From Ulvibacter litoralis (lineage in GTDB: Bacteria; Bacteroidota; Bacteroidia; Flavobacteriales; Flavobacteriaceae), in the NCBI RefSeq assembly GCF_900102055.1, contig NZ_FNBA01000001.1, positions 581,085 through 645,084 on the forward strand: a DNA stretch of 64,000 nucleotides. Direction: 5' to 3'. Position numbers and translations under genes: made by a program. Numbering within the stretch: the first letter of the stretch is position 1; the number at the start of each line of letters is the position of its first letter. This document shows, one piece after another, positions 1 to 64,000 of the stretch. The notes beneath the pieces were generated by a model. The model had not been told where the DNA came from. It did no database searches and saw only the letters and a program-made list of their open reading frames with translations.

Positions 1-178
1 AAGCTGGGGGAGCTTTTTCATAAATAGTATTTTACATTGGAAAGCAAATGTAGGAAAATTCTTATTGATATGGAAATTTCTTACGTTTACTGTTTTTAAT
101 TAGGCTTGTTTCACAAAAAAACGAAAAAACTTGGAGATTAATCTATAGACTATGTTAAAATAAAAAGAAAACATAAAT

Positions 179-829
179 TTAGTCACCAAATCTATTCAAA
201 AGCGCTAAAAACTGGTCTCTAGAAACCTCCTCAGCCCCAAGGCTTTCTAAATGAGCGGTATACACCTGACAGTCTATTACGTGGTATTCTTTTTGTCTAA
301 GTTTCGATACCAAATGACAAAACCCAACTTTAGAGGCATCGCTTTGTTTGCTAAACATACTTTCGCCACAAAAAACCTTTTTTTCTTTTAAATCAATGCC
401 GTACAGTCCGCCTACCAAGGCACCGTCTTTCCACACCTCAACAGAAATTGCAATTCCTTGATTGTGTAATTGAATGTAGGCTTCTTGCATTTCGGCTGTA
501 ATCCAAGTTCCATTTTGTCCGTTTCTTTTTGCGGTGGCACAGTTATGTATTACTTCGGAAAAAGCAGTATTATAGGTTACTGTAAATACATTTTTAGTAA
601 TTGTTTTCTGAAGGCTTTTCGAAACCTTTAACTGCTCAGGATATAATATCATTCTTGGATCTGGACTCCACCATAAAATAGGTTGATCGTCTTCATACCA
701 AGGGAAAATTCCGGAGTTATAAGCTAGCAGTAACCGCTTTGTAGATAAATCGCCTCCTATGGCTAACAACCCATCATCATCTGCTTTGGAAGGTTCTGGA
801 AAGGCAAGAGCTGAAGACAAGTAAAACAC
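179..829 (-). CDS. aat: leucyl/phenylalanyl-tRNA--protein transferase
   Basis: 216-aa ORF. The GESMFS and IFPWY motifs and overall length are typical of the L/F-transferase family. Confidence 0.8.
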   Translation of the reverse strand: MFYLSSALAFPEPSKADDDGLLAIGGDLSTKRLLLAYNSGIFPWYEDDQPILWWSPDPRMILYPEQLKVSKSLQKTITKNVFTVTYNTAFSEVIHNCATAKRNGQNGTWITAEMQEAYIQLHNQGIAISVEVWKDGALVGGLYGIDLKEKKVFCGESMFSKQSDASKVGFCHLVSKLRQKEYHVIDCQVYTAHLESLGAEEVSRDQFLALLNRFGD

Positions 830-1005
830 TTATATAATATGGTGTTAGCAGTTAATTTTTAAAATAAAAAGGCTGTCTATAGTTGTACTTATAATCTATT
901 TGTAGAATCGAGCGAAGTCGAGACCTATGCAACAGTTAGGAACTGTGCTCAAACGGACATAAAAACGTACTATACAGACAGCCTTTCGTTTACTGTTTTA
1001 TAGAT

Positions 1006-1383
1006 TTAAAACGGTAAATCGTCGTGATCTTCTTCGTTTAAATTGCTCGCTGGCTCAAAAGCATCAACTGGAGGCATTGGAGGCATTCCAGCGCTATTAG
1101 CAGATTGATCAATATTTTCGATTCTCCAACCTGTAATAGAGTTGAAATATTTAGTTTCACCTTGAGGGTTTACCCACTCACGGCCTCTAATATTGATACT
1201 TACTTTTACGTTTTGTCCAACTTGGTATGAATTTAACAAATCTGTTTTATCTTGAACAAACTCAATAAGAATATGCTGTGGGTATTGTTCTTCGGTAGTA
1301 ATTACCAGCTCTCTCTTTCTAAAACCATTGTTTCCAAACGTTTTAGTTTCATCTATCATTTTAATTTTTCCTTGTAAATCCAT
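1006..1383 (-). CDS. DUF3127-family small protein with an OB-fold-like core and an acidic SSB-like C-terminal tail (DDLPF)
   Basis: 125-aa ORF. The central region (VGQNVKVSINIRGREW...YFNSITGWRIE) looks OB-like. The last residues EEDHDDLPF mimic the SSB C-terminal tip. Confidence 0.55.
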   Translation of the reverse strand: MDLQGKIKMIDETKTFGNNGFRKRELVITTEEQYPQHILIEFVQDKTDLLNSYQVGQNVKVSINIRGREWVNPQGETKYFNSITGWRIENIDQSANSAGMPPMPPVDAFEPASNLNEEDHDDLPF

Positions 1384-1404
1384 CTTATTCGTTTCTATAA
1401 TTAT

Positions 1405-2235
1405 TTATTTTTTTACTAAAAGTTTCCATGCTTCGGAAACATTTCCGTTACAAAGCTGCTGTTGTGCTAAAATATGTATTTCTTCCGAAGCATTTACAAA
1501 AGTGTTTGCTTCTTCAGGCAAATTTTCAACATTCGCCAACATTCCTAAATCATTTCCTGTTAATATCGCACTGTTTTTAATCGCTTCAGGTAAAGCATCT
1601 ACACCAATACCAAGCGTTGTAAGAGGTTTTGGCACTTCAAACATTCCTTCTTTGGCACGATTGTACCAATTCCCACCCATTCTAGCTACCGTATCAATTT
1701 TTACAGGATCAATTTTTCCTTCGGAATCTAAAATAGTTTCATCTATATGTAACTGAACAACCTCGCAAATAACAAGGTTTCCTGCACCTCCATTGTCCCC
1801 AAGAGAAATCACTTCATTTACTTTACATTCAAATTGAACAGGAGATTCTGCCACGCGGGGTGGTTTTACTGCTACTGAAGCTGCTTCAGTAAACCCAGCT
1901 TTTTCAAACTCATTAACTCCTTTGGCATATTCTGTAGAAGACAAAGACATTTGTTGCACCATGGCATAACTTACAATGTTTATAACAACCTCTTTGTTAA
2001 TAAGTACATTTTCTAGGGTGTGTTTTGTAGTATTATCACGAACTCTTCTCGCAGGAGAAAAAATTAGAATGGGCGGATTAGCACTAAACACATTAAAGAA
2101 GCTAAAAGGCGATAAATTTACATTGCCTTCAGCATCAACAGTACTTGCAAATGCAATAGGACGAGGAGCTATGGCGCCTAAAAGGTACCCGTGCAATTGC
2201 CCTGTAGATATGTCTTTCGGATTAATTGATTTCAT
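1405..2235 (-). CDS. flavin reductase-like (FMN-binding split-barrel) family protein
   Basis: 276-aa ORF. The N-terminal HGYLLGAIAPRPIAFASTVDAEGNVNLSPFSFFN is the characteristic flavin-reductase domain signature. Confidence 0.7.
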   Translation of the reverse strand: MKSINPKDISTGQLHGYLLGAIAPRPIAFASTVDAEGNVNLSPFSFFNVFSANPPILIFSPARRVRDNTTKHTLENVLINKEVVINIVSYAMVQQMSLSSTEYAKGVNEFEKAGFTEAASVAVKPPRVAESPVQFECKVNEVISLGDNGGAGNLVICEVVQLHIDETILDSEGKIDPVKIDTVARMGGNWYNRAKEGMFEVPKPLTTLGIGVDALPEAIKNSAILTGNDLGMLANVENLPEEANTFVNASEEIHILAQQQLCNGNVSEAWKLLVKK

Positions 2236-2380
2236 GGATTACAAAAGTAGCCAAACTATAAAGTTTCTAAAAATTTGTGTACACAATAATATTAACATAT
2301 TTGCATTATATTTATCCACTAAGGTTTTAACCCCACCGTATAAAATTAATGAAGGTTAAAATCGGAAATCGCTTTTCTGT

Positions 2381-3535
2381 ATGCAAAACAATACTACACT
2401 TACCCGTTGGGTATTTATTTTTTCTTCACTTTGTATTATTGGACTTATTTTATGGAATACATATTCATTTTTTAATCAACTAAAAGAAAACGAACGAACC
2501 AAAATGCAGATTTGGGCTACCGCTCAGACCGAACTTCAGAACGACGATAAGGATGCTGTAATTAGCGACACTTCATTAGAAGTAATTAAAGCGAACACCA
2601 CAACTCCTATGCTGGTATATAGTCATCGGGAACAAATTTACACCGAGCGAAATTTGGACAAAAGAGATGTAAATACGCCTGAAAAAATTGAAAATCTCGT
2701 AGTGCAATTTAAGTCTGAATACAAGCCTATTGAGATAAAATATAATGATGAATTATTAGCAACTATTTACTACGGAAACTCTCCCATTATTAAAAAGCTA
2801 AAGTATTATCCTGCTGTATTAATTTTAATAATCTTCTTATTTATTGCTGCAATTTATCTTTTTTATAAGACTTCTAAATCGGCCGAACAAAACAAATTGT
2901 GGGCTGGAATGGCAAAAGAAACTGCACATCAAATTGGAACACCTTTATCCTCGCTTGTAGGTTGGACCGAAATTTTTAAAACGGAAAATATAAATCAAGA
3001 ATACATCGTCGAAATGGAAAAAGACATTCACCGTCTGGAAACCATTACAGAACGATTTTCGAAAATTGGATCGATCCCAAAACTTGAAAAAACAGATTTA
3101 ATTGCTGAAACAAAAGCTACTTTTGACTATCTTAAAAGGCGTAGTTCTAAATTAATCAAGTTTGAATTAGACGTTCCTGATGATGAAATTTACGTAAAAC
3201 TGAATTCTCAATTGTATAGTTGGACCATAGAAAATATGGTAAAGAATGGCATTGATGCAATGAGAGGGAAGGGAACCATTACCGTCTCCATTGAAACAAA
3301 TGCAAAATACGCAATGGTTCGCATAAGTGATACGGGAAAAGGAATAGCCAAACGAGATTTTAAAAAAATATTTCGTCCTGGCTACACAAGTAAAAAGAGA
3401 GGTTGGGGACTCGGTTTGTCCCTCTCTAAACGAATTATATCTGAATACCATAACGGTAAAATACGCGTGTTAAAAAGTAGCCCAGAAACTGGAACTACTA
3501 TGGAAATAGCATTACAATTTAATAAATTGACATGA
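2381..3535 (+). CDS. sensor histidine kinase with two TM segments, an H-box and an HATPase_c domain
   Basis: 384-aa ORF with hydrophobic segments near residue 12 and residue 145. The H-box is HQIGTPLSSLVGW. The C-terminal region has G-rich ATP-lid motifs (DTGKGI, GWGLGL). Confidence 0.8.
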   Translation: MQNNTTLTRWVFIFSSLCIIGLILWNTYSFFNQLKENERTKMQIWATAQTELQNDDKDAVISDTSLEVIKANTTTPMLVYSHREQIYTERNLDKRDVNTPEKIENLVVQFKSEYKPIEIKYNDELLATIYYGNSPIIKKLKYYPAVLILIIFLFIAAIYLFYKTSKSAEQNKLWAGMAKETAHQIGTPLSSLVGWTEIFKTENINQEYIVEMEKDIHRLETITERFSKIGSIPKLEKTDLIAETKATFDYLKRRSSKLIKFELDVPDDEIYVKLNSQLYSWTIENMVKNGIDAMRGKGTITVSIETNAKYAMVRISDTGKGIAKRDFKKIFRPGYTSKKRGWGLGLSLSKRIISEYHNGKIRVLKSSPETGTTMEIALQFNKLT

Positions 3536-3873
3536 ATACCATAGAACAAATACTACATATCGCAAAGCTAAAAAACAATTGCCCTGTATGTTATGCTACA
3601 GATGGTTTAGAGATTTCGTTTATCCAAGAAGAACACGAAAATAAATATTACAACAAAATAAAAAAGGAAGTTTCAGAAACCCTGTATTGTCATAGTTGTA
3701 AAAATATTATTTATCCTGTAAACTGGAATGAAGATATTGAACGTGTGTATCAATATCATAAAAAACAAGCAAAACCAAAAAGTGCACAAATACAATTAAA
3801 ACCTATTACGTATTCAGTCGTAATTGGCATTCTACTCGTTCTTTTTGTGGTTTTTTATGTAGCTAGCCTATAG
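3532..3873 (+). CDS. small zinc-ribbon (2x CxxC) protein with a C-terminal TM anchor, translationally coupled to the upstream HK
   Basis: 113-aa ORF whose start overlaps the HK stop (ATGA). It has CPVC and CHSC pairs and a hydrophobic C-terminus (VVIGILLVLFVVFYV). Confidence 0.45.
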   Translation: MNTIEQILHIAKLKNNCPVCYATDGLEISFIQEEHENKYYNKIKKEVSETLYCHSCKNIIYPVNWNEDIERVYQYHKKQAKPKSAQIQLKPITYSVVIGILLVLFVVFYVASL

Positions 3874-3880
3874 CGTATTT

Positions 3881-4273
3881 CTAAGCCATGTTTTTTTGAA
3901 TTGCCGTAGCCAAAGCTATAAATTCTTCTGAAGACATAGCAACTTTGTGAGAAAAAGTCATTTCTTTCATCTCATTTAACGGAATTAAATGAACGTGAAC
4001 ATGTGGCACTTCCAATCCAACAACTGCAACTCCTACTCGTTTACAAGCAACCGTTTTTTCCAAAGCGATGGCAACCTTTCTAGAAAACTTCATCAGTTTT
4101 ATATAAGTTTCTTCATCTAGGTCGAAAATTTTATCCACCTCGACTTTAGGAACACATAATGTATGTCCTTTCGCATTTGGATTGATGTCTAAAAAAGCTA
4201 TAAAATGTTCGTCCTCTGCTACTTTGTAACAAGGAATTTTACCTTCAATTATTTGTGTAAAAATAGACACCAT
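3881..4273 (-). CDS. HIT (histidine triad) family hydrolase
   Basis: 130-aa ORF with an HVHVHLIP histidine-triad motif. Confidence 0.85.
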   Translation of the reverse strand: MVSIFTQIIEGKIPCYKVAEDEHFIAFLDINPNAKGHTLCVPKVEVDKIFDLDEETYIKLMKFSRKVAIALEKTVACKRVGVAVVGLEVPHVHVHLIPLNEMKEMTFSHKVAMSSEEFIALATAIQKNMA

Positions 4274-4750
4274 TTAGTCTCTTGTAATTTCTAAAATTTC
4301 AAAATTTATAACTCCGTTTGGGATTTGTATTTCGGCTACATCCCCTACTTTCTTACCAAGCAATCCTTTTCCGATAGGTGAATCTACTGAAATTTTTCCA
4401 GTTTTTAAATCGGCTTCACTTTGCGCCACCAATTTATAATTCATTTCCATCCCGTTGGCTTGATTTTTAATCTTCACATTAGAATGCACTAAAATTTTAG
4501 AGGTATCTAAAACAGACTCATCTATTAAACGAGCATTGGCATATACTTCTTCCAATTTAGAAATGCGCATTTCTAGCATTCCTTGTGCCTCTTTTGCAGC
4601 ATCATATTCTGCATTCTCACTTAAATCTCCTTTATCACGAGCTTCCGCAATTGCTTTAGAAGCATTCGGACGCTCCACATCTTTAAGCTGATTAAGTTCT
4701 TCTCTCAACTTTTTTAAACCTTCTGCTGTATAATAAGATACTTTACTCAT
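4274..4750 (-). CDS. greA: transcription elongation factor GreA
   Basis: 158-aa ORF with an N-terminal coiled-coil (YTAEGLKKLREELNQLK) and a C-terminal FKBP-like domain, both typical of GreA. Confidence 0.9.
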   Translation of the reverse strand: MSKVSYYTAEGLKKLREELNQLKDVERPNASKAIAEARDKGDLSENAEYDAAKEAQGMLEMRISKLEEVYANARLIDESVLDTSKILVHSNVKIKNQANGMEMNYKLVAQSEADLKTGKISVDSPIGKGLLGKKVGDVAEIQIPNGVINFEILEITRD

Positions 4751-4824
4751 AGTTTATTCGTTTTTGTTGTACAATGTCCTTTAAATACCACATTTTCAAT
4801 TTAAAATGACGTCTGTCTCTATAA

Positions 4825-4866
4825 ATACAAAAAATCCCATTGCGAGACGGGATTTCTTTTACACAA
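4825..4866 (-). terminator. intrinsic-terminator-like hairpin plus T-tract in the greA 5' leader (candidate attenuator or leader sRNA)
   Basis: On the minus strand the sequence reads GAAATCCCGTCTCGCAATGGGATTTTTTGTATTT, a GC-containing stem followed by a U-run. It lies about 75 nt upstream of the greA start codon. Confidence 0.4.
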
Positions 4867-4930
4867 ATATACTAAAAAATAACTTATTACATATTTTGTA
4901 CTACTTTTGAACTTAAATTTTAGACCCCTA

Positions 4931-5365
4931 ATGAAACGTATTATATTCTCCCTGTTTTTATCCTTAACACTTTTAAGCTGTAATAAAGATGATTCTCCTA
5001 ACGACAACAATCCCTTCTTGTTAAGTCCGATTGTTAGCGTAAACTTAAACCTAAACTTACCGCAATACAATGACTTAAAATTTCCTGGAAATAGTATTGT
5101 TCTTCCCGGAGAAGGCATTCGAGGCATTGTGGTGTATTGTGTAAATTCTGAATTTTACACCGCCTTCGACCTAAGCGACCCAAATCATGTGCCTAGCTCT
5201 TGTTCGGGGATGACAATTTCTGGTATTGAAACCACGTGCCCTTGTACTTCAGATTCTAATAAATACGATATTGTTACAGGACAGCATAGATCCAATCCAG
5301 ATTTATACCCTATGCAACAATATCGCTCTATTAGAACAGGTGACAATATTCAAATCACCAATTAA
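4931..5365 (+). CDS. hypothetical lipoprotein (lipobox LLSC), Cys-rich
   Basis: The ORF runs 4907..5365. The likely start is MKRIIFSLFLSLTLLSCNKDD. The mature part carries several Cys/His residues (CVNSEF...SSCSGM...CPCTSD). Confidence 0.5.
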   Translation: MKRIIFSLFLSLTLLSCNKDDSPNDNNPFLLSPIVSVNLNLNLPQYNDLKFPGNSIVLPGEGIRGIVVYCVNSEFYTAFDLSDPNHVPSSCSGMTISGIETTCPCTSDSNKYDIVTGQHRSNPDLYPMQQYRSIRTGDNIQITN

Positions 5366-7539
5366 AATTTTACAGTAGCACCCACTAAAAAATTAATTTC
5401 AGCCTGCGGATAATAGCCTGCTCCTTCTATGGTCGTAACTTGTCCAGGAACGCTCCAGTCATCATCGTAGGTGTAGAAATATCCATTAGACACATACTTT
5501 GTGCTAAAGATGTTATTTACCAGTCCAGAGAATACTATTGATTGTACAACAGGCACATTGTCTAACGTATAGAAAATATTAAAGTCGTGGATAAAGTAAC
5601 TCTCCAATTTTGAAGCATCGCTGTCAATATTTCCCATATATTGCTCGCCTACAAACTTTGATAGTAATGAAAACTGCAACTTGTTAATAGGACTGTATTC
5701 AATTCTATTTCCAGCCACAATTCCGGGAGAGAAAGAGGTATTTGTAGTTCCTAGATTTACCAAACCACCATCTCTAGCAGTCACAAAGTCTAAATTTTTA
5801 TTCGTGCTTAAAGCAATGTTTGGAAACACACGTACTTGATTGGAAATACGCACTTCTGCATCCACTTCAAGTCCTAAACGATAACTTTTACCACTAGTAG
5901 CACGAATAGGCGCTCCTACATCATCTAGCGCTCCAGTAAGCACCAATTGATCTTTATAGTTCATATAAAAAAGGTTGGTATTTACTTTAACAGCTTCAGA
6001 AGCAGTTCGCCATCCTAATTCAAAATCGTCTAATTTTTCAGCCGTAAAAATGCCTTGTTCAAAATCGCTTTTACGAGGCTCTCTGTTTGCTTTTCCGTAG
6101 GAGAAATAAAACTGATTGGCATCGTTTAACTGAAATGAAGCCCCCGCTTTTGGGTTGAAAAAACTATACTTTTCACGAACTACTAACGGAAGTAAATCGG
6201 AGGTAATTCCGCTCGTTCTATAACTTACAAAACGTCCTTGAAGATCTCCAAATACACTCCATTGGTCATTTAAACGATAGGTCATTTTTCCGAAGACAGT
6301 GAATTCATTTTTATCTCCATTTCCACTATAATAACGGTCTCTAATCTCAGAACCTCCTGCATTTTGAGCCCAAATCACTTCTCCAAAATGATCCCCTCCG
6401 TAATAACTATAAAAAATTCCTCCCGTTACATCTACCCGAGTGTCTTTGTACGTTACGTTCGCATTGGCTGCGTAAAAGTTGTTGTTTAACCAACGACGAC
6501 GTATTAAATCTGTAGTATTTATGGTTTCACCCCCTATTTCGATTGGCTCAAACCCGTAATCTTCAAAAGATTCGTCTTCTTTATATTGCTCAAAATACCC
6601 TCTTCCGTAGGTATAATTAAGTGCTAGATTGGTGCTCCATTTATTATTGAAACGTTGATTCCAAAGCAACTGATAATGATCTTGCGAATAGTGATCTACT
6701 TCTTGGTCGTAAAACTGATCGTTGCCATCGGCATCGGTATAAGCCCCTGAAGGATTATAGGTTCTGTCGTCTCGCAACTTTGTTGAATCAATTCCATTCC
6801 ATGCTTGATACGTCTCTTCAGTTCCTCCAAAGGTGATGGCTTTAATTAAGGTGTTTTTTCCAACGTACGATCCTTGTAAGTAATACGATTTTAAATCACT
6901 TGTCGCTCTATCAATATACCCGTCTGACTGGATGGTAGACAACCGTCCCGCCAACTCGATGTGATCGCTTAACAATCCTGTGCTAAACTTTACATTGTGT
7001 TTGCGCGTGTTATACGAACCAATTGCATTTGAAATTTCGCCGTATGCCTTTTCTGAAACACCATCGGTAAGCATGTTTAAACTTGCTCCAAAAGCACCAG
7101 AACCGTTTGTTGACGTTCCAACACCACGTTGCAACTGCAAGCTTTGAACTGATGACGTAAAATCGGGTAAGTTTACAAAAAACGACCCCTGACTTTCGGC
7201 ATCGTTAAACGGAATTCCGTTTAACGTAACATTTACTCGTGAAGCATCGCTACCACGCACACGAATGTATGTATACCCTACACCAGCACCTGCATCACTC
7301 GTGGTGACAACCGATGGTAAGTACGAAAGCATATAAGGAATGTCTTGCCCTAGGTTTCGCTTCTCAAGCTCTTCTTTTTCTAAATTTGAATGGGTAATGG
7401 GCGAATCTGCATCTACCCGAACTGATTGAATTAATACTTCCTCTAGTTTTTCTACGGAAGTAGAATCTTTAACTTTTTCTTGCGAATAGCCATTTGCTAT
7501 TGCTGTTAAAACGGTAAGTGAAATGAATAATTTTTTCAT
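5362..7539 (-). CDS. TonB-dependent outer membrane receptor, likely a thiamin/TPP-regulated transporter
   Basis: The long ORF has a probable true start at MKKLFISLTVLTA (signal peptide). It contains a plug domain and a beta-barrel, and ends in the aromatic residue F. A TPP riboswitch lies immediately upstream. Confidence 0.85.
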   Translation of the reverse strand: MKKLFISLTVLTAIANGYSQEKVKDSTSVEKLEEVLIQSVRVDADSPITHSNLEKEELEKRNLGQDIPYMLSYLPSVVTTSDAGAGVGYTYIRVRGSDASRVNVTLNGIPFNDAESQGSFFVNLPDFTSSVQSLQLQRGVGTSTNGSGAFGASLNMLTDGVSEKAYGEISNAIGSYNTRKHNVKFSTGLLSDHIELAGRLSTIQSDGYIDRATSDLKSYYLQGSYVGKNTLIKAITFGGTEETYQAWNGIDSTKLRDDRTYNPSGAYTDADGNDQFYDQEVDHYSQDHYQLLWNQRFNNKWSTNLALNYTYGRGYFEQYKEDESFEDYGFEPIEIGGETINTTDLIRRRWLNNNFYAANANVTYKDTRVDVTGGIFYSYYGGDHFGEVIWAQNAGGSEIRDRYYSGNGDKNEFTVFGKMTYRLNDQWSVFGDLQGRFVSYRTSGITSDLLPLVVREKYSFFNPKAGASFQLNDANQFYFSYGKANREPRKSDFEQGIFTAEKLDDFELGWRTASEAVKVNTNLFYMNYKDQLVLTGALDDVGAPIRATSGKSYRLGLEVDAEVRISNQVRVFPNIALSTNKNLDFVTARDGGLVNLGTTNTSFSPGIVAGNRIEYSPINKLQFSLLSKFVGEQYMGNIDSDASKLESYFIHDFNIFYTLDNVPVVQSIVFSGLVNNIFSTKYVSNGYFYTYDDDWSVPGQVTTIEGAGYYPQAEINFLVGATVKF

Positions 7540-7667
7540 TCGTAAATAATAATTACGAATAAAAGGGGCGTTATTCTTTGTTAAGGTTAAATAAATTGTT
7601 TGCTTCCGCAGATACGATATCATTGGTTCGCATGGTCTAAAAAAATATCTGAAAGACATTCTCTTAG

Positions 7668-7752
7668 ACTTGGTTTCCTAAACAGCATTACCTGTTCAAG
7701 GTTCTATGGGTATAATCTCAGCTTTTTACGGCACCCCTTTGAGATGCCGCAA
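7668..7752 (-). ncRNA. TPP (thiamine pyrophosphate) riboswitch
   Basis: The minus strand reads ...GGGGTGCCGTAAAAAGCTGAGATTATACCCATAGAACCTTGAACAGGTAATGCTGTTTAGGAAACC. This contains the conserved THI-element blocks GGGGTGCC, GCUGAGA, ACCC, GAACCUGA..GG.UAAUGC and AGGAA, in the correct order and spacing. It sits in the leader of the TonB-dependent receptor. Confidence 0.8.
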
Positions 7753-7838
7753 ATATAACACAACTTTATTTTAATAGACATCCTTTTTTTATCAAAACCT
7801 TAATACTCGCCTGTTTTAATTGTGATTATTTTTGAAAG

Positions 7839-10289
7839 ATGCAGCAACCAAAAAACAAACTTACCCTAAAAATCATCCTTAGCTATTTGGTAATCTTAGC
7901 GTTGGCTGTATTTGTAAGTGCTTTTATTTATTCTGAATACAAGGCGTATATTCAGAATGCTTCCGAAAATTCATTGGACCAAAAGTTTATTGAAACTGGA
8001 ATGTTAATCAATTTGGTGTATGAAACGGATGGTTTTTCTCGCATTGCACTACTTACCGAAAAAGAAGAAGATTTTATAAAATACACCACGAAAGTGGATT
8101 CGCTTTACAATCAAATAGAAAACATTAAAAAACTCACCTCTAGTGCCTTTCAACTCAAACAATTGGATAGCGTAAAATCATTGTTGGAAGAAAAAACGCG
8201 AAACATAGAACAACTTCGTGTGTTAACGATTACCAGTAATAAAGATTCTTCGCTAGACGATATTCTGGATGAGATTAAAAAATTGGAAGAGACCATGGGA
8301 AAAAACTCCCTAGAAACCATGATTAAAAATCCTTCCATACTTTCTAAAAAAGAACGGAAAGTTTGGCAGTCGTATGTTGATTGGTTAAACGCAAGCACCC
8401 TCACCGACACCACAAAACTGAACACCAAAATGGTCGATTCTATGTTGGTCGCTTCGCGCTTTATTGTTTCTGAAGCTAAAAAAGAAAATTCGCGTATTCG
8501 GCAATCGTTGCAACAAAAAGAAAACGAATTGATTCGAAATGACCTTACCATTTCGGAACAATTACGTCAAATTATCGCAGCCTTAGATTTTGAAATTAGT
8601 AAAAACAACAATCTAGAGAAAGAACATCGCCTCGCCTCGATTCAACGCACTTCGTACACATTAAAGTTAGCGAGTATTGCAGCAGCGCTTATTATGCTAT
8701 TGTTTACCTACCTTATTCTCACTGACTTTTTTAAGGCTGAAAAATTTAAAACCAATCTCGCTGAAGCCAAACAATATTCTGAAGATTTATTAAAAAGCAG
8801 GGAGCAACTCATTTCTACGGTGAGTCACGATTTAAAAACGCCACTAAATACAATTTTAGGCTATACAGAGCTCATTGAAGACACGCCTCTTTCAGAAAAA
8901 CAACAACATTACAGCAGTCAAATTAGCACAAGCGCTACATTTATTTCGAAGTTGGTAAACGACTTGTTAGATTTTTCAAAACTGGAAGCTGGAAAACTCA
9001 CTATTGATGCGATTCCCTTTTCGTTGGAAAATTGCATTAACGACATTGCAAAAGCTTCAGAAGACATGTACGCTCAAAAAAATGTGTCGCTTTTGGTATC
9101 TATATCTGAAACTGTTCAGAACACATTTTACATTGGCGATCCGCTTCGCATTCAGCAAATAATACACAACCTTGTTGGAAACGCCTTTAAATTCACGGAA
9201 GAAGGCACGATTGAAATTTCAGTAACAGAGCACAAACAAACTGCTGAAACTGCCGTGCTTCAAATTAGTGTAAAAGATACGGGGATTGGTATTTCAAAAG
9301 AAAAACAACAACTTATTTTTAAAGAATTTACGCAAGCGGAAGAAGACACCGCGCCTAAATATGGTGGCTACGGATTGGGACTAGCCATTTCAAAAAAACT
9401 TAGTCAGTTACTCAACGGAAGTCTTACCGTAACCAGTAAACTAGAAGAAGGAAGTACCTTTACCTTAGAACTTCCTTTGAAAAAATCGAATCGAATCATT
9501 CCTAAAAAACAAGTTTCAAAGCAACAGGGCTTTTCAAAAATAAAAGGATTAATTCTAGACGACGATGCTACAATGCTGGAACTTCTTGGCGAAGTTTTAG
9601 CGCTACTCAATGTTGAAACGGAATTATATACCACTTTTACAGAACTTCAGAAAAGAGCGACATCCGACTTCGATTTTATACTTACCGATATTCAAATGCC
9701 CGATATGGATGGATTTACAGTCCTAAAAAAAATACAACAAGGCACCCTTTCGGCTTATTCACAACAGCCTATAATTGCTATGACAGGAAATAGGGCTATT
9801 GAAAAGAAAGTATACCTTGAAAAAGGGTTTTCAAACATGCTTCTGAAACCCTTTAGTAAAGATCAACTCGCGAAGCTATTAAGCGAGTTATTTCCCTCTA
9901 AAATTGAAATTAAAGCTGAAAATTCTGAAATACTTCAATCACCCAAACATGCAAATGAAGAATATAGTCTAGCGTTGTTATCTTCTTTTGTTGGAGACAA
10001 AGCGGCCTTAAAAGAAATTTTAAGTGAGTATTTAAATCAAACAAAAAAGAATCGGATTGAACTAGAAGAAGCTTTTCAAACAAAAGACTTTGAAACGATT
10101 AATTCAATAGCACATAAAATGCTTACAATGAAGCGTCAAATTGAAGCAAAACACATCCTACCAATCCTAGAACGACTTGAAAAAGCAACTTCAGAAACAA
10201 TTTCTGACAGTGAATTAAAAACGCTTTCAGAAACATTAAAAAAACACCTCAACAACCTTGTCACAGGACTTGAAAAGGAAATTTCTTAA
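7839..10289 (+). CDS. hybrid sensor histidine kinase / response regulator (TM - coiled coil - TM - HisKA - HATPase_c - REC - Hpt)
   Basis: 816-aa ORF. H-box SHDLKTPLNTILGYTELI. HATPase motifs DTGIGI and GYGLGL. REC domain with ILTDIQMPDMDG. The C-terminal part has an Hpt-like helix (AHKMLTMKRQIEAKH). Confidence 0.85.
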   Translation: MQQPKNKLTLKIILSYLVILALAVFVSAFIYSEYKAYIQNASENSLDQKFIETGMLINLVYETDGFSRIALLTEKEEDFIKYTTKVDSLYNQIENIKKLTSSAFQLKQLDSVKSLLEEKTRNIEQLRVLTITSNKDSSLDDILDEIKKLEETMGKNSLETMIKNPSILSKKERKVWQSYVDWLNASTLTDTTKLNTKMVDSMLVASRFIVSEAKKENSRIRQSLQQKENELIRNDLTISEQLRQIIAALDFEISKNNNLEKEHRLASIQRTSYTLKLASIAAALIMLLFTYLILTDFFKAEKFKTNLAEAKQYSEDLLKSREQLISTVSHDLKTPLNTILGYTELIEDTPLSEKQQHYSSQISTSATFISKLVNDLLDFSKLEAGKLTIDAIPFSLENCINDIAKASEDMYAQKNVSLLVSISETVQNTFYIGDPLRIQQIIHNLVGNAFKFTEEGTIEISVTEHKQTAETAVLQISVKDTGIGISKEKQQLIFKEFTQAEEDTAPKYGGYGLGLAISKKLSQLLNGSLTVTSKLEEGSTFTLELPLKKSNRIIPKKQVSKQQGFSKIKGLILDDDATMLELLGEVLALLNVETELYTTFTELQKRATSDFDFILTDIQMPDMDGFTVLKKIQQGTLSAYSQQPIIAMTGNRAIEKKVYLEKGFSNMLLKPFSKDQLAKLLSELFPSKIEIKAENSEILQSPKHANEEYSLALLSSFVGDKAALKEILSEYLNQTKKNRIELEEAFQTKDFETINSIAHKMLTMKRQIEAKHILPILERLEKATSETISDSELKTLSETLKKHLNNLVTGLEKEIS

Positions 10290-11644
10290 AGCTCGATTTG
10301 ATATTGTTCTAGTTTATTGTAAAGTGTTTTGCGGGTAATATTTAATAATTTTGCGGCGCGAGATTTGTTATTGCCGGCTTCTTTTAAAGCATTGATAATA
10401 AGTTGTTTTTCATTCGAATTTTTAGAAAAATCTTTCGGCGCTGCTTTCTTTTCAGAAGCTTCCATGACTTCTCTCGGAATCACATCCAACGGAATTAAAC
10501 TTGAGTTGGTAAGCAGTACAGACCGTTTTATTACATTTTTGAGTTCTCGCAAATTTCCAGGCCACGCGTATCTTTTAAAAGCTTCTTCCACTTGCTTTGA
10601 GAGTCCGATCACGTTTTTTCCCAACGAAGCATTGGCTTGTTCTAAAAAATAATGTGTAAACAGAAATAGATCTTCGGTACGCTCACGAAGCGAAGGAATC
10701 TGAATCGAAAATTCATTCAAACGGTGGTACAAATCTTCTCTAAAATTTCCTTCCGAAACGGCTTTCACCAAATCTTCGTTGGTCGCCGTTACAATGCGAA
10801 CATCCACTTCAATTTCTTTACTACTTCCAACCGGTTTAATTTTTCGTTCTTGAAGCGCACGTAACAATTGTATCTGGTTTTCGTACGAAAGATTTCCTAC
10901 TTCATCTAGAAAAAGAGTTCCGAGATGTGCGGCTTCAAAATGTCCTTTTTTATCGGTAATGGCTCCTGTAAAACTTCCTTTAATGTGTCCGAAAAACTCA
11001 CTTGCAGCAATCTCTTTCGGAATAGCACCGCAATCTACTGCTACAAAATTCTTGTCTTTACGATCACTAAAATTATGAATCGCATTGGCAGCAACCTCTT
11101 TTCCCGTTCCACTTTCACCTTGCAACAACACGTTCATTTGTGTAGGCCCCACCAATTTGAGATACTCATTAAACTTTTTAGAAACCCCACTATTTCCTGC
11201 TACAAAACCAGATTTTACCGTCTCTATTTCTTTCGCGGGTTGCTTTTTTTCTTCGGAAACATTTACGGGCACCTCTTTGTTTTCCGTTTCTAAAGCTTGC
11301 TCTATAATCATCACCAACTCTTCTGGGCGAAAGGGTTTTGATATATAATCTAACGCTCCTTTTTTAATAGCTTCTACGGCAGTTGAAACTTCTGCGTAGC
11401 CTGTCATTAAAATAGTTTGAGTTTTCTTGGCGTTTTTTCTTGAAAAATCTAGCAGTTCCAATCCCGAGCCATCTGGAAGTTGTAGATCGGTAATTAAAAG
11501 CTGATACTTTTGAGTTTCAATCTGAGTCTTCGCTTCTTCACTATTCGTGGCTATTTGAACCTCAAATTGACGACGCTCTAAAAAGTTAGCGATCATTTTT
11601 CCGAAGGCAATATCGTCTTCAACAATAAGAATTTTATTTTTCAT
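10286..11644 (-). CDS. sigma-54-dependent Fis-family response regulator (NtrC-like: REC - AAA+ - HTH)
   Basis: 452-aa ORF. The REC N-terminus is ILIVEDD...LLITDLQLPDGSG. Walker A is GESGTGKE. The GAFTGA-like loop is GSFTGA. The C-terminal Fis-type HTH is AAKLLNITRKTLYNKL. It is convergent with the hybrid HK and overlaps it by 4 bp. Confidence 0.9.
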   Translation of the reverse strand: MKNKILIVEDDIAFGKMIANFLERRQFEVQIATNSEEAKTQIETQKYQLLITDLQLPDGSGLELLDFSRKNAKKTQTILMTGYAEVSTAVEAIKKGALDYISKPFRPEELVMIIEQALETENKEVPVNVSEEKKQPAKEIETVKSGFVAGNSGVSKKFNEYLKLVGPTQMNVLLQGESGTGKEVAANAIHNFSDRKDKNFVAVDCGAIPKEIAASEFFGHIKGSFTGAITDKKGHFEAAHLGTLFLDEVGNLSYENQIQLLRALQERKIKPVGSSKEIEVDVRIVTATNEDLVKAVSEGNFREDLYHRLNEFSIQIPSLRERTEDLFLFTHYFLEQANASLGKNVIGLSKQVEEAFKRYAWPGNLRELKNVIKRSVLLTNSSLIPLDVIPREVMEASEKKAAPKDFSKNSNEKQLIINALKEAGNNKSRAAKLLNITRKTLYNKLEQYQIEL

Positions 11645-11704
11645 AACTCCAGTGTGGTTCCGTAAAAATAAGGAGTATATACCTGTGAACTATTTAAAAT
11701 TATC

Positions 11705-11735
11705 ATAAAAAAAGGGAGCCCTATTGGGCTCCCTA
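11705..11735 (-). terminator. rho-independent terminator downstream of the small secreted-protein gene
   Basis: GGGAGCCC-TATT-GGGCTCCC perfect stem, followed on the minus strand by TTTTTTT. Confidence 0.7.
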
Positions 11736-11766
11736 AGAAGTATTGAATCTAATTACCTGTAGTGAA

Positions 11767-12117
11767 CTACATTTTAATAAATTCCCCTTTACTGTTAAGA
11801 TACACGGTTTGATTTGTGCTTTCTAAGTCAGTAGCATCACTACCAGCTGTAAGAACTAGTTTGTATACTCCTTTATCATTTTTGGCTGCGCTTGAAATCG
11901 TTGCTCCTTTGTAGGTTTTTTCTACGGAAGCTTTTACTTCTTGCGGTACGTCTGAAGCTTTTACGTCTTTAAAATCTTGAACATCATCAGCTGGTGCTTG
12001 AAGTGTCATTTCTTTTACAGGCGCTTCATTCATTGCGGTTGGTTGTTTCTTTTCTTGTGCATTTACAGCTGTTACAACTCCTAATGCGAATACTGAGGCT
12101 ACAATTAACTTTTTCAT
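11767..12117 (-). CDS. small secreted protein, PepSY-like (beta-lactamase-inhibitor-like) fold candidate
   Basis: 116-aa ORF. The signal peptide is MKKLIVASVFALGVVTAVNAQ. Two KGxxIS.../KGEFIK beta-hairpin-like segments are present. The family call is tentative. Confidence 0.4.
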   Translation of the reverse strand: MKKLIVASVFALGVVTAVNAQEKKQPTAMNEAPVKEMTLQAPADDVQDFKDVKASDVPQEVKASVEKTYKGATISSAAKNDKGVYKLVLTAGSDATDLESTNQTVYLNSKGEFIKM

Positions 12118-12157
12118 TTTTTTTTGATTTTAAAATTTATAGTTTTCAATTTATTTC

Positions 12158-12184
12158 TGATTAGCTTATTGAAAAATTAGTGCC
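12158..12184 (-). promoter_or_regulatory. possible sigma-54 (-24/-12) promoter element upstream of the PepSY-like gene
   Basis: Minus strand TGGCAC-taat-TTTCA lies about 40 nt upstream of the start codon at 12117. The -24 GG/GC is perfect, but the -12 is TTTC rather than TTGC. The adjacent gene is a sigma54 activator. Confidence 0.25.
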
Positions 12185-12290
12185 AAAGAAAATTAGTCGT
12201 CATCAAATCACACAAGTAGCTGATTTAAAGTACTTTTAAAGAATTTGTAGTATTGTGCCGAAAATATAGAAGTGTATAAAACAGAGTACA

Positions 12291-12311
12291 ACTGTGTAAA
12301 ATTTACACAGT
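12291..12311. repeat. perfect 10+1+10 palindrome ACTGTGTAAA-A-TTTACACAGT
   Basis: Seen directly. It lies 15 bp after the arfB stop, in the region upstream of the PepSY-like gene. It could be an operator or a terminator stem. Confidence 0.5.
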
Positions 12312-12325
12312 TTGTGGATAGTATG

Positions 12326-12730
12326 TTAATCGATACTTGGAGGTTTACGGTTTGCTTTTTTTAAAGCATGTCCTTTTTTAGAACGCAACCTTCTTTCAAT
12401 AGCACTTTTTGAAGGTTTTGATTTTTTACGAGGTTTGGCAACTTTTAAGGCATCCTTCAGTAAGGTAACCAATCGTTCTATCACAATAGCTTTGTTGCGA
12501 TGTTGACTTCTCGTTTCGCCACATTGCAAACTTAGGATTCCATCTTGTGAGATTCGATTGCTTAATTTCTCCTGTAACCGCTCTTTTTCCAGCTCCGTAA
12601 ATGCTTCCGAAGCAACAATAGAAAAGCTCAATTCAATTTTTGTAGCCGTTTTATTAACGTGTTGTCCTCCGGGACCACTGCTGCGCACCGCTTTAAAAGC
12701 AAGCTCTCTATAAAGCGTATCAAGTTCCAT
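12326..12730 (-). CDS. arfB: alternative ribosome-rescue factor ArfB (peptidyl-tRNA hydrolase, RF-like GGQ protein)
   Basis: 134-aa ORF with a GGQ motif (SGPGGQHVNKTATK) and a basic C-terminal tail (KPRKKSKPSK...RSKKG). Confidence 0.85.
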   Translation of the reverse strand: MELDTLYRELAFKAVRSSGPGGQHVNKTATKIELSFSIVASEAFTELEKERLQEKLSNRISQDGILSLQCGETRSQHRNKAIVIERLVTLLKDALKVAKPRKKSKPSKSAIERRLRSKKGHALKKANRKPPSID

Positions 12731-14259
12731 TAAAGGGTTGGGCTGTGTTCCTTGGTGAGTAGATCGTTTACTGTTTTAACTGGATTAAATGTTATTTGAG
12801 GTACTTCAACAAAAGCTGTATTCCAATTTGCCATTGCTCCATTCCAAAGACCTGGTAATTCCAAAGCTTTTAATGGAACACCATCTTGTGATTTGTTGGT
12901 TATAAACCCAGAAAAAGGATCTGTAAATCGTGTTAAATCGAATTTCTTGCCAGTATAATCACGAACGCCACAAACAATATCTACTGGATTAAAGTGAGTT
13001 GCTTCAGAGGCTATCGCCTTTTGATGTTCATCCTGTAAATCTATTTGTGATAGTTCCACAATTTGCAACGAAGTTTCACCATAAGCATCTTTTACCCAAA
13101 AAGGACCGCCCCCTGGAGCTCCGGTATTTTTCACCATTCCACAAATACGTATAGGCCTATTTAAAATGGTAATAATTGCTTCAGCAGTTGATGGAATGTC
13201 TTTAATATTTAATGCATTCCACAGAAATGATTTGATTTCTCTTAAAGACTCTTCTGTGTAGTCACTGTTAAGCAACATATTTAAGTATCCAAAAACCTTA
13301 TCTTGAAGCCACAAAAGCTTACCGGCTAATACTTTTTTATAGTATGCCGTTTTATCTACTAACTCTTCTGTAACAACGTTGTCTATATTTTTAATGAAAA
13401 TAATATCCCCATCAACATCATTTAAATTTTCAATTAAAGCGCCATGCCCAGAAGGTCTAAAAATTAAATTGCCGTCTCTATCACGAAGCGGTTCGTTTTT
13501 TAGATTTACTGCAATGGTGTCGGTTTCTTTTTTCTGAAAAGAATAGGAAATATGAAACTCAGTCTTTGTTTTTTTACTTACCCTTTTCTTAACACCTTCA
13601 AATTCGGCCTTAAAAAAAGGAACATGCTTTTCTGCGAAGGTAAAATGTAAAAATGCCTCATCTCCAGCGGAAGCATAGAATGCAGCTTCATACAATTGTT
13701 CTTCAAAAGCAGTCGTTGAATATTTTGTGTATTTATGAAATGGAATTAACCCTTTTGGAAGACTATTAAAATTTAGTCCTTTTCTACCCAACATCATATT
13801 CACAAAAAGATAGGCGCGCATTTCTTTGGTGCCATGTCTGTATTCTGGATAGTTTTCTCTAATTTTTTTTCGAACCGTATTTACAAAAGCAAAGTCTTTC
13901 AGGGACTTTATAAAAATTGCCATCTGTTTATTACGCTCTTTTTTTAAATAGCTATTTAGCCGGTCTGTTTCTGGATTAAAATGATCTAGAAATTCATGTA
14001 AAAAACGAAACATTCGTGTAGCAGCACCTGAGGCCGGAACAAATTTCACCAAATCTAAATCAACTTTACGTGATTCAAATAAAGCAACTAATTTTTGCTG
14101 GTCACTTTCTCCAATAACTTCAATCCCATTTCCTACAGAAGCGGCAGTAACAATAGTAGCATAAGGAATTCCGCGTTTAAACGTCTCTATTTGTCCTTCT
14201 ATTTGCTCTAAACACAGTCCATGCCTCTCAATTTGTTCTAGGTCTTTATTTGTTAACAT
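12730..14259 (-). CDS. DUF4301-family protein (uncharacterised); candidate nucleotidyltransferase-like enzyme
   Basis: 509-aa ORF. The Gly-rich motifs VPASGAATRM, FRPSGHGAL and GAPGGGPFW recall the G-x-G-T-R-(L/M) loop of sugar-nucleotide pyrophosphorylases. The ORF overlaps the upstream kinase gene by 7 bp and shares 1 bp with arfB. Confidence 0.55.
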   Translation of the reverse strand: MLTNKDLEQIERHGLCLEQIEGQIETFKRGIPYATIVTAASVGNGIEVIGESDQQKLVALFESRKVDLDLVKFVPASGAATRMFRFLHEFLDHFNPETDRLNSYLKKERNKQMAIFIKSLKDFAFVNTVRKKIRENYPEYRHGTKEMRAYLFVNMMLGRKGLNFNSLPKGLIPFHKYTKYSTTAFEEQLYEAAFYASAGDEAFLHFTFAEKHVPFFKAEFEGVKKRVSKKTKTEFHISYSFQKKETDTIAVNLKNEPLRDRDGNLIFRPSGHGALIENLNDVDGDIIFIKNIDNVVTEELVDKTAYYKKVLAGKLLWLQDKVFGYLNMLLNSDYTEESLREIKSFLWNALNIKDIPSTAEAIITILNRPIRICGMVKNTGAPGGGPFWVKDAYGETSLQIVELSQIDLQDEHQKAIASEATHFNPVDIVCGVRDYTGKKFDLTRFTDPFSGFITNKSQDGVPLKALELPGLWNGAMANWNTAFVEVPQITFNPVKTVNDLLTKEHSPTL

Positions 14260-14828
14260 CCATTTTTTTCCTTAATCAATTCTTGTATAATTTTAACTGC
14301 GGAATCAAAACGTTGACTTTTTGAACCCGTTAAAACTTCATAACGGAGGTTATAGTTGGTTAGTTGAGTTTCAAAAATACAAAACATTTTTTCTCTTTCG
14401 TCCGGTCTATCACGTAAATCATCGATTTCCCAAGGCACGTCTATGCCCGTAAGAAAATACAGACTATACTTGCTTTCATTGATGCAAGTATCAATTTCAG
14501 GCGGACAAAACCCATTGTAATAAAATTCAGAATATGTTTTGATTTCCAGCAAGTTAGTGTCCAAAAACAATACCTTGTTAGCTTTTTTTGCAGCTTCATT
14601 TTCTGCCTTCATTTGTCCTTCAGCAATGGGAATTAAGTCAATTATTTCGCATTTTTCTCCTTTTTCATCCCATTTTTTTTGCAAATACCCACGCATAAAT
14701 TCTGGAACCCATAACGTATTGAAGTAAATAGCCAACTGTTTTGCCAATGTTGTCTTCCCTGTTGACTCAGGTCCGAACAAGACTATTTTTAAACAAGTAC
14801 TGGGTTGTTGTTTAAGTGTTTCTTCCAT
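14253..14828 (-). CDS. NadR-type ribosylnicotinamide kinase domain protein (AAA/P-loop ATPase/kinase involved in NAD metabolism), stand-alone RNK domain
   Basis: 191-aa ORF with Walker A GPESTGKTT and a size and layout matching the C-terminal RNK domain of NadR. It is sandwiched between pnuC and DUF4301. Confidence 0.65.
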   Translation of the reverse strand: MEETLKQQPSTCLKIVLFGPESTGKTTLAKQLAIYFNTLWVPEFMRGYLQKKWDEKGEKCEIIDLIPIAEGQMKAENEAAKKANKVLFLDTNLLEIKTYSEFYYNGFCPPEIDTCINESKYSLYFLTGIDVPWEIDDLRDRPDEREKMFCIFETQLTNYNLRYEVLTGSKSQRFDSAVKIIQELIKEKNGC

Positions 14829-15421
14829 GCGAGGTAACCAAAAATGGCGATAAAAGTAAAAATAAAATATTGAATACTTGTAAATGTAAAGCCCTTATAA
14901 AAGTATAGCGGAGCCGAAATAATATCTCCGACAATCCAATACAACCAGTTCTCTATTTTGCGCTTTGCCATCAGCCACATTCCTACAAAAAAGATAGCCG
15001 TAGTGAAGGTATCTACATACGCAGTCCAACTATTCCATTTGTCGAAAGCGGTGTATACTAGAAACACAAAAAGTAAAGTCGCACTAAAAATAAGTACTGA
15101 ATACAAATGCTCTTTTTTAGTTGTTTTACTGATAGGCGTAACATGCGACGCATCTATCTTACGAGTCCAAATATACCAACCATATACACTCATTATAAAG
15201 TAATACCCATTAATCATCATGTCTCCTAAAAGGGTCCATTTAAATAATAAATAGACAAAAATAGCAGTGCTAATCATCCCTGTTGGAAACACCCAAATTT
15301 TGTTCTCTTTAGAAAACCAAACAGATAGAAACCCAAAAATAACAGCTACAATTTCTAAAACGATATCTAACGTCTCATATTCATTGTACTGTCCGAATAA
15401 AAAATCAAAAATGGGGCTCAT
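14789..15421 (-). CDS. pnuC: nicotinamide riboside transporter PnuC
   Basis: 210-aa polytopic membrane protein of PnuC size. The hydrophobic helices are Trp-rich (WVFPTG, YGWYIW, WLYWIVGD). It overlaps the kinase gene by 40 bp. Confidence 0.7.
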   Translation of the reverse strand: MSPIFDFLFGQYNEYETLDIVLEIVAVIFGFLSVWFSKENKIWVFPTGMISTAIFVYLLFKWTLLGDMMINGYYFIMSVYGWYIWTRKIDASHVTPISKTTKKEHLYSVLIFSATLLFVFLVYTAFDKWNSWTAYVDTFTTAIFFVGMWLMAKRKIENWLYWIVGDIISAPLYFYKGFTFTSIQYFIFTFIAIFGYLAWKKHLNNNPVLV

Positions 15422-15665
15422 AATCGCTTCTATCAGATTTTACAATTTTAATATACAGCAAGCCTCTTTCAACAGCTTCTAAGGCAGTTTTCATTTCCTT
15501 CTGAAGGATATTCATCACTGCATCATACTCGCCATACACTTGTGTACTTAACGGATTCTCAAGCACGGTTAGTCCCGAGCTTCGTAAGCTCTTTATGAAG
15601 TCAATAATCGCAGGTTCGTAATTATCCTGCAAAGGGGTTAATGTTAACTCGACTGATATATTCAT
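15405..15665 (-). CDS. MTH1187/YkoF-family (thiamine-binding, DUF77) small protein
   Basis: 86-aa ORF with the ferredoxin-like ACT-type fold signature of the YkoF/MTH1187 family (ISVELTL...YEPAIIDFIKSL...VLENPLSTQVYGEY). Confidence 0.55.
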   Translation of the reverse strand: MNISVELTLTPLQDNYEPAIIDFIKSLRSSGLTVLENPLSTQVYGEYDAVMNILQKEMKTALEAVERGLLYIKIVKSDRSDYEPHF

Positions 15666-15668
15666 TCT

Positions 15669-16367
15669 TTATTTTTTTATCTTTTCAAAAACGGTTCCCA
15701 TCACCACCAGATCCGCACCCGCAGTATACGCTTCTTGTTTTTGACGCTCCGTTCTAATTCCGCCACCAACCAACAAAGGTATGGAAATAGCTTTTTTAAC
15801 TTCGGAAATTATTCTTGGGTGTACCGGAATTGTAGCACCACTCCCCGCTTCCAAATAAATTAATTTTGCACCCATATACTCGCCAGCCAATGCTGTGTGC
15901 ACAATTGCGCCTACATCCTCTTGAGACATAGGCTCTGTATTACTTACTCGAGCTACCGCCGATTGATTCCCCCCATCGAGCAGCAAATAGCCTGTTGAAA
16001 TAATTTCTAATGCTGTTTGCTGAAGCTTGGAAATTGACTTTACTTGTTGCCCTATCAAATACTCGGCATTTCTACCTGAAAGTAACGACAAAAAGAGAAG
16101 TACGTCTGCTTCAGAAGTAACTTGTGTATAGTCGCCCGGAAATAAAAAGATAGGCAATGTACTTGCTCGCTTTAATGCGTTTACAGTAGCTTCGGTAGCA
16201 CCTTCAACAACAGTACTTCCGCCCACAAAAAGATGTGTTGTTTCCTTCGGAAGTTGTTTCAGAAATACATCTGCTTCCGCAATAAAAAACTTATCTGGAT
16301 CTATTAATATGGCTAAGAATTTTCGATTCTCAGAAATACCTTTCAGCAGTGCTTGGTAACATTCCAT
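15669..16367 (-). CDS. geranylgeranylglyceryl phosphate synthase family protein (PcrB/GGGPS-like TIM barrel)
   Basis: The ORF runs 15669..16400, with a probable start at MECYQALL. The C-terminal phosphate-binding motif is GGGIRTERQ...ADLVVMGTVFE, as in GGGPS/PcrB. Confidence 0.7.
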   Translation of the reverse strand: MECYQALLKGISENRKFLAILIDPDKFFIAEADVFLKQLPKETTHLFVGGSTVVEGATEATVNALKRASTLPIFLFPGDYTQVTSEADVLLFLSLLSGRNAEYLIGQQVKSISKLQQTALEIISTGYLLLDGGNQSAVARVSNTEPMSQEDVGAIVHTALAGEYMGAKLIYLEAGSGATIPVHPRIISEVKKAISIPLLVGGGIRTERQKQEAYTAGADLVVMGTVFEKIKK

Positions 16368-16375
16368 CCTCACCC

Positions 16376-17005
16376 TTATTGTAGCAATGCGTACGCACAA
16401 GTAAACCCTTCGAACTCCAAAAAGTGAACATCGTAATTAACAGTTACGGCTTCAAATGAAACTGTAGAGGTGGTATGCAAGTTATCGAGGCTAAAATCTT
16501 CTACATAGATATTCTGAATAAAACTCACGCCAGGATGCGCAAAACTTTTATACAACGACTCCTTAGCGCACCAAACCAAGGTTAGCTTTCGCATAATGGC
16601 ATCTTCATTAGCAAGAGTGCGATATTCCTCAATGGGCGTAAACTTATGTGCGATTCGTAAAATTTTAGAACGTTGCTTTTCAATGTCGATTCCAACCTCC
16701 AAATCACTAATCACAATAGCCGAAAAAATAAATGAATGTGTAATCGAAATATGCTTTCCATTGTGCAAATGCGGCTTTCCATTTTCATCGTAAAACAAAT
16801 CGAAATCTGTATAGCCTTCCGCAGCCAATAAATGGCGTACACTCATAAAACCACGACGATGTAGGTCGCTTTTCATCCCAAGTACGCGATTTTCACAATG
16901 TTGTGTTAGTGGTATTCCTTCCGAAAGTTCTTCAAAAGACTCTTCTATCTTCCAAATGAGGACTTTAGTGGTTGGACTAAGTGTTATAGTTTTGTAAAGA
17001 GGCAT
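16376..17005 (-). CDS. 4'-phosphopantetheinyl transferase (Sfp-type)
   Basis: 209-aa ORF with PPTase motifs GKP, FNISHS-like (ISITHSF) and WCAKESLYK. Confidence 0.75.
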   Translation of the reverse strand: MPLYKTITLSPTTKVLIWKIEESFEELSEGIPLTQHCENRVLGMKSDLHRRGFMSVRHLLAAEGYTDFDLFYDENGKPHLHNGKHISITHSFIFSAIVISDLEVGIDIEKQRSKILRIAHKFTPIEEYRTLANEDAIMRKLTLVWCAKESLYKSFAHPGVSFIQNIYVEDFSLDNLHTTSTVSFEAVTVNYDVHFLEFEGFTCAYALLQ

Positions 17006-17088
17006 AATTATATGATAGATATTATGTACTTTTGCAGTCGAAAATTAAATTTTAACATTCCCGTTACTTGGGAATAAAGATACTAAAT

Positions 17089-18405
17089 ATGTCAACGAAC
17101 ACAGTACCCTACACCGCGTTTAAAGTAAAAGATATTTCCCTAGCAGATTGGGGACGTAAAGAAATTGAGCTAGCTGAAGCAGAAATGCCCGGACTAATGT
17201 CGCTACGCGAAGAGTATAAAGACGAACAACCTCTTAAAGGAGCTCGTATTGCTGGATGTTTACACATGACCATCCAAACAGCTGTTTTAATTGAAACTTT
17301 ACAAGCTTTAGGTGCAGAAGTTACTTGGAGTTCTTGTAATATATTTTCTACACAAGATCAAGCAGCAGCAGCAATTGCAGCTACCGGAACAGCAGTTTAC
17401 GCTTGGAAAGGATTAACAGAAGAAGAATTTGAATGGTGTATTGAACAAACACTTTTCTTTGGTGAAGATCGCAAACCACTAAACATGATTTTAGATGATG
17501 GTGGTGATTTAACAAATATGGTATTGGACAAATACCCAGAATTAGCAGCAGGTATCAACGGGATTTCGGAAGAAACTACAACAGGAGTTCACCGTTTATA
17601 CGAGCGTGTAAAAAATGGAACACTTCCAATGCCAGCTATCAATATTAACGATAGTGTTACTAAATCTAAATTCGACAACAAATACGGATGTCGTGAGAGT
17701 GCTGTAGATGCGATTCGTCGTGCTACAGACATCATGCTTGCTGGAAAACGTGTAGTTGTATGTGGATATGGTGATGTTGGTAAAGGAACTGCAGCTTCTT
17801 TTAAAGGTGCTGGTTCTATTGTAACCGTTACCGAAATTGATCCAATTTGTGCGCTTCAGGCGGCTATGGACGGTTTTGAAGTAAAACGTTTGGAAACCAT
17901 TCTTCCAACTGCAGACATCGTAATTACGACTACTGGAAATAAAGACATCGTTCGTGGAGAGCATTTTGAAGCAATGAAAGACAAAACTATTGTTTGTAAC
18001 ATTGGTCACTTCGATAATGAAATTGCAGTTGCTTGGTTAAACGACAACCACGGAAGTACGAAAGTAGAAATCAAACCTCAAGTTGATAAATACACCATCG
18101 ACGGAAAAGATATTATTTTATTAGCTGAAGGTAGATTGGTAAACCTTGGTTGTGCAACAGGACACCCAAGTTTCGTAATGAGCAACTCGTTTACAAACCA
18201 AACGTTAGCACAAATTGAACTTTGGAAAAACAAAGAAGCTTATGGAAACGAAGTGTATATGTTACCAAAACACTTAGACGAAAAAGTAGCACAATTGCAC
18301 TTAGCTAAAATTGGCGTTGAGCTTACAGAGCTTACCGAAGAACAAGCAGCCTATATTGGTGTAACTGTTGAAGGACCGTTCAAACCAGAATACTACAGAT
18401 ACTAG
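17089..18405 (+). CDS. ahcY: adenosylhomocysteinase
   Basis: Highly conserved SAHH sequence: the NAD-binding [14 protein letters not shown], and the C-terminal YRY. The probable start is ATG 17089 (MSTNT); the listed ORF begins at an upstream TTG. Confidence 0.95.
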
Positions 18406-18430
18406 ATCAATTCATTTATAGAAATTTGAA

Positions 18431-18470
18431 AATCCCAAGCAGTTATTGTTTGGGATTTTTTTATTTTGGG
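18431..18470 (+). terminator. rho-independent terminator of ahcY
   Basis: AAAATCCCAAGCAGTTATTGTTTGGGATTTTTTTATTTT. Confidence 0.75.
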
Positions 18471-18482
18471 CAATTACTACGT

Positions 18483-18570
18483 CGCGAAAAGCTACGCAGT
18501 ACCGCGCTTTACACTGTATCTTTTTCTCGTGCCTCTAAAAAGGATGCCGTTTCAATCGCTAGTGCAAACC
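18483..18570 (+). repeat. dispersed intergenic element, copy 1 of 3 (variable hairpin followed by a conserved GGATGCCGYTTC box)
   Basis: Shares AGTACCGCGCTTT, a CTRTATCTTTTT segment and AGGATGCCGTTTCAATCGCT with the copies at 28024..28108 and 41785..41872. Confidence 0.6.
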
Positions 18571-18574
18571 ACTT

Positions 18575-19117
18575 CTATTTTGCTTTTAAAAATACTTCTA
18601 TGTAATGTGTTGTTGTTAAATACTCATTTCTTAGATTAGAAACATATTTTTCTACTTCTTCAAAATTTTGATGTTCCTCATTAAGGCAGTCATTTAAATG
18701 ATCGTCTGTTACTGTCAGGGCAAGATACCACTTCCCGCTTCTAGTGACCTCTAAACTTTTTAAAACAGGAGCATGCCCTTTATCTTCAAGTGCTGCATCT
18801 ACGAGAACTGGAACAAGATTAACCGTTTTTGTTTCTTTATTAACTTCATAAAAAGTTAGATAACACGTTTGTCCATTAATAACCACAGGAATGTTTCCAT
18901 TAAAATCATCGTAGTTAAGTTGGTACTTGGCATTTATGTAATAATAAAACTCATTGGCTTCTTTAGGATCATCAAAAACATAGCTAAATTGATTGGGAAG
19001 GTTATTAACAAACTTCTTTGCTTTCACAATTTTCCCTTCCTCTAAATTGGGCGCAACCCGAAGCGGAATACAAGAGGTAGTAACCAATAAAAGAATGATA
19101 ATAAAACGAACTAACAT
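18575..19117 (-). CDS. hypothetical lipoprotein
   Basis: 180-aa ORF with signal peptide plus Cys (LLLVTTSCIPL). Confidence 0.4.
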   Translation of the reverse strand: MLVRFIIILLLVTTSCIPLRVAPNLEEGKIVKAKKFVNNLPNQFSYVFDDPKEANEFYYYINAKYQLNYDDFNGNIPVVINGQTCYLTFYEVNKETKTVNLVPVLVDAALEDKGHAPVLKSLEVTRSGKWYLALTVTDDHLNDCLNEEHQNFEEVEKYVSNLRNEYLTTTHYIEVFLKAK

Positions 19118-19154
19118 AGATTCATAGCTTATTTTTTACAGCAAAAAGAAGCAC

Positions 19155-19490
19155 CTACTTCGCCTTTCTAAAAATGTAACTCATCCACACAGGATCATTA
19201 TCATCAGACACTACAGATTGTCGGTCTACAAACTCCCAATTGGCGCTATTCATATAATTAAGCAGTGTAGAAGTTTCTTCAATATCTTCAATTTCCTTTA
19301 CGGTTATAGTTTTGCCTAGTAGTGACGTTTGTTCTTCTACTTTAATACGTTTCACTTTTCCTCGATTGTTCGCTTTCTGAACGACAATAATTTCCAAGAA
19401 ATCATATTTCTGTATCTCTTGCGCAAAAGTTTCCGAAGTAAAAAAAAGAGAAAACGCAAAAACGAGTAACAAGGTACTTATTCTTTTCAT
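19155..19490 (-). CDS. hypothetical small secreted protein
   Basis: The probable start is MKRISTLLLVFAFSLFFTSETFAQ, with a signal peptide. Confidence 0.4.
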   Translation of the reverse strand: MKRISTLLLVFAFSLFFTSETFAQEIQKYDFLEIIVVQKANNRGKVKRIKVEEQTSLLGKTITVKEIEDIEETSTLLNYMNSANWEFVDRQSVVSDDNDPVWMSYIFRKAK

Positions 19491-19547
19491 AGTGGTAATT
19501 TTTAGTTGCAATTAAGGTACAATTAATCTTTGTAATAGCAACAAACA

Positions 19548-19593
19548 CAAAAAAAGGCACAAAAAAACCCTGTTAGATATACTAACAGGGTTT
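19548..19593 (-). terminator. rho-independent terminator after rpmA
   Basis: Minus strand: AAACCCTGTTAG-TATAT-CTAACAGGGTTTTTTTGTGCCTTTTTTT. Confidence 0.8.
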
Positions 19594-19616
19594 CAATATT
19601 GTAAAGAAAGTGTTTC

Positions 19617-19877
19617 TTAAGCCTCGAAAGGAACTATAGAAACGTATGATTTGTTATCTTTCTTTTTAGTGAATTTTACCAAACCATCCACTTTAGCGTG
19701 AAGCGTGTGATCTTTTCCACCATACACATTTTCACCTGGGTGATGTGTATTACCTCTTTGTCTTACGATGATGTTCCCGGCAATAGCAGCTTGACCACCA
19801 AATATCTTAACACCTAGACGTTTCGATTCTGATTCTCTACCATTCTTAGAACTACCAACTCCTTTTTTATGAGCCAT
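19617..19877 (-). CDS. rpmA: 50S ribosomal protein L27
   Basis: [25 protein letters not shown]-terminus. Confidence 0.95.
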
Positions 19878-19921
19878 TTTCTTAAGATTTTATATTGTTA
19901 AACTTATAGTGTTTAAAGCAA

Positions 19922-20569
19922 TTACGCTTTACCACCATCTAATTCGTCTTGCCATTTTTTAAGCTCGTCCCACTTACCATCGGCAGCCAATTGTGCTTGT
20001 GCTGGCCAAGTATCTGTTACGTGGTTACCACGAACATCAGCAATAATTTCTGATATTTTCGCAGCATCTGTTTTTGCTAAATCTGCAAAAGTTACAATTC
20101 CTGCCGCGTTAAGCGTTTCAGCAATTTTAGGTCCAATACCTTCAACTTTTTTAAGATCATCTGCTTTTCCAGAAGCTTTTGCTTTAGGAGCTGCTTTTGG
20201 CGCAGCTGCTTTTGCTTTTGGTGCAGCTTTTGCTTTTGGAGCTGATTTAGTTGCTCCAGAAGCTACAATGCTTTCAATAGTGATTTCAGTAAGAGCTTGA
20301 CGGTGTCCGTTTTTCACACGGTATCCTTTTCTTCTTTTCTTCTTGAAAACAATAACTTTGTCACCTTTAAGGTGTTTCACGACTTTTGCTCCTACTTGAG
20401 CGCCGTCTATAGCCGGGGCGCCAATAGTTACTTTGTCACCGTCGCCAATAAGAAGTACATTGTCAAAAGACACTGATTTACCTTCTTCAGTAGCTAAACG
20501 ATTTACAAAGACTTTTTGGTCTTTTGCAACTTTAAATTGCTGCCCTGCTATCTCTACAATTGCGTACAT
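19922..20569 (-). CDS. rplU: 50S ribosomal protein L21 with a long C-terminal extension (AKP-rich linker plus helical HhH-like domain)
   Basis: The N-terminal 100 aa are canonical L21 (MYAIVEIAGQQFKV). Then come KAAPKAKAAAPKAAPKAKA repeats. The last roughly 75 aa are DLKKVEGIGPKIAETLNAAGIVTFADLAK... Confidence 0.9.
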   Translation of the reverse strand: MYAIVEIAGQQFKVAKDQKVFVNRLATEEGKSVSFDNVLLIGDGDKVTIGAPAIDGAQVGAKVVKHLKGDKVIVFKKKRRKGYRVKNGHRQALTEITIESIVASGATKSAPKAKAAPKAKAAAPKAAPKAKASGKADDLKKVEGIGPKIAETLNAAGIVTFADLAKTDAAKISEIIADVRGNHVTDTWPAQAQLAADGKWDELKKWQDELDGGKA

Positions 20570-20684
20570 AGCGTAACGTTTAATTAAATTAGTTAATAAT
20601 TATATCCCTTAGAACGAATCTTACTTCGCATAAGAGGGGTGCAAATATAATTTTAAAAAAGGAAATTACAAAGGGTTTAGAATC

Positions 20685-21134
20685 TTATTTTTCAGGATGT
20701 TTCGTAGCGTTCCAAGAATCCTTTAAGAGTTGCATAAATGCCAAGGTAAGTACTAAGGTAGTAGAAAAACCCATCATGATTAAAGTCACAATAATAATGA
20801 GGCCTCCTTTATTGTAATTTAAGCTCCAAGAATCTAATATAGCATGTGCAAATTCTGTGTCTATTTGGAAAATATACAATGCCATAAAAATAGAAAATAA
20901 GATTGTTGCAATTGCTCCAGTAACCAATCCTAACTGAAAACCATCTTGGTAAAAAAAAGACTTGCCACTCGCTTTGTACTTTTGCATTGCTATTAAAATC
21001 CCAACACCAAAGATAATTCCGTTTGCCACACTCAAAACGGGAAATTCATGCAGCCCTACAACTTTCAGTAGTAAAAAATAAACAATGAGAACCACCGCAG
21101 TTCCTATTCCATATTTTATTGCTATTTTCCCCAT
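20685..21134 (-). CDS. DUF4199-family small membrane protein
   Basis: 149-aa ORF with 4 TM segments. The MGKIAIKYGIGTAVVLIVYFLLLK N-terminus is typical of this Bacteroidota family. Confidence 0.5.
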   Translation of the reverse strand: MGKIAIKYGIGTAVVLIVYFLLLKVVGLHEFPVLSVANGIIFGVGILIAMQKYKASGKSFFYQDGFQLGLVTGAIATILFSIFMALYIFQIDTEFAHAILDSWSLNYNKGGLIIIVTLIMMGFSTTLVLTLAFMQLLKDSWNATKHPEK

Positions 21135-21208
21135 AATAGAAGTATTTATGACTCCTATAAATTTCGGAAAAAAATTTTAAAAACACTGATAATTAACACT
21201 TTATTGTC

Positions 21209-22087
21209 TTAATTTCTCCTTTTATTAGCTAAATACACGCCTGTTAAGATTACAAATGCAGCTACTATTTGAAGAAAACGAAACGTCTCCCCATCTAACA
21301 ATCCCCAAACAACTGCAACAATGGGCATGGTATAGGTTACTGAAGAAGCAAACACAGGACTCGATGCCTGGATTAGCTTATTAAACAAAATTTTTGCTAT
21401 TGCAGTACCAAAAATTGATAGAATTACTAAATATAAAAGTGACGTATGCACCACTTCCGATTGTATGATTTCTGCCGTAAAGAATCCTGAATATATCAAA
21501 ACGAGCGTTGCAGGAATAACTAGAACGGCAAAAGTCCCAACGCTAATTGCCACAGCAGAGAGCTGCTGCAAATGCTTTTTTACAATATTTACATTTAACG
21601 CATAACAAACCGACGCTATCAATACCAACCCCGCATACCAGTAATTTTGATCAGGATTAATTTCGGAGCCCGCCCAAACCAACAGACAACTTCCAATTAA
21701 CCCAACCACAACGCCCAACGCCTGTTGTCTAGACGATACAACACCAAACACGATTGCCCCTAAAAGCAGTGTCATAATTGGAGTGGTCGAATTTAAAATA
21801 GAAGCAATTGCACTGTCTATCTCTGTTTCAGCAAAAGCAAAAAGAAAAGCGGGAATAAAGGTTCCTAAAAAAGCTGAAATAGAAATCCACTTCCATTCTC
21901 TCTTTCGAATGCCTTTCAACTTAGGAAAACTAAACATTATTAAAAAAATAGCCGCAAACAGCGTGCGCAGTGCCCCTAATTGCATTGGAGTTAATCCTAC
22001 TAACGCTTTTTTAATAAGTATAAACGAGCTTCCCCAAATGAGTGAAAGAACGCAGAGGAAAATCCATTTTAACTGAGTATTTTTCAT
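21209..22087 (-). CDS. EamA/DMT-family transporter
   Basis: Ten-TM protein with two EamA halves. The probable start is MKNTQLKW. Confidence 0.75.
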   Translation of the reverse strand: MKNTQLKWIFLCVLSLIWGSSFILIKKALVGLTPMQLGALRTLFAAIFLIMFSFPKLKGIRKREWKWISISAFLGTFIPAFLFAFAETEIDSAIASILNSTTPIMTLLLGAIVFGVVSSRQQALGVVVGLIGSCLLVWAGSEINPDQNYWYAGLVLIASVCYALNVNIVKKHLQQLSAVAISVGTFAVLVIPATLVLIYSGFFTAEIIQSEVVHTSLLYLVILSIFGTAIAKILFNKLIQASSPVFASSVTYTMPIVAVVWGLLDGETFRFLQIVAAFVILTGVYLANKRRN

Positions 22088-22145
22088 TTGCTTTAAAAAA
22101 AGCAAAAGTCGCTAAAATTTTAAGAAGGACTGTAAAAATGAAGGG

Positions 22146-22703
22146 CTACTTTTCCCAAGTAAAAGTTTCCATTACGTGCCGAATGTCGTTACGCAAATAC
22201 ACTACTGCAGGATAAATAGAATCGAAATTAGGTTTTGCTTCAAAATAAAGCGATCCCGACACAAAATGATTCACACTGTCGGTGACATAAAAATGCGATT
22301 GCGAGGCAGCATTTCCATTAATCATATAAAACATTCCGTAGACTTTTTCATCCGTGTTTACAAAAGGCTGTTCTGGAATACTTTCAGCTTTAATATTATG
22401 ATCGTATGCCAATTTTTGAGCATCATATAATAAGGAGTCTAAATTATTATGTGCGACATCTTGATAGGTTAAATAGATGGTCGCATTCATTTTAGGATAC
22501 GAAACATTAAACGCACAGTTTGCATTGCTTTTTAACACAGCTTCCTCATTGATCTCGAAAGAATATGGGCAATTTGTCGCTATACCTTTATAGGTCGCTT
22601 TTGGGTACTCTAGCCGAAGCATTGCATTAGGCTTCACCAACACATCGTCGTTACAAGCCACTAAGAGAACACAAAAAAGTGTGATAAAAAATAATCTGAA
22701 CAT
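22146..22703 (-). CDS. gldD: gliding motility lipoprotein GldD
   Basis: 185-aa lipoprotein (LLVACNDD) immediately downstream of gldE. The gldE-gldD and ssb-mutY synteny matches Flavobacterium. Confidence 0.7.
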   Translation of the reverse strand: MFRLFFITLFCVLLVACNDDVLVKPNAMLRLEYPKATYKGIATNCPYSFEINEEAVLKSNANCAFNVSYPKMNATIYLTYQDVAHNNLDSLLYDAQKLAYDHNIKAESIPEQPFVNTDEKVYGMFYMINGNAASQSHFYVTDSVNHFVSGSLYFEAKPNFDSIYPAVVYLRNDIRHVMETFTWEK

Positions 22704-22704
22704 A

Positions 22705-24003
22705 CTATTGGATAGAAAGTTTTACTTGTTTTATACGTTTGTTATCAAACGCTTCAATAGTAAACGTATAATTATGGAAGGTTATTACTTCGTCCTTTTT
22801 AGGAAATCCTTTCGAAATCTCTAACAGAAAGCCTGCAATGGTTTCAGCTTCCCCTTTTTCGTCTTCAAAAACCTGAGAATCTTCAATTTTAATCACTCGG
22901 TAAAAGTCTTTTAAAGCTGTTTTACCTTCAAACACAAAATTATTATCATCAAGTTTCGAGAACACAAGATCTTCATCATCAAACTCATCACTAATTTCCC
23001 CTACTATTTCTTCTAAAATATCTTCCAATGAAATCAAACCACTGGTACCGCCATATTCATCTACAACAATTGCCAAGTGCATTTTTCGCTCTTTGAATTC
23101 ATTTAGCAAGTCATCCAACTTTTTATTTTCAGGAACAAAGTAAGGATCCCGTTTAAGTTCTTGCCAATCTAGATTTTTTCTATCTATAAAAGGCATTAAA
23201 TCTTTTACATATAAAATCCCGGTGATATTATCAATGTTATCTTTATACACAGGAATTCTTGAATACCCTCTTTCAATAATTTCCGGCATGATATCTTTAA
23301 AACCCAATTCTTCATTCAATGCAAAAATATCCATCCGGTTTTTCATCACCTGTTTGGTGTCTGTATTCCCAAAGGTGACAATACCTTGTAATATTTTCTG
23401 CTCTTCGTGGGTTGTATCTTTCTCATCAGTAAGCTCTAGTGCTTGCGATAATTGATCTACACTAAGATTCGATTTTTGTTTCCCAAACTTTTCGTGAATA
23501 TAAATAGTCGCCGAACGCATGGGCATACTTATAGGAGTTAGCAACGCATCCAATACATTTAAGGGGTACGCCATAAAACTAGCAAACTTAACCTTATTTC
23601 GACTTGCATATATTTTAGGTAGTATTTCACCAAACAATAATATAAGAAAGGTTACTACACCCACTTCTACTATCGATCTTAAGTAGTATTCAGTGGTAAT
23701 ACCAGAAAATAAAATATCTGTCAGCGAATCAAAAAGTAAAACGATGGCAATATTTATAAAGTTATTTGCCACCAATATGGTAGCCAATAACTTTTTAGGC
23801 TTATCAAGAAGTTTCTGAATGATTACCTCTTTACGAGAGGGCGTATCACTATTAATATCGGTTGGCGTAAGCGAGAAAAATGCCACCTCGGCTCCAGAGA
23901 TTAACGCAGAACACAACAATAAAACAAGTAAAAAAACGATACTTGTAATGTACGTATAATTTAAAATTGTTATAAAAATTAAACTGGGAGGCTCTATATC
24001 CAA
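22705..24003 (-). CDS. gldE: gliding motility-associated protein GldE (DUF21 TM domain + CBS pair + CorC_HlyC)
   Basis: 432-aa ORF. N-terminal TM helices, then CBS pairs, then a C-terminal transporter-associated domain (EDSQVFEDEKGEAETIAGFLLE). Confidence 0.8.
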   Translation of the reverse strand: MDIEPPSLIFITILNYTYITSIVFLLVLLLCSALISGAEVAFFSLTPTDINSDTPSRKEVIIQKLLDKPKKLLATILVANNFINIAIVLLFDSLTDILFSGITTEYYLRSIVEVGVVTFLILLFGEILPKIYASRNKVKFASFMAYPLNVLDALLTPISMPMRSATIYIHEKFGKQKSNLSVDQLSQALELTDEKDTTHEEQKILQGIVTFGNTDTKQVMKNRMDIFALNEELGFKDIMPEIIERGYSRIPVYKDNIDNITGILYVKDLMPFIDRKNLDWQELKRDPYFVPENKKLDDLLNEFKERKMHLAIVVDEYGGTSGLISLEDILEEIVGEISDEFDDEDLVFSKLDDNNFVFEGKTALKDFYRVIKIEDSQVFEDEKGEAETIAGFLLEISKGFPKKDEVITFHNYTFTIEAFDNKRIKQVKLSIQ

Positions 24004-24024
24004 AATACTATAGTTCGTTATACA

Positions 24025-24486
24025 TTAAAATGGTAAGTCGTCATTATCATCTCCACTTTCTGGATGATGAACCGTTTGTTTGCTTTGAGTTGGAGCCGAT
24101 TGTTGTGATGGATTGGTATTTGTGTTACCCATCGGCGCTCCACCTTCAGTTTTAGGCGTTAAAAAAGTAAAATCTGTACACTGAATTTCTGTACTGTAGC
24201 GATCGTTTCCTTTTTCATCTTGCCATTTGCGAGTTTTTAAACGTCCTTCAATATAAACTTTATCTCCTTTTTTAAGATATTTCTCACAGACTTCAGCTCC
24301 TTTGTTACGAACCACAATATTATGCCACTCTGTATTACTTACTTTCTCACCAGTAGTTCTATTAGTATAGGTTTCATTTGTAGCCAAAGGAAAACGTCCA
24401 ATACTACCACCACCTTCAAAATAATGCATTTTAACCTCATCTCCCGTATGCCCAATTAGCATCACTTTGTTTAACGTTCCACTCAT
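24025..24486 (-). CDS. ssb: single-stranded DNA-binding protein
   Basis: OB-fold (MSGTLNKVMLIGHTGDEVKMHYF...TEWHNIVV), a Gly/Pro/Gln-rich linker, and a DDNDDLPF tail. Confidence 0.95.
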   Translation of the reverse strand: MSGTLNKVMLIGHTGDEVKMHYFEGGGSIGRFPLATNETYTNRTTGEKVSNTEWHNIVVRNKGAEVCEKYLKKGDKVYIEGRLKTRKWQDEKGNDRYSTEIQCTDFTFLTPKTEGGAPMGNTNTNPSQQSAPTQSKQTVHHPESGDDNDDLPF

Positions 24487-24546
24487 TTTTACTTAATTAA
24501 TTTTAACCACAAAGGTATATTTTGTACTTTAAATATAAGTGTTTTT

Positions 24547-25635
24547 TTAGAGTTTAAAAACTGAAAACTCTGAAATAAAATTTTCAATCAATACAGGCAC
24601 AGCATACTCCTCAATTTCAGCAATAGCAACTTCCGTTTTTTCAGGAAATGATGCCTTTACATCAAAGCCATTACTTTCAGCAATCCAAAATCGCGTGTAT
24701 AAATGCTGATGCGATAGCTTGTGTATTATTAAGGTGTCATTATACAACGAAATATCTTCAACACACAATTCTTCCGAAAGCTCTTTAAACTCATTCATCA
24801 CAATTAATTCAGCATACGTAAGATCTTTTTTTGTTTCAATTAACGGAAACTCATACAACTGTTGCCAAATTCCTTTACCACTTCGTTGTTGCAAAATGGT
24901 TTTATGTGCTTCGGAAAGTACCACGATATAATTAAAATACCTTTTTCTTACCGTGGTCTTTTTCAATTTCACAGGCAAAGTCCCAACTAATTCTGAAGCA
25001 TACGCATCACAAATGCTATTAAATATACAGCTTTTACAATCTGGATTCTGCGGCACACAGTATCGTGCACCAAACTCCATACTAGCTTGATTAAAGGTGC
25101 CTGGGTCTTTTTCATCGACCAACTCTTGTGCTAAAGCTTTAAATTGCTTTATTCCTTCGGTTGTATTAACAGGAGTGCTTATTCCAAAAACACGAGAAAG
25201 CACCCTGTACACATTCCCATCTACTACTGCAGCAGGCTCATTATAACAAATCGATGCTATAGCACTAGCGGTATAATCACCCACTCCTTTTAATGTAAGA
25301 AGTTCTTTATAAGTAGTAGGAAACACCCCATGTAGTTCATCTACAATATATTTAGCTGTAAAATGTAAGTTTCTCGCCCTAGAATAATAACCTAGCCCTT
25401 GCCATAATTTTAAAATTTTTTCTTCGGAAGCTGCTGCCAAATCTTCAACTGTAGGAAAAGCCCTTAAAAAACGTTCATAATAGGGCAAACCTTGCGCTAC
25501 ACGGGTTTGTTGAAGAATAATTTCAGACAACCAAATAGCATATGGATCACGTGTACTTCGCCAAGGAAGCTCCCGTTTATGAACCAAATACCACGAAATG
25601 AGATTTTTACGAAAAAAAGTGGGCTTTAACAACAT
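24547..25635 (-). CDS. mutY: A/G-specific adenine DNA glycosylase MutY
   Basis: HhH-GPD domain, a 4Fe-4S Cys cluster (CxxxxxxCxxC...C) and a C-terminal NUDIX-like domain. Confidence 0.9.
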   Translation of the reverse strand: MLLKPTFFRKNLISWYLVHKRELPWRSTRDPYAIWLSEIILQQTRVAQGLPYYERFLRAFPTVEDLAAASEEKILKLWQGLGYYSRARNLHFTAKYIVDELHGVFPTTYKELLTLKGVGDYTASAIASICYNEPAAVVDGNVYRVLSRVFGISTPVNTTEGIKQFKALAQELVDEKDPGTFNQASMEFGARYCVPQNPDCKSCIFNSICDAYASELVGTLPVKLKKTTVRKRYFNYIVVLSEAHKTILQQRSGKGIWQQLYEFPLIETKKDLTYAELIVMNEFKELSEELCVEDISLYNDTLIIHKLSHQHLYTRFWIAESNGFDVKASFPEKTEVAIAEIEEYAVPVLIENFISEFSVFKL

Positions 25636-25681
25636 TTAACAAATTTAGGGGATATCTGATTATATTTTAATGGATTAACGT

Positions 25682-25713
25682 TTGATTTATTGATTTTAAA
25701 ATTCTTATATTTG
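25682..25713 (+). promoter_or_regulatory. Bacteroidota-type promoter (-33 TTG / -7 TAnnTTTG) for the HU-family gene
   Basis: TTG at 25682-25684 and TATATTTG at 25706-25713, 21 bp apart and about 50 nt upstream of the start codon. Confidence 0.35.
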
Positions 25714-25761
25714 CCCTCTTGAAAAAAAACCTATACTTATTAATAATAAAAAAAAATTAGA

Positions 25762-26052
25762 ATGACGAAAGCAGATATTGTAGCGAAAATTTCAGAAAAA
25801 TTAGGAATGGAAAAAGGAGATGTTCAAGCTACTGTTGAAACCTTCATGGAAGAAGTTAAAACTTCTTTAGAAAGTGGTGACAACGTATACCTTAGAGGTT
25901 TCGGAAGTTTTATTATCAAAACTAGAGCTGAAAAAACGGGAAGAAACATTTCAAAAAACACTACAATTAAAATCCCCGCTCATAACATCCCAGCTTTTAA
26001 ACCTGCAAAAGTATTTGTAGAGGGTGTTAAAACAAACGTTGAAGTAAAATAA
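25762..26052 (+). CDS. HU-family DNA-binding protein
   Basis: 96-aa ORF with the HU/IHF signature (GFGSF...RTGRN...I.I....FKP). Confidence 0.9.
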   Translation: MTKADIVAKISEKLGMEKGDVQATVETFMEEVKTSLESGDNVYLRGFGSFIIKTRAEKTGRNISKNTTIKIPAHNIPAFKPAKVFVEGVKTNVEVK

Positions 26053-26101
26053 TCTAAATAATAATCCGTCCGCCTTTGGTGGACACTAAAATGTATTTTA
26101 T

Positions 26102-26191
26102 ATGCCAAGTGGTAAAAAAAGAAAAAGACATAAGGTAGCAACGCACAAGCGTAAGAAAAGAAGACGCGCGAATCGCCACAAGAAAAAGTAG
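26102..26191 (+). CDS. unlisted small ORF encoding a 29-aa highly basic peptide (MPSGKKRKRHKVATHKRKKRRRANRHKKK), candidate small ribosomal protein (bS22-like)
   Basis: Translating 26102..26191 by hand gives 19 Lys/Arg/His out of 29 residues. It sits between the HU gene and a strong terminator, and is reminiscent of bS22-type 30-aa ribosomal peptides. Confidence 0.4.
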   Translation: MPSGKKRKRHKVATHKRKKRRRANRHKKK

Positions 26192-26215
26192 TTTCCCAAC
26201 TACTTTTTCTTTTTA
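26183..26215 (+). terminator. rho-independent terminator (HU / small-peptide transcript)
   Basis: AAAAAGTAGTT-TCCC-AACTACTTTTTCTTTTT, an 11-bp stem plus T-tract. The stem overlaps the small-ORF stop codon. Confidence 0.8.
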
Positions 26216-26397
26216 CTAGCAATTAGTAAATTAAAACGTTCTTTGAAAATGAAATTGTAGTACTTTTCTACCTAAAAAGTAACCCACAATTTCGACGGGT
26301 TTTTCTTGACTTTACAATCAAGACAACAAAAACCTGTGATAAATTATTGTTTAATCCATTTGTCAGCCGTAGGCTGATGGATATAAATTAATTACAA

Positions 26398-27948
26398 GTG
26401 AACTACGAATTATTCATTAGATCCAGTTCACGAGAAGTTGATTTTGCCCTTTTAAAAGATGGAAGACTAGTTGAACTTAATAAAGAAGAAGAGGACAACA
26501 AATTTTCGGTGGGAGATGTATATCTCGCTAAGATCCGAAAAACAGTCCCTGGTCTCAACGCTGCATTTGTAAATGTTGGCTACGAAAAAGATGCTTTTTT
26601 GCATTACCATGACCTTGGACCAAAAGTCCTTACTTTATTAAAGTTCATAAAACGTGTAAGCACAGGTAAACTTAAAGAGTATTCTTTAAAAGATTTCCCA
26701 TTAGAAAAAGAGATTGATAAACACGGAGGCATTAACGACTCTGTGAAATCTAATCAATCTATTCTGGTACAAATTGTAAAAGAACCCATTTCCACAAAAG
26801 GACCACGAATTAGCTCAGAGCTTTCAATAGCTGGACGCTATATTGTACTGGTTCCTTTTTCAGACCGTGTTTCTGTTTCTCAAAAAATAGAATCAAAAGA
26901 AGAAAAAGAAAGGTTAAAACGCTTAATTACAAGCATTAAACCAAAAGGATTTGGCGTAATAATACGTACGGTAGCAGAGGGCAAAAAAGTAGCAGAACTG
27001 GATAGAGATTTACAAAATCTCACAGATCGCTGGACAGCGATGTGTAAAAAGCTACAAGGAGCACACCATCCTTCTAAGGTGTTAAGCGAGTTAAGCAGAG
27101 GGTCATCTATGATTCGAGATGTATTTAACGATTCATTCTCGGCCATTCACATAGACGACGAAACCCTTTACTTACAAATAAAAGATTATGTGCAAGAAAT
27201 TGCACCGCATAAAGAGAATATTGTTAAGTTTTATGACTCGAAAGTTCCAATGTTTGAAAAATTTGGAATCGAACGTCAAATCAAAACATCCTTTGGTAGA
27301 ACCGTATCGGGAAGCAAAGGAGCCTACTTGGTGATTGAACACACGGAAGCCATGCACGTCATAGACGTAAATAGTGGAAACCGCAGTAACAAATCCAAAA
27401 CACAAGAAGGAACAGCACTCGAAGTAAATCTAATTGCCGCTACAGAGGTAGCAAGACAATTACGATTACGAGATATGGGAGGTATTATCGTTGTAGATTT
27501 TATTGATTTAGCCTCGGCGGCCAATAGAAAACAACTTTTCGATCATCTTCGTGAAGAGATGAAAGACGATAGAGCCAAACATAAAATATTACCGCCAAGT
27601 AAATTTGGCTTGATACAAATTACCCGCCAACGCGTTAGGCCTGAAATGAATATTAAAACGCGTGAAGAAAATCCAGAAAACCTGGAAGGAGAAAACGCAG
27701 AAATTGAAGCGCCTATTGGAGTGGTAGACAAAATTAATGAAGAGGTAAAACGCCTTTTCAAAAAAGACTATAAAAAGATTACATTAAACGCACATCCTTT
27801 TATAGCAGCCTTTTTAACAAAAGGAATTCCATCAGTGCGAACCAAATGGTTTTTGGAGCACAAAAAATGGGTGAAAATTCAACCTAGAGACGCTTACACG
27901 TATCTGGAATATCATTTTTACGATAAAAATGGTGAAGAGATTAACTAG
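26398..27948 (+). CDS. rng: ribonuclease E/G family (RNase G-like)
   Basis: 516-aa ORF with an S1 domain (GDVYLAKI) and the catalytic DNase-I-like region DVNSG...DFIDL, which holds the conserved Asp pair. There is no long C-terminal scaffold, so it is RNase G-like. Confidence 0.85.
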   Translation: MNYELFIRSSSREVDFALLKDGRLVELNKEEEDNKFSVGDVYLAKIRKTVPGLNAAFVNVGYEKDAFLHYHDLGPKVLTLLKFIKRVSTGKLKEYSLKDFPLEKEIDKHGGINDSVKSNQSILVQIVKEPISTKGPRISSELSIAGRYIVLVPFSDRVSVSQKIESKEEKERLKRLITSIKPKGFGVIIRTVAEGKKVAELDRDLQNLTDRWTAMCKKLQGAHHPSKVLSELSRGSSMIRDVFNDSFSAIHIDDETLYLQIKDYVQEIAPHKENIVKFYDSKVPMFEKFGIERQIKTSFGRTVSGSKGAYLVIEHTEAMHVIDVNSGNRSNKSKTQEGTALEVNLIAATEVARQLRLRDMGGIIVVDFIDLASAANRKQLFDHLREEMKDDRAKHKILPPSKFGLIQITRQRVRPEMNIKTREENPENLEGENAEIEAPIGVVDKINEEVKRLFKKDYKKITLNAHPFIAAFLTKGIPSVRTKWFLEHKKWVKIQPRDAYTYLEYHFYDKNGEEIN

Positions 27949-27952
27949 TATT

Positions 27953-27992
27953 AAAAGCCTTTTCAATTTAATTTGAAGAGGCTTTTTTTTTG
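27953..27992 (+). terminator. rho-independent terminator after rng
   Basis: AAAAGCCTTTTCAATTTAATTTGAAGAGGCTTTTTTTTT. Confidence 0.7.
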
Positions 27993-28023
27993 CACTTTAT
28001 TGGGCATTCCCTATTTCCGTTGC

Positions 28024-28108
28024 ACTTCAGTAGGTCGGGTCATCCACTATATCTTTTTTGTCCCCTTCTGCGACAAAAAAGGATGCCGCTTCTACCCCTA
28101 ATGCAAAT
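28024..28108 (+). repeat. dispersed intergenic element, copy 2 of 3
   Basis: CTATATCTTTTTTGTCCCCTTCTGCGACAAAAAAGGATGCCGCTTCTACCCC. The hairpin is TTTTTTGTC/GACAAAAAA, followed by the conserved GGATGCCGCTTC box. Confidence 0.6.
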
Positions 28109-28174
28109 CTTTATTAGATCTCGTTTTAGCATTCAATATGTATAATCAAACACAGAAAACAGTAACTTTGCTGT

Positions 28175-28651
28175 GTGGAAAAAAGTAAGTCTTATTCTGT
28201 TACTGAAGCTACCCAACGCTTAGAACGCTATTGTGCCTATCAGGAGCGTTGCCATAAAGAAGTACAGCAAAAACTTCGAGACATGCGAATGATTCCGGAG
28301 GCTATAGACCAAATAATTCACCACTTACTTCAGCATAATTTTTTAAACGAAACACGCTTCTCACAAGCCTTTGCCAGAGGTAAATTTAGAACTAAAAAAT
28401 GGGGCAAAAACAGAATCGTACGGGAACTAAAGCTTCGCGCTATTTCCAAATACAATATTACCATTGCCTTAAAAGAAATTGAACCTTCAGAATACCTTCA
28501 AACATTTGATTTACTTTCAGAAAAACGTGTAAATCAGTTGGCTTCCGAAGAAAACCTTCAGAAAAAACGAAAAAAACTCGCAGATTATTTACTCTACCGA
28601 GGTTGGGAAAGTGAGTTGGTTTATGAAAAGTTACGGGAACTCATTCCGTAG
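28175..28651 (+). CDS. recX: recombination regulator RecX
   Basis: 158-aa ORF made of three-helix repeat units (LRYCAYQERCHKEV, FLNETRFSQAFARGKF, YLLYRGWE), typical of RecX. Confidence 0.75.
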   Translation: MEKSKSYSVTEATQRLERYCAYQERCHKEVQQKLRDMRMIPEAIDQIIHHLLQHNFLNETRFSQAFARGKFRTKKWGKNRIVRELKLRAISKYNITIALKEIEPSEYLQTFDLLSEKRVNQLASEENLQKKRKKLADYLLYRGWESELVYEKLRELIP

Positions 28652-28659
28652 CAATTTTA

Positions 28660-29175
28660 CTACAAATTAAAAGTCGCACCCACGTTTACAGAAAGCTGAT
28701 TGTTTAGCTCTTCCGAAGGTGTTAACACGCCCGTTTTATAACTCGCAAACGGAATATTTATTTCAGAAAAAAGCCCGAAACCGGTGCTAAAAAAGTATCG
28801 TGCTCCCAAATGACCTCCAAAATTTTTAATTCCTAAGTGCAAGCCTGGGTACACATCTAGGTGATCGTCTACGTTGATCACACTTCCGAGATTTGCATTA
28901 AAACGCGCTTGCACATCAAATCGATCGCCAAACTCAGCAACAACGATTTCTTCTCCTTGAAGGTTCCGAACTTTTTCAACGCCTAACAAATAAACAGACG
29001 CTACTCCTACTGAAATATTTTCTCCCAAACCATAATCCAAACTCGCCATAATACCTGTCCCATCTTGCTGCAAATTAGCACCAACTTGAAATTTTACATC
29101 TCCCTTTCCGTGAAATGCTTGCGCATGTAAACCACTTACAAACAACATGATAAAAATTAAAACGAATCCTTTCAT
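28660..29175 (-). CDS. small outer-membrane beta-barrel protein
   Basis: 171-aa ORF with a signal peptide (FVSGLHAQA), alternating amphipathic beta strands and a C-terminal GATFNL. Confidence 0.55.
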   Translation of the reverse strand: MKGFVLIFIMLFVSGLHAQAFHGKGDVKFQVGANLQQDGTGIMASLDYGLGENISVGVASVYLLGVEKVRNLQGEEIVVAEFGDRFDVQARFNANLGSVINVDDHLDVYPGLHLGIKNFGGHLGARYFFSTGFGLFSEINIPFASYKTGVLTPSEELNNQLSVNVGATFNL

Positions 29176-29215
29176 TTTCTAAAGGTGTTAGTTCAAAACA
29201 AATATACTGCTTTTT

Positions 29216-30076
29216 TTAAATGGCTTTATGGGTTCTAAGAATGGCTTGTTCGTTTTTCCAATCGATCCACTTTTGCCCTTTTAGCTTGCGCATCAATGTA
29301 TCAAAGTAACGCATCACAATAATATTATAGACAGCTCGAGCAAGATTTTTAGGACGCTTCGGAATGGAACGCAAGCTCATAGAAAAACCGGGGGTAATGT
29401 ATTTCATATAATGCCAATAGCCTTCTGGCATGTACAGCATATGTCCGTGTTCCAAATAGGTTTTATAGCCCTCTGCCTTTTCTAAAGCGGGCCATTTTTT
29501 ATAATCTGGATTTGAAAAATCGATATCCTCACGGGTAATGATTGAATGCGGAATTTTATATAAAAAATCATTTTGCTTCTGATCAAACAAAATCACTTCC
29601 TTTCTTCCTTCAAACTGAAAATGAAAAATATTTGCCAAATCAATATCGTAATGCATGAAAGTATAGGAGTCAGTTCCGCCGAAAAAAAGCATTGGTAACT
29701 TCTTCATCAACTTCATACCTAAATCTGGAAACTTAAAATCCTTCTGAAGCTCTGGTACTTCTTTCAAAATATTCCATAGAAAGATTCGGTATTTTGTAGG
29801 CTCCTTCTTCAGTAAAGCTACATAATCGTTCATTTTCATGGTGGTATGAGGCTCGTTGAAACCATCTTCATGACTTACTGGACGATTGTCGTACAGAGGC
29901 ACTGTTTTCTCACCAGCTACTTTTGCCATAAAATCAAGGTTCCACTTGGTAAATGCAGGCCAATCCTCAACAAACCGCTCTATAATAACCGGTTTTTGAG
30001 GTTTGTAATAGCGTTCCAGAAAATCTTCTTTCGAAATGGTTTTTACTCTCTCTATTTCTCGTAATTTCATAGGCAT
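29216..30076 (-). CDS. cupin-like (JmjC/cupin_8-type) domain protein
   Basis: The ORF runs 29216..30142, with a likely start at MPMKLREI. A double-stranded beta-helix signature with candidate iron ligands (HYD...H) is present. The terminator hairpin at 30129..30165 lies upstream of this start. Confidence 0.5.
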   Translation of the reverse strand: MPMKLREIERVKTISKEDFLERYYKPQKPVIIERFVEDWPAFTKWNLDFMAKVAGEKTVPLYDNRPVSHEDGFNEPHTTMKMNDYVALLKKEPTKYRIFLWNILKEVPELQKDFKFPDLGMKLMKKLPMLFFGGTDSYTFMHYDIDLANIFHFQFEGRKEVILFDQKQNDFLYKIPHSIITREDIDFSNPDYKKWPALEKAEGYKTYLEHGHMLYMPEGYWHYMKYITPGFSMSLRSIPKRPKNLARAVYNIIVMRYFDTLMRKLKGQKWIDWKNEQAILRTHKAI

Positions 30077-30128
30077 AGTAACATGTAAATTTACGAAAGT
30101 TGTTCCGATTCGGTTTTTAAAAAAAGCA

Positions 30129-30165
30129 TAAAAAAAAGGCACATCTTAGATCTGCCTTTTTTTTA
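30129..30165. terminator. bidirectional terminator hairpin between bioB and the cupin gene
   Basis: AAAAAAAGGCACATCTTAGATCTGCCTTTTTTTT, with A/T runs on both sides. Confidence 0.7.
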
Positions 30166-30181
30166 TATGAACACTTATAAT

Positions 30182-31276
30182 TTATTTTGTGACTTTACGC
30201 TTCGCTTTAGCCTCTTCATTACGCTCTATAGTGTGTCCTGGACGCGTCCAACGTGGTTTTTCACCCAAGGGTTTATACTGAGAAGCTTCGGCCTCTACAG
30301 ACTCCGGCTGTGCTTTTTTAGCAAAAGGCTTCATAGGCTCTAAACCTAATAACTTAAACATTTCCATATCTTGATTTACATCAGGATTTGGCGTGGTAAG
30401 CAACTTATCGCCTGCAAAAATAGAATTCGCTCCTGCGAAGAAGCACATGGCTTGTCCTTCACGACTCATATCCGTTCTTCCTGCCGACAAACGAACTTGT
30501 GTGTTTGGCATTACAATTCTAGTCGTTGCAACCATTCGGATCATTTCCCAGATTGAAATAGGTTCAATTTCTTCCATGGGAGTTCCTTCAACAGCCACTA
30601 ACGCATTAATTGGAACTGATTCTGGTTGCGGACTTAAACTCGCAAGTGCGACTAACATTCCTGCGCGGTCTTCTACTTTCTCCCCCATTCCGATAATTCC
30701 ACCGCTACAAACAGTCACATTGGTTTTACGAACGTTGCCAATAGTATCCAATCGATCTTGATACGCTCTAGTAGAAATCACATCTTTGTAATAATCTTCT
30801 GAAGTATCTAAATTATGATTGTACGCGTACAAACCAGCTTCTGCTAAGCGTTTTGCCTGATTCTCTGTAATCATCCCCAGTGTACAACACACTTCCATAT
30901 CTAGTTTGTTAATGGTACGCACCATTTCCAATACTTGATCAAATTCTTCACCATCTTTCACATTTCGCCAAGCAGCTCCCATACACACTCTAGAACTTCC
31001 AGAGGCTTTAGCACGTAACGCTTGCGCTTTTACTTGTTGCACTCCCATAAGATCGTTTCCTTCCACATTGGTGTGGTAACGTGCTGCTTGCGGACAATAC
31101 CCACAATCTTCTGGGCAGCCTCCTGTTTTTATAGATAGCAAGGTGGAAACTTGCACCTGATTTGGGTTGTGATTTTTACGATGTACTGTAGCTGCTTCGT
31201 ACAGCAACTCCATCATTGGTTTATTATAAAGATTTAGGATTTCTTCTTTGCTCCAGTTATTTTTAATCTCGCTCAT
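30182..31276 (-). CDS. bioB: biotin synthase BioB (radical SAM) with a roughly 45-aa Lys-rich C-terminal extension
   Basis: CPEDCGYCPQ radical-SAM cluster motif, a YNHNLDTS region and extra C-terminal residues (...EEAKAKRKVTK). Confidence 0.95.
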   Translation of the reverse strand: MSEIKNNWSKEEILNLYNKPMMELLYEAATVHRKNHNPNQVQVSTLLSIKTGGCPEDCGYCPQAARYHTNVEGNDLMGVQQVKAQALRAKASGSSRVCMGAAWRNVKDGEEFDQVLEMVRTINKLDMEVCCTLGMITENQAKRLAEAGLYAYNHNLDTSEDYYKDVISTRAYQDRLDTIGNVRKTNVTVCSGGIIGMGEKVEDRAGMLVALASLSPQPESVPINALVAVEGTPMEEIEPISIWEMIRMVATTRIVMPNTQVRLSAGRTDMSREGQAMCFFAGANSIFAGDKLLTTPNPDVNQDMEMFKLLGLEPMKPFAKKAQPESVEAEASQYKPLGEKPRWTRPGHTIERNEEAKAKRKVTK

Positions 31277-31291
31277 AAAGTTTTACTCCAA

Positions 31292-32710
31292 TTATTTTGT
31301 CGTCTTTGTATCGTCAATTGTTTGGTCCGACTTGCTTGTATCTAGTTTTTTTCCTTGCAGGTATTCTGGCAATTCCATTCCCGCCATATTGAACATCTCT
31401 TGCAAAGGAGGAACAGATCCGTACATTCCAGAAATAAAGTTAGAAGTGGCTGTTTTACCATCTTTCCCAGCTCCATTTTCCCAAACGGTAATTTTATCAA
31501 TTTTAATATTTTTAATAGCTTCTGCTTGAAGTCCGACAAGCTCTGGTAATTTGTCTGCAATTAATAGTAATGCCGCATCTTTAGAATTATTTCCTGCTGC
31601 TTTTACAATTCGATCCAGACCTTCTGCTTGTTTGGTTAGTATTTCAAAAATTCCTTGTGCTTCTGCTTGCGCCTTAAACAAAATTGCATCCGCTTCCCCT
31701 TTGGCGCGTCTTCTAATTTTTTCAGCTTCAGCTTCCGCGTCAATCTCTACCTTTTGTTTGTCAATTTCTGCAGGGATAATGATATCTGCTAATTGCGTAC
31801 TACGTTCTCTTTCTGCTCTTGTATTTTCAGCTTCTTTCTCAGCAATGTATGATTCTTGCAATGCTTTTGCCGATTGTACTTTTTCCGAAGCAATAGCAAC
31901 GCGTTCTGCTTCCGCTTCTCTTTGACGACGTAAGGAGTCGGAATTTGCTACATTAATTTTTGCAATGTTTTCTCCTTCTACTGCTTGTGCATTTGCGGCT
32001 GCTACTTGCGTACGTTGGTCTTGTACTGCATTTGCTTCACCAATAGATCCATCTCTGTTTTTTTCAGCTACCGATTTACGTGCTGCGTTAATTGCATGTG
32101 CAGCTGCCTCTTTTCCTAACGCTTCAATGTAACCAGACTCATCTACGATATCTGTAATATTTACGTTGATTAATTTAAGACCTACTTTTTTCAGCTCAGA
32201 CTCAACACTGTTAGAGATATTGTTCAAAAACTTATCTCTATCGTTGTTAATTTCTTCAATATCCATAGAAGCAACTACCAAACGTAATTGTCCGAAAATA
32301 ATCTCTTTAGCTAACTCTTGAACTTGCTCTAACCCTTGACCCAGCAATCTTTCCGCAGCATTTTGCATGATACCCGGCTCGGTTGAAATACCAATAGTAA
32401 AACGAGAAGGTACATTTACACGAATGTTTTGTTTACTTAAGGCATTTACCAAGTTAACCTCAATTGAAATTGGCGTAAGATCTAGATATTCATAATCCTG
32501 AATAACAGGCCAAATAAAGGCTGCTCCCCCATGAATACATCTGGCCGAATTACCTGTACCGACTTTACCGTACACAACTAAAATTCTATCGGAAGGACAA
32601 CGCTTGTACCTACGAATGAAGGTTACTAAAATTATAAAAACGAATAAGATCGCAAATCCGATGGCAATTAAAGGCGCCAAACCTTCTATTTGTAGTGCTA
32701 AATTTATCAT
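31292..32710 (-). CDS. flotillin / SPFH (band-7) family protein
   Basis: 472-aa ORF with an N-terminal TM, an SPFH domain and a long EA-rich coiled-coil (AEAEAEKIRRRAKGEADA). Its stop is 15 bp from the bioB start. Confidence 0.85.
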   Translation of the reverse strand: MINLALQIEGLAPLIAIGFAILFVFIILVTFIRRYKRCPSDRILVVYGKVGTGNSARCIHGGAAFIWPVIQDYEYLDLTPISIEVNLVNALSKQNIRVNVPSRFTIGISTEPGIMQNAAERLLGQGLEQVQELAKEIIFGQLRLVVASMDIEEINNDRDKFLNNISNSVESELKKVGLKLINVNITDIVDESGYIEALGKEAAAHAINAARKSVAEKNRDGSIGEANAVQDQRTQVAAANAQAVEGENIAKINVANSDSLRRQREAEAERVAIASEKVQSAKALQESYIAEKEAENTRAERERSTQLADIIIPAEIDKQKVEIDAEAEAEKIRRRAKGEADAILFKAQAEAQGIFEILTKQAEGLDRIVKAAGNNSKDAALLLIADKLPELVGLQAEAIKNIKIDKITVWENGAGKDGKTATSNFISGMYGSVPPLQEMFNMAGMELPEYLQGKKLDTSKSDQTIDDTKTTK

Positions 32711-32711
32711 A

Positions 32712-33293
32712 TTAAGAATGGTGTTTTTTTACAATTAAAATTCCGTTATCTGTTACATCTACAACCATCACAATGGTGTTTTGTACTAAATCTTCAGTTT
32801 CATTGGTCATCGCATCTAACTCTCTCAAGCCGCCCTGAACCTTTATAGAAATTTTCCCAATAGTACTTTTATTTGCGCCAACCGTAAGATAAACTTCCCC
32901 TACTTGATGCAGTGCATTTTTCATTTGTAAAGAGCCGCTGCTGTTTAATTTTCCTAAGTAATAGAAGATGGAAGCCATTACAAGCATCATTAACAACCCG
33001 CTCACTACAGAAAGAAGCACTGTAATGGTTCTAGAGGCTCCTTCATCAATACATGCAATACCAACCCATCCAAAAATGGTAAAGAATCCCACTAAATTTT
33101 TAAACGATAAAAACTGAAAGCCAATCCCTGTATCGGCGTCTATCTCTGCATCTACATCTCCTAAATCATCAACTTCGCCTCCAATAAAAGTAAGAATAAG
33201 CAAGACTATGAATATGCCTGAAGCGACTATCGCTATGAGCCAATAAATTTTTTCAAAAAAGATTAAATCTGCAAACCACTCAGCCATATACAT
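32712..33293 (-). CDS. NfeD-like membrane protein (flotillin-associated, YuaF/YqiJ type)
   Basis: 193-aa ORF with N-terminal TM helices and a C-terminal OB-fold-like domain (GEVYLTVGANKSTIGKISIKVQGG). It directly abuts the flotillin gene. Confidence 0.7.
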   Translation of the reverse strand: MYMAEWFADLIFFEKIYWLIAIVASGIFIVLLILTFIGGEVDDLGDVDAEIDADTGIGFQFLSFKNLVGFFTIFGWVGIACIDEGASRTITVLLSVVSGLLMMLVMASIFYYLGKLNSSGSLQMKNALHQVGEVYLTVGANKSTIGKISIKVQGGLRELDAMTNETEDLVQNTIVMVVDVTDNGILIVKKHHS

Positions 33294-33358
33294 TTACTTT
33301 TTATAAAACAATGAGGTAATATAGGTACTTTTTATATGTATCACAATAAAAGGTTTTG

Positions 33359-34543
33359 TTACTTAGAAACAATTATACTTACCGCATTGCCCCCAAAACC
33401 GACTGCATTGACTAAAATGGTTTTTAATTGCTTCGGAAACTGTTTTTCATTGTTGAAATATGGATTTTCTATAAATTGATTGTGTTTCAACATTAGCACA
33501 GCCATTTCTAAACTAAGCATTCCTGAAGCTCCAAAAGTATGTCCCACCAACCATTTATTAGAGGTTAATAGGGGCATTTCATTTCCGAAAACCTCTTTAA
33601 TTGCATTTAATTCTGAAACATCTCCTTTTACTGTTCCCGGTGCGTGCATTACAATAGCATCTACGTTTTGCAAGTTTGCTTTTTGTAGTGCCATTTTCAT
33701 TGATTTCTGAAAGCAACTTGCATTTTCTGAAATAGAACTATTGTGTGTTAGCTTTTCTGAAGCAAATCCGTAACCAGAAATAATGGCCTGCGTATGACTG
33801 AAAACACCTTTTTCTAAAACCGCTACGGCTGAAGCTTCTCCCAACACCATTGTATTTTTTTCTTTCTGAAATTTCATCGACTCACAGGCCAAATCATTTT
33901 CAGAATTGGAATATAATTTCATCGCTTTCATTTGAGCAATGGTAAAAGGGGTCAATGCTGCTTCGCTTCCGCCCACCACAAATGCGTCTGCCATATCGGC
34001 TTGCAACCAAGCAATTCCGTTAAGCACTGCGTGTAAAGCGGTCGAGCAGGTTACTGAATGCCCAATGGTAACTCCGTTGGTATTCAATTCTTGTCCCACC
34101 CAAGACGAAATATTTCCTAAAGTTGTGGTTGGTGATGTAAAAGCTGAAACTTTTTCTCCTCGCAAAAACTGCTCGTGAAAACCTTCAAACAACGATGTTG
34201 CTCCTCGGGAAGAACCAATATTAACACCTATGTTTTTGCCTTCAAATTGACCTAAAAAAGCTTCTTTTGAAGCCATAATTGCCAAAAGCACCGACCTGTC
34301 TAGCTTTTTGTAAGTCGCACTAGAACGTTTCATCTGTTGCAGAACAGCTTCAGCTTCCGAAGAAATTTCAGAAACCCACACTTTTATTTCCGAAGAAATT
34401 GGCTTTATAAAAGGGTCGCTAACAATAAAACTTTTCTTTTTAAAAAGGGGACGCCAATTTCGATAACTTTGCCACACTTCTTCTTGGGTAGTTCCTAAGG
34501 CAGAAATTGAAGCTATATTTGAAATAGAAATAGGTGTATCCAC
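33359..34543 (-). CDS. beta-ketoacyl-[ACP] synthase family protein (KAS I/II-like, divergent)
   Basis: 394-aa ORF with active-site Cys (HSVTCSTAL), His motifs (MHAPGT, VGHTFGASG) and a C-terminal GFGGNAVSIIV. Confidence 0.75.
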   Translation of the reverse strand: MDTPISISNIASISALGTTQEEVWQSYRNWRPLFKKKSFIVSDPFIKPISSEIKVWVSEISSEAEAVLQQMKRSSATYKKLDRSVLLAIMASKEAFLGQFEGKNIGVNIGSSRGATSLFEGFHEQFLRGEKVSAFTSPTTTLGNISSWVGQELNTNGVTIGHSVTCSTALHAVLNGIAWLQADMADAFVVGGSEAALTPFTIAQMKAMKLYSNSENDLACESMKFQKEKNTMVLGEASAVAVLEKGVFSHTQAIISGYGFASEKLTHNSSISENASCFQKSMKMALQKANLQNVDAIVMHAPGTVKGDVSELNAIKEVFGNEMPLLTSNKWLVGHTFGASGMLSLEMAVLMLKHNQFIENPYFNNEKQFPKQLKTILVNAVGFGGNAVSIIVSK

Positions 34544-34609
34544 TTTTTTTATTAATTTAATGCAAAAATAGTGGTTCTACCGTTTTAAAGTGTCCTTAAT
34601 AGAAATAAT

Positions 34610-35050
34610 ATGGAAGAAAATACAAAGACAGAAAATTGGTTTAAACGAAACTGGAAATGGGCAGTACCAACAGGTGGTTGTCTTTTAACTATTTTATTTA
34701 TTATTGGTTTTGCCGGAACGATGGTTTTAGGCGTTAGCTCTTTATTTACAAGCTCTGAGCCCTATAAAGAAGCACTAACAAAGGCGCAAACCAGTCAATT
34801 AGTGATTGACATTCTTGGAGAACCCATTGAAAAAGACGGCATTGCAAAAGGAAGTGTTAATTATACCAATGGTGATGGATATTGCAACCTAGATATTCCT
34901 ATAAAAGGACCTAATGGAACCGCTATTATTACCGTTATTGCTGAAAAACAAACCGACGTTTGGAACTATGAAACCCTAGAATTACGAGTTCATGATACCG
35001 GAGAAATCATCACTTTGCTTGAAAACAATGAGGTCTTAGACGATTGGTAA
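34610..35050 (+). CDS. hypothetical membrane-anchored protein (Coa1-like fold candidate)
   Basis: 146-aa ORF with a single N-terminal TM (VPTGGCLLTILFIIGFAG) and then a soluble domain. Its end overlaps the bioA 3' end by 15 bp. Confidence 0.35.
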   Translation: MEENTKTENWFKRNWKWAVPTGGCLLTILFIIGFAGTMVLGVSSLFTSSEPYKEALTKAQTSQLVIDILGEPIEKDGIAKGSVNYTNGDGYCNLDIPIKGPNGTAIITVIAEKQTDVWNYETLELRVHDTGEIITLLENNEVLDDW

Positions 35051-36301
35051 ACAGCTTTCGATTGCCGTGTATATTGTTTGTAATTCGGAATCTGAAATAA
35101 CAAAAGGTGGCAATATGTAAATTGTATTTCCTAACGGACGAAGAAATACCCCCGCTGTCATAAAATGCGAAAACAATTCATTTCGAAGGTTTCCGTAACG
35201 CTCCATTTCGATGTTTAAATCGAGTGCAAAAATGACTCCCAACTGTCTCACGGATGCCACTTTTGGATGTTGTATTATTTTTTCTGAAAAGGCTCGATGT
35301 GCATTTTCAATTCGATGAATTGACCCTTGAATCGCTTCTGAAGTTAACAAATCAATTCCTGCGATAGCCGCCGCACACGCTAACGGATTTGCACTATAGG
35401 TATGTGCGTGAAAAAAGCCTTTGGCAATTTCGTTGTCTAAAAAAGCATCAAAAACGGTTTGTGTGCAACTCGTAATACTCATTGCAGCAACACCCGCAGT
35501 AAGTGCTTTACTCAAACACATAATATCAGGTTTTGTCTCTAGATATTCTGAGGCAAAGTTTTTTCCTGTTTTTCCAAATCCCGTCATCACTTCGTCTGCA
35601 ATACACAAAATATCATTTTGTTTGCAAAGCTTCAGCAGTTGTTCTAACCCTTCCGCAGAATGAAATTTCATTCCTGCAGCTCCTTGCACTAAGGGTTCGT
35701 AAATAAAAGCAGCACAATCATTTTCAGAAATAATGGTTTTCAATTTTGAAAGCACTTCAACATTGTTTTCAGCAGTTGGCACTGGAATTCGTTCCACCTT
35801 CAGAAAAAAGTCTTCGAAAGGCCCGTTATACACCGAAAGACTCGAAACACTCATTGCTCCAAACGTATCGCCATGAAATCCGTCGTCAAAAGCAATTAAG
35901 GTATTTCGCTTCGTTCCTTTATTAAAATAATACTGAAACGCCATTTTAATTGCGGCATCTACCGCTGTCGAGCCGTTGTCATTAAAAAATATTTTTTGCT
36001 GATTAGACGGTAAAATCGCCATCAATTTTTCAGAGAGTTGTACCGCAGGTTCGTGCGTAAATCCTGTAAAAACGACTTGATCCAGCTGTTGCATTTGTTT
36101 GCAAACAGCTTCAATAATAGTATCGTTGCAATGTCCGTACATGGCGGTGTACCAAGAGGCAATGCCATCGATGTAAGTGTTTTTGTTCTCATCGAACAAC
36201 AACGCGCCTTTCGCTTTTACAATTCCGATAGGGTCGCTACTGGTTTTGTGCTGTGTTAACGGATGCCAAATGTGTTTTCTATCTCTTTGTTGTAGGCTCA
36301 T
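35036..36301 (-). CDS. bioA: adenosylmethionine-8-amino-7-oxononanoate aminotransferase BioA
   Basis: Class-III aminotransferase fold with the PLP-lysine region (CLSKALTAG) and BioA-like length of 421 aa. Confidence 0.9.
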   Translation of the reverse strand: MSLQQRDRKHIWHPLTQHKTSSDPIGIVKAKGALLFDENKNTYIDGIASWYTAMYGHCNDTIIEAVCKQMQQLDQVVFTGFTHEPAVQLSEKLMAILPSNQQKIFFNDNGSTAVDAAIKMAFQYYFNKGTKRNTLIAFDDGFHGDTFGAMSVSSLSVYNGPFEDFFLKVERIPVPTAENNVEVLSKLKTIISENDCAAFIYEPLVQGAAGMKFHSAEGLEQLLKLCKQNDILCIADEVMTGFGKTGKNFASEYLETKPDIMCLSKALTAGVAAMSITSCTQTVFDAFLDNEIAKGFFHAHTYSANPLACAAAIAGIDLLTSEAIQGSIHRIENAHRAFSEKIIQHPKVASVRQLGVIFALDLNIEMERYGNLRNELFSHFMTAGVFLRPLGNTIYILPPFVISDSELQTIYTAIESCLPIV

Positions 36302-36340
36302 ACTATTGTCTTACTGAACTGGTGTTGCTCTTTTTTTATG

Positions 36341-36451
36341 GTGCGACCCTGAAACGAGTTCAGGGTGACGTAGTTTCTATTTTTTACCGTCTTCATACAA
36401 CCGTCATGCTGAACTCGTTTCAGCATTTCACTAAAATATGTCTAATGTTTC
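36341..36451. repeat. about 105-bp structured direct repeat, copy A, overlapping the GIY-YIG gene 3' end
   Basis: GTGCGACCCTGAAACGAGTTCAGGGTGACG...GCTGAACTCGTTTCAGCATTTCACTAAAATATGTCTAATGTTTC. About 85% identical to copy B at 36724..36823. It contains two internal hairpins. Confidence 0.8.
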
Positions 36452-36757
36452 AAGTTTAGGATTCGTTTCTCTTATTAGATTTAACTTCCATCCTTTATGC
36501 CAATTTTTCAATTGCTTTTCTCTTGCAATTGCTTGTTCAATATCACTAAACTCTTCAAAATAAATCAAATCTTTGAGATTGTATTTGCTTGTGAATTTAG
36601 AACCAACTCCTTCTATATGTTCTAAAATTCTCTTTTGAAGGTTAGCTGTAACTCCAATATAAAAAGTTGTTCTGTACTTATTTGTCATAATATATACAAA
36701 ACTTCTTTTCATCATTTTTTGTTTGTGTGACCCTGAAACAAGTTCAGGGTGACGCAT
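36431..36757 (-). CDS. GIY-YIG nuclease-family small protein (COG2827-like), inserted cassette
   Basis: YIMTNKYRTTFYIGVTANLQKRILEH is the GIY-YIG motif. The likely true start is MMKRSF at about 36718. Both ends lie inside the direct repeats, and the C-terminus KLETLDIF-stop is encoded by the repeat. Confidence 0.8.
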   Translation of the reverse strand: MRHPELVSGSHKQKMMKRSFVYIMTNKYRTTFYIGVTANLQKRILEHIEGVGSKFTSKYNLKDLIYFEEFSDIEQAIAREKQLKNWHKGWKLNLIRETNPKLETLDIF

Positions 36758-36823
36758 GATTTCATGTTATAGTCGTCCTGCTGAACTCGTTTCAGCATCT
36801 CACTAAAATATGTCTAATGTTTC
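36724..36823. repeat. about 105-bp structured direct repeat, copy B, overlapping the bioD 3' end and the GIY-YIG 5' end
   Basis: GTGTGACCCTGAAACAAGTTCAGGGTGACGCATG...GCTGAACTCGTTTCAGCATCTCACTAAAATATGTCTAATGTTTC. It supplies the bioD C-terminal RLETLDIF-stop. Confidence 0.8.
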
Positions 36824-37423
36824 TAATCTTGAAGCATACTCTCGCACTACATTCGCATCAAAATAAGGCTCTTCTTCAATTCGTCCGAGAATGGCTACTC
36901 CACTCATTTCTGCAATAATAGTTTCGGTGGAAGGATTTTCGTCTCCGTTAAACAAGATTCCGAAAATGGATAGACCGCGTTGTTTCAATACCTCGATGGT
37001 TAGTAATGTATGATTGATACTCCCTAAATAATGACGAGAAACAACAATCACTTTATCTTTCGGCTGAATCAAATCCAGGACCGTTTCTGAATTATTGATC
37101 GGCACTAAGAGTCCGCCAGCACCTTCAATCACTAATTTATTTTGAGTCGTAGGTCTTTTGATTTTTTTAGCTTCAATAGTAATACCATCTAATTGCGCAG
37201 CTGCGTGCGGACTCATAGGGGTATTCAAATTGAAGGCACTTGGATGAAATTTTGTTTTTGTATTGCTCACAAGCGCTTTCACTTTATGTGTGTCACTTGT
37301 ATCCAAATCGCCAGCCTGAATGGGTTTCCAATAATCTGCTTGCAATGTTTCTGTGAGTATTGAAGCAGCAATTGTTTTACCCACATCGGTACCAATACCC
37401 GTAATGAAATACGTTTCTTTCAT
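36803..37423 (-). CDS. bioD: dethiobiotin synthase BioD
   Basis: The likely start is MKETYFITGIGTDVGKT (P-loop). The ORF runs 36803..37450. Confidence 0.85.
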   Translation of the reverse strand: MKETYFITGIGTDVGKTIAASILTETLQADYWKPIQAGDLDTSDTHKVKALVSNTKTKFHPSAFNLNTPMSPHAAAQLDGITIEAKKIKRPTTQNKLVIEGAGGLLVPINNSETVLDLIQPKDKVIVVSRHYLGSINHTLLTIEVLKQRGLSIFGILFNGDENPSTETIIAEMSGVAILGRIEEEPYFDANVVREYASRLETLDIF

Positions 37424-37455
37424 TCGCCAAAAGTAAATAAAGACGAGCATTTGCC

Positions 37456-38622
37456 CTATATATCGAGTCTATTAATTGCGCTTTTTAGCGCTTCCATCAA
37501 GCGCGTAATTTCTGCTTCGGAATGGGACGAATGAATACAAATGCGCAAGCGTTCTTTTCCTTCTGAAACTGTGGGAGAAAGGATCGCTTTTACAGAAAAA
37601 CCTTGTTGGTGTAATGCTTCTGAAACTGCTTTTACACGATTATTTCCAGGAAGCAAACAACAATGTATGGCTGTTTCACTTTTTATAAAGTAGTTCTGAA
37701 GTGTATATTTTTCAATATTTGATTGCAATATTGCTATATTCAAATTTAACTTTATTATGTTTTTAGTACTTACTAACTGTTCATATGCAGCTTTTATTGT
37801 GGCCACCGAATGGGGCGGCAGTGCGGTTGTGTAAATAAAGCTTCTTGAAAAATTTAATAAGTAGGTAATTAAGTCCGAACTTCCTAAAACGACAGCACCG
37901 TGACATCCTAACGCTTTTCCGAAGGTGACAATACGCGCAAAAACAAAAGCCTCTAAACCGAGTTCTTGTACGAGTCCGCGCCCTTTACCTACAACTCCGA
38001 CAGCGTGTGCTTCATCTACAACAAGATGAAATGAATGTTCTGTGCAATAGGCTGAAAATGCATTTAGATCTGGCATATCGCCATCCATAGAAAAAACAGA
38101 TTCCGTAACCACATACACTTCGACATCTTTGGCATTTGGCTGAGCGTTTTGTAACTGAATAATTTTTTGCTGAAGATCGGCCAAGTCGTTGTGCTTAAAC
38201 TTCACTGCTTTTGCATGACTTAGTGAAATTCCGTCCCGAATGGACGCATGACTATACTCATCGTAAAAAATACAATCTCCTCGTTGGGGCACACTGCTGA
38301 AAAAACCCAGATTAGCATCGTAGCCGCTGTTAAAAATTAATGCTGAGTCTATGTTGTGAAAAGAAGCTATAAAGGCTTCAGCGGACTTAAAAAGTGGATG
38401 ATTACCCGAGAGTAAGCGAGATCCTGTGGCGCCATTTACTTCAAGTCGTTCTTCTGCTAAAATTTTAGAAGCTCTTTTAAAAATGGCTTCAGAAGTACTG
38501 AATCCTAAATAATCATTGGAAGAGAAATCGATCAAGCCTTCTTCGTTAGAAAGACGACGCAGCGATTTGTTTTCGATGCGTTTCTGTAATTTGGATTGAA
38601 GCTTTTTCGGAATGGATTTCAT
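37456..38622 (-). CDS. bioF: 8-amino-7-oxononanoate synthase BioF
   Basis: Class-II aminotransferase. The PLP-lysine region is SMDGD...TFGKALG, and the protein has BioF-like length. Confidence 0.85.
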   Translation of the reverse strand: MKSIPKKLQSKLQKRIENKSLRRLSNEEGLIDFSSNDYLGFSTSEAIFKRASKILAEERLEVNGATGSRLLSGNHPLFKSAEAFIASFHNIDSALIFNSGYDANLGFFSSVPQRGDCIFYDEYSHASIRDGISLSHAKAVKFKHNDLADLQQKIIQLQNAQPNAKDVEVYVVTESVFSMDGDMPDLNAFSAYCTEHSFHLVVDEAHAVGVVGKGRGLVQELGLEAFVFARIVTFGKALGCHGAVVLGSSDLITYLLNFSRSFIYTTALPPHSVATIKAAYEQLVSTKNIIKLNLNIAILQSNIEKYTLQNYFIKSETAIHCCLLPGNNRVKAVSEALHQQGFSVKAILSPTVSEGKERLRICIHSSHSEAEITRLMEALKSAINRLDI

Positions 38623-38653
38623 TTGTCAAATTTAAGTATCTTTCCTGAAAGGT

Positions 38654-39190
38654 TTGTTTATGATTAGCTATAAAAAAGCATCGAGTGTTTCGGAATTACA
38701 ACAAATTATAAACCTTCAGAGAGACAACGTACCTGAAGGCATTTCTTCCGAAGAAAAAGAAACAGAAGGATTTGTTACCGTGGTTCACACACTGGAGCTC
38801 CTAACAGCTATGAATACTGTTTGTCAGCACAGTATAGCTATAGAAAATGATACGGTAGTTGGATATGCACTTTGCATGCACCCTTCGTTTGGAGATGAAA
38901 TTGACGTATTAAAACCGATGTTTTCAGAAATACAAAAAACAATAGACCCTACCACTTCTTGGATGGTAATGGGACAAATTTGTATCGACAAAAATTTCAG
39001 AAAAAAAGGAATTTTCAGAAGACTGTACGAACATATGTCAACCTCTATTCGTCCTGAATTCACCACAATTATTACCGAAGTTGACGCAACAAACACTCGT
39101 TCGTTGGCGGCACATTATGCGATTGGCTTTAAACTGATGTCAACCTATACAGCCGACAGAAAAGAATGGGTTTTAATTCGCTTGAACTAA
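38654..39190 (+). CDS. GNAT-family N-acetyltransferase
   Basis: 178-aa ORF with acetyl-CoA binding motif A (QICIDKNFRKKGIFRRL). Confidence 0.7.
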   Translation: MFMISYKKASSVSELQQIINLQRDNVPEGISSEEKETEGFVTVVHTLELLTAMNTVCQHSIAIENDTVVGYALCMHPSFGDEIDVLKPMFSEIQKTIDPTTSWMVMGQICIDKNFRKKGIFRRLYEHMSTSIRPEFTTIITEVDATNTRSLAAHYAIGFKLMSTYTADRKEWVLIRLN

Positions 39191-39717
39191 AATATAACTT
39201 CAGGCGCTTCAAGATCTACCCACTCAGAGTCTCTCGGATTTGTAGCGGCATCCAATAAATCGACCTTCAGTTGAATTGCCAACTCCTTTCCAAATTGCAT
39301 GGCACCGTTAAAATCGTAGAATCCAGCTACTAATAAATTTTTATTTTTGTTATACCACACCTTCACCTGATAATGCGAATCGCCTCTTTTAAAAACAGAA
39401 ACATACTCAATACTTTTAAAATTTTTCCAATTCCCTATAGAAAAAGGACCGATACGTCGAACAACCTTGTATCGTCTTGTGATAAAATCGAAGTGAAAAT
39501 CGCGAACGCGAGAAAAGAAAAGTCCGACTAAAAAACAGAGATATGCAATAAAAAACCACGACATAATATTGCCCGGATTATTCGGAACATTGGGTCTTGG
39601 CGGCTCAGTCACTCCTTTATACAGACACACAAACATGGCCGTATATCCTAGGGCTGCAATTATTTTTTGCCATAACGGGCGTGATCCATAAAAGGAAATA
39701 TGAGCATCAAATTTCAT
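39187..39717 (-). CDS. hypothetical membrane protein
   Basis: 176-aa ORF with two predicted TM helices. Confidence 0.4.
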   Translation of the reverse strand: MKFDAHISFYGSRPLWQKIIAALGYTAMFVCLYKGVTEPPRPNVPNNPGNIMSWFFIAYLCFLVGLFFSRVRDFHFDFITRRYKVVRRIGPFSIGNWKNFKSIEYVSVFKRGDSHYQVKVWYNKNKNLLVAGFYDFNGAMQFGKELAIQLKVDLLDAATNPRDSEWVDLEAPEVIF

Positions 39718-39815
39718 GTACAGTTTTATCGAAATTTAAATAAGAATTAAAGTATAAAAAAACCCCAAACTCCTTACGGAATTTGGGATTTATATTTAAA
39801 ATGTACTACAGAAAC

Positions 39816-40094
39816 TTAGTCTGCCAATACAATTATTTTATTATTGTTCATTTCAACAGTACCACCACTAATTTGTAGTGACCATTCGCCTTCCGCTACT
39901 TTTGTAAATTTACTTTCAAAACCAGCAGCAATCGTTGGGTTACCTTTAAATCGAACTACACCCGCATCTAATAAAGACACAATAGGAGCGTGATTGTTCA
40001 TCATTTGAAAAGAACCTTCCATTCCAGGCACAGTTACCAAGTCAACTTCACCTGATACTATTGACGCTTCTGGAGTTACAATTTCTAAATACAT
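39816..40094 (-). CDS. atpC: F0F1 ATP synthase epsilon subunit
   Basis: MYLEIVTPEASIVSGEVDLVTVPGMEGSFQMM beta-sandwich N-terminus. Short form (92 aa). Confidence 0.85.
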   Translation of the reverse strand: MYLEIVTPEASIVSGEVDLVTVPGMEGSFQMMNNHAPIVSLLDAGVVRFKGNPTIAAGFESKFTKVAEGEWSLQISGGTVEMNNNKIIVLAD

Positions 40095-40137
40095 AGTTTA
40101 TATTGCTTTGGCTTTAAGCTTTTAGCTTTAAGCGTTA

Positions 40138-41724
<1,587 letters not shown>

Positions 41725-41784
41725 TTAAAATTGCAACGGATTTAATAAAAAATTGCAGGGTTTTTTTTAGAAGGGCTACTTCTT

Positions 41785-41872
41785 CGCCAAGCTTCGAAGT
41801 ACCGCGCTTTCAGCTATATCCTCGATACCTATCGAGGGATGCCGCTTCTATCGCTGCCCCAAACATTACAAA
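41785..41872 (+). repeat. dispersed intergenic element, copy 3 of 3
   Basis: AAGTACCGCGCTTTCAGCTATATCCTCGATACCTATCGAGGGATGCCGCTTCTATCGCTGCCCC. The hairpin is CCTCGATA/TATCGAGG, followed by the conserved GGATGCCGCTTC box. Confidence 0.6.
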
Positions 41873-41930
41873 CAAAAAAAATCGCCTATTAATAAGAATA
41901 GGCGATTTTTAATTATTTTATAAATATTGG

Positions 41931-43778
41931 TTATTCTACCGTAACCGATTTCGCTAAGTTTCTAGGCTGGTCTACATTACGATCTAATAGCACCGCAATA
42001 TGGTACGACAATAGTTGTAAAGGGATTGTAGTCACTAATGGCGTTAACATTTCTGGTGTTTTAGGAACTACCATTACATAATCTGCCATTTCAGTTACAG
42101 CGGTATCTCCTTCAGTAACCACAGCAATAATAATTCCCTTTCGAGACTTAATCTCCTGAATATTACTTACCACTTTATCGTAATGATCACTATTAATAGC
42201 AATCACAACCACCGGCATATTTTCGTCGATAAGTGCGATTGGCCCGTGTTTCATTTCGGCAGCAGGATACCCTTCTGCGTGGATGTATGAGATTTCTTTT
42301 AATTTCAAGGCACCTTCTAAAGCTACCGGGAAATTACACCCTCTTCCTAAGTATAGGAAATTAGACGCATTTTTAAACACCTCTGCTATCTCCTTAATCT
42401 TTTCGTTGCTCTTTAATGCTTCCTCAACACGCGTAGGGATTAATTCCAATTCGTGTAAGTACAACATGTAATCACGTTTAGAAATAGTTCCTTTTGTTTT
42501 AGCCAGTTTTAAAGCTATCATGGTAAGCACCGTAATCTGTGTTGTAAATGCTTTGGTAGAAGCTACACCAATTTCCGGTCCTGCATGGGTATAGGTTCCA
42601 CTATGCGTTTCACGAGAGATTGAAGATCCTACTACGTTACAAATTCCGTAAACAAAAGCGCCTTTTTCTTTCGCTAATTTAATAGCCGCAAGTGTATCTG
42701 CTGTTTCTCCACTTTGAGAAATAGCAATTACCACATCTTTTTCCGTAATAATTGGATTTCTATATCTAAACTCGGAGGCATATTCTACTTCAACAGGAAT
42801 ACGAGTTAAATCTTCAAAAACATATTCAGCCACCAATCCAGCATGCCAAGAAGTACCACAAGCAATTATGATAATTCGATCCGCATTCAGAAATTTCGGA
42901 ATATAATCTTCTAAACCTCCTAAGTGAATAAGACCTTGATCTGCTAATAAACGACCACGGTATGTATCTTTAATAACAGAAGGTTGCTCGTAGATCTCTT
43001 TCATCATAAAGTGATCGTACCCGCCTTTTTCAATCTGCTCTATATTAAGTTGTAACTCATGAATATGTGGCGTTACCAACTTATCATTTTTAATTTTACG
43101 AACCTTTACATCTCTTCCTAATCTAACAATTGCCAACTCCTCATCTTCTAAGTAGATCGCATTATTTGTGAATTCAATAAAAGGAGAAGCATCACTCGCA
43201 ATGAAAAACTCATCATCACCAATTCCGATAGCCAATGGACTTCCAAGTTTTGCAACAACAATTTCATCTGGTTTATTTCTATCAAATACAGCAATAGCAT
43301 ACGCTCCAACTACTCCATTTAAAGCAATTTGAACTGCTTTTCCAAGCTTTACATTTTCTTTCTTCTTAACTTCTTCAATAAGGTTAACAAGAACTTCTGT
43401 ATCTGTATCGGATTTAAAAGTATATCCTCTATTTTGTAATTCTTTTTTAATAGACGCGTAATTTTCAATAATACCATTATGGATAATTACTAAATCTCCA
43501 CTATTAGAATAATGCGGATGTGAATTCACGTCATTTGGAACTCCGTGAGTTGCCCATCTTGTGTGGCCAATTCCAAGATTCCCTTTCATCGTAATTTCCT
43601 TTTCAGCACGAGCCTCAAGATCAACTACTTTTCCTTTTGTTTTGCTTAACTGAATATCCGTACCATCAAACAATGCGATACCAGCACTATCGTACCCTCT
43701 ATATTCTAGTCTTTTTAATCCATTAATGATAATTGGATATGCTTCTCTTTTACCTATGTAACCTACAATTCCACACAT
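41931..43778 (-). CDS. glmS: glutamine--fructose-6-phosphate aminotransferase
   Basis: MCGIVGYIG N-terminal nucleophile, two SIS domains and a C-terminal ...VTVE. Confidence 0.97.
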   Translation of the reverse strand: MCGIVGYIGKREAYPIIINGLKRLEYRGYDSAGIALFDGTDIQLSKTKGKVVDLEARAEKEITMKGNLGIGHTRWATHGVPNDVNSHPHYSNSGDLVIIHNGIIENYASIKKELQNRGYTFKSDTDTEVLVNLIEEVKKKENVKLGKAVQIALNGVVGAYAIAVFDRNKPDEIVVAKLGSPLAIGIGDDEFFIASDASPFIEFTNNAIYLEDEELAIVRLGRDVKVRKIKNDKLVTPHIHELQLNIEQIEKGGYDHFMMKEIYEQPSVIKDTYRGRLLADQGLIHLGGLEDYIPKFLNADRIIIIACGTSWHAGLVAEYVFEDLTRIPVEVEYASEFRYRNPIITEKDVVIAISQSGETADTLAAIKLAKEKGAFVYGICNVVGSSISRETHSGTYTHAGPEIGVASTKAFTTQITVLTMIALKLAKTKGTISKRDYMLYLHELELIPTRVEEALKSNEKIKEIAEVFKNASNFLYLGRGCNFPVALEGALKLKEISYIHAEGYPAAEMKHGPIALIDENMPVVVIAINSDHYDKVVSNIQEIKSRKGIIIAVVTEGDTAVTEMADYVMVVPKTPEMLTPLVTTIPLQLLSYHIAVLLDRNVDQPRNLAKSVTVE

Positions 43779-43788
43779 AAATTAATTA

Positions 43789-45393
43789 TTAATTAGGTTT
43801 AGTATAATAAACTTGGAGTTTTAATCTTTTTTCTTCGTTGGCTGTATTATTACCAAACAATACCGTTCCTCGATGAGAGAAAACACTAGAAGTAGGCACC
43901 GCTTCTAATTCTGAGTCAGTTCCGATATCAATTGGGGTTTTGATACTATTAAAACCTGGTGTTAGTACATTTTGAGTAACCACAAGTGCCAACGGGACGT
44001 TTGTAGAATCATGTAGTACTATATTATTAAGGTGGTGTGTAATTCTAATTTTGTAATACTCACCATTTTCATCACTTCCACGTTGTAATTTACCTAAATG
44101 TCCTGTTACAGCGTCTGACGCTTCTTCATATACAGTATTATCATTACCATAGTCAAGTAATACTGATTCGTTTGCCACATCATATATAAGTAAACGGTCT
44201 GGTTCAGCTGTTCCTCCTGTAACTTTATCTTGATCTACATAAAAGATAAGATTTGCTTCATTAACAAGCCATTGCTCAAGTCTCATTTCGTCAATCTCAT
44301 CTGACACCCCGTTACCATCAGCATCTTCAGTTCCAAATAAGTTTATAATAGTAGCAACACCAGCACCTGGATGTACATATAACGTTTCTTCTCCATTAAT
44401 CATGTCTGAATTTTCTAAAGCGGCCGCGATTGTAGGATTAAAATCATTATCGAAAAGATTTACATTATTACCCGTAAAAGAAAGAGATAAAACCCCCTCC
44501 TCTCGTTCAACTTCTTCTCCAGCAGCTGGCTCTTCTTCGTCTTGATACGTATAAAACAATGTTACAGATGCATTTGCGATATTAAATAGAAAAAGATTTC
44601 CGTCGGTTCCTAAATCGTCTGTTTTAAAATAAAGCCCTCTAAAGTAATCTTTAAAGTTGTTGTTGTTTGCCAATACTGAATTTCCTCCTTGTGTAAGAAT
44701 TTTTTCTTCAAAAAAGGCTACAGGCAATTTAACTCTATATCCTGGCGCCACTAAAGTTTCGTCTGGATCTTCATCTTCATCGTCGCCGTCGGCAGTTAAT
44801 AAAAGATGCCCTTCATTGGAAGGTAAAAAACTTTCCTCTTCGTAAATCAACTCTCCTACATTACTACCTCCTTCAAATACGTCTCCTAAATTAGAATAGT
44901 ATTTTTGGCGATCTTGAAGCCCTGTTGTTGGGTCAAAATCACGCAAGTAATAATTAGATTCGTATATCTTTAAATTGATAGGGTTTGTTCCATACACTGA
45001 ATCTATAGTATAGGTAGTAACCTCATCTGAAGTCGTAGCATCGCTAAAATATGGAATGTATAAAACCACACTGTCAAGTTCTGTTTCATATCCAAAGTCT
45101 GGATCAGGTGTTCCTAATACCACTTGAGACACCAAATCCACTTTCGTTTTACCGTATATCGGGTCCGAATATGTCCCAAGCTGGTACACTGGCAATCCGT
45201 TAGATTGTACAGCCTCCAATTTTTTACTAAACGCTACAACAGTGTTATTTGTTTTAGACAGCACATTAATGGGTTGCCCCCCAATAACGTCTGACCCTAA
45301 GCTACTAAAATCTTCTTGACAAGATGCTAAGCCAATAATTAAAAATAGTATTGCCAACAGTTGAGGCAATGTATTCTTGAATTTCATACGCAA
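43789..45393 (-). CDS. DUF4270-like lipoprotein adjacent to glycogen synthase
   Basis: 534-aa ORF with lipobox LIIGLASCQED and an acidic Asp/Glu-rich central region. The Bacteroidota DUF4270 family is often found next to the short glycogen synthase. Confidence 0.45.
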   Translation of the reverse strand: MRMKFKNTLPQLLAILFLIIGLASCQEDFSSLGSDVIGGQPINVLSKTNNTVVAFSKKLEAVQSNGLPVYQLGTYSDPIYGKTKVDLVSQVVLGTPDPDFGYETELDSVVLYIPYFSDATTSDEVTTYTIDSVYGTNPINLKIYESNYYLRDFDPTTGLQDRQKYYSNLGDVFEGGSNVGELIYEEESFLPSNEGHLLLTADGDDEDEDPDETLVAPGYRVKLPVAFFEEKILTQGGNSVLANNNNFKDYFRGLYFKTDDLGTDGNLFLFNIANASVTLFYTYQDEEEPAAGEEVEREEGVLSLSFTGNNVNLFDNDFNPTIAAALENSDMINGEETLYVHPGAGVATIINLFGTEDADGNGVSDEIDEMRLEQWLVNEANLIFYVDQDKVTGGTAEPDRLLIYDVANESVLLDYGNDNTVYEEASDAVTGHLGKLQRGSDENGEYYKIRITHHLNNIVLHDSTNVPLALVVTQNVLTPGFNSIKTPIDIGTDSELEAVPTSSVFSHRGTVLFGNNTANEEKRLKLQVYYTKPN

Positions 45394-45407
45394 TTAAAAT
45401 AAGTTTA

Positions 45408-46217
45408 TTACTGAAGTACTTTTGTTTCGTAAAAGTCTAAATATGCGTGAGAAAACTCATCCATATTGTGATACTTTAACACAGGTTTATCAAGATTGTT
45501 AATATATTCTTCTAATTCTTCAGGGATCTCTTTAGACCCAACAATGATAGCATCAGAATTTTTAATAGCAATCTTCATCAAATTGACATAATTAGGCAAT
45601 TCTAACTCCTCAATAGCTTCATCGTCTATTGCATCGTATCTAATTTTATCAATCGCACCCATATTTAACGTACCATCAAAGCCTTGATTGTACACAGAGG
45701 TAACTATTTTACTATTCTCGAATAATGGCTCATTACCATAGTAATTGCGAAGGTAAAGTGGCAAGAAAGAAGCCAACCATCCGTGAACATGAATAATGTC
45801 TGGAGACCAGTTTAATTTTTTTACTGTTTCAATAACACCTTTCGCAAAGAAAATAGCACGTTCGTCATTATCTGAATAAAACTTTCCATCTTCATCTGCA
45901 AATGTTGCTTTTCTCTTAAAATAATCTTCATTATCAATAAAGTACACTTGCATGCGCTCTTTAGGAATTGAAGCAACTTTAATAATTAACGGCATGTCTA
46001 AATCATTAATTACAAGATTCATCCCCGAAAGGCGAATTACTTCGTGCAATTGGTGTCTACGCTCGTTAATGTTTCCATAACGTGGCATAAAGATTCGTAT
46101 CTGTCCGCCATTATTGTTAACCATTCTAGGAGCTTCAAACGACATCGAAGAAATCTCGGTCTCTGGAAGATAAGGTATTACTTCGGAAGACACATACAAG
46201 ACTCTTTTATCTTTCAT
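45408..46217 (-). CDS. glycogen/starch synthase family protein (short Bacteroidota form, GT5 N-domain)
   Basis: 269-aa ORF. MKDKRVLYVSSEVIPYLPETEISSMSF matches the GT5 N-terminal motif (K-V-L-x-V-S-S-E-x-x-P). Confidence 0.75.
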   Translation of the reverse strand: MKDKRVLYVSSEVIPYLPETEISSMSFEAPRMVNNNGGQIRIFMPRYGNINERRHQLHEVIRLSGMNLVINDLDMPLIIKVASIPKERMQVYFIDNEDYFKRKATFADEDGKFYSDNDERAIFFAKGVIETVKKLNWSPDIIHVHGWLASFLPLYLRNYYGNEPLFENSKIVTSVYNQGFDGTLNMGAIDKIRYDAIDDEAIEELELPNYVNLMKIAIKNSDAIIVGSKEIPEELEEYINNLDKPVLKYHNMDEFSHAYLDFYETKVLQ

Positions 46218-46322
46218 CTATTTTATTTTTATGGGTGTTTGATTTAAAAAACACGCAAAATTACGAAAATTTATGTAGATTGCCTGTAATATATTAATAT
46301 TGCGGGTCATTAATTCAAAATT

Positions 46323-47168
46323 ATGGGTGTCTATACCAACCGCGAATCTCTTTCAAATGCCCTTTTACCCTTCAGAAAAGGAAAAAAAATTGGCTTTATC
46401 CCAACGATGGGCGCTCTGCACAATGGGCACCTATCCCTTGTAAAACAAGCACTTAACGAGAATGATTGTGTGGTAGTAAGTATTTTCGTAAACCCTACAC
46501 AGTTTGACAATAAAAAGGATTTAGAAAAATACCCTAGAAACTTAGACGCAGATGTTAAATTTCTATCCCAACTAGAAGGAACCCTCTTTGTTTTTGCACC
46601 AGAAGCCTCTAATTTATATAATGGCCCAGTCATTTCTAAAAAATATACCTTCGGAAACATTGAACATGAAATGGAAGGAAAACACCGAAAAGGACATTTT
46701 GACGGTGTGGGTACCGTAGTAAATTTATTGTTTCGAGCCGTAATGCCCGATCAAGCTTATTTTGGAGAAAAAGATTTTCAGCAATTGCAAATCATTAGAA
46801 AATTAGTGGCTATTGAAAAGCTTCCTATTCGCATTGTAAACTGTCCAATTGTTAGAGAACCCAACGGTTTGGCAATGAGCTCAAGAAACAAACGCCTCAC
46901 AGAACAACAATTTAACGACGCAGTTCTTATCAACAAGACACTTTCCGAAGTAAAAGAAAAATTTAGCGCCCTTTCCATTCCAGCATTAAACAAATTGGTT
47001 GTGGAACGGTTTTTGAAAAACACTTCATTAAAAATCGAATATTTTGAAATTGCGAACGAACGAACTTTAAAAACTGCAAAAAGAAAATATAAAAACAGCA
47101 GTTATAGAGCTTTTATAGCTGTCTATGCCGGCGAAATTCGCTTGATAGACAACATGGCATTATCATAA
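46323..47168 (+). CDS. panC: pantoate--beta-alanine ligase
   Basis: IGFIPTMGALHNGHLSLV HIGH-type motif. 281 aa. Confidence 0.95.
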   Translation: MGVYTNRESLSNALLPFRKGKKIGFIPTMGALHNGHLSLVKQALNENDCVVVSIFVNPTQFDNKKDLEKYPRNLDADVKFLSQLEGTLFVFAPEASNLYNGPVISKKYTFGNIEHEMEGKHRKGHFDGVGTVVNLLFRAVMPDQAYFGEKDFQQLQIIRKLVAIEKLPIRIVNCPIVREPNGLAMSSRNKRLTEQQFNDAVLINKTLSEVKEKFSALSIPALNKLVVERFLKNTSLKIEYFEIANERTLKTAKRKYKNSSYRAFIAVYAGEIRLIDNMALS

Positions 47169-47247
47169 TTTAAGCTATATATTTTCAACGAATCGCATTT
47201 TCAAGGTCAAAATTTAGAATTGTAAACCCTTTTAGTATCTTTGCCCC

Positions 47248-47595
47248 ATGTTAATACACGTAGTAAAATCTAAAATTCACCGAGTAAAAGTTACTGGTGC
47301 AGACCTCAACTATATAGGCAGTATCACTATTGATGAAGATTTGCTGGACGCCGCCAATATTATTGAAGGTGAAAAAGTGCAAATTGTAAACAACAATAAT
47401 GGAGCACGTCTTGAAACATACGCTATTCCAGGACCTCGTGGAAGTGGCGAAATAACCCTTAATGGCGCTGCAGCTCGTAAAGTTGCCCCAGGTGACATCC
47501 TTATTTTAATCACCTACGCTATTATGGAACAAGAAGAAGCGAAAGCATTTAAACCTTCTCTTGTATTCCCAAACGACGATAATTTACTCACATAA
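47248..47595 (+). CDS. panD: aspartate 1-decarboxylase
   Basis: [29 protein letters not shown], with the Gly-Ser self-cleavage site. Confidence 0.95.
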
Positions 47596-47596
47596 C

Positions 47597-48562
47597 GTGA
47601 ACAAATTTCTTGGTAAATTTTTAAAAATTGCCTTACCCTTAGGGTTAGGTGTCTTTTTAATTTGGTATATCTATACCTCATTTACCCCCGAACAACTCGC
47701 CGAAACACAATCCTATTTCAGTAAAGCGAACTATGGTTTTGTACTTCTATCTGTTTTGTTCAGTATTTTAAGTCATATCTCGCGTGCGTATCGGTGGAGT
47801 TTTATACTAGAACCTCTAGGATACCGTCCAAAATTAGCAAACAGCTTCATGGCTATTTCTGTAGCCTACTTAATGAATCTTTTAATTCCGAAGAGTGGAG
47901 AAGTATCACGCGGAATTATACTCGACAAATATGAAGATGTCCCGTTCGAAAAAGGGTTCGGCACCATTATTTCTGAAAGAGTGGTAGATCTTATTTTCTT
48001 ACTTGCCTTTGCCTTAATGGCGCTAATTTTAAAATTTGACCTTCTTTCTGAATACGTCACAAATAGCATCCCGTCTAATGCAATTTACCTTCTTGTTATA
48101 GGTGGAATCTTGTTGGGTCTTGTCATTATCGCTTTTCTGAAGTTTTCCAAATCGAAAACGAACTTAAAACTTAAAAGTTTCGTCATCGGGCTGAAAGACG
48201 GCGTTTTTAGCATTCTTAAAATGAAGAAAAAGGGGGCTTTTATTTTTCATACGTTTGTAATTTGGGGACTCTACCTACTTTCGTTCTACACCGCTTTATA
48301 TGCACTCCCAGAAACCTCTCATATTGGCTTCGGAACCATTATTATTGCCTTTGTTGTTGGTAGTTTTACCTTCGCTTTTACCAACAGTGGTTTTGGGACT
48401 TATCCAGCCGCATTAGCAGGTATTTTAGCCGTATTTGGTGTCGCTAAAACAGCAGGCGTTGCTTTTGGTTGGATTGTTTGGACTTCAAACATTGCTTCCA
48501 TTTTAGTAATAGGCTGTTTATCCCTAGTATTATTACCTATTTACAACGCTTCAAAAAAATAA
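47597..48562 (+). CDS. lysylphosphatidylglycerol-synthase-like TM domain (flippase-like, UPF0104) membrane protein
   Basis: Polytopic membrane protein. The likely GTG start is just after the panD stop (VNKFLGKFLKIALPLGLGVFLIW). The listed ORF begins upstream, overlapping panD. Confidence 0.55.
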   Translation: MNKFLGKFLKIALPLGLGVFLIWYIYTSFTPEQLAETQSYFSKANYGFVLLSVLFSILSHISRAYRWSFILEPLGYRPKLANSFMAISVAYLMNLLIPKSGEVSRGIILDKYEDVPFEKGFGTIISERVVDLIFLLAFALMALILKFDLLSEYVTNSIPSNAIYLLVIGGILLGLVIIAFLKFSKSKTNLKLKSFVIGLKDGVFSILKMKKKGAFIFHTFVIWGLYLLSFYTALYALPETSHIGFGTIIIAFVVGSFTFAFTNSGFGTYPAALAGILAVFGVAKTAGVAFGWIVWTSNIASILVIGCLSLVLLPIYNASKK

Positions 48563-48626
48563 GCAGTAGCTGAAAATAGTCCGATTATAAATTTTGTTAT
48601 CTTTCAGATTGAAAAAAACATCAATT

Positions 48627-49775
48627 ATGAAAAACATACTTGTACTATTTATTTGTCTTTTGGGAAGTTTAGGTGCTTCAGGACAAATAATTTACGAAGA
48701 ATTCAATTCTACTAAACTAGGCGAATCTAGACGGTTAAAAATTCAATTACCTCGAAACTACGACAGCAATACCGAGAAAGTGTACCCAATTGTTGTGGTT
48801 CTTGATGCCGATTATCTATTTGAGCCTGTTGCAGGAAATGTAGATTACTTTAGCTATTGGGAAGACATGCCCGAATCTATTGTGGTAGGAATTATGCAAG
48901 GAGATACGCGCTATGACGATTGCTCCTACGACGAAACAAATTATTTTCCAGCAGATAAAGGTGCCGACTTTTTTGAATTTATCGGACTAGAATTGATTCC
49001 GCACATCGATAAAACCTACCGTACTGCAAAATTTGTAATCGCTGTAGGACACGATTTTACTGCAAACTTTATCAATTATTACTTATACAAAGACCCACCA
49101 TTATTTAACGGGTACATTAATTTAAGTCCAGATTTAGCTCCTGGAATTGATATGAGCCTTCCAGAACGTATTCCACACGTAAAGTCTAAAATATTTTATT
49201 ACTTGGCTACAGGAACAGACGACATTCAAGGACTTATGGAAACTGCTGAAGAACTCAACACTTCTTTAAAAGGTCTGAAAAGTGACACGTTTACCTATTT
49301 TTACGACAATTTTGAGGGCGCTACGCATTACTCCTTAGTAGCTCGAGGAATTCCAAATGCATTGGAAAAAATATTTGCGGTGTACAGACCTATAAGCAAA
49401 AAAGAATATACCGATGTGTTAATGAAAACCGAAACTCCTATTCATGAATATTTAAAAGAAAAATACAAAACGATTGAAGACCTATTCGGACTTACCAATC
49501 CAATTCGTATCAACGATTTTATTGCAACTGGACGTGCTTCTGAAAAAAGAAAACAATTAGAGTCGCTAAAAGAAATTGCCGAATTGGCTAAAAAACAATA
49601 TCCCGATTCTGTGTTAGGAAATTACTTTCTAGGACGCTATTATGAAGAGTCTGGAGAACCAAAAAAAGCAATGCGAACTTTTCAATCTGGTTTTGACAAA
49701 GAGGAAGTAGATTTTATAACCGTAGACTTATTATTAGAAAAAGCAGATAAAATAAGAACCGATTTCGGGTATTAA
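48627..49775 (+). CDS. secreted alpha/beta-hydrolase (putative esterase family) with a C-terminal TPR-like helical region
   Basis: The likely start is MKNILVLFICLLGSLGASGQ. It has a PIVVVLDADY esterase-family N-terminus and an HD catalytic candidate (VGHDF). Confidence 0.55.
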   Translation: MKNILVLFICLLGSLGASGQIIYEEFNSTKLGESRRLKIQLPRNYDSNTEKVYPIVVVLDADYLFEPVAGNVDYFSYWEDMPESIVVGIMQGDTRYDDCSYDETNYFPADKGADFFEFIGLELIPHIDKTYRTAKFVIAVGHDFTANFINYYLYKDPPLFNGYINLSPDLAPGIDMSLPERIPHVKSKIFYYLATGTDDIQGLMETAEELNTSLKGLKSDTFTYFYDNFEGATHYSLVARGIPNALEKIFAVYRPISKKEYTDVLMKTETPIHEYLKEKYKTIEDLFGLTNPIRINDFIATGRASEKRKQLESLKEIAELAKKQYPDSVLGNYFLGRYYEESGEPKKAMRTFQSGFDKEEVDFITVDLLLEKADKIRTDFGY

Positions 49776-49946
49776 TTTCTTTTCCTTCTGAAAAATAAAA
49801 AAGCTGTCTAAAAAGTAATTTTTAAGTCTGTTCGAACACAATCGAGAACTTAAATTTATGATGGTCAATCAGATTCGACCCCACTCGACCTGATACATTG
49901 ATAAATCATTTCTTTTTAAACAGCTTCTTTTACAACTGGTTAGTTA

Positions 49947-52900
49947 TTAGTTTTTAATTAGTTGTTTTGTTATCGTTCCTACTGAAGATTTTAAAACCAC
50001 AAAATACGTCGCACTAGATAATGTTGAAACGTCTATCGTTTTATTCTCTTTTGTTTGTTCCAAATTTGAGTGCAATAACACTCTTCCTGTCGCATCATAA
50101 ATATCAATCTCTTGTAACAATACTCCATAAGGCACACTAATAGTTAATTGGTCCTGTGCAGGATTTGGAAACAAGCTTATTCTATTTAACATATTATCGG
50201 TTGTTCCTAAAATTTCAGATTTAAACTGAAGTATAAATCGGTTGTTATAGGTTCCTGCTGTGGCTGTAAATTGATAATCACTCTCCGATAAGTTGGTTGT
50301 AATTCCTAAATACGTATCTACTAAATAAACGGTGGAAGCTTCTAACGCCAAGCCTTCCATATTTGCAATGGAAATAATATACGGCAAGCCTTCATCTACT
50401 TCTAATTGTGTAGAAAATCCGAGAGGAATATAACTGTCAGCATCAAAAGCTTCTCGCGATTGGATGCTAAATTCGCCACTTCCATCTTCTAGATGCGAGT
50501 ACAACGAAACTACCGTTGCCAACCTTCTACTATCGTATCCATTATCGATACCTGCGGTAGCATTTTCAGTAAAACCAATTAAAGCCGTATTTTGCATCGT
50601 ATAGGTTCTATTCTGAACTGAAAGCCAAATTTTATTTACTTCGGAATCATCAAAACGAAGTGTATTGTTATTAGACAATCTACGCATCGAATTGGTAAAT
50701 AGTGCCGATCCTGAAGCAGTTGCTTTAATTCCAAACCCTTGCCCTGTTGAAATAAAGCCGTCAGGTTCAGAATCTACTCCTGAAGGATCACTGGCAGCAG
50801 CAACACCTCCCATTAAATTATACATAGAAATATCCTCCATGCTAAAATTCATTCCGTTATACCCCGGAAGTGAAGCATTTGGAGACGTAAAATGTTCCCA
50901 AAAATAAACCTCATCTACCATTGCATTTTGATTAATAAAATCGGTAGCGGAGATGGATGAAGCATACGGATTTGCTAAAATATTCGGACTGTCATTTTTT
51001 GTGGTGTTATACGCTACTGGAAACGAAATGTCCCCATTATTCAAGGTTCCTTCAGAATATACCAAATCGTACGAGGTGTCTCCATCGGTGATCGACGCTT
51101 GAGGCCAAACTAAAAACCCTTCCGAAGCATTAATAACCCCAGTGTATAGCGACCAATTATCTCCATTGTCGTCTGCAAAATTTTCAGCATCAGGAAATGC
51201 AGCTGCAACCGTTGCATCTGGAACAAAATTAGCAGTAGTATGATGTAAAACTCTAAAAGCATTTCCGAAGACATCGTCTCTTGTTTCCGAATCCATCGGA
51301 CTCCCAAGTACCATAAAATCTCTTGGTTTTAGAACTGGTGTGGTTACATTTACATTGATATCGCCATTATTAAGTGCTATGGCGTCAGCATCACGTTGCA
51401 CTAAATTTCCTTGATGATTTACATTTAGGGTTCCATTTACATTTACCCCATACCCTACTTCAATATAATCATCTGCCTCAACGGTCACTACTACTCCGGT
51501 GTCGATATACAATGAACACGCAGAGAAACTACCAAAATCTTCTGTGTTATAATTCACTCGAATAATTGCATTAGTCGTTAAATTTGGCTCGGTTGGCGAC
51601 CATATTCCAGAAATAAATTCGGTAGTAGCATTACAACTAGCCAAAGGCGCTTCAATGGCTTGAATTCTGAAAGTAATTTCATTCGCTAAATCCGCTCGTT
51701 TTGATAAACGTATATAATATGTGGTTCCTGCAGTTAAACTAAAAAACAATCCGTCATCAGAAAAACAACTCAATTCTGTACCACCACAACTATCAAAAAG
51801 AGAGACACCTTCTGAATTTGAAATATTTGACACTTCTATATTTCCATCTACAGGCATTACAAACTCATACCAAAAATCTAAATTAACAATAGATGTATTA
51901 TCACAACTAGCATTCATACTTTCGGTGGCTCTTCTAAAATCGTTGGTATATTCTGAATAGGTTACAACCCCCACATCTATAAACGAAGCTGAAGCGCAAG
52001 TATCGTTTTCTAATGCTTCAAAAGCCTGCAAATCAAAAGAAGAGTTATTTGCAAAAAGGGTTCGTTCGGCATAGCGCAATACATAGGTTGTACTTTCAGT
52101 TAAGCCATAAAAGAAATCATTCCCAGTAAAACAATACAACTCTGTTCCCTCACAGGCATCGTACAAAGTAAAGGTTTCAGTATTTGCGGCATCAGTAATA
52201 CGAATATTACCCGTAACAGGCATGGTAAACTCATACCATACATCTAAAAAATCAATAGAAGTTGAGGTTTCACAATTGGTCACAAAATCGGGAGCTGTAG
52301 GACTAGCAGCACTAAAATCAGCGCTTACTGTTGTAGTGGCAGCCGTAGTAACCGAAATTGTTTCCTTATTTTCACAATCGTCATTTGCGATACTAGTATA
52401 TGCCTGAATATCAAAATCAGAGCTATTCGCGAAAAGTGTTCGCTCCGCATATCGCAACACGTAAGTGGTGTCTTCAGTTAAATTATAAAAGAAATCATTC
52501 CCAGAAAAGCAGTGTAACTCTGTGCCTTCACAGGCGTCATACAAGGTAAAGGTCTCTGTATTTGCAGCATTTGAAATTTGAATATTACCCGCAACAGGCA
52601 TGGTAAACTCATACCATACATCTAAAAAGTCAATAGAAGTTGAAGTTTCACAGTTGGTCACAAAATCGGGAGCAGTAGGACTAGCCGAACTAAAATCGGC
52701 ACTTACTGTTGTAGCCGCAGCAGTAGTAACTGAAATTGTTTCCTTATTTGCACAATCGTCATTTGCGATACTAGTATATGCTTGAATATCAAAATCAGAG
52801 CTATTCGCGAAAAGTGTTCGCTCCGCATATCGCAACACATAAGTGGTGTCTTCGGTTAAATTATAAAAGAAATCATTCCCAGAAAAGCAGTGTAACTCTG

Positions 52901-53966
52901 TGCCTTCACAGGCATCATACAAGGTAAAGGTCTCTGAACTTGCGGCATTTGAAATTTGAATATTACCCGCAACAGGCATGGTAAACTCATACCATACATC
53001 TAAATAGTCGGCAGAAGTTGAGGTTTCACAACTGGTTATAAAGTCTGGAGCGGTAGGAGTTGCCGCGCTAAAATCTGTACTTACGGTTATAGGTGCAGTC
53101 GTCGTAACGGAAATTGTCTCTCTATCTAAACAATCATCATTTGCGATACTGGCATATGCCTGAATATTAAAATTGGAGTCGTTTGCATAAAGGGTTCGTT
53201 CTGCATATCGCAACACATAAGTCGTACTCTCCGTTAAATTATAGATGTATCCACCACCAAAAAAACAGCGTAATTCTGTTCCTTCACAAGCATCGTACAA
53301 CGTAAATGACTCCGTACCCCCTGCATTTGAAATTTGAATATTTCCATCAACTGGCATCGTAAATTCATACCAAACATCTAAATAATCGGTAGAAGTTGAG
53401 GTTTCACAACTGGTTATAAAGTCTGGAGCGGTAGGAGTTGCCGCGCTAAAATTGGCATTTACTGTTGTCGTGGTAGCTGTCGTAACCGAAATGGTTTCCC
53501 GATCGGAACAATCGTCATTTGCAATAGTAGCATATGCCTGAATATTAAAACTAGAGTTATTTGCGTATAGTGTACGCTCTGCATATCGCAGCACATAAGT
53601 CGTACTCACCGTTAAATCATAGATGTATCCACCACCAAAAAAACAGCGTAATTCTGTTCCTTCACAAGCATCGTACAACGTAAATGACTCCGTACCTCCT
53701 GCATTGGAAATTTGAATATTTCCATCAACTGGCATCGTAAACTCATACCAAACATCTAGATAGTCAGCCGAAATTGAGGTTTCACAGTTGGTTAGAAAAT
53801 CTGCCGCAGTAGGAGTCGCTGTTCCAAGAGCAGCCGATGTGTTTGTTGTCCCCGTTGTTGTTACGGTAATGCTAATTCTATCAGCACACGCATCATTAAT
53901 GGGGGTTTGCGCAAAAGTTTGAAAGGAACTAAAAAAAAGAAAAAGTAGTAGTAAAGGTGTTTTCAT
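49947..53966 (-). CDS. giant secreted T9SS substrate: signal peptide, 6x 126-aa Cys-containing tandem repeats, a beta-helix-like region and a C-terminal Por/T9SS sorting domain
   Basis: 1339-aa ORF with signal peptide MKTPLLLLFLFFSSFQTFAQ. The repeats begin at aa 24, 150, 276, 402, 528 and 654. The C-terminal 80 aa (FPNPAQDQLTISVPYG...YFVVLKSSVGTITKQLIKN) match the T9SS CTD. Confidence 0.85.
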   Translation of the reverse strand: MKTPLLLLFLFFSSFQTFAQTPINDACADRISITVTTTGTTNTSAALGTATPTAADFLTNCETSISADYLDVWYEFTMPVDGNIQISNAGGTESFTLYDACEGTELRCFFGGGYIYDLTVSTTYVLRYAERTLYANNSSFNIQAYATIANDDCSDRETISVTTATTTTVNANFSAATPTAPDFITSCETSTSTDYLDVWYEFTMPVDGNIQISNAGGTESFTLYDACEGTELRCFFGGGYIYNLTESTTYVLRYAERTLYANDSNFNIQAYASIANDDCLDRETISVTTTAPITVSTDFSAATPTAPDFITSCETSTSADYLDVWYEFTMPVAGNIQISNAASSETFTLYDACEGTELHCFSGNDFFYNLTEDTTYVLRYAERTLFANSSDFDIQAYTSIANDDCANKETISVTTAAATTVSADFSSASPTAPDFVTNCETSTSIDFLDVWYEFTMPVAGNIQISNAANTETFTLYDACEGTELHCFSGNDFFYNLTEDTTYVLRYAERTLFANSSDFDIQAYTSIANDDCENKETISVTTAATTTVSADFSAASPTAPDFVTNCETSTSIDFLDVWYEFTMPVTGNIRITDAANTETFTLYDACEGTELYCFTGNDFFYGLTESTTYVLRYAERTLFANNSSFDLQAFEALENDTCASASFIDVGVVTYSEYTNDFRRATESMNASCDNTSIVNLDFWYEFVMPVDGNIEVSNISNSEGVSLFDSCGGTELSCFSDDGLFFSLTAGTTYYIRLSKRADLANEITFRIQAIEAPLASCNATTEFISGIWSPTEPNLTTNAIIRVNYNTEDFGSFSACSLYIDTGVVVTVEADDYIEVGYGVNVNGTLNVNHQGNLVQRDADAIALNNGDINVNVTTPVLKPRDFMVLGSPMDSETRDDVFGNAFRVLHHTTANFVPDATVAAAFPDAENFADDNGDNWSLYTGVINASEGFLVWPQASITDGDTSYDLVYSEGTLNNGDISFPVAYNTTKNDSPNILANPYASSISATDFINQNAMVDEVYFWEHFTSPNASLPGYNGMNFSMEDISMYNLMGGVAAASDPSGVDSEPDGFISTGQGFGIKATASGSALFTNSMRRLSNNNTLRFDDSEVNKIWLSVQNRTYTMQNTALIGFTENATAGIDNGYDSRRLATVVSLYSHLEDGSGEFSIQSREAFDADSYIPLGFSTQLEVDEGLPYIISIANMEGLALEASTVYLVDTYLGITTNLSESDYQFTATAGTYNNRFILQFKSEILGTTDNMLNRISLFPNPAQDQLTISVPYGVLLQEIDIYDATGRVLLHSNLEQTKENKTIDVSTLSSATYFVVLKSSVGTITKQLIKN
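51627..53897. repeat. in-frame 378-bp tandem repeat array (6 units; units 1-5 nearly identical, unit 6 diverged) inside the giant T9SS protein gene
   Basis: The artefactual plus-strand ORFs 52222..52407 and 52600..52785 are near-identical and 378 bp apart. Protein repeats are NDDC(S/L/A/E)(D/N)(R/K)ETISVTT...DVWYEFTMPV.GNI...TLYDACEGTEL.CF...YVLRYAERTL(Y/F)AN.S.F(N/D)IQAY.SIA. Confidence 0.9.
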
Positions 53967-54297
53967 ACGATAGTTTTTAGAAAAAATTAAAAAACAGCTT
54001 ACTTAAAAAAACAACTCCAACCATAAGGAAGAAGCTATTTACTGTGAGGAGTTTAGACGACCAATATTATAAAAAAAGAAAAGAAAATTGCTCACTGAAA
54101 TCTAAGAGAGATAAAAAGTACCTGTTTTCAGTTAGGAAAAATCGTACACAAAAAACCCTTTTACAATAAAGTAAAAGGGTTCTAATTTGGTTAGTCACTA
54201 AATCTTATAAACAAATGTAAACTTTAACACTTGCAATATAGAGTTAAGTATCATAGCATGATATACGTATAATCACGTATTTACTACGTGTATGCTC

Positions 54298-54948
54298 TTA
54301 GAGTTCTAAAATCACATTTCTATTCGATATCACCCAATTAATCAACGAATTACTTCCCTTTTCTAGGTTTAATTTCACAATAATATTGCTTCGGTGTTTT
54401 TCAATGGTTCGAGTTGAGACACATAATGATTCTGCTATTTCGTTATTTTTCTTTTGAAGTGCGGCTAATTTTAAAATGGTTACTTCGGAAGGTGTTAATA
54501 GGCTCAATTTTTTTACTTCTTCGGAAGCTTCATTAACAATACTATTTCTAAAAGAGGAACTAAAATAAACGCGATTGTTCAAAACCGATTCCATACATTT
54601 TTCAATCTCCAAAAAGGAATCTTCTTTTAATAGATACCCTTCAATTTGAAGCGTTTTTGCCTGTGCAATATAGGACGTCTCTTTATGAAATGACAATACA
54701 ATAAACTTTGTTGTAACCCCTTTTTCCTTTGCTTTTTTAATCACCTCAAAACCGGTTAACAAAGGCATATCTATATCTAACAAGGCCAACGTTGGCTCAT
54801 TTGTTAGTATTTCTTCTAGAGCTTTCATTCCGTTTGAGACACTATTTATAACCCAATACCCATTTTCTATTAACTCGTCATTCAAGCCTTTTAAAAGTAT
54901 TGGATGGTCGTCTGCAATTAGTATGGATACCTTTTTCTTCTCAATCAT
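54298..54948 (-). CDS. LuxR/NarL-family response regulator
   Basis: REC domain (ILIADDHPILLKGL...LLDIDMP) and a C-terminal LuxR HTH (EIAESLCVSTRTIEKHRSNI). It overlaps the upstream HK by 4 bp. Confidence 0.9.
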   Translation of the reverse strand: MIEKKKVSILIADDHPILLKGLNDELIENGYWVINSVSNGMKALEEILTNEPTLALLDIDMPLLTGFEVIKKAKEKGVTTKFIVLSFHKETSYIAQAKTLQIEGYLLKEDSFLEIEKCMESVLNNRVYFSSSFRNSIVNEASEEVKKLSLLTPSEVTILKLAALQKKNNEIAESLCVSTRTIEKHRSNIIVKLNLEKGSNSLINWVISNRNVILEL

Positions 54949-56969
54949 TTAAACGTAGGAATTATTAATTGGATTGTTGTTCCTTGATTATTTTTACTGC
55001 GAATATCTAAGCTCGACTTTATAATTTTGGCGCGCTCCATTAGGGTTTTCATCCCTAGACTTGTGGCTAGCTTTAGTTTTTCAGAATATTCAAAACCTTT
55101 TCCATTATCTACAATTATGGCCTCAACGGCATTGTTTCGGTACTCAATAGTTACTGAAGCCGATTTTGCTTCAGCATGTTTTACCATATTATTTAAAACT
55201 TCTTGTAAAATTCTATAAAGATGTAACGATGTTTCTTTCGATAATAAATCGTCTATATTTTCAATTTCATTGGTGAAAAATATATTCGTGTTTGCATCTA
55301 CTTCATTAACCATCGATATAATTGCCTCTGTAATCCCTAGTTTTTCTAACGTGATGGGATGCAATCCTCTAGAGATACTACGTAATTCTTCCAACGTATT
55401 TCCCGCCAGGCAATCTATTTCAAAATCGCCAAAGCGTTTGGCTTGCTTGGTTAACAACATTAATTTTTGTCCAACACTATCGTGAAGTTCACGAGCTACT
55501 CTTGTGCGTTCTTCTTCTTGCGCTTTTATTAAGTCTTGTGAAAAGTCTTCTTGTAATTTTTGACGTTTTCTCGCGGCATTTCTAGATCGTGCCAAAACAA
55601 CAACGGCAAAAAATGCCAACATTCCTATACCCCCAAAAAGAATTAACTGATTTTTAATTTTATTTTGTGCATCTAACAGCGCAATATCACGCTGTTGTGC
55701 TTGAATTTTAGCATCTCTCTTCTCTGTTTCATAAAGAGTTTGGTAATACGACAACCCTCTTACTTTTTGAACATTTCCAATCGAGTCTTTTAATGCTTCA
55801 TAATTTTTAAAATGAGCATACGCTAAAGTATTATTCCCAAGAGCTTCATACACATCGGCTAGAAACTTTTCTCCTCGTTGAATTTCCTCAAAATGTGAGC
55901 CTTCTTTTTTAATAGAAAGATGCTCCTTACCGTATATTAAAGCATTAGCATAATCTTTTTTCGCAAAAGCTAAGTGTTTTAAAGCGTCTAGATAGGGCTC
56001 TTTATTTTTTCCTTGCGTGTTTTGTTCTGGAGACTTCTCAATTTCTTTTATATAAGATTCGGCAACAGAAACACTGTCTATTTTCGAATAAGCAATAGAC
56101 AGTCCTGCTAATAACATGGCTTCGTAATATTCCGGACTTCTCGATTTTTTTGAAGCGTCTAAGGCTAATTTTAATTCTTTAATTTGCTCTTCATTATTTC
56201 CTTGTTTACCAGCGTCTGTTGCAGCATTGTAATAAAAGGAAACCAAATGTCCCTCACTTTTAATTTTTTTGGCAAGTACAATAGCTTCATCTCTTTCTGC
56301 TTTTGCTTCTTTAAAAAAATTATTCTGACTGTATAACACTGACAAGGAATTCCTCGAGCTAATAATATTGAAGGTGTCATTTGTTTTCTGAAAAATCTTT
56401 CGAGCTTCTTGTAGCAATCGAGATGATTCAGAAAAATCTCCCCAATTACTCAATGTAGCTGCTTTGTATAGCTTTGCCAAACCTACAAACCGATCGTCTT
56501 TCGCTTTTACAGCATTCGTTTCAGCCAAATCATAATATCCAATGGAGTTGTCATAATCTTCAAGAAAAAAGAAACTATCGCCGCCTTCAATATAAAATTT
56601 CGCCAACGCTGTATAATCTTTAGTTTTTTCGGATGTTTCTAAAAAATCTAAAAAAAGTTGCTTTCCCTTTTCTGGATTTCCTTTAATATTATTCTGAAAA
56701 AAAATAAGGTTCGCTGTTTGCCAAGTTGCAATACCAATCGAATCTATTTCTAAAGCGTATTGAACCGTAGCTTTAACAATTGAATCATTTTCAAAATTTG
56801 TATTGGAAGAGATATAATTAGACAAACTGTCCATTAATTGAAGCTTTTCCCCTTTATGAGATTGCTCAATTTTAAGAAGTAATGTGGCTATTTCTTTTTC
56901 TGAATCATCCTCTTGACCAGAAACGATCGTACAAAGTAATAGCACGAAAAATAATATCGTTTTTTTCAC
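54945..56969 (-). CDS. TPR-repeat sensor histidine kinase (signal peptide - TPRs - TM - HisKA_3 - HATPase_c), partner of the LuxR regulator
   Basis: 674-aa ORF. HisKA_3 H-box ELHDSVGQKL. The ATPase domain includes DNGKGF. There are multiple TPR-like helices before the TM (GGIGMLAFFAVVVLA). Confidence 0.85.
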   Translation of the reverse strand: MKKTILFFVLLLCTIVSGQEDDSEKEIATLLLKIEQSHKGEKLQLMDSLSNYISSNTNFENDSIVKATVQYALEIDSIGIATWQTANLIFFQNNIKGNPEKGKQLFLDFLETSEKTKDYTALAKFYIEGGDSFFFLEDYDNSIGYYDLAETNAVKAKDDRFVGLAKLYKAATLSNWGDFSESSRLLQEARKIFQKTNDTFNIISSRNSLSVLYSQNNFFKEAKAERDEAIVLAKKIKSEGHLVSFYYNAATDAGKQGNNEEQIKELKLALDASKKSRSPEYYEAMLLAGLSIAYSKIDSVSVAESYIKEIEKSPEQNTQGKNKEPYLDALKHLAFAKKDYANALIYGKEHLSIKKEGSHFEEIQRGEKFLADVYEALGNNTLAYAHFKNYEALKDSIGNVQKVRGLSYYQTLYETEKRDAKIQAQQRDIALLDAQNKIKNQLILFGGIGMLAFFAVVVLARSRNAARKRQKLQEDFSQDLIKAQEEERTRVARELHDSVGQKLMLLTKQAKRFGDFEIDCLAGNTLEELRSISRGLHPITLEKLGITEAIISMVNEVDANTNIFFTNEIENIDDLLSKETSLHLYRILQEVLNNMVKHAEAKSASVTIEYRNNAVEAIIVDNGKGFEYSEKLKLATSLGMKTLMERAKIIKSSLDIRSKNNQGTTIQLIIPTFK

Positions 56970-57154
56970 GGGGAGTAAATCAATTAGTTAGTACTCACAA
57001 ATATATCACTTTTAAGCTCAATCCCTTTTAAGTATAAATACGTATATTCTAAGTTAAAAAAGAGGGTTTCAATTTGCAAATTCAAAATCTGGAATAATGC
57101 GATTTAATTTTCTTTACTACGCAGGTAAATATTGCTACTTTAGCTGAACGAATT

Positions 57155-58516
57155 ATGGCAAAGACTAAAACAACTTTTTTCTGTCAAAACTGTGGCGCTC
57201 AGTTTGCAAAATGGCAAGGACAATGTACCTCATGTAAGGAATGGAACACCATTGCTGAAGAAGTCATTCAAAAAGCCGAAAAAGCAAGCTGGAATCCCTC
57301 TGAAGCTCCTTCAAAGCGAGTGGCAAAACCACAAAAAATAAGCGACATTACTACGGCTTCCGAAGCGCGTTTAAACACCAAAAACAACGAATTAAACAGA
57401 GTGCTTGGTGGCGGACTCGTACCAGGATCGCTCACCCTTTTAGGAGGGGAACCTGGAATTGGAAAAAGTACGTTAATGCTTCAGATTGCCTTGCAATTAC
57501 CGTACAAAACACTCTATGTTTCGGGAGAGGAAAGTGCACAACAAATTAAAATGCGCGCCGAACGTATTCATCCAAATTCTGAAAATTGTTACATTTTAAC
57601 CGAAACAAAAACACAACATATTTTCAGAAATATAGAACAAATGAACCCCGATATCGTGGTGATAGATTCTATACAAACCCTACACACCGATTATATTGAA
57701 AGTAGTCCTGGAAGTATTTCTCAAATTCGTGAAACTACGACCGAACTTATAAAATTTGCCAAAGAAACAGCGACTCCTGTGATATTAATTGGTCACATTA
57801 CCAAAGATGGAAACATTGCCGGACCTAAAATATTGGAGCACATGGTCGATACCGTACTTCATTTTGAAGGAGACCGCAACCATGTGTATCGTATTCTTCG
57901 CGCCAATAAAAACAGGTTTGGTTCTACCAACGAATTGGGAATTTATGAAATGCAAGGAAGCGGTTTACGTGAAGTATCGAATCCTTCCGAAATTCTAATT
58001 TCCAAAAACGACGAAGACCTCAGCGGAACCGCCATTTCGGCAACGTTAGAAGGCATGCGTCCGCTTATGATCGAAATTCAGGCGCTGGTAAGCAGTGCTG
58101 TGTATGGTACACCGCAACGAAGTGCTACAGGATACAATGCCAAACGTCTCAACATGATTTTAGCCGTTTTAGAAAAGCGCGCCGGATTTAAACTAGGCGC
58201 AAAAGATGTCTTTTTAAATGTAACTGGTGGAATCACAGTAGACGACCCAGCCATCGATCTTGCCGTGGTCGCAGCAGTTTTGTCTTCAAATATTGATATT
58301 GCCATCGATAAAACGATGTGCTTTGCTGCCGAGGTCGGACTTGCAGGCGAAGTGAGACCCGTTACTCGTGTGGAACAACGTATTCTTGAAGCCGAAAAAC
58401 TTGGATTTACCTCTATTGTGATTTCAAAATATGCAAAGCTTCCGAAGCAAAACTACAACATCAACATTATTAAAGTAGCCAAAGTACACGATGTGGTGCA
58501 CCATCTTTTCGGATAA
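57155..58516 (+). CDS. radA: DNA repair protein RadA/Sms
   Basis: N-terminal zinc finger CQNCGAQFAKWQGQCTSC, Walker A GEPGIGKST, a KNRFG motif and a C-terminal Lon-like domain. Confidence 0.95.
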   Translation: MAKTKTTFFCQNCGAQFAKWQGQCTSCKEWNTIAEEVIQKAEKASWNPSEAPSKRVAKPQKISDITTASEARLNTKNNELNRVLGGGLVPGSLTLLGGEPGIGKSTLMLQIALQLPYKTLYVSGEESAQQIKMRAERIHPNSENCYILTETKTQHIFRNIEQMNPDIVVIDSIQTLHTDYIESSPGSISQIRETTTELIKFAKETATPVILIGHITKDGNIAGPKILEHMVDTVLHFEGDRNHVYRILRANKNRFGSTNELGIYEMQGSGLREVSNPSEILISKNDEDLSGTAISATLEGMRPLMIEIQALVSSAVYGTPQRSATGYNAKRLNMILAVLEKRAGFKLGAKDVFLNVTGGITVDDPAIDLAVVAAVLSSNIDIAIDKTMCFAAEVGLAGEVRPVTRVEQRILEAEKLGFTSIVISKYAKLPKQNYNINIIKVAKVHDVVHHLFG

Positions 58517-58605
58517 TACTGCGTTAAATAATTCAGTATTAACAATTTCTTAGGCGAAAGTAAACACAGGAGCGAGTATCTTTAAGAGACTCTAAAACTC
58601 GTACT

Positions 58606-59970
58606 ATGTCTATTTTCTCAAAAATTAAACAGACTATTTCGCTCATGCAGGAAGTAGATCTAGATGCTTTAGCTAAAATTTCAAAAAAAATAAACATTCC
58701 TGAAGTCATGTCAGCCGTGGGTGAATTGGACGATACCCAATTAAAAGGCTTGATGAAAATGCTGAAAACACAAGGAAAAAGAGGGCAACACAAATTACCT
58801 CCTATCGATGGCGATTTTTACGACCTCAGCCTAAAACTGAGTCAGGAAGAACGCGATATTCAGATAAAAGTACGCAATTTCATGGAAGATGAAGTAAAAC
58901 CCATCGCCAACGAATATTGGAATAAAGCCGAATTCCCACACCATATCATTCCTAAAATCGGTGCGCTTAATATCTGCGGAATCGCATATGAAGGTTACGG
59001 TTGCCCCAATCAATCTTTTTTAATGGAAGGCGTACTCGCCATGGAACTTGCCCGCGTAGATGTTTCTATTTCCACTTTTTTCGGGGTTCATAGCGGCTTG
59101 GCAATGGGCTCTATTTATCTCTGCGGAAGCGATGCTCAAAAAGAAGAGTGGCTTCCTAAAATGCAGCGTATGGAAGTGATTGGTGCGTTTGGCTTAACCG
59201 AACCCAATGTGGGATCTGCCGTTGCTGGTGGCATGGAAACTACCTGCTATAAAGAAGGAAACGAATGGATTTTAAACGGCGAAAAAAAATGGATAGGAAA
59301 CGCAACTTTTAGTGATATTACAATTATTTGGGCAAGAGAAAAAGAAACCAATCGCGTAAAAGGTTTCATTGTTCGAAAGGAAAATCCAGGCTTTAAAGCC
59401 GAAAAAATGGAAGATAAAATGGCCCTTCGTACCGTTCAAAATGCGAAGATAACACTCACCGATTGTCACATTCCTGAAAGTGATCGTCTTCAAAAGTGTG
59501 ATAGTTTTAAAGACACTGCCAAAGTGCTTAAAATGACACGTGCTGGTGTTGCGTGGCAAGCGGTGGGTTGCGCTAGAGGTGCCTACGAAAGCGCCTTAAA
59601 ATACACCAAGAAAAGAGAACAATTTGGTCGTCCCATTGCGGCTTTTCAACTGATTCAAAATCATTTGGTAGAAATGCTCGCAAACCTTACTGCCATGCAA
59701 ACCATGTGTTTCCGTCTTTCAGAATTACAAGACCAAGATCTTCTTACCGACGAGCAAGCTTCGTTAGCCAAGGTATTTTGTAGCATGCGAACTCGCGATG
59801 TGGTAAGTCGTGCACGCGAAGTCATGGGTGGCAACGGAATTTTACTTGAGTACGACGTTGCGCGTTTTGTAGCAGATGCCGAAGCCATTTACTCTTACGA
59901 GGGCACCAAAGAGATCAACACCTTGATTGTTGGTCGTGCAATTACAGGATATAGCGCCTTTGTAGGTTAA
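58606..59970 (+). CDS. acyl-CoA dehydrogenase family protein (glutaryl-CoA dehydrogenase-like) with a roughly 65-aa N-terminal extension
   Basis: The core runs from DFYDLSLKLSQEERDI through ...YEGT..INTLIVGRAITG and is typical of GCDH. The first 65 aa have no ACAD counterpart. The true start may be downstream. Confidence 0.8.
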   Translation: MSIFSKIKQTISLMQEVDLDALAKISKKINIPEVMSAVGELDDTQLKGLMKMLKTQGKRGQHKLPPIDGDFYDLSLKLSQEERDIQIKVRNFMEDEVKPIANEYWNKAEFPHHIIPKIGALNICGIAYEGYGCPNQSFLMEGVLAMELARVDVSISTFFGVHSGLAMGSIYLCGSDAQKEEWLPKMQRMEVIGAFGLTEPNVGSAVAGGMETTCYKEGNEWILNGEKKWIGNATFSDITIIWAREKETNRVKGFIVRKENPGFKAEKMEDKMALRTVQNAKITLTDCHIPESDRLQKCDSFKDTAKVLKMTRAGVAWQAVGCARGAYESALKYTKKREQFGRPIAAFQLIQNHLVEMLANLTAMQTMCFRLSELQDQDLLTDEQASLAKVFCSMRTRDVVSRAREVMGGNGILLEYDVARFVADAEAIYSYEGTKEINTLIVGRAITGYSAFVG

Positions 59971-61004
59971 GATGCCGGATTCGGAATGCGTGCGTGAACT
60001 TGGTTTATTTCTTTTAAAATTTCTTCGGAAAGGGTTACGTGTACGCTTTCAATATTTTCGGAAAGTTGTTGCATTTTAGTTGCGCCAATAATTGTGGACG
60101 TTACAAAGTCTTGTTGCCGAACAAACGCTAATGACAACTGTGCTAAACTGAGTTCGTGTTTTTTAGCAATGTCATTATAAGCGCGAATTGCTTCAAAAGA
60201 GCCTTCACCGTGATATCGTACATAATTTGGAAACAATGTAACACGTGCATCTGAAGGGGTTGCGCCATTGAGGTATTTTCCGGTAAGTTGTCCAAAAGCA
60301 AGTGGCGAATACGGTAAATACCCAACATTTTCTTGCAACAATACTTCCGAAAGGCCAATTTCATCTCTCCTATTGAGCAAGTTATACGCATTTTGAACCG
60401 ACACCATTTTCGTGGCTCCTTTACGCGATTCTTCCATGTAGCGCATCAGTCCGTAAGGCGTTTCGTTGGAGAGTCCGATGTGTTTAATTTTACCCTCTTT
60501 TACAAAACTTTCGAGACGCTCAATCACTTCGGAAAAGTTATCCTTCCAAGCTTCATTTTCACTATGATCGTACTCCCGAACTCCAAAAATATTGACCGCA
60601 CGCTCGGGCCAATGCAGCTGATACAAATCTAAATAATCTGTTTGCAAACGCTTTAAACTTTTATGCAATGCGTCTTCCAAAGAAGCTTTGCTAAAATCTA
60701 AAGAGTCTCTTAAATAGGCAAATCCGCGCGATGGACCTGCAATTTTAGACGCCAAAACCACATTTTCTCGTTGGCCTGTTTTAGCCAGCCAAGTCCCTAT
60801 GAATTTCTCGGTAAGACCCTGCGTTTCTTTACTTGCTGGAGCAGCATACATTTCGGCAGTATCTATAAAATTAACTCCTTTATCAAAGGCAAAATTAAGT
60901 TGTTCGTGCGCTTCTTGTTCGGTGTTTTGTTGCCCAAACGTCATGGTTCCAAGGCATATTTCACTAACGTCAAGATCGGTATTGGGTAATTTTGTGTATT
61001 TCAT
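59967..61004 (-). CDS. aldo/keto reductase (Tas-like NADP-dependent oxidoreductase)
   Basis: LGTMTFG...FIDTAEMY N-terminus. 345 aa. Confidence 0.85.
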   Translation of the reverse strand: MKYTKLPNTDLDVSEICLGTMTFGQQNTEQEAHEQLNFAFDKGVNFIDTAEMYAAPASKETQGLTEKFIGTWLAKTGQRENVVLASKIAGPSRGFAYLRDSLDFSKASLEDALHKSLKRLQTDYLDLYQLHWPERAVNIFGVREYDHSENEAWKDNFSEVIERLESFVKEGKIKHIGLSNETPYGLMRYMEESRKGATKMVSVQNAYNLLNRRDEIGLSEVLLQENVGYLPYSPLAFGQLTGKYLNGATPSDARVTLFPNYVRYHGEGSFEAIRAYNDIAKKHELSLAQLSLAFVRQQDFVTSTIIGATKMQQLSENIESVHVTLSEEILKEINQVHARIPNPAS

Positions 61005-61047
61005 GTAAGCGTTTAAAAGCGATTTCTAGTACAACAAACTGCGACTC

Positions 61048-62001
61048 CTAAATCTCGTTTAATAATTTGTTTATTTCGTCAAGTTTTGGCGTTAAAATCA
61101 CTTCAATACGTCTGTTTTTAGCGCGTCCTTCCGAAGTATTATTTGGAGCAATCGGTGCGTATTCGCCACGCCCTGCTGCTGTCAGGTTGTCTTTTAAGAT
61201 AGATCCATTTTGCGTTAAAATAGTAACCACTGCGGTAGCTCTTTTTGCAGAAAGATCCCAGTTATCTTGTAGTGTTCCATTACCACCATACGGTACGTTG
61301 TCTGTATGCCCTTCAATTAAAACGGCAATCTCTGGATTGTCGGCCAATACTTTTCCTAACGCCACTACGGCTTCTTTTCCACGACTGTTCACGGCCCAGC
61401 TTCCACTTTCAAACAACAATTTGTTTTCCATAGAAACATACACTTTTCCGTCGCGTTGCTCTACGGTTAAGCCATTGCCTTCAAAATTGGTAAGCGCTGC
61501 CGAAATTGCATTTTTCAAGGCCTTCATTTTTGCATCTTTTGACGCAATGATTCCTTCCAATTCATCTACACGTTGTGAACGCGCAGCCAAATCGCTTTGA
61601 AGCTGCTTCAATCGCTCCGCTTCTGCCGTTAATGCTCTTTCTTTTTCCTCTAGTTGGGTTAACAGGTTTCTGTTCAGTTCTAAATTTTCAGTAAGCGAAG
61701 AAGAACTGTTTTTTTCCAAGGCATCGTACGAATCTTTCAATCGTTTGTAGTTACTTTCTGAAGCAGACAAATCCATCGCCAACCTACTTTTTTCAGCATT
61801 TAATTCGTCTAATTTTTTCTGAAGATTCGCCAATGTATAGGTATCTGCGTTGCCTTCAGCGCCATCTAACTGCGACATTAAATCTTCATTTTCAGACTTA
61901 AGGGATGCGTATTTGTCTTTTAAATCTTCGTAGATTTTTGAAGAGACACAAGAGGTGGTCATTGCAACAAGTGCAATTCCGAAGAAAATATTTTTAATCA
62001 T
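61048..62001 (-). CDS. OmpA-family lipoprotein with a long N-terminal coiled-coil (MotB-like C-terminal peptidoglycan-binding domain)
   Basis: Lipobox AMTTSCVSS and heptad-rich residues 25-160. The C-terminal OmpA domain has NRRIEV and GHTD motifs. Confidence 0.8.
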   Translation of the reverse strand: MIKNIFFGIALVAMTTSCVSSKIYEDLKDKYASLKSENEDLMSQLDGAEGNADTYTLANLQKKLDELNAEKSRLAMDLSASESNYKRLKDSYDALEKNSSSSLTENLELNRNLLTQLEEKERALTAEAERLKQLQSDLAARSQRVDELEGIIASKDAKMKALKNAISAALTNFEGNGLTVEQRDGKVYVSMENKLLFESGSWAVNSRGKEAVVALGKVLADNPEIAVLIEGHTDNVPYGGNGTLQDNWDLSAKRATAVVTILTQNGSILKDNLTAAGRGEYAPIAPNNTSEGRAKNRRIEVILTPKLDEINKLLNEI

Positions 62002-62043
62002 TTAAATGCTATTGTAGGTTACTATTGGGTTTTAATTTTTAGA

Positions 62044-62808
62044 CTATGCAAAAGAGAGCTCCACCAAATGCGGACAGTGATCACTATGCATCGCTTCTGG
62101 TAATATAACGGCGCGTTTCAAGTTTTCTTGTAAAGGTTGCGACACCATATTGTAATCGATACGCCATCCTTTATTGTTTGCGCGAGCATTAGCCCTGTAG
62201 CTCCACCATGTGTAATGGTCGGGCTCTTTATTAAAATGACGGAACGAATCTATAAATCCGCTCTCCATGAAATTTCCAATCCATTCGCGTTCAACAGGTA
62301 AAAAGCCAGACACATTTTTGTTGCGAACTGGATCGTGAATATCGATTGCTTCGTGACAAATATTATAATCGCCACAAATCACCAAATTCGGAATTTCTTT
62401 TTTCAGCTCATTAATATAGTCTTGGAACAATGCCATAAATTCAAATTTATGCTCCAAACGGGCAATATTGGTTCCACTTGGCAAATACAAACTCATTACT
62501 GAAACATTTTCAAAATCGACACGAATGTTCCGGCCTTCAAAATCCATAGACGGAATTCCTGTTCCGTAGGCAATATTTTTAGGCTTCTCTTTGGTAAAAA
62601 TAGCAACGCCACTGTAGCCTTTTTTCTGAGCACTAAACCAATAATGATGGTAACCAGCCGCTTCAATTTGATCTACTTCCACTTGATCCATATTGGCTTT
62701 GGTCTCTTGAATGCAAATAACATCTGGATTGGCTTGTTGCAGCCACTCGATAAAACCTTTGCGCATGGCTGCTCTAATTCCGTTAACGTTGTACGATATA
62801 ATTTTCAA
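62044..62808 (-). CDS. xth: exodeoxyribonuclease III
   Basis: MKIISYNVNGIRAA...CIQETK. An EEP fold with the catalytic DH near the C-terminus (SDHCP). Confidence 0.9.
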   Translation of the reverse strand: MKIISYNVNGIRAAMRKGFIEWLQQANPDVICIQETKANMDQVEVDQIEAAGYHHYWFSAQKKGYSGVAIFTKEKPKNIAYGTGIPSMDFEGRNIRVDFENVSVMSLYLPSGTNIARLEHKFEFMALFQDYINELKKEIPNLVICGDYNICHEAIDIHDPVRNKNVSGFLPVEREWIGNFMESGFIDSFRHFNKEPDHYTWWSYRANARANNKGWRIDYNMVSQPLQENLKRAVILPEAMHSDHCPHLVELSFA

Positions 62809-62985
62809 AATGATTGATTGTATTGCCCTTTTTGTGTGATCTTACCTGTAAAAACAAGCTAAAAAGGAATTGCTATTAAAAACTACTAATTTAAATAACA
62901 TTGTATTTTTACACGGTACAATCGCAGAACTATTTTTAAAAAACAATCAACAAAATAAACTGCGCTGTGAGTAGTTCTATAAGTA

Positions 62986-64000
62986 ATGAAAATATACCTG
63001 TTCCTTTTTGCGTTTTGCTTGGCTTCTTTAGGCTATGCTCAAGATACTACGGCTACGTATCGCACGAAGAGAATTGCGGTTACCGACACCATCGTTTTAG
63101 ACACGGTAAGTATTAATCCTGCTCGTTTTGAAATGAAGGATCACTTCGGAAAGGTAATAGACACCACACAATATACCGTAGATTATAAAAAGGGAGTTGT
63201 CTTTCTTTCTGAAAGTTTGCAACAAACAACCGACACCTTGGTCATCGATTATTTGCGCTACCCGAATTTCTTAACCCGTAATTATTTTACGGTAGACCCT
63301 AAAGTGATTGTTCCCAATACAGGCAAAATAGACCGTTTGTATTCGTTACAACAAAGCAACTCTAACAAAACCTTTACCCCTTTTGACGGTTTAAATACCG
63401 CAGGTAGCATTTCGAGAGGAATTACCATCGGAAATAATCAGAATGCAGTAGTAAATTCTGAATTAGACCTTCAAATTACAGGAAAATTAAGCGACAAGGT
63501 TTCTATTAGAGCCTCCATTCAGGATGCTAATATTCCCACGCAAGAAGGTGGTTATTCGCAAAGCTTGGACGAATTTGATCAAATTTTTATCGAACTCTAC
63601 AGCGACAATTGGAACATTCGCGCAGGTGATGTTGATTTGCAAAATAGCAACAGCTACTTCGGACGTTTCAACAAAAAAGTACAAGGTATTTCGTTGAGCG
63701 GTTCTGTAACACATAAAAGTGGCGCCAAAACAACGGCGTATGCTGCTGGTGCTTTAGTGAGAGGTGTGTTTGCTAGAAGTGCTTTTGTGGGACAAGAAGG
63801 AAACCAAGGTCCATACAAATTAGTAGGTCCTAACGGAGAACTCTTTATTTTAATTGTCTCGGGAAGTGAGCGTGTTTATGTGAATGGATTGTTGTTAGAG
63901 CGAGGCGAAAACGAAGATTACGTTATCGATTACAACGCAGGGGAACTTAAGTTTAATGCGACCTATCCGATTACTGAAAACATGCGAATTTCGGTCGAAT
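62986..64000 (+). CDS. 5' part of a large secreted protein continuing beyond the window (possibly a SprA-like T9SS/gliding cell-surface protein)
   Basis: An open frame from ATG 62986 runs to the window edge with no stop, so it is not in the ORF table. Signal peptide MKIYLFLFAFCLASLGYAQ. The beta-rich sequence contains RGITIGNNQNAVVNSELDLQITGKLSDKVSIRASIQD. Confidence 0.45.
   Translation, partial: MKIYLFLFAFCLASLGYAQDTTATYRTKRIAVTDTIVLDTVSINPARFEMKDHFGKVIDTTQYTVDYKKGVVFLSESLQQTTDTLVIDYLRYPNFLTRNYFTVDPKVIVPNTGKIDRLYSLQQSNSNKTFTPFDGLNTAGSISRGITIGNNQNAVVNSELDLQITGKLSDKVSIRASIQDANIPTQEGGYSQSLDEFDQIFIELYSDNWNIRAGDVDLQNSNSYFGRFNKKVQGISLSGSVTHKSGAKTTAYAAGALVRGVFARSAFVGQEGNQGPYKLVGPNGELFILIVSGSERVYVNGLLLERGENEDYVIDYNAGELKFNATYPITENMRISVE

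Follow-up and report, generated by a model that had tools for sequence, protein, structure and literature searches.

It is quite probable that the mRNA of a TonB-dependent receptor gene in Ulvibacter litoralis carries at its extreme 5′ end a divergent Bacteroidota/Flavobacteriaceae form of the THI-box, one that most likely switches an OMthi/omr1-type receptor off at high thiamin and discriminates little among thiamin, TMP and TPP. As judged from its sequence, the element appears to be a known kind of control, that of vitamin B1 scavenging, in a divergent form missed by standard Rfam annotation. The features on which this reading rests, in the window analysed here (the whole stretch of 64,000 nucleotides), are as follows:

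5362..7539, minus strand: TonB-dependent receptor, the regulated gene, 725 aa, WP_175445402.1
4931..5365, plus strand: lipoprotein gene, convergent with the receptor, lipobox LLSC, five Cys
7534..7564, minus strand: predicted start-codon-sequestering hairpin, UUUUAUUCGUAA (7564-7553) with UUACGAAUGAAA (7545-7534)
7561..7577, minus strand: conserved box AGAAUAACGCCCCUUUU, just before the start codon and complementary to an aptamer strand
7636..7670, minus strand: mid-leader hairpin GUCUAAGAGAAUGUCU-UUC-AGAUAUUUUUUUAGAC, predicted at -15.7 kcal/mol
7673..7746, minus strand: variant THI-box aptamer, matched by Rfam over 7657..7748
7677..7701, minus strand: remodelled P4/P5 arm, a covarying continuous helix with L5 GUAAUG
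7708..7737, minus strand: pyrimidine-sensor arm (P2, P3, J3/2), GGGGUGC..GCUGAGA..ACCC
7750..7757, minus strand: Bacteroidetes-type -7 promoter box TATATTTG, read from sequence

The mechanically listed open reading frame of the receptor runs over 5362..7659 (765 aa), whereas translation from the ATG at 7539 gives 725 aa, identical to NCBI protein WP_175445402.1 of U. litoralis, with a signal-peptide-like N-terminus (MKKLFISLTVLTAIANGYSQ); the original prediction, which had placed the start at 7539 rather than at the upstream Met, was therefore right in both start and length. It was right too in calling the gene monocistronic, as the neighbour downstream is convergent, and in describing that neighbour as an opposite-strand, Cys-rich lipoprotein. 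The stop codons of the two genes overlap by 4 nt; the lipoprotein, although conserved, was rejected as a part of the system, insertions at three related loci (L035, L040, L047) leaving it with greA and apart from the receptor. By Pfam the protein has the architecture of a TonB-dependent receptor, a plug and a 22-strand barrel (Plug PF07715, 1e-11; TonB_dep_Rec_b-barrel PF00593, 5e-21). Database names are generic, the annotation being only that of a generic or ‘iron complex’ receptor, and a search of the PDB found no sequence relative. Naming it BtuB was rejected, as the NCBIfam match is weak and partial (32 bits against a cut-off of 600). In the window and the related loci inspected, none of pnuT, tnr3, tenA or the thi genes adjoins the receptor, and the salvage genes thiD and thiM are not linked to it.

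The THI motif proposed for the minus strand of the leader is present at 7737..7675: GGGGUGCC (7737-7730), GCUGAGA (7722-7716) and ACCC (7711-7708) are followed by GAACCUUGAACAGGUAAUGCUG (7703-7682) and AGGAA (7679-7675). When 5000..8500 was scanned with 4227 Rfam families, RF00059 (TPP) was the only one with E<=1, matching 7748..7657 on the minus strand with 35.2 bits (E 2e-4) against a gathering score of 54.3. The claim of a TPP riboswitch in the receptor leader thus stands as far as a THI-box aptamer is concerned, but not as a standard member of RF00059. A shortfall of 19 bits formally refutes the assignment by score; for this lineage, however, the score is a poor criterion and the refutation misleading, since the element precedes receptor orthologues in 77 of 80 Flavobacteriaceae genomes (52-81% protein identity) and its relatives also score low. 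Among 48 related aptamers, ranging from 37.6 to 56.2 bits, only two reach the gathering score (L045 at 56.2 bits and L160 at 54.3). A model built for the lineage, R1, gives the window aptamer 78.2 bits, the window sequence having been in its training set; it finds no second copy in the window, the other match being noise (9.7 bits, E 0.61), and no canonical TPP element occurs elsewhere on the same contigs in 138 kb.

A metagenome sample searched with a pattern specific to the variant arm yielded 120 loci on as many contigs. The association with thiamin genes that marks TPP riboswitches is seen there: the downstream open reading frames are receptor homologues in 101 of the 104 readable cases and thiS-thiC in two (L133 and L160), and the latter tie the element to thiamin metabolism. 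Across 109 distinct aptamers 88.7% of cells are paired and nine pairs have changed on both sides, a level of covariation reached by none of 500 shuffles. The aptamer is real, far beyond chance, because it has been kept before 77 of 80 orthologues and recurs in the 120 metagenomic contigs.

The half of the aptamer that would hold the pyrimidine is canonical. GGGGUGC, GCUGAGA and ACCC are unchanged in all 109 aptamers; P2 pairs GGG (7737-7735) with CCC (7710-7708), together with U7733-A7713, and J3/2 is CUGAGA (7721-7716). P3 is minimal in the window, with two base pairs (G7732-C7721 and C7731-G7722) followed by a C.A mismatch, and P3a is absent; among orthologues the length of P3 varies from 2 bp to about 45 bp. 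The basal G-C and C-G pairs of P3 are invariant across the 109 aptamers and the third pair covaries (CG in 47, UA in 37, UG in 22), a C.A mismatch there being seen in three. P1, the helix that in TPP riboswitches closes the three-way junction and connects aptamer and expression platform, is another matter: four of its five pairs are marked non-standard in the Rfam alignment, and in 170 distinct leaders the 5′ hexamer is no more complementary to the 32 nt after the aptamer than shuffled sequence is (3.54 against 3.78). For that reason we do not credit the AUCUC/GAGA(A)U pairing in the window (-4.6 kcal/mol) as P1.

The other arm has been rebuilt. P4 pairs CCU (7701-7699) with AGG (7679-7677) and is followed by a bulged U7698 and by G7697.U7680; P5 consists of five Watson-Crick pairs (7696-7692 with 7681-7685), closed by L5 GUAAUG (7691-7686). 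In TPP aptamers the docking site of L5 is formed by the two G-C pairs at the base of P3, and the UAAU core of the loop is matched here by a UAAUG that is invariant in the 109 aptamers. Where the Rfam consensus has a conserved AU (J4/5) and CG (J5/4), the window aligns GA and -U. The pairs that replace this loop covary, with AU in 67 and GC in 38 aptamers at one and AU in 58 and GC in 49 at the other, while the pair adjoining P4 is G.U in 54, including that of the window, and G.A in 55. In solved TPP riboswitches the C and G of J5/4 contact the beta-phosphate (PMC6414600); to judge from the alignment, these canonical contacts appear to be gone and the phosphate-sensing pocket to have been rebuilt. 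Because base pairs replace the contacting loop, specificity for TPP over thiamin or TMP may not be assumed, and the original proposal of thiamin-responsive importer control holds in this sense: a link to thiamin is its most sensible reading, given the precedents of OMthi and omr1, with TPP itself as ligand left aside.

The consensus of the Bacteroides -7 promoter element is TAnnTTTG, and the match to it just upstream of the aptamer would place the start of transcription near A7745, the aptamer then beginning some 5-8 nt into the mRNA. The spacing TTTG-N5-(N)UCUC-A3-6-GGGGUGC is retained in orthologous leaders. At the other end of the leader, the CCCCUUUU box is complementary to the AAAGGGG strand of the aptamer, such that CGCCCCUUU (7570-7562) could pair with the aptamer 5′ strand AAAGGGGUG (7740-7732). 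The box is unique in the window, where no match is expected by chance; it occurs once per locus, always ahead of the receptor start, and its pattern, AGAAUAA-NN-CCYC-U4-5-AUUCG, is kept, as is the hairpin that pairs the AUG, in nearly every orthologous leader. The lengths of the A-run and the U-run correlate across leaders (r=0.72), and the unconstrained minimum-energy fold from the inferred start includes the long-range GGGG/CCCC pairing.

In the predicted hairpin the AUG (7539-7537) pairs with U7559, A7560 and U7561, and in 86 of 90 distinct leaders it is paired to the same UAU. Its inner stem shows compensatory changes (for example UCGUA/UACGA, UUGUA/UACAA and UCGAUUAU/AUAAUCG). The case for the hairpin is made by this conservation and these changes and not by the shuffle control: the AU-richness of the sequence lets 57% of shuffles pair the AUG as well. 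A further complementarity, which is conserved, links GAAUAA (7576-7571) with UUAUUC (7562-7557); a hairpin of the two, with CCCC presented in its loop and a pseudoknot to GGGG, was rejected as anti-sequestor, having only -2.7 kcal/mol on its own and excluding the 9-bp duplex, and we mention such a presentation of CCCC solely as a possibility in modelled folds.

The best reading of the leader is that of a ligand-repressed translational switch. Without ligand, the aptamer 5′ strand would pair with the box in a 9-bp duplex whose predicted energy, -14.8 kcal/mol against -7.2 for P2, would let it out-compete P2; the duplex would take the U-run away from the start-codon hairpin, lowering its predicted stability from -10.8 to -6.9 kcal/mol, and would also free the codons right after the AUG, so that translation is allowed. 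With ligand, the GGGG strand would be held in P2 and the box freed, the full hairpin closing on the AUG and repressing translation. The modelled energies are balanced, and ligand binding could tip the choice of fold. The core of the AUG hairpin is present in both predicted states and the two differ by 3-4 bp, which makes the size of the translational effect uncertain. The aptamer lies 118 nt from the AUG, a gap for which the Bacteroides rule of thumb (>40 nt) would predict transcriptional control; the window has no convincing terminator. A consensus scan called none in its leader, and control by the 7670-7636 hairpin was rejected, its own U-run being buried and the upper stem before the U-run reaching only -2.5 kcal/mol. 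That lineage-specific hairpin may serve as a weak terminator or as a spacer. Clearer terminators, hairpin plus U-run and some with a CCCC 5′ arm, occupy the mid-leader position in relatives (Aequorivita, L017, L030), and in many relatives a terminator between aptamer and box would add transcriptional control; the corresponding element of the window is weak.

Departures from this layout are instructive. At L060 the hairpin is replaced by CUCCUUUU, which pairs with an SD-like AAAAGGAG just upstream of the AUG: the same switching logic in another guise. In the leaders of two more distant homologues (L090, L143) the AUG stands 3 nt past the aptamer and is complementary to its 5′ strand (UCAUU/AAUGA), which is the classical ligand-bound OFF arrangement. 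More generally, in distant receptor homologues (31-40% identity) a spacing of 3-5 nt separates aptamer and AUG, which matches reports on transport operons of B. thetaiotaomicron.

Compared with RF00059 riboswitches such as E. coli thiM, the window element has the same two-arm aptamer (GGGGUGC..GCUGAGA..ACCC and a P4-P5 with a (G/A)UAAUG loop); with thiM in particular it shares the lack of P3a. It likewise lies in a 5′ leader, and the likely output is sequestration of the start region. It differs from the family in its low score, in having no detectable P1 and a P3 of 2 bp, in the covarying pairs and bulge that stand in place of the J4/5 (AU) and J5/4 (CG) loop, and in a switching strand that would be the 5′ strand of P2 with the A-run rather than P1. 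There is a precedent in the same phylum: in Bacteroides, a THI-box lies directly before OMthi (BT2390), a TonB-dependent receptor of ~740 aa implicated in thiamin uptake and subject to translational control (Costliow & Degnan 2017; Costliow, Degnan & Vanderpool 2019 preprint, which also treat pnuT-tnr3). In B. thetaiotaomicron the OMthi riboswitch acts on translation from <5 nt away from the gene (PMC5613172; bioRxiv 10.1101/867226), whereas in the window control is proposed to bridge the gap through a separate box and hairpin, and the receptor has no link to pnuT or tnr3. The marine counterpart is omr1, a putative B1 transporter of marine surveys that combines a TonB-dependent receptor with a nearby THI-box in Flavobacteriales and SAR86 (PMC10881298). 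By analogy with these two, an OMthi/omr1-type thiamin importer is the most sensible reading of the receptor. The surveys of omr1 call riboswitches by RF00059, and most elements of the window type would escape them if the gathering score is applied.

On the ligand, variants of the P4-P5 core are widespread among bacterial TPP riboswitches, and many of those mutated in this pyrophosphate core are reported to have roughly equal affinity for thiamin, TMP and TPP (McCown et al. 2017, PMC5473149, citing Roth et al., in preparation). The window aptamer fits that description, and we infer that it belongs with these variants; it is likened to them by description, as the literature searched gives neither variant sequences nor a consensus, and no follow-up paper was found there. 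Thiamin, TMP or TPP is thus the probable ligand, recognised mainly via the aminopyrimidine ring and with no strict selection for phosphate; the loss of the canonical beta-phosphate contacts is what would make discrimination slight. A bolder version, which we put forward tentatively and with some doubt, makes the element a distinct subclass of THI-box that has lost pyrophosphate recognition and reads unphosphorylated thiamin or a pyrimidine vitamer instead of TPP, and that, lacking P1, switches with the 5′ strand of P2 and the A-run against the CCCCUUUU box to gate the start-codon hairpin. Rather unlikely is the opposite view, that of an ordinary TPP-specific riboswitch in which the P4/P5 changes are neutral drift, pyrophosphate is still recognised (e.g. 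by Mg2+ and the retained G beside CCU) and the low score stems only from the lack of P1 and P3a and from a short P3. It would account for the wholly canonical nucleotides of the pyrimidine pocket and L5, for the G.U beside CCU (resembling the pair that canonically closes P4, and found in about half of the aptamers including the window's), for the few relatives that reach the gathering score, and for the same arm before thiS-thiC, where sensing of the end product TPP is usual; yet nothing corresponds to the two nucleotides of J5/4 in direct contact with the beta-phosphate in solved structures (PMC6414600), their positions being Watson-Crick paired and covarying, and P4-P5 core variants are reported no longer to discriminate among thiamin, TMP and TPP (PMC5473149).

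A pocket that is strictly canonical only on its pyrimidine side, beside a rebuilt second arm, would also suit an aptamer re-tuned to HMP, AmMP or another pyrimidine vitamer, with a receptor importing that vitamer and not intact thiamin. Salvage of such vitamers is widespread in marine bacteria (PMC10881298), and regulation of thiC (HMP-P synthase) at L133 and L160 fits a pyrimidine signal as well. We give this reading a small probability, as the P4/P5 arm and L5 are strongly constrained, as expected for a clamp on a two-part ligand, the salvage genes tenA, thiD and thiM are not linked to the receptor, and the one comment on these variants in print favours thiamin itself (PMC5473149). The HMP-PP riboswitch (thiS motif; Atilho et al. 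2019) also belongs to the thiamin pathway and has a ligand other than TPP, but its architecture is quite another, a small aptamer inside an intrinsic terminator, against the two-arm THI-box of the window, which in Rfam matches TPP only at E<=1. Most improbable is that the leader is recognised, chiefly at the box and the AUG hairpin, by a protein or small RNA, with the THI-like part a structural relic and no small-molecule switch at all. In its favour, conservation of the box and of the hairpin's 5′ arm extends to sequence and is not confined to structure, and both states of the aptamer are predicted to contain the hairpin core; but the ligand-contacting nucleotides of the pyrimidine pocket are invariant in >100 distinct sequences while the non-contact stems covary, a pattern that marks a working aptamer, the box complements an aptamer strand with which its run length keeps pace, and the element also precedes thiS-thiC.

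A THI-box before a TonB-dependent receptor is the main genomic marker of B1 scavenging in Bacteroidota, in the gut and in the ocean. The Flavobacteriaceae form is real and extremely conserved, yet about 95% of the examples scored lie under the gathering score, and pipelines and metagenomic B1 surveys that use the default threshold of RF00059 will miss it. Its consistent, covarying rebuild of the phosphate half is a concrete set of sequences for the TPP variants of ‘relaxed specificity’ that the literature mentions only in passing, and the modelled platform of box and hairpin would illustrate clearly how translation can be controlled in a phylum without Shine-Dalgarno pairing. Should the element be a distinct subclass, abundant marine Flavobacteria would express the receptor in step with a pool other than the coenzyme, and surveys of B1 scavenging based on RF00059 would systematically undercount these bacteria.

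The elements of a THI-element core that the original prediction had placed in the leader of the receptor gene are all found there on the minus strand, between 7737 and 7675: GGGGUGCC at 7737-7730, GCUGAGA at 7722-7716, ACCC at 7711-7708, GAACCUUGAACAGGUAAUGCUG at 7703-7682 and AGGAA at 7679-7675. A permissive scan of 5000..8500 with all 4227 Rfam families returned a sole match, RF00059 (TPP; 7748..7657, minus strand; 35.2 bits, E 2e-4), well under its gathering score of 54.3, and a whole-window Rfam scan gave no gathering-score match in the leader region. A score below that threshold was to have refuted the prediction and, formally, such a score is what was found; for this lineage, however, the threshold is the wrong yardstick, and the score does not refute a riboswitch because of the comparative data presented below. 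The gathering score is passed by one (L045) of 18 related genome loci and by none of 10 further loci scored with RF00059, and the scores of 20 metagenome aptamers lie between 37.6 and 54.3 bits; therefore about 95% of the variant aptamer family is invisible at the Rfam default threshold. The only other match in the window to R1, a lineage-specific model built from related aptamers with the window in its training set, is at 11705-11749 (+; 9.7 bits, E 0.61) and is regarded as noise.

A receptor-based genome search yielded 80 orthologous Flavobacteriaceae loci (52-81% identity), 77 of which carry GGGGTGC...CTGAGA upstream of the gene, followed 17 nt on by GAAC(C/T)T; the other three loci include no sequence upstream of the gene. 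With a pattern specific to the variant form of the P4/P5 arm, at least 120 metagenome loci were matched, and nearly all of those listed have CTGAGA exactly 17 nt upstream, preceded by GGGGTGC. Among the matches listed, the readable downstream ORFs are receptor homologues in 101/104 cases (31-78% identity), a short N-terminal fragment in 1/104, and thiS then thiC in 2/104 (L133 and L160). Across diverse Bacteroidota, the receptor family is tied to the variant aptamer. In the two thiS-thiC loci (aptamers at L133:3174-3269, minus strand, and L160:148-238, plus strand), a CCUC(C)UUUU-type box lies directly before the thiS start, that of L160 (ACCUCCUUUU) resembling the 16S rRNA 3' end.

The leader is preceded by TATATTTG (7757-7750, minus strand), which we take to be a Bacteroidetes -7 box; its distance to the aptamer is fixed among orthologues, and therefore the RNA probably starts near 7745, a few nucleotides ahead of the aptamer. 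When 109 distinct aptamers with a short P3 were aligned and pairs counted against a hand-written structure, 88.7% of cells were paired and 9 pairs had changed on both sides, a result equalled by 0/500 shuffles; sliding the partners reduced pairing to 32-57%. Invariant in this set are GGGGUGC, GCUGAGA, ACCC, both basal P3 pairs and the UAAUG of L5. The third P3 pair covaries (CG 47, UA 37, UG 22) and is a C.A mismatch in the window, so that P3 has 2 bp there; P3a is absent from the structure, and P3 reaches about 45 bp in orthologues. In Aequorivita and relatives (L003-L021, L051, L074; P3 region about 2750-2835) it is AT-rich and expanded to 60-105 nt, short tandem repeats (e.g. GTTATGA / CTCATAA units) forming long near-perfect hairpins. 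No P1 of the conventional kind could be detected: 4/5 P1 pairs are marked as non-standard by Rfam, and in 170 distinct leaders complementarity between the 5' hexamer and the 32 nt past the aptamer was at the shuffled level. On the minus strand, AUCUCA at the extreme 5' end (7745-7740) could pair without mismatch with UGAGAU (7720-7715), part of the ligand-binding J3/2; the UCUC of the former is kept in Flavobacteriaceae receptor leaders and not in thiS-thiC or distant receptor leaders. These strands could form an apo-state helix hiding J3/2 and exposing GGGG; both are invariant and so beyond a covariation test.

The second arm sets this aptamer apart. The Rfam consensus reads CCUg-AU-ccGG...CCgg-CG-uAGG, with AU and CG conserved in an internal loop whose C and G directly contact the TPP beta-phosphate in solved structures (PMC6414600). 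Here the positions of that loop are covarying Watson-Crick pairs (AU 67 / GC 38; AU 58 / GC 49), with one adjoining G.U (54 sequences, the window included, with a bulged nucleotide) or G.A (55 sequences). McCown et al. (2017) described many TPP riboswitch variants mutated in the P4-P5 pyrophosphate core, which bind thiamin about equally to TMP and TPP (PMC5473149); a literature search found no later paper on them. The Ulvibacter form fits their description, from which we infer that it may be the same variant. As the receptor family is tied to an aptamer that also precedes thiS-thiC, the signal is most probably a thiamin-pathway compound; specificity for TPP is not to be assumed, the beta-phosphate loop being replaced. 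There are direct precedents for a riboswitch-preceded TonB-dependent receptor: OMthi (BT2390) of B. thetaiotaomicron, mutants of which grow poorly at low thiamin when biosynthesis or pnuT is lost as well (PMC5613172), and omr1, for which a riboswitch close by has been reported in marine Flavobacteriales and SAR86 (PMC10881298).

Almost every Flavobacteriaceae leader contains a second conserved module, AGAAUAA-NN-CCYC-U4-5-AUUCG, a variable loop and a 3' arm with the start codon.

Conserved leader module
7577-7534, minus strand: box and start-codon hairpin module, from conservation in Flavobacteriaceae leaders

The box occurs once in the window and once per related locus; the AUG pairs with the same box UAU in 86/90 distinct leaders, and the inner stem shows compensatory changes (UCGUA/UACGA, UUGUA/UACAA, UCGAUUAU/AUAAUCG, UCGAAU/AUUCGA). 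Box CGCCCCUUU (7570-7562) is complementary to aptamer AAAGGGGUG (7740-7732); a purine (A or G) precedes CCYC in nearly all cases and can thus pair with the U after GGGG, and A-run and U-run lengths correlate (r=0.72, uncorrected for phylogeny). This long-range helix is part of the MFE fold computed without constraints from the inferred start and is predicted at -14.8 kcal/mol versus -7.2 for P2; the AUG hairpin is predicted at -10.8 kcal/mol in full versus -6.9 without its U-run. On these models the energy gap between the two states would be a few kcal/mol, which ligand binding could supply. Switching would then operate by competition of the P2 strand with the box, plus the start-codon hairpin, P1 not being used. 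This model is weak at one point: both predicted states retain the core of the AUG hairpin, and the size of control is not readable from sequence. Three observations support OFF-switch logic: in L060, CUCCUUUU pairs to an SD-like AAAAGGAG ahead of the AUG in place of the hairpin; in the distant homologues L090 and L143, the AUG lies 3 nt past the aptamer and is complementary to its 5' strand; and B. thetaiotaomicron transport riboswitches act at translation (bioRxiv 10.1101/867226). In L060 (2767-3000, a single Bacteroidia MAG) the box is retained (CUCCUUUUUAUUCGUA), its partner lying just upstream of the AUG rather than at it. Many relatives have an additional intrinsic terminator between aptamer and box, several with a CCCC run in the 5' arm, which the aptamer's GGGG strand could likewise capture; the corresponding window hairpin, at 7670-7636, is not convincing as a terminator.

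The start codon was correctly placed at 7539: the mechanical ORF (5362..7659, 765 aa) takes its first ATG from within the leader, and the 725-aa form (N-terminus MKKLFISLTVLTAIANGYSQ) is exactly NCBI WP_175445402.1 ('TonB-dependent receptor', Ulvibacter litoralis). That upstream ATG (7657-7659, minus strand) lies directly past the aptamer core, inside the Rfam match; Logan assemblies contain the 765-aa automatic call (P0002), so some pipelines mis-start the gene. Plug and TonB-barrel domains were identified in the protein, but no more specific identity came from NCBIfam, PDB or database names. As also predicted, the receptor is monocistronic, since its downstream neighbour is a convergent lipoprotein gene (4931..5365, plus strand, 144 aa) with overlapping stop. 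The lipoprotein (lipobox LLSC, 5 Cys, motif C..H...C.C; UniRef name Rieske/ferredoxin subunit-like) adjoins the receptor in 74/80 loci and, where insertions part them (L035, L040, L047), remains with greA. No pnuT, tnr3 or salvage genes lie beside the receptor. Divergent from its promoter is a hybrid histidine kinase (HisKA, HATPase, receiver; 7839-10289, plus strand), beyond which lies a sigma-54-dependent response regulator in convergent orientation (10286-11644, minus strand), a pair syntenic in many, not all, orthologous loci and with no evident thiamin link. Two Flavo-1 RNAs (RF01705; 18496-18567 and 28029-28106, both minus strand; 44.0 and 42.7 bits, gathering score 42) also occur in the window, with more copies in the flanks of related loci L053, L115 and L134.

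The comparative evidence indicates that a thiamin-type riboswitch probably controls this outer-membrane receptor, and the first interpretation appears right in kind: a thiamin-type aptamer is conserved before the receptor, but one that falls outside standard RF00059 membership (35.2 versus 54.3 bits). The variant subclass to which the Ulvibacter element belongs is little documented. The biology itself holds no surprise. What is useful, and open to test, is that Rfam systematically misses this form and that its phosphate arm has been rebuilt.

Follow-up and report, generated by a model that had tools for sequence, protein, structure and literature searches.

In Flavobacteriales, genes for DUF4301 proteins are linked to genes for a P-loop kinase of the NadR C-terminal type. 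The link is real and extends to in-frame fusions, and the DUF4301 protein, as judged from sequence motifs and a predicted structure, is a highly diverged member of the UDPGP superfamily with intact catalytic motifs. The genes were studied in a 64,000-nt stretch of the Ulvibacter litoralis genome (the window), where an earlier note had suggested that DUF4301 supplies the missing nucleotidyltransferase of a nicotinamide riboside (NR) salvage module. We tentatively propose a functional unit of three to four genes, the Flavobacteriales salvage cassette (Thiamine_BP)-PnuC-kinase-DUF4301, in which DUF4301 may perform the nucleotidyl-transfer step of a NadR-like line.

Gene organisation in the window

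The genes pnuC, kinase, DUF4301 and arfB are part of a seven-gene string without gaps and of mixed functions, which continues upstream of pnuC. The features of the region are:

17068-18405, plus strand: S-adenosylhomocysteinase, divergent from the phosphopantetheinyl transferase gene
16376-17005, minus strand: 4'-phosphopantetheinyl transferase, first gene of the string (PF01648, E = 2e-12)
15669-16400, minus strand: PcrB/GGGPS-family prenyltransferase (PF01884, E = 9e-33; NF003198, 254 bits, cut-off 247)
15405-15665, minus strand: Thiamine_BP (MTH1187/YkoF-family) small protein, 86 aa (PF01910, E = 5.5e-8)
14789-15421, minus strand: pnuC, PnuC-family facilitator, 210 aa (PF04973, E = 8e-55; TIGR01528, 100 bits, cut-off 42)
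14253-14828, minus strand: P-loop kinase of the NadR C-terminal (ribosylnicotinamide kinase, RNK) type, without an NMNAT domain, 191 aa (AAA_28, E = 2e-38)
12730-14259, minus strand: DUF4301 protein, 509 aa (PF14134, E = 2e-201 in a family profile search)
12326-12730, minus strand: arfB, 134 aa (RF-1 domain; ArfB equivalog NF006718)
11713-11734, minus strand: strong terminator-like hairpin 3' of the string (9 bp stem with 7 G-C pairs, T-run)

The three upstream members (the Thiamine_BP, PcrB/GGGPS and phosphopantetheinyl transferase genes) had been left out of the earlier note, which described a four-gene operon. The overlaps it gave for the four minus-strand reading frames agree exactly with the coordinates and with the junctions as read: 40 nt for pnuC/kinase, 7 nt for kinase/DUF4301 (ATGTTAA) and 1 nt for DUF4301/arfB (TAATG). 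The four overlapping genes are confirmed, within a string of seven, and arfB falls outside the functional unit. The Thiamine_BP gene overlaps pnuC by a further 17 nt. The hairpin at 11734-11713 is the sole strong terminator-like site and lies beyond the next small gene downstream of the string; no comparable site occurs between 17005 and 12326, and no NAD riboswitch, TPP riboswitch or other RNA element was found in the region.

The arfB product scores 128.6 bits against NF006718 (cut-off 100) and carries the GGQ motif (SGPGGQHVNK in the translation). Its gene is probably co-transcribed with the cassette; it occurs in 49 of 80 loci and beside neither of the divergent fusions L093 and L094, and its inclusion in the functional unit is not borne out. 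We regard it as a passenger encoding an alternative ribosome-rescue peptidyl-tRNA hydrolase. The PcrB/GGGPS-family gene (44/80 loci) is likewise an upstream passenger of the same string, in which the phosphopantetheinyl transferase gene recurs in 73/80 loci.

DUF4301 resembles UDP-sugar pyrophosphorylases

The AF2 model of DUF4301 (pLDDT 84.8) predicts a central Rossmann-like, GT-A catalytic domain that superposes on those of UGPase, UAP and USP, so that the nucleotidyltransferase core anticipated earlier is found in the model, and is of the UDPGP type then named. The nearest structures, and every sequence-level PDB match (all weak), are UGPases, with co-linear motifs and an identity to UDPGP enzymes of ~13-17%. 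The window protein reaches 13.4 bits (E = 0.031) against PF01704 and falls short of the gathering threshold of 22 bits, which three homologs exceed (P0060, 32.5 bits, E = 5e-8; P0094, 26.8; P0079, 25.9); the distant members P0224, P0283, P0303 and P0343 gave no PF01704 match. The family, with ~3,360 clusters at 50% identity, is spread across Bacteroidota and restricted to Bacteroidota-like bacteria.

The three Gly-rich loops that had been likened to nucleotidyltransferase loops are all present (VPASGAATRM, 74-83; FRPSGHGAL, 267-275; GAPGGGPFW, 380-388), and the catalytic motifs do not vary within the family. These comprise the nucleotide-binding loop 73-FVPASGAATRM-83, K169 (PKG), Q242, 268-RPSGHG-273, 291-NIDN-294, E402, N424 and 491-FNPVK-495. 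Among 79 homologs (to 39% identity), A76, S77, G78, R82, M83, K169, Q242, G271, H272, G273, N291, D293, N294, E402 and K495 are invariant, and N424 is conserved in at least 90%. DUF4301 keeps counterparts of the UGPase contacts to uracil (Gln163), phosphates (His192 and Lys377) and glucose (Glu281 and Asn303), a mapping that reflects motif correspondence rather than superposed coordinates and takes residue roles from TbUGP. Since the uridine and glucose contacts are kept, UTP and a hexose-1-phosphate would fit better than ATP and NMN, and nothing in the sequence points to ATP or NMN as substrate. DUF4301 has neither the HxGH-type motif nor the cytidylyltransferase-like Rossmann fold of NMN/NaMN adenylyltransferases; it gave no match to PF01467 or another NMNAT family even at E<=10, and no NMNAT appeared among its fold matches. 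The C-terminal beta-helix domain of UGPases (residues 408-485 in TbUGP) is missing: the model closes with a strand (480-486) followed by a short helix (497-500), and the chain ends at 509, eight residues past the VNDLL motif.

The kinase and its coupling to DUF4301

The kinase is a P-loop AAA_28 RNK domain with Walker A and B, and its GPESTGKT and LDTN motifs are conserved. It aligns only to positions 164-320 of 325 in TIGR01526 and 232-409 of 411 in the NadR model NF005988, and in the PDB it matches NadR proteins over their RNK halves (9x6f, E = 3.6e-15; 8x7f; 1lw7; range 4e-15 to 9e-12). Profile and structure matches covering the kinase half alone support the description of the protein as a NadR C-terminal RNK domain whose NMNAT domain is missing. 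PHROG matches are to phage NadR and PnuC families. In the phage protein Bas30_86, the RNK pocket was defined by AF3 modelling and mutagenesis, and E230 and D275 mutants lose NAD regeneration. The E230 equivalent is Glu in the window kinase and in 70/70 relatives; the D275 equivalent is Asp in 54/69 relatives, E. coli and H. influenzae, and is S122 in the window kinase.

Of 71 genome loci, 13 have kinase and DUF4301 merged into one ORF; isolate genomes from Flavobacterium, Croceivirga and Flagellimonas are among these. In most loci the stop and start codons of the two genes overlap by 1-11 nt. The fusion spans the genus Flavobacterium, and stable in-frame fusions recur in at least four lineages; six fusion clusters have kinase identities of 35-53%, and the best 120 matches of one fusion (P0188) are all fusions (120/120). 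In three Flavobacterium loci pnuC adjoins DUF4301 with no kinase.

The PnuC protein and the Thiamine_BP gene

PnuC matches structure 4QTN (E = 4.5e-8) and has the Pnu fold with the WxxW(x)3D/N motif, here ENWLYWIVGD, with Asp where NR transporters carry Asn. NR is coordinated by Q124 and N214 in NmPnuC and by N45, Q94 and N180 in phage Bas30_87, each essential; single mutations at the three phage residues abolish NR binding (PMC13464706). In a MAFFT alignment of 72 DUF4301-linked PnuCs, the column of the ISNY Asn holds Val (72/72), that of Q124 (Asn in E. coli) Ser (72/72) and that of N214 Asp (68/72), with Phe or Leu at Y242; the phage residues were assigned to these columns by helix position. 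V, S and D thus stand in place of the NR-coordinating N, Q/N and N, likewise in L093 and L094, and the statement that PnuC imports NR is not secure here. The thiamine transporter PnuT has Asp at the WxxW(x)3D position and traps its cargo by phosphorylation (PMC5749112); PnuT D166A abolishes binding.

The Thiamine_BP gene, whose product has a weak PDB match (2ibo), precedes pnuC in 56/80 loci and reappears in the unrelated context of L093 (43% identity). The cassette often includes it as fourth member.

Distribution and genomic context

Among 80 loci, pnuC adjoins DUF4301 or the kinase in 74. Within one family the whole block, from the divergent AhcY gene through the phosphopantetheinyl transferase, PcrB, Thiamine_BP, pnuC, kinase and DUF4301 genes to arfB, is syntenic. 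At L093 and L094 all other neighbours differ, and yet pnuC overlaps the kinase-DUF4301 fusion; in L093 the cassette has NadB and NadA at a distance of 3.7 kb. The expected co-occurrence of DUF4301 with pnuC and RNK genes holds in Flavobacteriales, through the fusions and the trio in an unrelated context, and fails elsewhere: neither pnuC nor the kinase neighbours DUF4301 in any of the contexts examined from other Bacteroidota (11/11). In Bacteroidia, Saprospiria and other groups DUF4301 occurs as a lone gene, in many cases next to genes for the envelope; its neighbours there include VCA0040-like/DUF368 (four times), class A PBP (twice) and Peptidase_S66 (twice). At L087, where DUF4301 stands alone, an NAD kinase is encoded three genes away. 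Aquimarina and Capnocytophaga have lost pnuC and the kinase and retain DUF4301, with a GH65-like phosphorylase directly upstream in Capnocytophaga.

Proposed function and alternatives

In the proposed cassette, a small compound, of riboside or vitamin type and probably cationic, would diffuse into the cell through the PnuC-type facilitator, the NadR-RNK-type kinase would trap it as a phosphate ester, and DUF4301 would move a nucleotidyl group from an NTP to that phosphate with release of pyrophosphate. The pairing of PnuC with a kinase that traps the cargo metabolically is established for Pnu proteins (PMC5749112). We couple DUF4301 to the kinase because of the overlaps and recurrent fusions, and to PnuC because of the 74/80 loci and L093/L094. 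Beyond the gene arrangement, overlaps, fusions, fold and motif conservation documented above, we infer the order of the steps, with the kinase product as the DUF4301 substrate. The likeliest substrate line would run from NR through NMN to NAD or a related dinucleotide, kinase and DUF4301 then being a functional analogue of bifunctional NadR built with a different nucleotidyltransferase fold; lone DUF4301 proteins of other Bacteroidota would use the same phospho-intermediate, made endogenously. We lean towards NR because the kinase matches RNK domains only and keeps RNK pocket residues at least in part, because of the phage NadR/PnuC PHROG matches, and because NadB/NadA (L093) and NAD kinase (L087) lie near the cassette and DUF4301, respectively. 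Against NR stand the replaced NR residues and PnuT-state Asp of PnuC, the Thiamine_BP gene in the cassette, the UGPase uracil, phosphate and glucose contacts kept in DUF4301, S122 in the window kinase, the 11/11 unlinked contexts outside Flavobacteriales, the three kinase-less Flavobacterium loci and the lack of an NAD riboswitch in the region. We also know of no GT-A/UDPGP-fold enzyme that uses NMN. NMN can reach NAD via NMN deamidase, NadD and NadE, so salvage does not strictly depend on the "missing" NMN adenylyltransferase. Whatever the substrate, the joining and frequent fusion of DUF4301 to an NR-type kinase and PnuC in flavobacteria points, on sequence grounds, to an uncharacterised import-phosphorylate-nucleotide-activate pathway.

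The strongest rival, somewhat unlikely in our estimate, is that DUF4301 is the UDP-sugar (UDP-glucose-type) pyrophosphorylase of Bacteroidota, a housekeeping supplier of envelope and glycogen precursors to which Flavobacteriales have added a sugar-salvage front end. The P-loop kinase and the PnuC-family protein, a facilitator of the SWEET fold, would then have come to act on something sugar-like, as in known kinase-pyrophosphorylase salvage pairs. UGPases are the nearest structures and account for all sequence-level PDB matches, every uridine, phosphate and glucose contact has an invariant or nearly invariant counterpart, and PnuC has lost its NR contacts. The size of the family (~3,360 clusters), its lone genes across Bacteroidia and Saprospiria, often beside envelope genes, the Capnocytophaga phosphorylase, and a Prevotella ruminicola DUF4301 protein abundant enough for detection in a rumen metaproteome all favour this reading; Prevotella makes glycogen from UDP-glucose. 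However, the fusion partner is a NadR-RNK-type kinase with RNK pocket residues kept at least in part, and to our knowledge no such kinase makes a sugar-1-phosphate. Fusion of a UGPase with a riboside kinase throughout a genus would also go unexplained, and DUF4301 departs from UGPases in its missing beta-helix, an ~80-residue insertion within the nucleotide-binding loop and the Trp-rich ELPGLWNGAMxxW motif.

Thiamine or a related compound is an improbable cargo, which would enter by PnuT-like import aided by the Thiamine_BP protein, be phosphorylated at its hydroxyethyl group by the kinase and be converted by DUF4301 to an adenylated or otherwise nucleotidylated derivative. The PF01910 gene, which overlaps pnuC in 56/80 loci and reappears at L093, the Asp shared with thiamine-transporting PnuT and the missing NR contacts are consistent with this, but the region has no TPP riboswitch, the kinase retains, at least in part, the riboside-contacting residues of NadR, and the UGPase hydroxyl-binding Glu and Asn kept in DUF4301 would serve no evident purpose if the substrate were thiamine phosphate. 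We know of no established physiological need for nucleotidylated thiamine, and the usual partner of PnuT is thiamine pyrophosphokinase, not an RNK-type kinase (PMC5749112). Finally, the order could be inherited synteny without functional meaning, DUF4301 being as unrelated to PnuC and the kinase as arfB, PcrB and the phosphopantetheinyl transferase seem to be. The AhcY-to-arfB block, syntenic in one family, does mix unrelated functions, DUF4301 stands alone in 11 other contexts, and it outlived pnuC and the kinase in Aquimarina and Capnocytophaga. The recurrent in-frame fusions in at least four lineages and one whole genus, the conserved overlapping stop and start codons and the retention of pnuC-[kinase-DUF4301] where all other neighbours differ nevertheless make this account very improbable.

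Comparison with known systems

UDPGP enzymes (PF01704), represented by T. brucei UGP (3GUE), human UGP2 (3R2W), AGX1/UAP1 and L. major USP, carry a G-G-x-G-T-x-M loop where DUF4301 has A-S-G-A-A-T-R-M. In DUF4301 a helical insertion of ~80 residues (84-165) separates this loop from the PK lysine, the Trp-rich ELPGLWNGAMxxW replaces the UGPase sequence, and the protein, found in Bacteroidota-like bacteria only, is in many of them fused to a riboside-type kinase. Pairs or fusions of a kinase with a pyrophosphorylase are known from sugar salvage, as in the Bacteroides fucokinase/GDP-fucose pyrophosphorylase FKP, AmgK-MurU and NahK-GlmU; these use GHMP- or APH-type anomeric sugar kinases rather than a P-loop NadR-type kinase, and their transporters are non-Pnu. 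The PnuT-thiamine pyrophosphokinase loci of Bacteroidetes and Shewanella share with the cassette a Pnu facilitator with Asp at WxxW(x)3D and trapping by phosphorylation (PMC5749112). The PF01910 gene suggests a thiamine association of the cassette, which, unlike these loci, lacks a TPP riboswitch and thiamine pyrophosphokinase and has an RNK-type kinase and an extra nucleotidyltransferase.

The PnuC/NadR salvage of NR in Enterobacteria, Pasteurellaceae, Lactococcus and phage NARP3 (Bas30_86/87) follows the same order, from Pnu facilitator to RNK kinase to nucleotidyltransferase, with a homologous kinase and PnuC. The cassette PnuC lacks the NR-coordinating N, Q/N and N, a Thiamine_BP-family gene is added, and a predicted UDPGP-fold enzyme takes the place of the HIGH-motif NMNAT domain. 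In both systems kinase and transferase are often one polypeptide, and in the cassette the domain order is reversed, with the kinase N-terminal and the transferase C-terminal.

Gene organization around DUF4301

Four minus-strand open reading frames, pnuC, a P-loop kinase, DUF4301 (PF14134) and arfB, lie at exactly the positions given in the earlier note, and family scans agreed with its labels. The DUF4301 protein shows 100% identity to its NCBI entry from Ulvibacter litoralis, which makes this species, or a near-identical strain, the source. The match of the kinase to NadR models was restricted to the C-terminal half. Direct reading of the junctions showed that the kinase gene ends in ...AAT GGA TGT TAA, the embedded ATG being the DUF4301 start (7-nt overlap), that DUF4301 and arfB share 1 nt within TAATG, and that pnuC overlaps the kinase gene by 40 nt. 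The kinase start codon is real, since the N-terminus MEE.L.Q is kept in relatives.

Minus-strand gene string (window positions)
11734-11713, minus: terminator-like hairpin, the sole strong one found
12326-12730, minus: arfB, 134 aa
12730-14259, minus: DUF4301, 509 aa
14253-14828, minus: P-loop kinase, 191 aa
14789-15421, minus: pnuC, 210 aa
15405-15665, minus: Thiamine_BP (PF01910, MTH1187/YkoF-family), 86 aa, 17-nt overlap with the pnuC start
15669-16400, minus: PcrB/GGGPS-family prenyltransferase (NCBIfam geranylgeranylglyceryl/heptaprenylglyceryl phosphate synthase, 254 against a cut-off of 247 bits)
16376-17005, minus: phosphopantetheinyl transferase (PPT), divergent from S-adenosylhomocysteinase

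The four genes had been described as an operon, but the same strand runs on gap-free upstream through Thiamine_BP, PcrB and PPT. Because of these genes and the position of the terminator-like hairpin, the string comprises seven, perhaps eight, genes of mixed functions instead of four. The PcrB gene, a homologue of an archaeal-type ether-lipid enzyme, has a listed TTG start that makes it overlap with the gene before it; starting at an ATG 11 codons further on would turn this overlap into a short gap.

A sigma-70 promoter scan, which is the wrong model for Bacteroidota promoters, gave no enrichment over shuffles, and an Rfam scan of the region returned no NAD+, TPP or other riboswitch. Two Flavo-1 RNA motifs (RF01705) were detected at 18496-18567 (minus) and 28029-28106 (minus), with 44 and 42.7 bits against a gathering score of 42; they are in keeping with a flavobacterial source. 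The rest of the 64-kb window is devoid of NAD and thiamine genes. Two other gene groups were noted, the first being a biotin-synthesis cluster at 30182-38622:

30182-31276: BioB-like radical SAM/BATS protein
33359-34543: ketoacyl synthase
35036-36301: class-III aminotransferase
36803-37450: dethiobiotin-synthetase-like AAA_26 protein
37456-38622: class-I/II aminotransferase

The second group, at 41931-47168 opposite panC, contains glmS (41931-43778), a DUF4270 gene (43789-45393) and a starch-synthase-like gene (45408-46217), whose 269-aa product consists of the starch-synthase catalytic domain (Glyco_transf_5) only. This protein is a potential consumer of nucleotide-glucose, and is thus relevant to a UDP-glucose function of DUF4301.

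Downstream of arfB, a TonB-dependent receptor lies on the same strand (5362-7659, minus), separated from it in Ulvibacter by genes for a hybrid sensor kinase (7839-10289) and a putative response regulator/ATPase of 452 aa (10286-11644). Same-strand receptors also follow arfB in three other DUF4301 loci (own locus coordinates: L055 8202-10340, L071 8168-10327 and L090 8067-10244, the last with an intervening 82-aa gene). By analogy with Bacteroides thiamine loci, the PnuC facilitator could have this receptor as its partner in the outer membrane.

Predicted fold and active site of DUF4301

A single-sequence search of the PDB returned nothing meaningful as a solved relative of DUF4301. Family profiles matched only UDP-glucose pyrophosphorylases (UGPases), weakly (E ~0.18-1.6) and with co-linear motifs; not significant alone, these matches were used for motif mapping. 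A confident AlphaFold2 model was built from an alignment of 33 homologues (pLDDT 84.8, pTM 0.86), and its Foldseek comparison with the PDB gave 26 matches at E<1e-3, all of them UDP-glucose or UDP-GlcNAc pyrophosphorylases, the next match having E=0.06. The Pfam UDPGP model gave 13.4 bits for the window protein; some family members pass its gathering threshold, among them the homologue P0060 (32.5 bits, E=5e-8).

In an alignment of 79 homologues, with identity down to 39%, the invariant residues are A76-S77-G78, R82-M83, K169, Q242, G271-H272-G273, N291, D293-N294, E402 and K495, and N424 is nearly invariant. In Trypanosoma brucei UGPase, Gly85/86, Gly191 and Gln163 contact uridine, Lys377 and His192 the phosphates, and Glu281 and Asn303 the glucose hydroxyls (PMC3270307). 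The uridine- and glucose-contact residues of UGPase are kept in DUF4301. Judged by modelled fold, motifs and conservation, DUF4301 is a very diverged member of the UDPGP superfamily with its predicted catalytic residues intact. The structural guess previously made from its Gly-rich loops was correct.

Compared with UGPases, DUF4301 lacks the C-terminal beta-helix domain, carries an ~80-residue helical insertion separating the nucleotide-binding loop from the loop's lysine, has ASGAATRM as that loop, and contains a Trp-rich ELPGLWNGAMxxW motif. It has neither the fold nor the motif of the NMNAT family and is not a member, which lowers the case for DUF4301 being an NMNAT but not for its working like NadR. 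The conserved Gln242 was considered as a discriminator between UTP and ATP and dropped as not decisive; a Gln at this position is also present in ADP-glucose pyrophosphorylases.

At 50% identity the family falls into ~3,360 clusters; it is spread over the Bacteroidota, and its carriers include Bacteroides, Parabacteroides and Prevotella from the gut. In the literature searched, DUF4301 was mentioned once, as a name in a metaproteome table (a Prevotella ruminicola protein detected in the rumen), PF14134 was not found, and a search on Bacteroidota UDP-glucose synthesis or GalU presence gave nothing usable. Among the matches listed, for all taxa together, by tblastn of E. coli GalU against a plasmid collection that includes mislabelled Bacteroidales genome pieces, none was from Bacteroidales. 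Three matches in a phage collection were all short unannotated fecal contigs, which are probably bacterial. There is no PHROG family for DUF4301, and hence no phage NAD cassette for comparison.

Linkage to pnuC and the kinase in flavobacteria

A scan of one genome per species yielded at least 597 DUF4301 loci, of which the best 80, all flavobacterial, were examined. Adjoining DUF4301 in these 80 were pnuC (74), the kinase (71), Thiamine_BP (56), arfB (49) and PcrB (44), counts that are not independent because synteny within one family extends over the entire block.

Two observations are independent of this synteny. Firstly, of the 71 loci with both genes, 13 have the kinase and DUF4301 fused into one reading frame, among them loci in isolate genomes of Flavobacterium araucananum, F. 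orientale, F. xinjiangense, F. pectinovorum, Flavobacterium sp. AED, Croceivirga radicis and Flagellimonas spongiicola; most unfused loci show a stop/start overlap of 1-11 nt. The best 120 database matches of one fusion were fusions without exception (120/120, 681-710 aa); they come from dozens of named species of Flavobacterium and from another group that has diverged further. Fusion clusters differ from one another by up to 60%. The other observation comes from two loci of the divergent group, L093 and L094, which lack AhcY, PPT, PcrB and arfB and still have pnuC directly upstream, overlapping the fusion; in L093 pnuC is in turn preceded by a Thiamine_BP homologue (5111-5353, 43% identity), and NadB-NadA are found at a distance of 3.7 kb. 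What is conserved as a unit is therefore (Thiamine_BP)-PnuC-kinase-DUF4301, with arfB, PcrB and PPT as passengers. On its distribution, arfB was rejected as a member of the pathway.

Kinase-derived names ('nicotinamide riboside kinase', 'NAD metabolism ATPase/kinase', 'Nicotinamide-nucleotide adenylyltransferase') put on whole fusion proteins were seen in P0350, P0426, P0461, P0482 and many JGI entries; in at least one case, P0350 (518 aa), such a name sits on an unfused DUF4301, representing annotation drift.

DUF4301 in other contexts

The proposed link to pnuC and the kinase holds in flavobacteria but not in the other Bacteroidota sampled, where neither gene lay beside DUF4301 in any of 11 contexts: Saprospiraceae (two lineages), Marinifilum, a 'Chlorobi' MAG, two chromosome-sized contigs (6.8 and 7.9 Mb), a 1,545-member metagenome-assembly cluster, two more metagenomic lineages, Bacteroides finegoldii and Parabacteroides distasonis. 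Recurrent neighbours were a VCA0040-like/DUF368 membrane protein (4), a class A PBP with Nramp (2), Peptidase_S66 (2) and a divergent RelA/SpoT gene (2). As polyprenyl-phosphate transporters, DUF368 proteins hint at cell-envelope metabolism. In four Bacteroidales-like loci (L082 5001-9855, L085 3577-10012, L087 5001-8327 and L095 5001-9037) DUF4301 precedes a TPR gene (missing from some of them) and then the DUF368 gene, with a shikimate-dehydrogenase-N gene next in three of the four. An unannotated 417-472-aa gene downstream of standalone DUF4301 was rejected as a conserved enzymatic partner; it encodes a TPR-repeat protein found in Marinifilum-like lineages only.

Exceptions also occur inside the Flavobacteriaceae: in Aquimarina and Capnocytophaga, DUF4301 is present but pnuC and the kinase are not. 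In a Capnocytophaga leadbetteri MAG (L077), a 715-aa ORF (3726-5873) whose N-terminus, judged by eye, resembles a GH65 maltose/kojibiose-type phosphorylase lies directly upstream of DUF4301 (6001-7533) on the same strand. In three Flavobacterium loci (L055, L071, L072) pnuC abuts or overlaps a DUF4301 with a short unrelated N-terminal extension, with no kinase between; either the kinase is encoded elsewhere, or the cassette functions without it. Since DUF4301 stands alone in many contexts, it does not depend on the transporter and kinase, and its substrate must also arise within the cell.

Substrate clues from the kinase and transporter

The only PDB relatives of the kinase are the RNK (ribosylnicotinamide kinase) halves of NadR proteins. 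Mutation of two RNK-pocket residues, E230 and D275, in the phage NadR Bas30_86 impairs NAD regeneration (PMC13464706). The E230 position is Glu in 70/70 relatives, and the D275 position is Asp in 54/69 as well as in the E. coli, H. influenzae and phage NadRs; the Ulvibacter copy, with S122, is a minority variant. By alignment, the kinase looks RNK-like in detail, with the pocket residues largely kept.

Nicotinamide riboside (NR) is coordinated by Q124, Q196, N214 and Y242 in NmPnuC (PDB 4QTN), and by N45, Q94 and N180 in the phage transporter Bas30_87, where each single alanine mutant abolishes NR binding (PMC13464706). A MAFFT alignment of 72 DUF4301-linked PnuCs was anchored on 4QTN and E. 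coli PnuC.

NR-contact positions: proven NR transporters; DUF4301-linked PnuCs
ISNY Asn: N; V (72/72)
Q124 (NmPnuC): Q (Nm), N (E. coli); S (72/72)
N214 (NmPnuC): N; D (68/72)

The PnuCs of L093 and L094 carry the same replacements. The thiamine transporter PnuT likewise has Asp at the position of N214 and needs it for binding (PMC5749112), and the 86-aa protein attached to the cassette belongs to a thiamine/HMP-binding family. Whether DUF4301 acts on NMN or makes UDP-sugars, the PnuCs linked to it are probably mis-annotated as nicotinamide-riboside transporters.

Among the 72 loci of L001-L080 with pnuC ORFs (~4800-5480 in locus coordinates), two PnuC subtypes were seen, ENW[IV][YF]WI.. (60-83% identical to the window PnuC) and ENWTLWI.. 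(42-53%). Closely placed genera differ in which of the two they carry, in alternation and with the flanking genes unchanged in position, which suggests paralog replacement or rapid divergence.

Proposed function of the cassette

We tentatively favour, at somewhat below even chances, an import-phosphorylate-nucleotidylate salvage line in which DUF4301 acts on the kinase product. A PnuC-type facilitator would import a riboside, the kinase would most likely convert NR to NMN, and DUF4301 would transfer a nucleotidyl group to that product, most likely forming NAD from NMN. Kinase and DUF4301 together would then be a NadR analogue, with a UDPGP-fold enzyme in place of the HIGH-motif NMNAT domain. 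In this scheme only DUF4301 must have changed substrate class, and the fusion and the known PnuC/NadR logic are accounted for. That DUF4301, with its UDPGP/GT-A fold, represents a third class of pyridine-mononucleotide nucleotidyltransferase, unrelated in structure to the others and making NAD or a non-canonical dinucleotide such as uridylylated NMN, is on the unlikely side. Flavobacteria would in that case possess a 'NadR built from different parts', and Bacteroidota at large an unrecognised enzyme that recycles NMN or forms dinucleotides. The specific biochemical claim of the earlier note, that DUF4301 acts on NMN or NR-derived nucleotides, is a plausible hypothesis, with some evidence pointing elsewhere.

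The main rival, and an unlikely one, is a housekeeping UDP-sugar pyrophosphorylase, which would cover the conserved UGPase contacts, the solitary, phylum-wide distribution, the envelope-related neighbours and the abundance in a proteome; however, fusion to a riboside-type kinase would then need both transporter and kinase to have shifted to a sugar. The Thiamine_BP gene and the PnuT-like Asp of the linked PnuCs speak for a thiamine-type cassette, which we consider improbable. Synteny with no functional link is more improbable still, given the kinase-DUF4301 fusions and the persistence of the trio in an unrelated context.

The cassette itself is real and well supported. The firm placement of DUF4301 in the UDPGP superfamily and its recurrent, genus-wide fusion to an NR-type kinase behind PnuC narrow 'function unknown' to a short list of directly runnable assays. 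If the salvage reading through NMN is true, NAD salvage would gain a new enzyme class in a phylum that is dominant in the sea and the gut, and the database names spreading from the kinase half of fusions would be corrected. If DUF4301 makes UDP-sugars, it would be a eukaryote-type UGPase lineage in bacteria. In working logic, as read from sequence and models, the flavobacterial cassette resembles PnuC/NadR systems, among them the NARP3 pair described not long ago from phage; it differs from them in the fold of its transferase, in its domain order and in the ligand residues of its transporter.

Follow-up and report, generated by a model that had tools for sequence, protein, structure and literature searches.

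Flavo-1 copies in the Ulvibacter litoralis window

Three look-alike stretches in the 64-kb window of Ulvibacter litoralis DNA analyzed here (the window being the whole stretch of 64,000 nt) are almost certainly copies of Flavo-1 (Rfam RF01705), and the best reading of this family is a host-tolerated or host-maintained, REP-like structured repeat. We give slightly less than an even chance to the proposition that Flavo-1 is a REP/BIME-like extragenic structural repeat and not a small-RNA gene, and the sRNA label that it carries in Rfam is at odds with its gene context and with published expression data. Flavo-1 was defined computationally in Flavobacteria/Bacteroidetes, with 239 representatives, covariation and stems of variable length (Weinberg et al. 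2010, PMC2864571). Rfam types it as 'Gene; sRNA', and it is among the most abundant of the Rfam 'sRNA' families. No function has been assigned to it since 2010, and we found none in the literature searched. If the REP-like reading is true, each flavobacterial genome holds hundreds of 'sRNA genes' that have been given the wrong type, and the Bacteroidota own an unusually conserved class of structural repeat together with a protein partner; for the window itself this would be of little consequence.

Scanning the whole window against 4227 Rfam families placed all three copies on the minus strand. Copy 1 (18463..18568) scored 44.0 bits (E = 3.6e-6), copy 2 (27997..28107) 42.7 bits (E = 8.3e-6) and copy 3 (41764..41863) 41.0 bits (E = 2.4e-5). 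Copies 1 and 2 are thus above the RF01705 gathering score of 42 bits and copy 3 is short of it by 1 bit, although the copy 3 match is full-length (model positions 1-76). Read 5' to 3' on the minus strand, the Rfam core runs from 18567 to 18496 in copy 1, from 28106 to 28029 in copy 2 and from 41862 to 41796 in copy 3, and all helices are formed in the cmscan alignments of all three copies. Chance similarity is excluded by Rfam E-values of 1e-5 to 1e-6 for all three. No further Flavo-1-like Rfam match was seen in the window, even at E <= 10. A covariance model of the whole unit (R1), which was built partly from the window copies and scanned with filters off, gave them 69.6, 75.8 and 54.8 bits, respectively, and found no fourth copy in the window, where its runner-up match reached 11.5 bits.

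The host is a flavobacterium and falls within the taxonomic range of Flavo-1 (Flavobacteria/Bacteroidetes): at 28175-28651 the window encodes a RecX that matches the Ulvibacter litoralis protein at 100% identity. The window has a G+C content of 36.8% and contains no tRNA or tmRNA. Besides giving full-length matches to the covariance model, the window copies share with RF01705 the conserved nucleotides GAAGCGG...AGCGGAAAGC, a long hairpin that has 3x3 internal loops and ends in a variable tip, occurrence in Flavobacteria, and multi-copy intergenic placement. They differ from it in nothing essential; the P1, P3 and tail segments described below lie beyond the model. The family is already known, and routine Rfam annotation would label all three copies.

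The earlier note, made from the sequence alone, had proposed a conserved structured RNA or MITE-like repeat in three copies. The three stretches are present where it placed them, and a three-way alignment confirms the boxes that it described as shared: AGTACCGCGCTTT in copies 1 and 3, and CT(A/G)TATC(T/C)T in all three. Its longest box was slightly overdrawn, since GGATGCCG(C/T)TTC(T/A)A is found in all three copies while the terminal ..CGCT is limited to copies 1 and 3, copy 2 reading ..CCCCT. The conserved structured family that the note had suspected is Flavo-1, a known family that explains the finding under the criterion that the note had set for itself. The same alignment shows the window copies to be old and divergent from one another, not near-identical.

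Architecture of the Flavo-1 unit

A pattern scan of reference genomes for GAAGCGGCATCC, a gap of 10-40 nt and then GATAYAG returned at least 120 loci. Among the matches listed, nearly all came from Flavobacteriales, Sphingobacteriales, Chitinophagales and Bacteroidales, and about six were chance matches in other phyla. Parsing 113 copies in register revealed a unit that spans about 100 nt and folds into a Y. In the window it lies on the minus strand (the Rfam strand), and the Rfam model covers the 76 positions of its central arm only, leaving out the P1 stem, the P3 hairpin and a tail of CC plus A residues. On the Rfam strand the unit begins with the 5' strand of P1 (typically GCGTT) and one A, followed by the long arm P2. 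The 5' side of P2 consists of H1, H2, a GAA loop, the GC step H3, a GGC loop, H4 and a variable tip; its return side consists of H4', an AUA loop, GC, a GGA loop, H2', a G and H1'. A joint of 1-2 nt then leads to the P3 hairpin (0-58 nt), the 3' strand of P1 (typically AACGC), and CC with an A-rich run. The closing stem P1 is 4-5 bp long, P3 is optional and hypervariable, and the P2 tip is hypervariable as well. This extended three-way-junction architecture, with its covarying closing stem, is, like the case against the sRNA typing, a modest addition to a known family.

The conserved part of P2 is built around two purine-rich 3x3 internal loops, GAA opposite GGA and GGC opposite AUA. These flank an invariant GC/GC step, so that the AGCG/AGCG core (A·G, G-C, C-G, G·A) comes close to two-fold symmetry. 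The loops are purine-rich on one strand only, so the strand asymmetry is clear, and the core GAAGCGG...AGCGGA.AGC is conserved across Flavobacteriia, Sphingobacteriia, Chitinophagia and Bacteroidia. A second subfamily, mainly from the genus Flavobacterium, starts with YTAGCC and ends with GCTCC(T)AAAA. Its CUGAUG suggested a hammerhead ribozyme, a candidate that we rejected, since the CUG has CAG as its partner and the two covary (CCG/CGG, CGG/CCG). An integron attC site was also rejected, as the GTT...AAC order is reversed relative to attC and the neighbors are housekeeping genes.

The window copies belong to the first (GCGTT-type) subfamily and have variant closing stems. P1 is GCACT/ATTGC with one mismatch in copy 1 (18561-18565 with 18470-18474), a perfect 5-bp GCATT/AATGC in copy 2 (28100-28104 with 28004-28008), and GGGGC/GCCC(U) in copy 3 (41856-41860 with 41773-41776). 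The P3 hairpin occupies about 18475-18501 in copy 1, where the CC and A-run follow at 18463-18469; it is CCTA...TAGG in copy 2 and TACTTCG...CGAAGAAGTA in copy 3. Against this background, the hairpins noticed earlier from the sequence, which differ between copies at matched positions (CTTTTT/AAAAAG in copy 1, TTTTTTGTC/GACAAAAAA in copy 2 and CCTCGATA/TATCGAGG in copy 3), are real, but they represent only the hypervariable P2 tip of a larger Y-shaped fold. The extents then given to the stretches omitted 20-27 nt at the low-coordinate end, which hold the second hairpin and the closing stem. Likewise, the three copies do share one orientation, but it is the minus strand, not the plus strand, that Rfam reads as the strand of the family.

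Compensatory changes support every helix

The closing stem allowed an unbiased test of pairing, in which complementarity played no part in placing the stem and permutation of P1 5-mers among copies served as the control. The exact complement of a copy's own P1 5-mer was found downstream in 54 of the 113 copies (50 of 52 in the GCGTT-type subfamily), compared with 15.3 ± 3.0 complements, and a maximum of 27, after permutation. Thirteen different P1 5-mers each occurred with their own complement downstream. In an alignment of 46 sequences with 23 pairs, 89.4% of cells were paired, and 127 cells had changed on both sides. Column shuffles gave 75.6% (0 of 500 reached the observed value) and sliding the partners by 1-3 columns gave 37-54%; for P1 itself the figure from this alignment is biased, because its sequences were picked for having P1. 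Compensatory changes thus support every helix of the Flavo-1 unit, and the compensatory variation claimed in the earlier note is borne out on this larger set. By comparison, the folding stability of single copies was uninformative (z-scores of 0 to -2.2 on either strand).

Nearly all pairs in the helices are Watson-Crick. H1 and H2 together contained 533 Watson-Crick, 6 G·U and 7 A·C pairs, and the tips contained 894 Watson-Crick, 23 G·U and 8 A·C pairs. G·U makes up about 2% of pairs and is unusually rare, so both strands can fold. The wobble evidence that would name one functional strand is accordingly weak, and a G·U excess of 7:0 in H3 was discarded as an artefact, as the scan pattern had fixed one side of that step. 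Even so, the tip counts (G·U 23 versus A·C 8), taken with the purine loops on one strand, would fit a single functional strand, be it RNA or single-stranded DNA.

Gene context and terminators

Copy 1 lies between two convergent genes, ahcY (17068-18405, plus strand) and a gene for a 180-aa protein with no Pfam match (18575-19117, minus strand; the flanking genes were named from Pfam). It begins 6 nt past the stop codon of the latter and is in the sense direction, within its 3' UTR. Copy 2 sits between the terminator of an RNase E/G gene and recX, 68 nt ahead of recX and antisense to both of these plus-strand genes. Copy 3 follows the terminator of glmS and precedes the start codon of atpD by 120 nt; it reads in the same sense as both of these minus-strand genes. 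Each copy is therefore adjoined by an intrinsic terminator, which belongs to the context and not to the element: that of ahcY (18428..18460, plus strand) abuts copy 1, that of the RNase E/G gene (27953..27986, plus strand) ends 10 nt before copy 2, and a bidirectional terminator-like hairpin after glmS (41877..41910, minus strand) ends 13 nt before copy 3. The orientation of the element relative to transcription is inconsistent among the three. Elsewhere a terminator was adjacent in about 7-8 of 91 copies, so no general rule emerges.

The terminator beside every window copy, along with tips that form T-run/A-run hairpins, is what would be expected if the copies were ordinary intrinsic terminators or chance look-alikes. 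We consider the probability of this explanation to be virtually nil, given the E-values of all three copies, the separate canonical terminators beside them and the scarcity of such neighbors at other loci. Moreover, on both strands a T-run precedes the hairpin and an A-run follows it, so that a hairpin with a U-tail is not formed, and a terminator scan at the three window copies called only the neighboring hairpins and never the elements.

Across the larger set, flanking ORFs relative to the Rfam strand were co-oriented at 29 copies, anti-oriented at 34, convergent at 22 and divergent at 12, and 5 copies fell inside ORF calls. Orientation is not linked to the direction of transcription, and divergent (promoter) regions are under-represented. 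Orientation was also unbiased relative to local GC skew (48 versus 52), with 8-kb skew serving as a noisy proxy for replication. Positions -52 to -13 upstream of the full 113 copies had no position conserved above 60%, and hence no fixed promoter motif. The window copies had no sigma-70-like sites in a scan whose tool lacks a model for Bacteroidetes promoters (TTTG / TAnnTTTG). The 3' side of the element is CC and an A-run, not a U-run, and comparison of filled and empty copy 2 sites suggests that the A-run is, at least in part, a pre-existing T-rich flank.

Expression of Flavo-1 in Flavobacterium psychrophilum

A transcriptome study of F. psychrophilum counted 128 Flavo-1 copies in the genome and found matches that were sense or antisense to transcribed regions, with many untranscribed, and its authors did not accept them as bona fide RNA features (PMC9723704). 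We sampled the strand-specific arrays of that study at 13 features (0001, then every third feature from 0002 to 0035), for which background is about 3.9 and typical mRNAs reach 9-13. Signals on the Rfam strand were 4.0, 5.6, 8.3, 3.9, 3.9, 3.9, 5.1, 6.5, 4.5, 4.7, 6.6, 5.1 and 8.6, that is, no higher than 6.6 in 11 of the 13 copies; these data come from another genus, and probes on a structured, repeated target may under-report. The opposite strand was a well expressed operon spacer or 5' UTR in 7 of 13, with signals of 8.6-12.0.

These results bear on the Rfam typing, under which Flavo-1 would be a family of trans-acting sRNA genes transcribed independently from the minus strand. Such a family would account for the strong covariation, for purine internal loops on one strand that resemble RNA-protein sites, and for tips in which G·U pairs outnumber A·C pairs (23 versus 8). 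It would also suit the H3 step of copy 1 and its same-site relatives, which reads AC/GT, GT/GT and GC/GT and pairs only on the minus strand, with wobble allowed. However, no conserved promoter was seen at a constant spacing from the element and no terminator closing it, orientation is random with respect to neighboring genes, the wobble excess of H3 in the large set came from the scan pattern, and, in a genome that holds 128 copies, 11 of the 13 sampled gave little or no signal above background on the Rfam strand. We thus regard an sRNA gene family as very unlikely, and the 'functional RNA' half of the earlier proposal is weakened by the gene-orientation statistics and the published expression data.

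Another possibility is that Flavo-1 is an orientation-independent RNA hairpin that acts only when co-transcribed, in the manner of ERIC/IRU, BOX or Correia elements, and tunes the stability of flanking mRNAs as a barrier to 3' exonucleases or as a site for RNase III or RNase E-G. Near-pure Watson-Crick helices that let either strand fold agree with this, as do the position of copy 1 in the 3' UTR of the 180-aa gene, the 7 of 13 F. psychrophilum copies that lie in well expressed spacers or 5' UTRs in the sense opposite to Rfam, and pairing that is kept across species at the same sites. On the other hand, a simple barrier needs no strand-asymmetric loops conserved across a phylum, copies 2 and 3 lie just past intrinsic terminators and so outside the upstream transcription unit, and many F. 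psychrophilum copies are outside transcribed regions (PMC9723704). On balance we judge this explanation unlikely. As a class, ERIC/IRU, BOX and Correia/NEMIS elements resemble Flavo-1 in being modular, long imperfect hairpins of 100-150 bp found in intergenic regions or UTRs in both orientations. They differ in having terminal inverted repeats, TA duplications (Correia) and a restriction to genus or family, whereas Flavo-1 has no duplication and only a covarying 5-bp closing stem.

Same-site copies retain their pairing

Each window copy was found at the same site in relatives and was missing from others. Copy 1 is present in uncultured relatives (loci L125-127 and L131) whose neighboring 180-aa protein is 71% and 63% identical, between the stop codon of that gene and the shared terminator, with the core kept and the tip and P3 differing; relatives at 55% and 51% identity in that protein lack it. 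Copy 2 has counterparts in L132 (RecX 91% identical) and in U. antarcticus (L133, RecX 79%). Ulvibacter sp. MAR_2010_11 (L134, RecX 78%) lacks copy 2, and its spacer between the RNase E/G gene and recX measures only 75 bp. U. antarcticus also carries copy 3 ahead of atpD (L133, 17764-17903), and MAR_2010_11 lacks this copy too.

Stems at the same site differ in sequence and remain complementary. H1 is GCG/CGC in some same-site copies and GGG/CCC in others, P3 of copy 2 occurs as CCTA/TAGG, CCCTT/AAGGG and CCTCT/AGAGG, and P3 of copy 3 is TACTTCG/CGAAGAAGTA in one case and TTCTCTTTC/GAAAGAGAA in another. Because these stems differ yet stay complementary, individual copies appear to be kept under structural constraint and not to be decaying. 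The same-site retention of pairing could in part reflect gene conversion between copies.

Mobility signatures

Flavo-1 occurs at a density of about one copy per 20-40 kb (three in 64 kb in the window), which is close to the 128 copies counted in F. psychrophilum, and about 20 extra copies outside the scan pattern were present in roughly 0.9 Mb of loci. Occasionally copies are neighbors: L016 and L109 have head-to-head inverted pairs, and L075 has a cluster. Signatures of transposition were sought on several fronts. Flanking repeats of at least 5 nt were present at 13 of 93 copies, compared with 11.9 ± 3.0 for permuted flanks, so target-site duplications do not exceed chance, and a CTTTATT repeat around copy 2 is probably a chance occurrence. 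No long terminal inverted repeats and no parent IS were seen, the sole terminal complementarity being the covarying P1 of 4-5 bp. A RAYT-like HUH motif (HuH plus a Y-motif frame) was absent from the 131 loci and the window, about 1 Mb around the copies. The 5' ends read (T)TTGCGTTAGGG or YTAGCCC and bear neither a GTAG nor a CGTC tag. The analysis yielded no direct sign that Flavo-1 moves.

A MITE in the strict sense, as the earlier note had entertained, is thus not supported, given target-site duplications at the chance level and a terminal inverted repeat that is nothing other than the covarying 5-bp stem. A broader version would make Flavo-1 a purely selfish, non-autonomous mobile element, MITE-like or IS200/IS605-PATE-like, mobilized by some transposase and with no host function. 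Its multiple intergenic copies in random orientation, the presence and absence of copies at the same site in related species, the recurrence of tip modules with nested palindromes, and a compensatory difference between two paralogous copies (L023 and L052) are all in line with such an element. The count of flanking repeats (13 versus 11.9), the lack of long terminal inverted repeats, the lack of a transposase or HUH motif in about 1 Mb around copies, and window copies that are old and divergent rather than near-identical all speak against it. In addition, copies persist at the same site across genera with the core kept and the tips replaced, when neutral relics should decay. A purely selfish element is therefore, in our estimate, distinctly improbable.

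A possible REP-like structured repeat

The REP, BIME and REPIN repeats of Proteobacteria are the model for our preferred reading of Flavo-1 as a REP-like structured repeat. Like Flavo-1, they are extragenic imperfect palindromes with conserved asymmetric mismatches, number tens to hundreds of copies per genome, occur in both orientations and occasionally as inverted pairs, favor the 3' ends of genes, lack target-site duplications, and persist vertically with presence/absence differences between relatives. There are also clear differences. A REP is a hairpin of about 35 nt with a 5' GTAG or CGTC tag, whereas the Flavo-1 unit is Y-shaped and about 100 nt long; classical REPs differ between genera, whereas the core of Flavo-1 is conserved phylum-wide; REPs within a genome form a near-identical cloud, whereas Flavo-1 copies are divergent; and no RAYT transposase was found near Flavo-1 in the 131 loci and the window. 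What speaks most strongly against the analogy is a core conserved throughout the phylum, together with purine loops on one strand. Published REPs of the Bacteroidetes-specific RAYT subclass 2.6 are short hairpins with a GCTAG foot and are unlike Flavo-1.

Under the REP-like reading, Flavo-1 copies would arise rarely, by duplication without target-site duplication, and would settle in intergenic DNA, mostly at gene 3' ends and in either orientation, where they would then be retained long-term with base pairing preserved. The active species would be the folded hairpin, either extruded from DNA or formed within any transcript that crosses a copy, so that a dedicated promoter would probably be unnecessary for Flavo-1 function. 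The symmetric purine-loop core is probably recognized by a conserved host factor. A more specific and more doubtful version, which we offer tentatively, is that Flavo-1 is the Bacteroidota counterpart of REP/REPIN elements. It would act as folded single-stranded DNA or an extruded hairpin. Its AGCG/AGCG core would dock a putative conserved host protein, perhaps of the HUH type or a nucleoid protein, that is responsible for both spreading and keeping the copies, and the tips and P3 would be the places where nested mini-palindromes land or gene conversion acts.

Several observations concern the variable parts of the unit. Identical tip modules recur across loci and species, and small palindromes are nested inside copies. 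A 38-nt tip insert (CATGAAGTAGAGC..AGCTCACT..ATGACTACTA) is identical in both U. antarcticus copies and occurs nowhere else in the 20-kb locus. Because this insert is shared, gene conversion between copies or a nested mini-element is likely to shape them as well. Separately, the paralogous copies L023 and L052, which come from one genome, differ from each other by a compensatory pair.

Tip insert and other short repeats

Both Flavo-1 copies (Rfam RF01705 folded repeat) in locus L133 of U. antarcticus, which occupy the same positions as copies 2 and 3 of the window, carry an identical insert of ~38 nt (CATGAAGTAGAGC..AGCTCACT..ATGACTACTA) in the tip, the hypervariable end of the long arm P2 (L133 9368-9379 and 17854-17865). 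The insert was not found in the U. litoralis copies or at any other locus examined. This suggests either that dispersed copies exchange sequence by gene conversion or that a nested mini-palindrome is directed to the tip. Mini-hairpin motifs of the GCGAAGC and GCGCAGC types are likewise common in Flavo-1 tips, and the same intergenic regions in relatives contain further short GC-rich repeat motifs, for example GCCACGTCGTTCGTGCCTCACTTCTCGCAATGAC, GTCACTGAGCTTGTCGAAGTGAGC and AGCGCAGCG modules and repeats of GGGCCGGGGTGAGGGC (L128 ~1250-1300, L129 ~3580-3630, L125 ~2540-2600 and L133 9786-10000).

Flanks and arrangement of Flavo-1 copies

Flavo-1 copies can lie next to one another. Two independent head-to-head pairs were found among the reference-genome loci (L016 6836-7004 and L109 2002-2253), with 5' ends 27 nt apart in each, and at a third locus three copies are clustered within 800 bp (L075 1981-2760), two of which have 12 nt of upstream flank in common.

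In the YTAGCC subfamily, found mainly in the genus Flavobacterium, a semi-conserved motif, (T)TCT(T)TGAAAAC, lies 18-30 nt upstream of ~20 of the 48 copies among the matches listed from the reference genomes (L001-L120; for example L012, L041, L071, L093, L102 and L112). This motif was also found within long hairpins of P3, the optional third hairpin, and it is similar to the Flavo-1 element's own 3' end (GCTCCTGAAAA). The subfamily may have a longer 5' extent, or may insert beside sequence like its own end.

In the window, a perfect 7-bp direct repeat, CTTTATT, stands on either side of copy 2 (27995-28001 and 28109-28115) and has the appearance of a target-site duplication. Across the 93 copies tested, flanking direct repeats of this kind were no commoner than chance.

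Strand and gene neighbourhood

Plus-strand GC skew is clearly negative over the whole window (-0.089, 1-64000), and the Rfam strand, that of the RF01705 model, is the G-rich strand in all three window copies. In a large sample of Flavo-1 copies among the matches listed, Rfam strand and GC skew split 48 vs 52, with no such rule. A Flavo-1 copy near ahcY lies downstream of the gene in the window but upstream in F. psychrophilum, where flavo-1_0008 adjoins ahcY, between sfp and ahcY, and gives a signal equal to array background (PMC9723704, supplementary file 4).

Other RNA-family matches in the window

The Rfam scan of the window also returned a TPP riboswitch-like match on the minus strand (7657-7748), that covers the full model, with one helix mostly deleted, and scores 35.2 bits (E = 0.0036), below the gathering threshold of 54.3. 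An S15-Flavobacteria ribosomal leader was matched weakly on the plus strand (25706-25764; 31.6 bits vs 46.5, E = 3.2).
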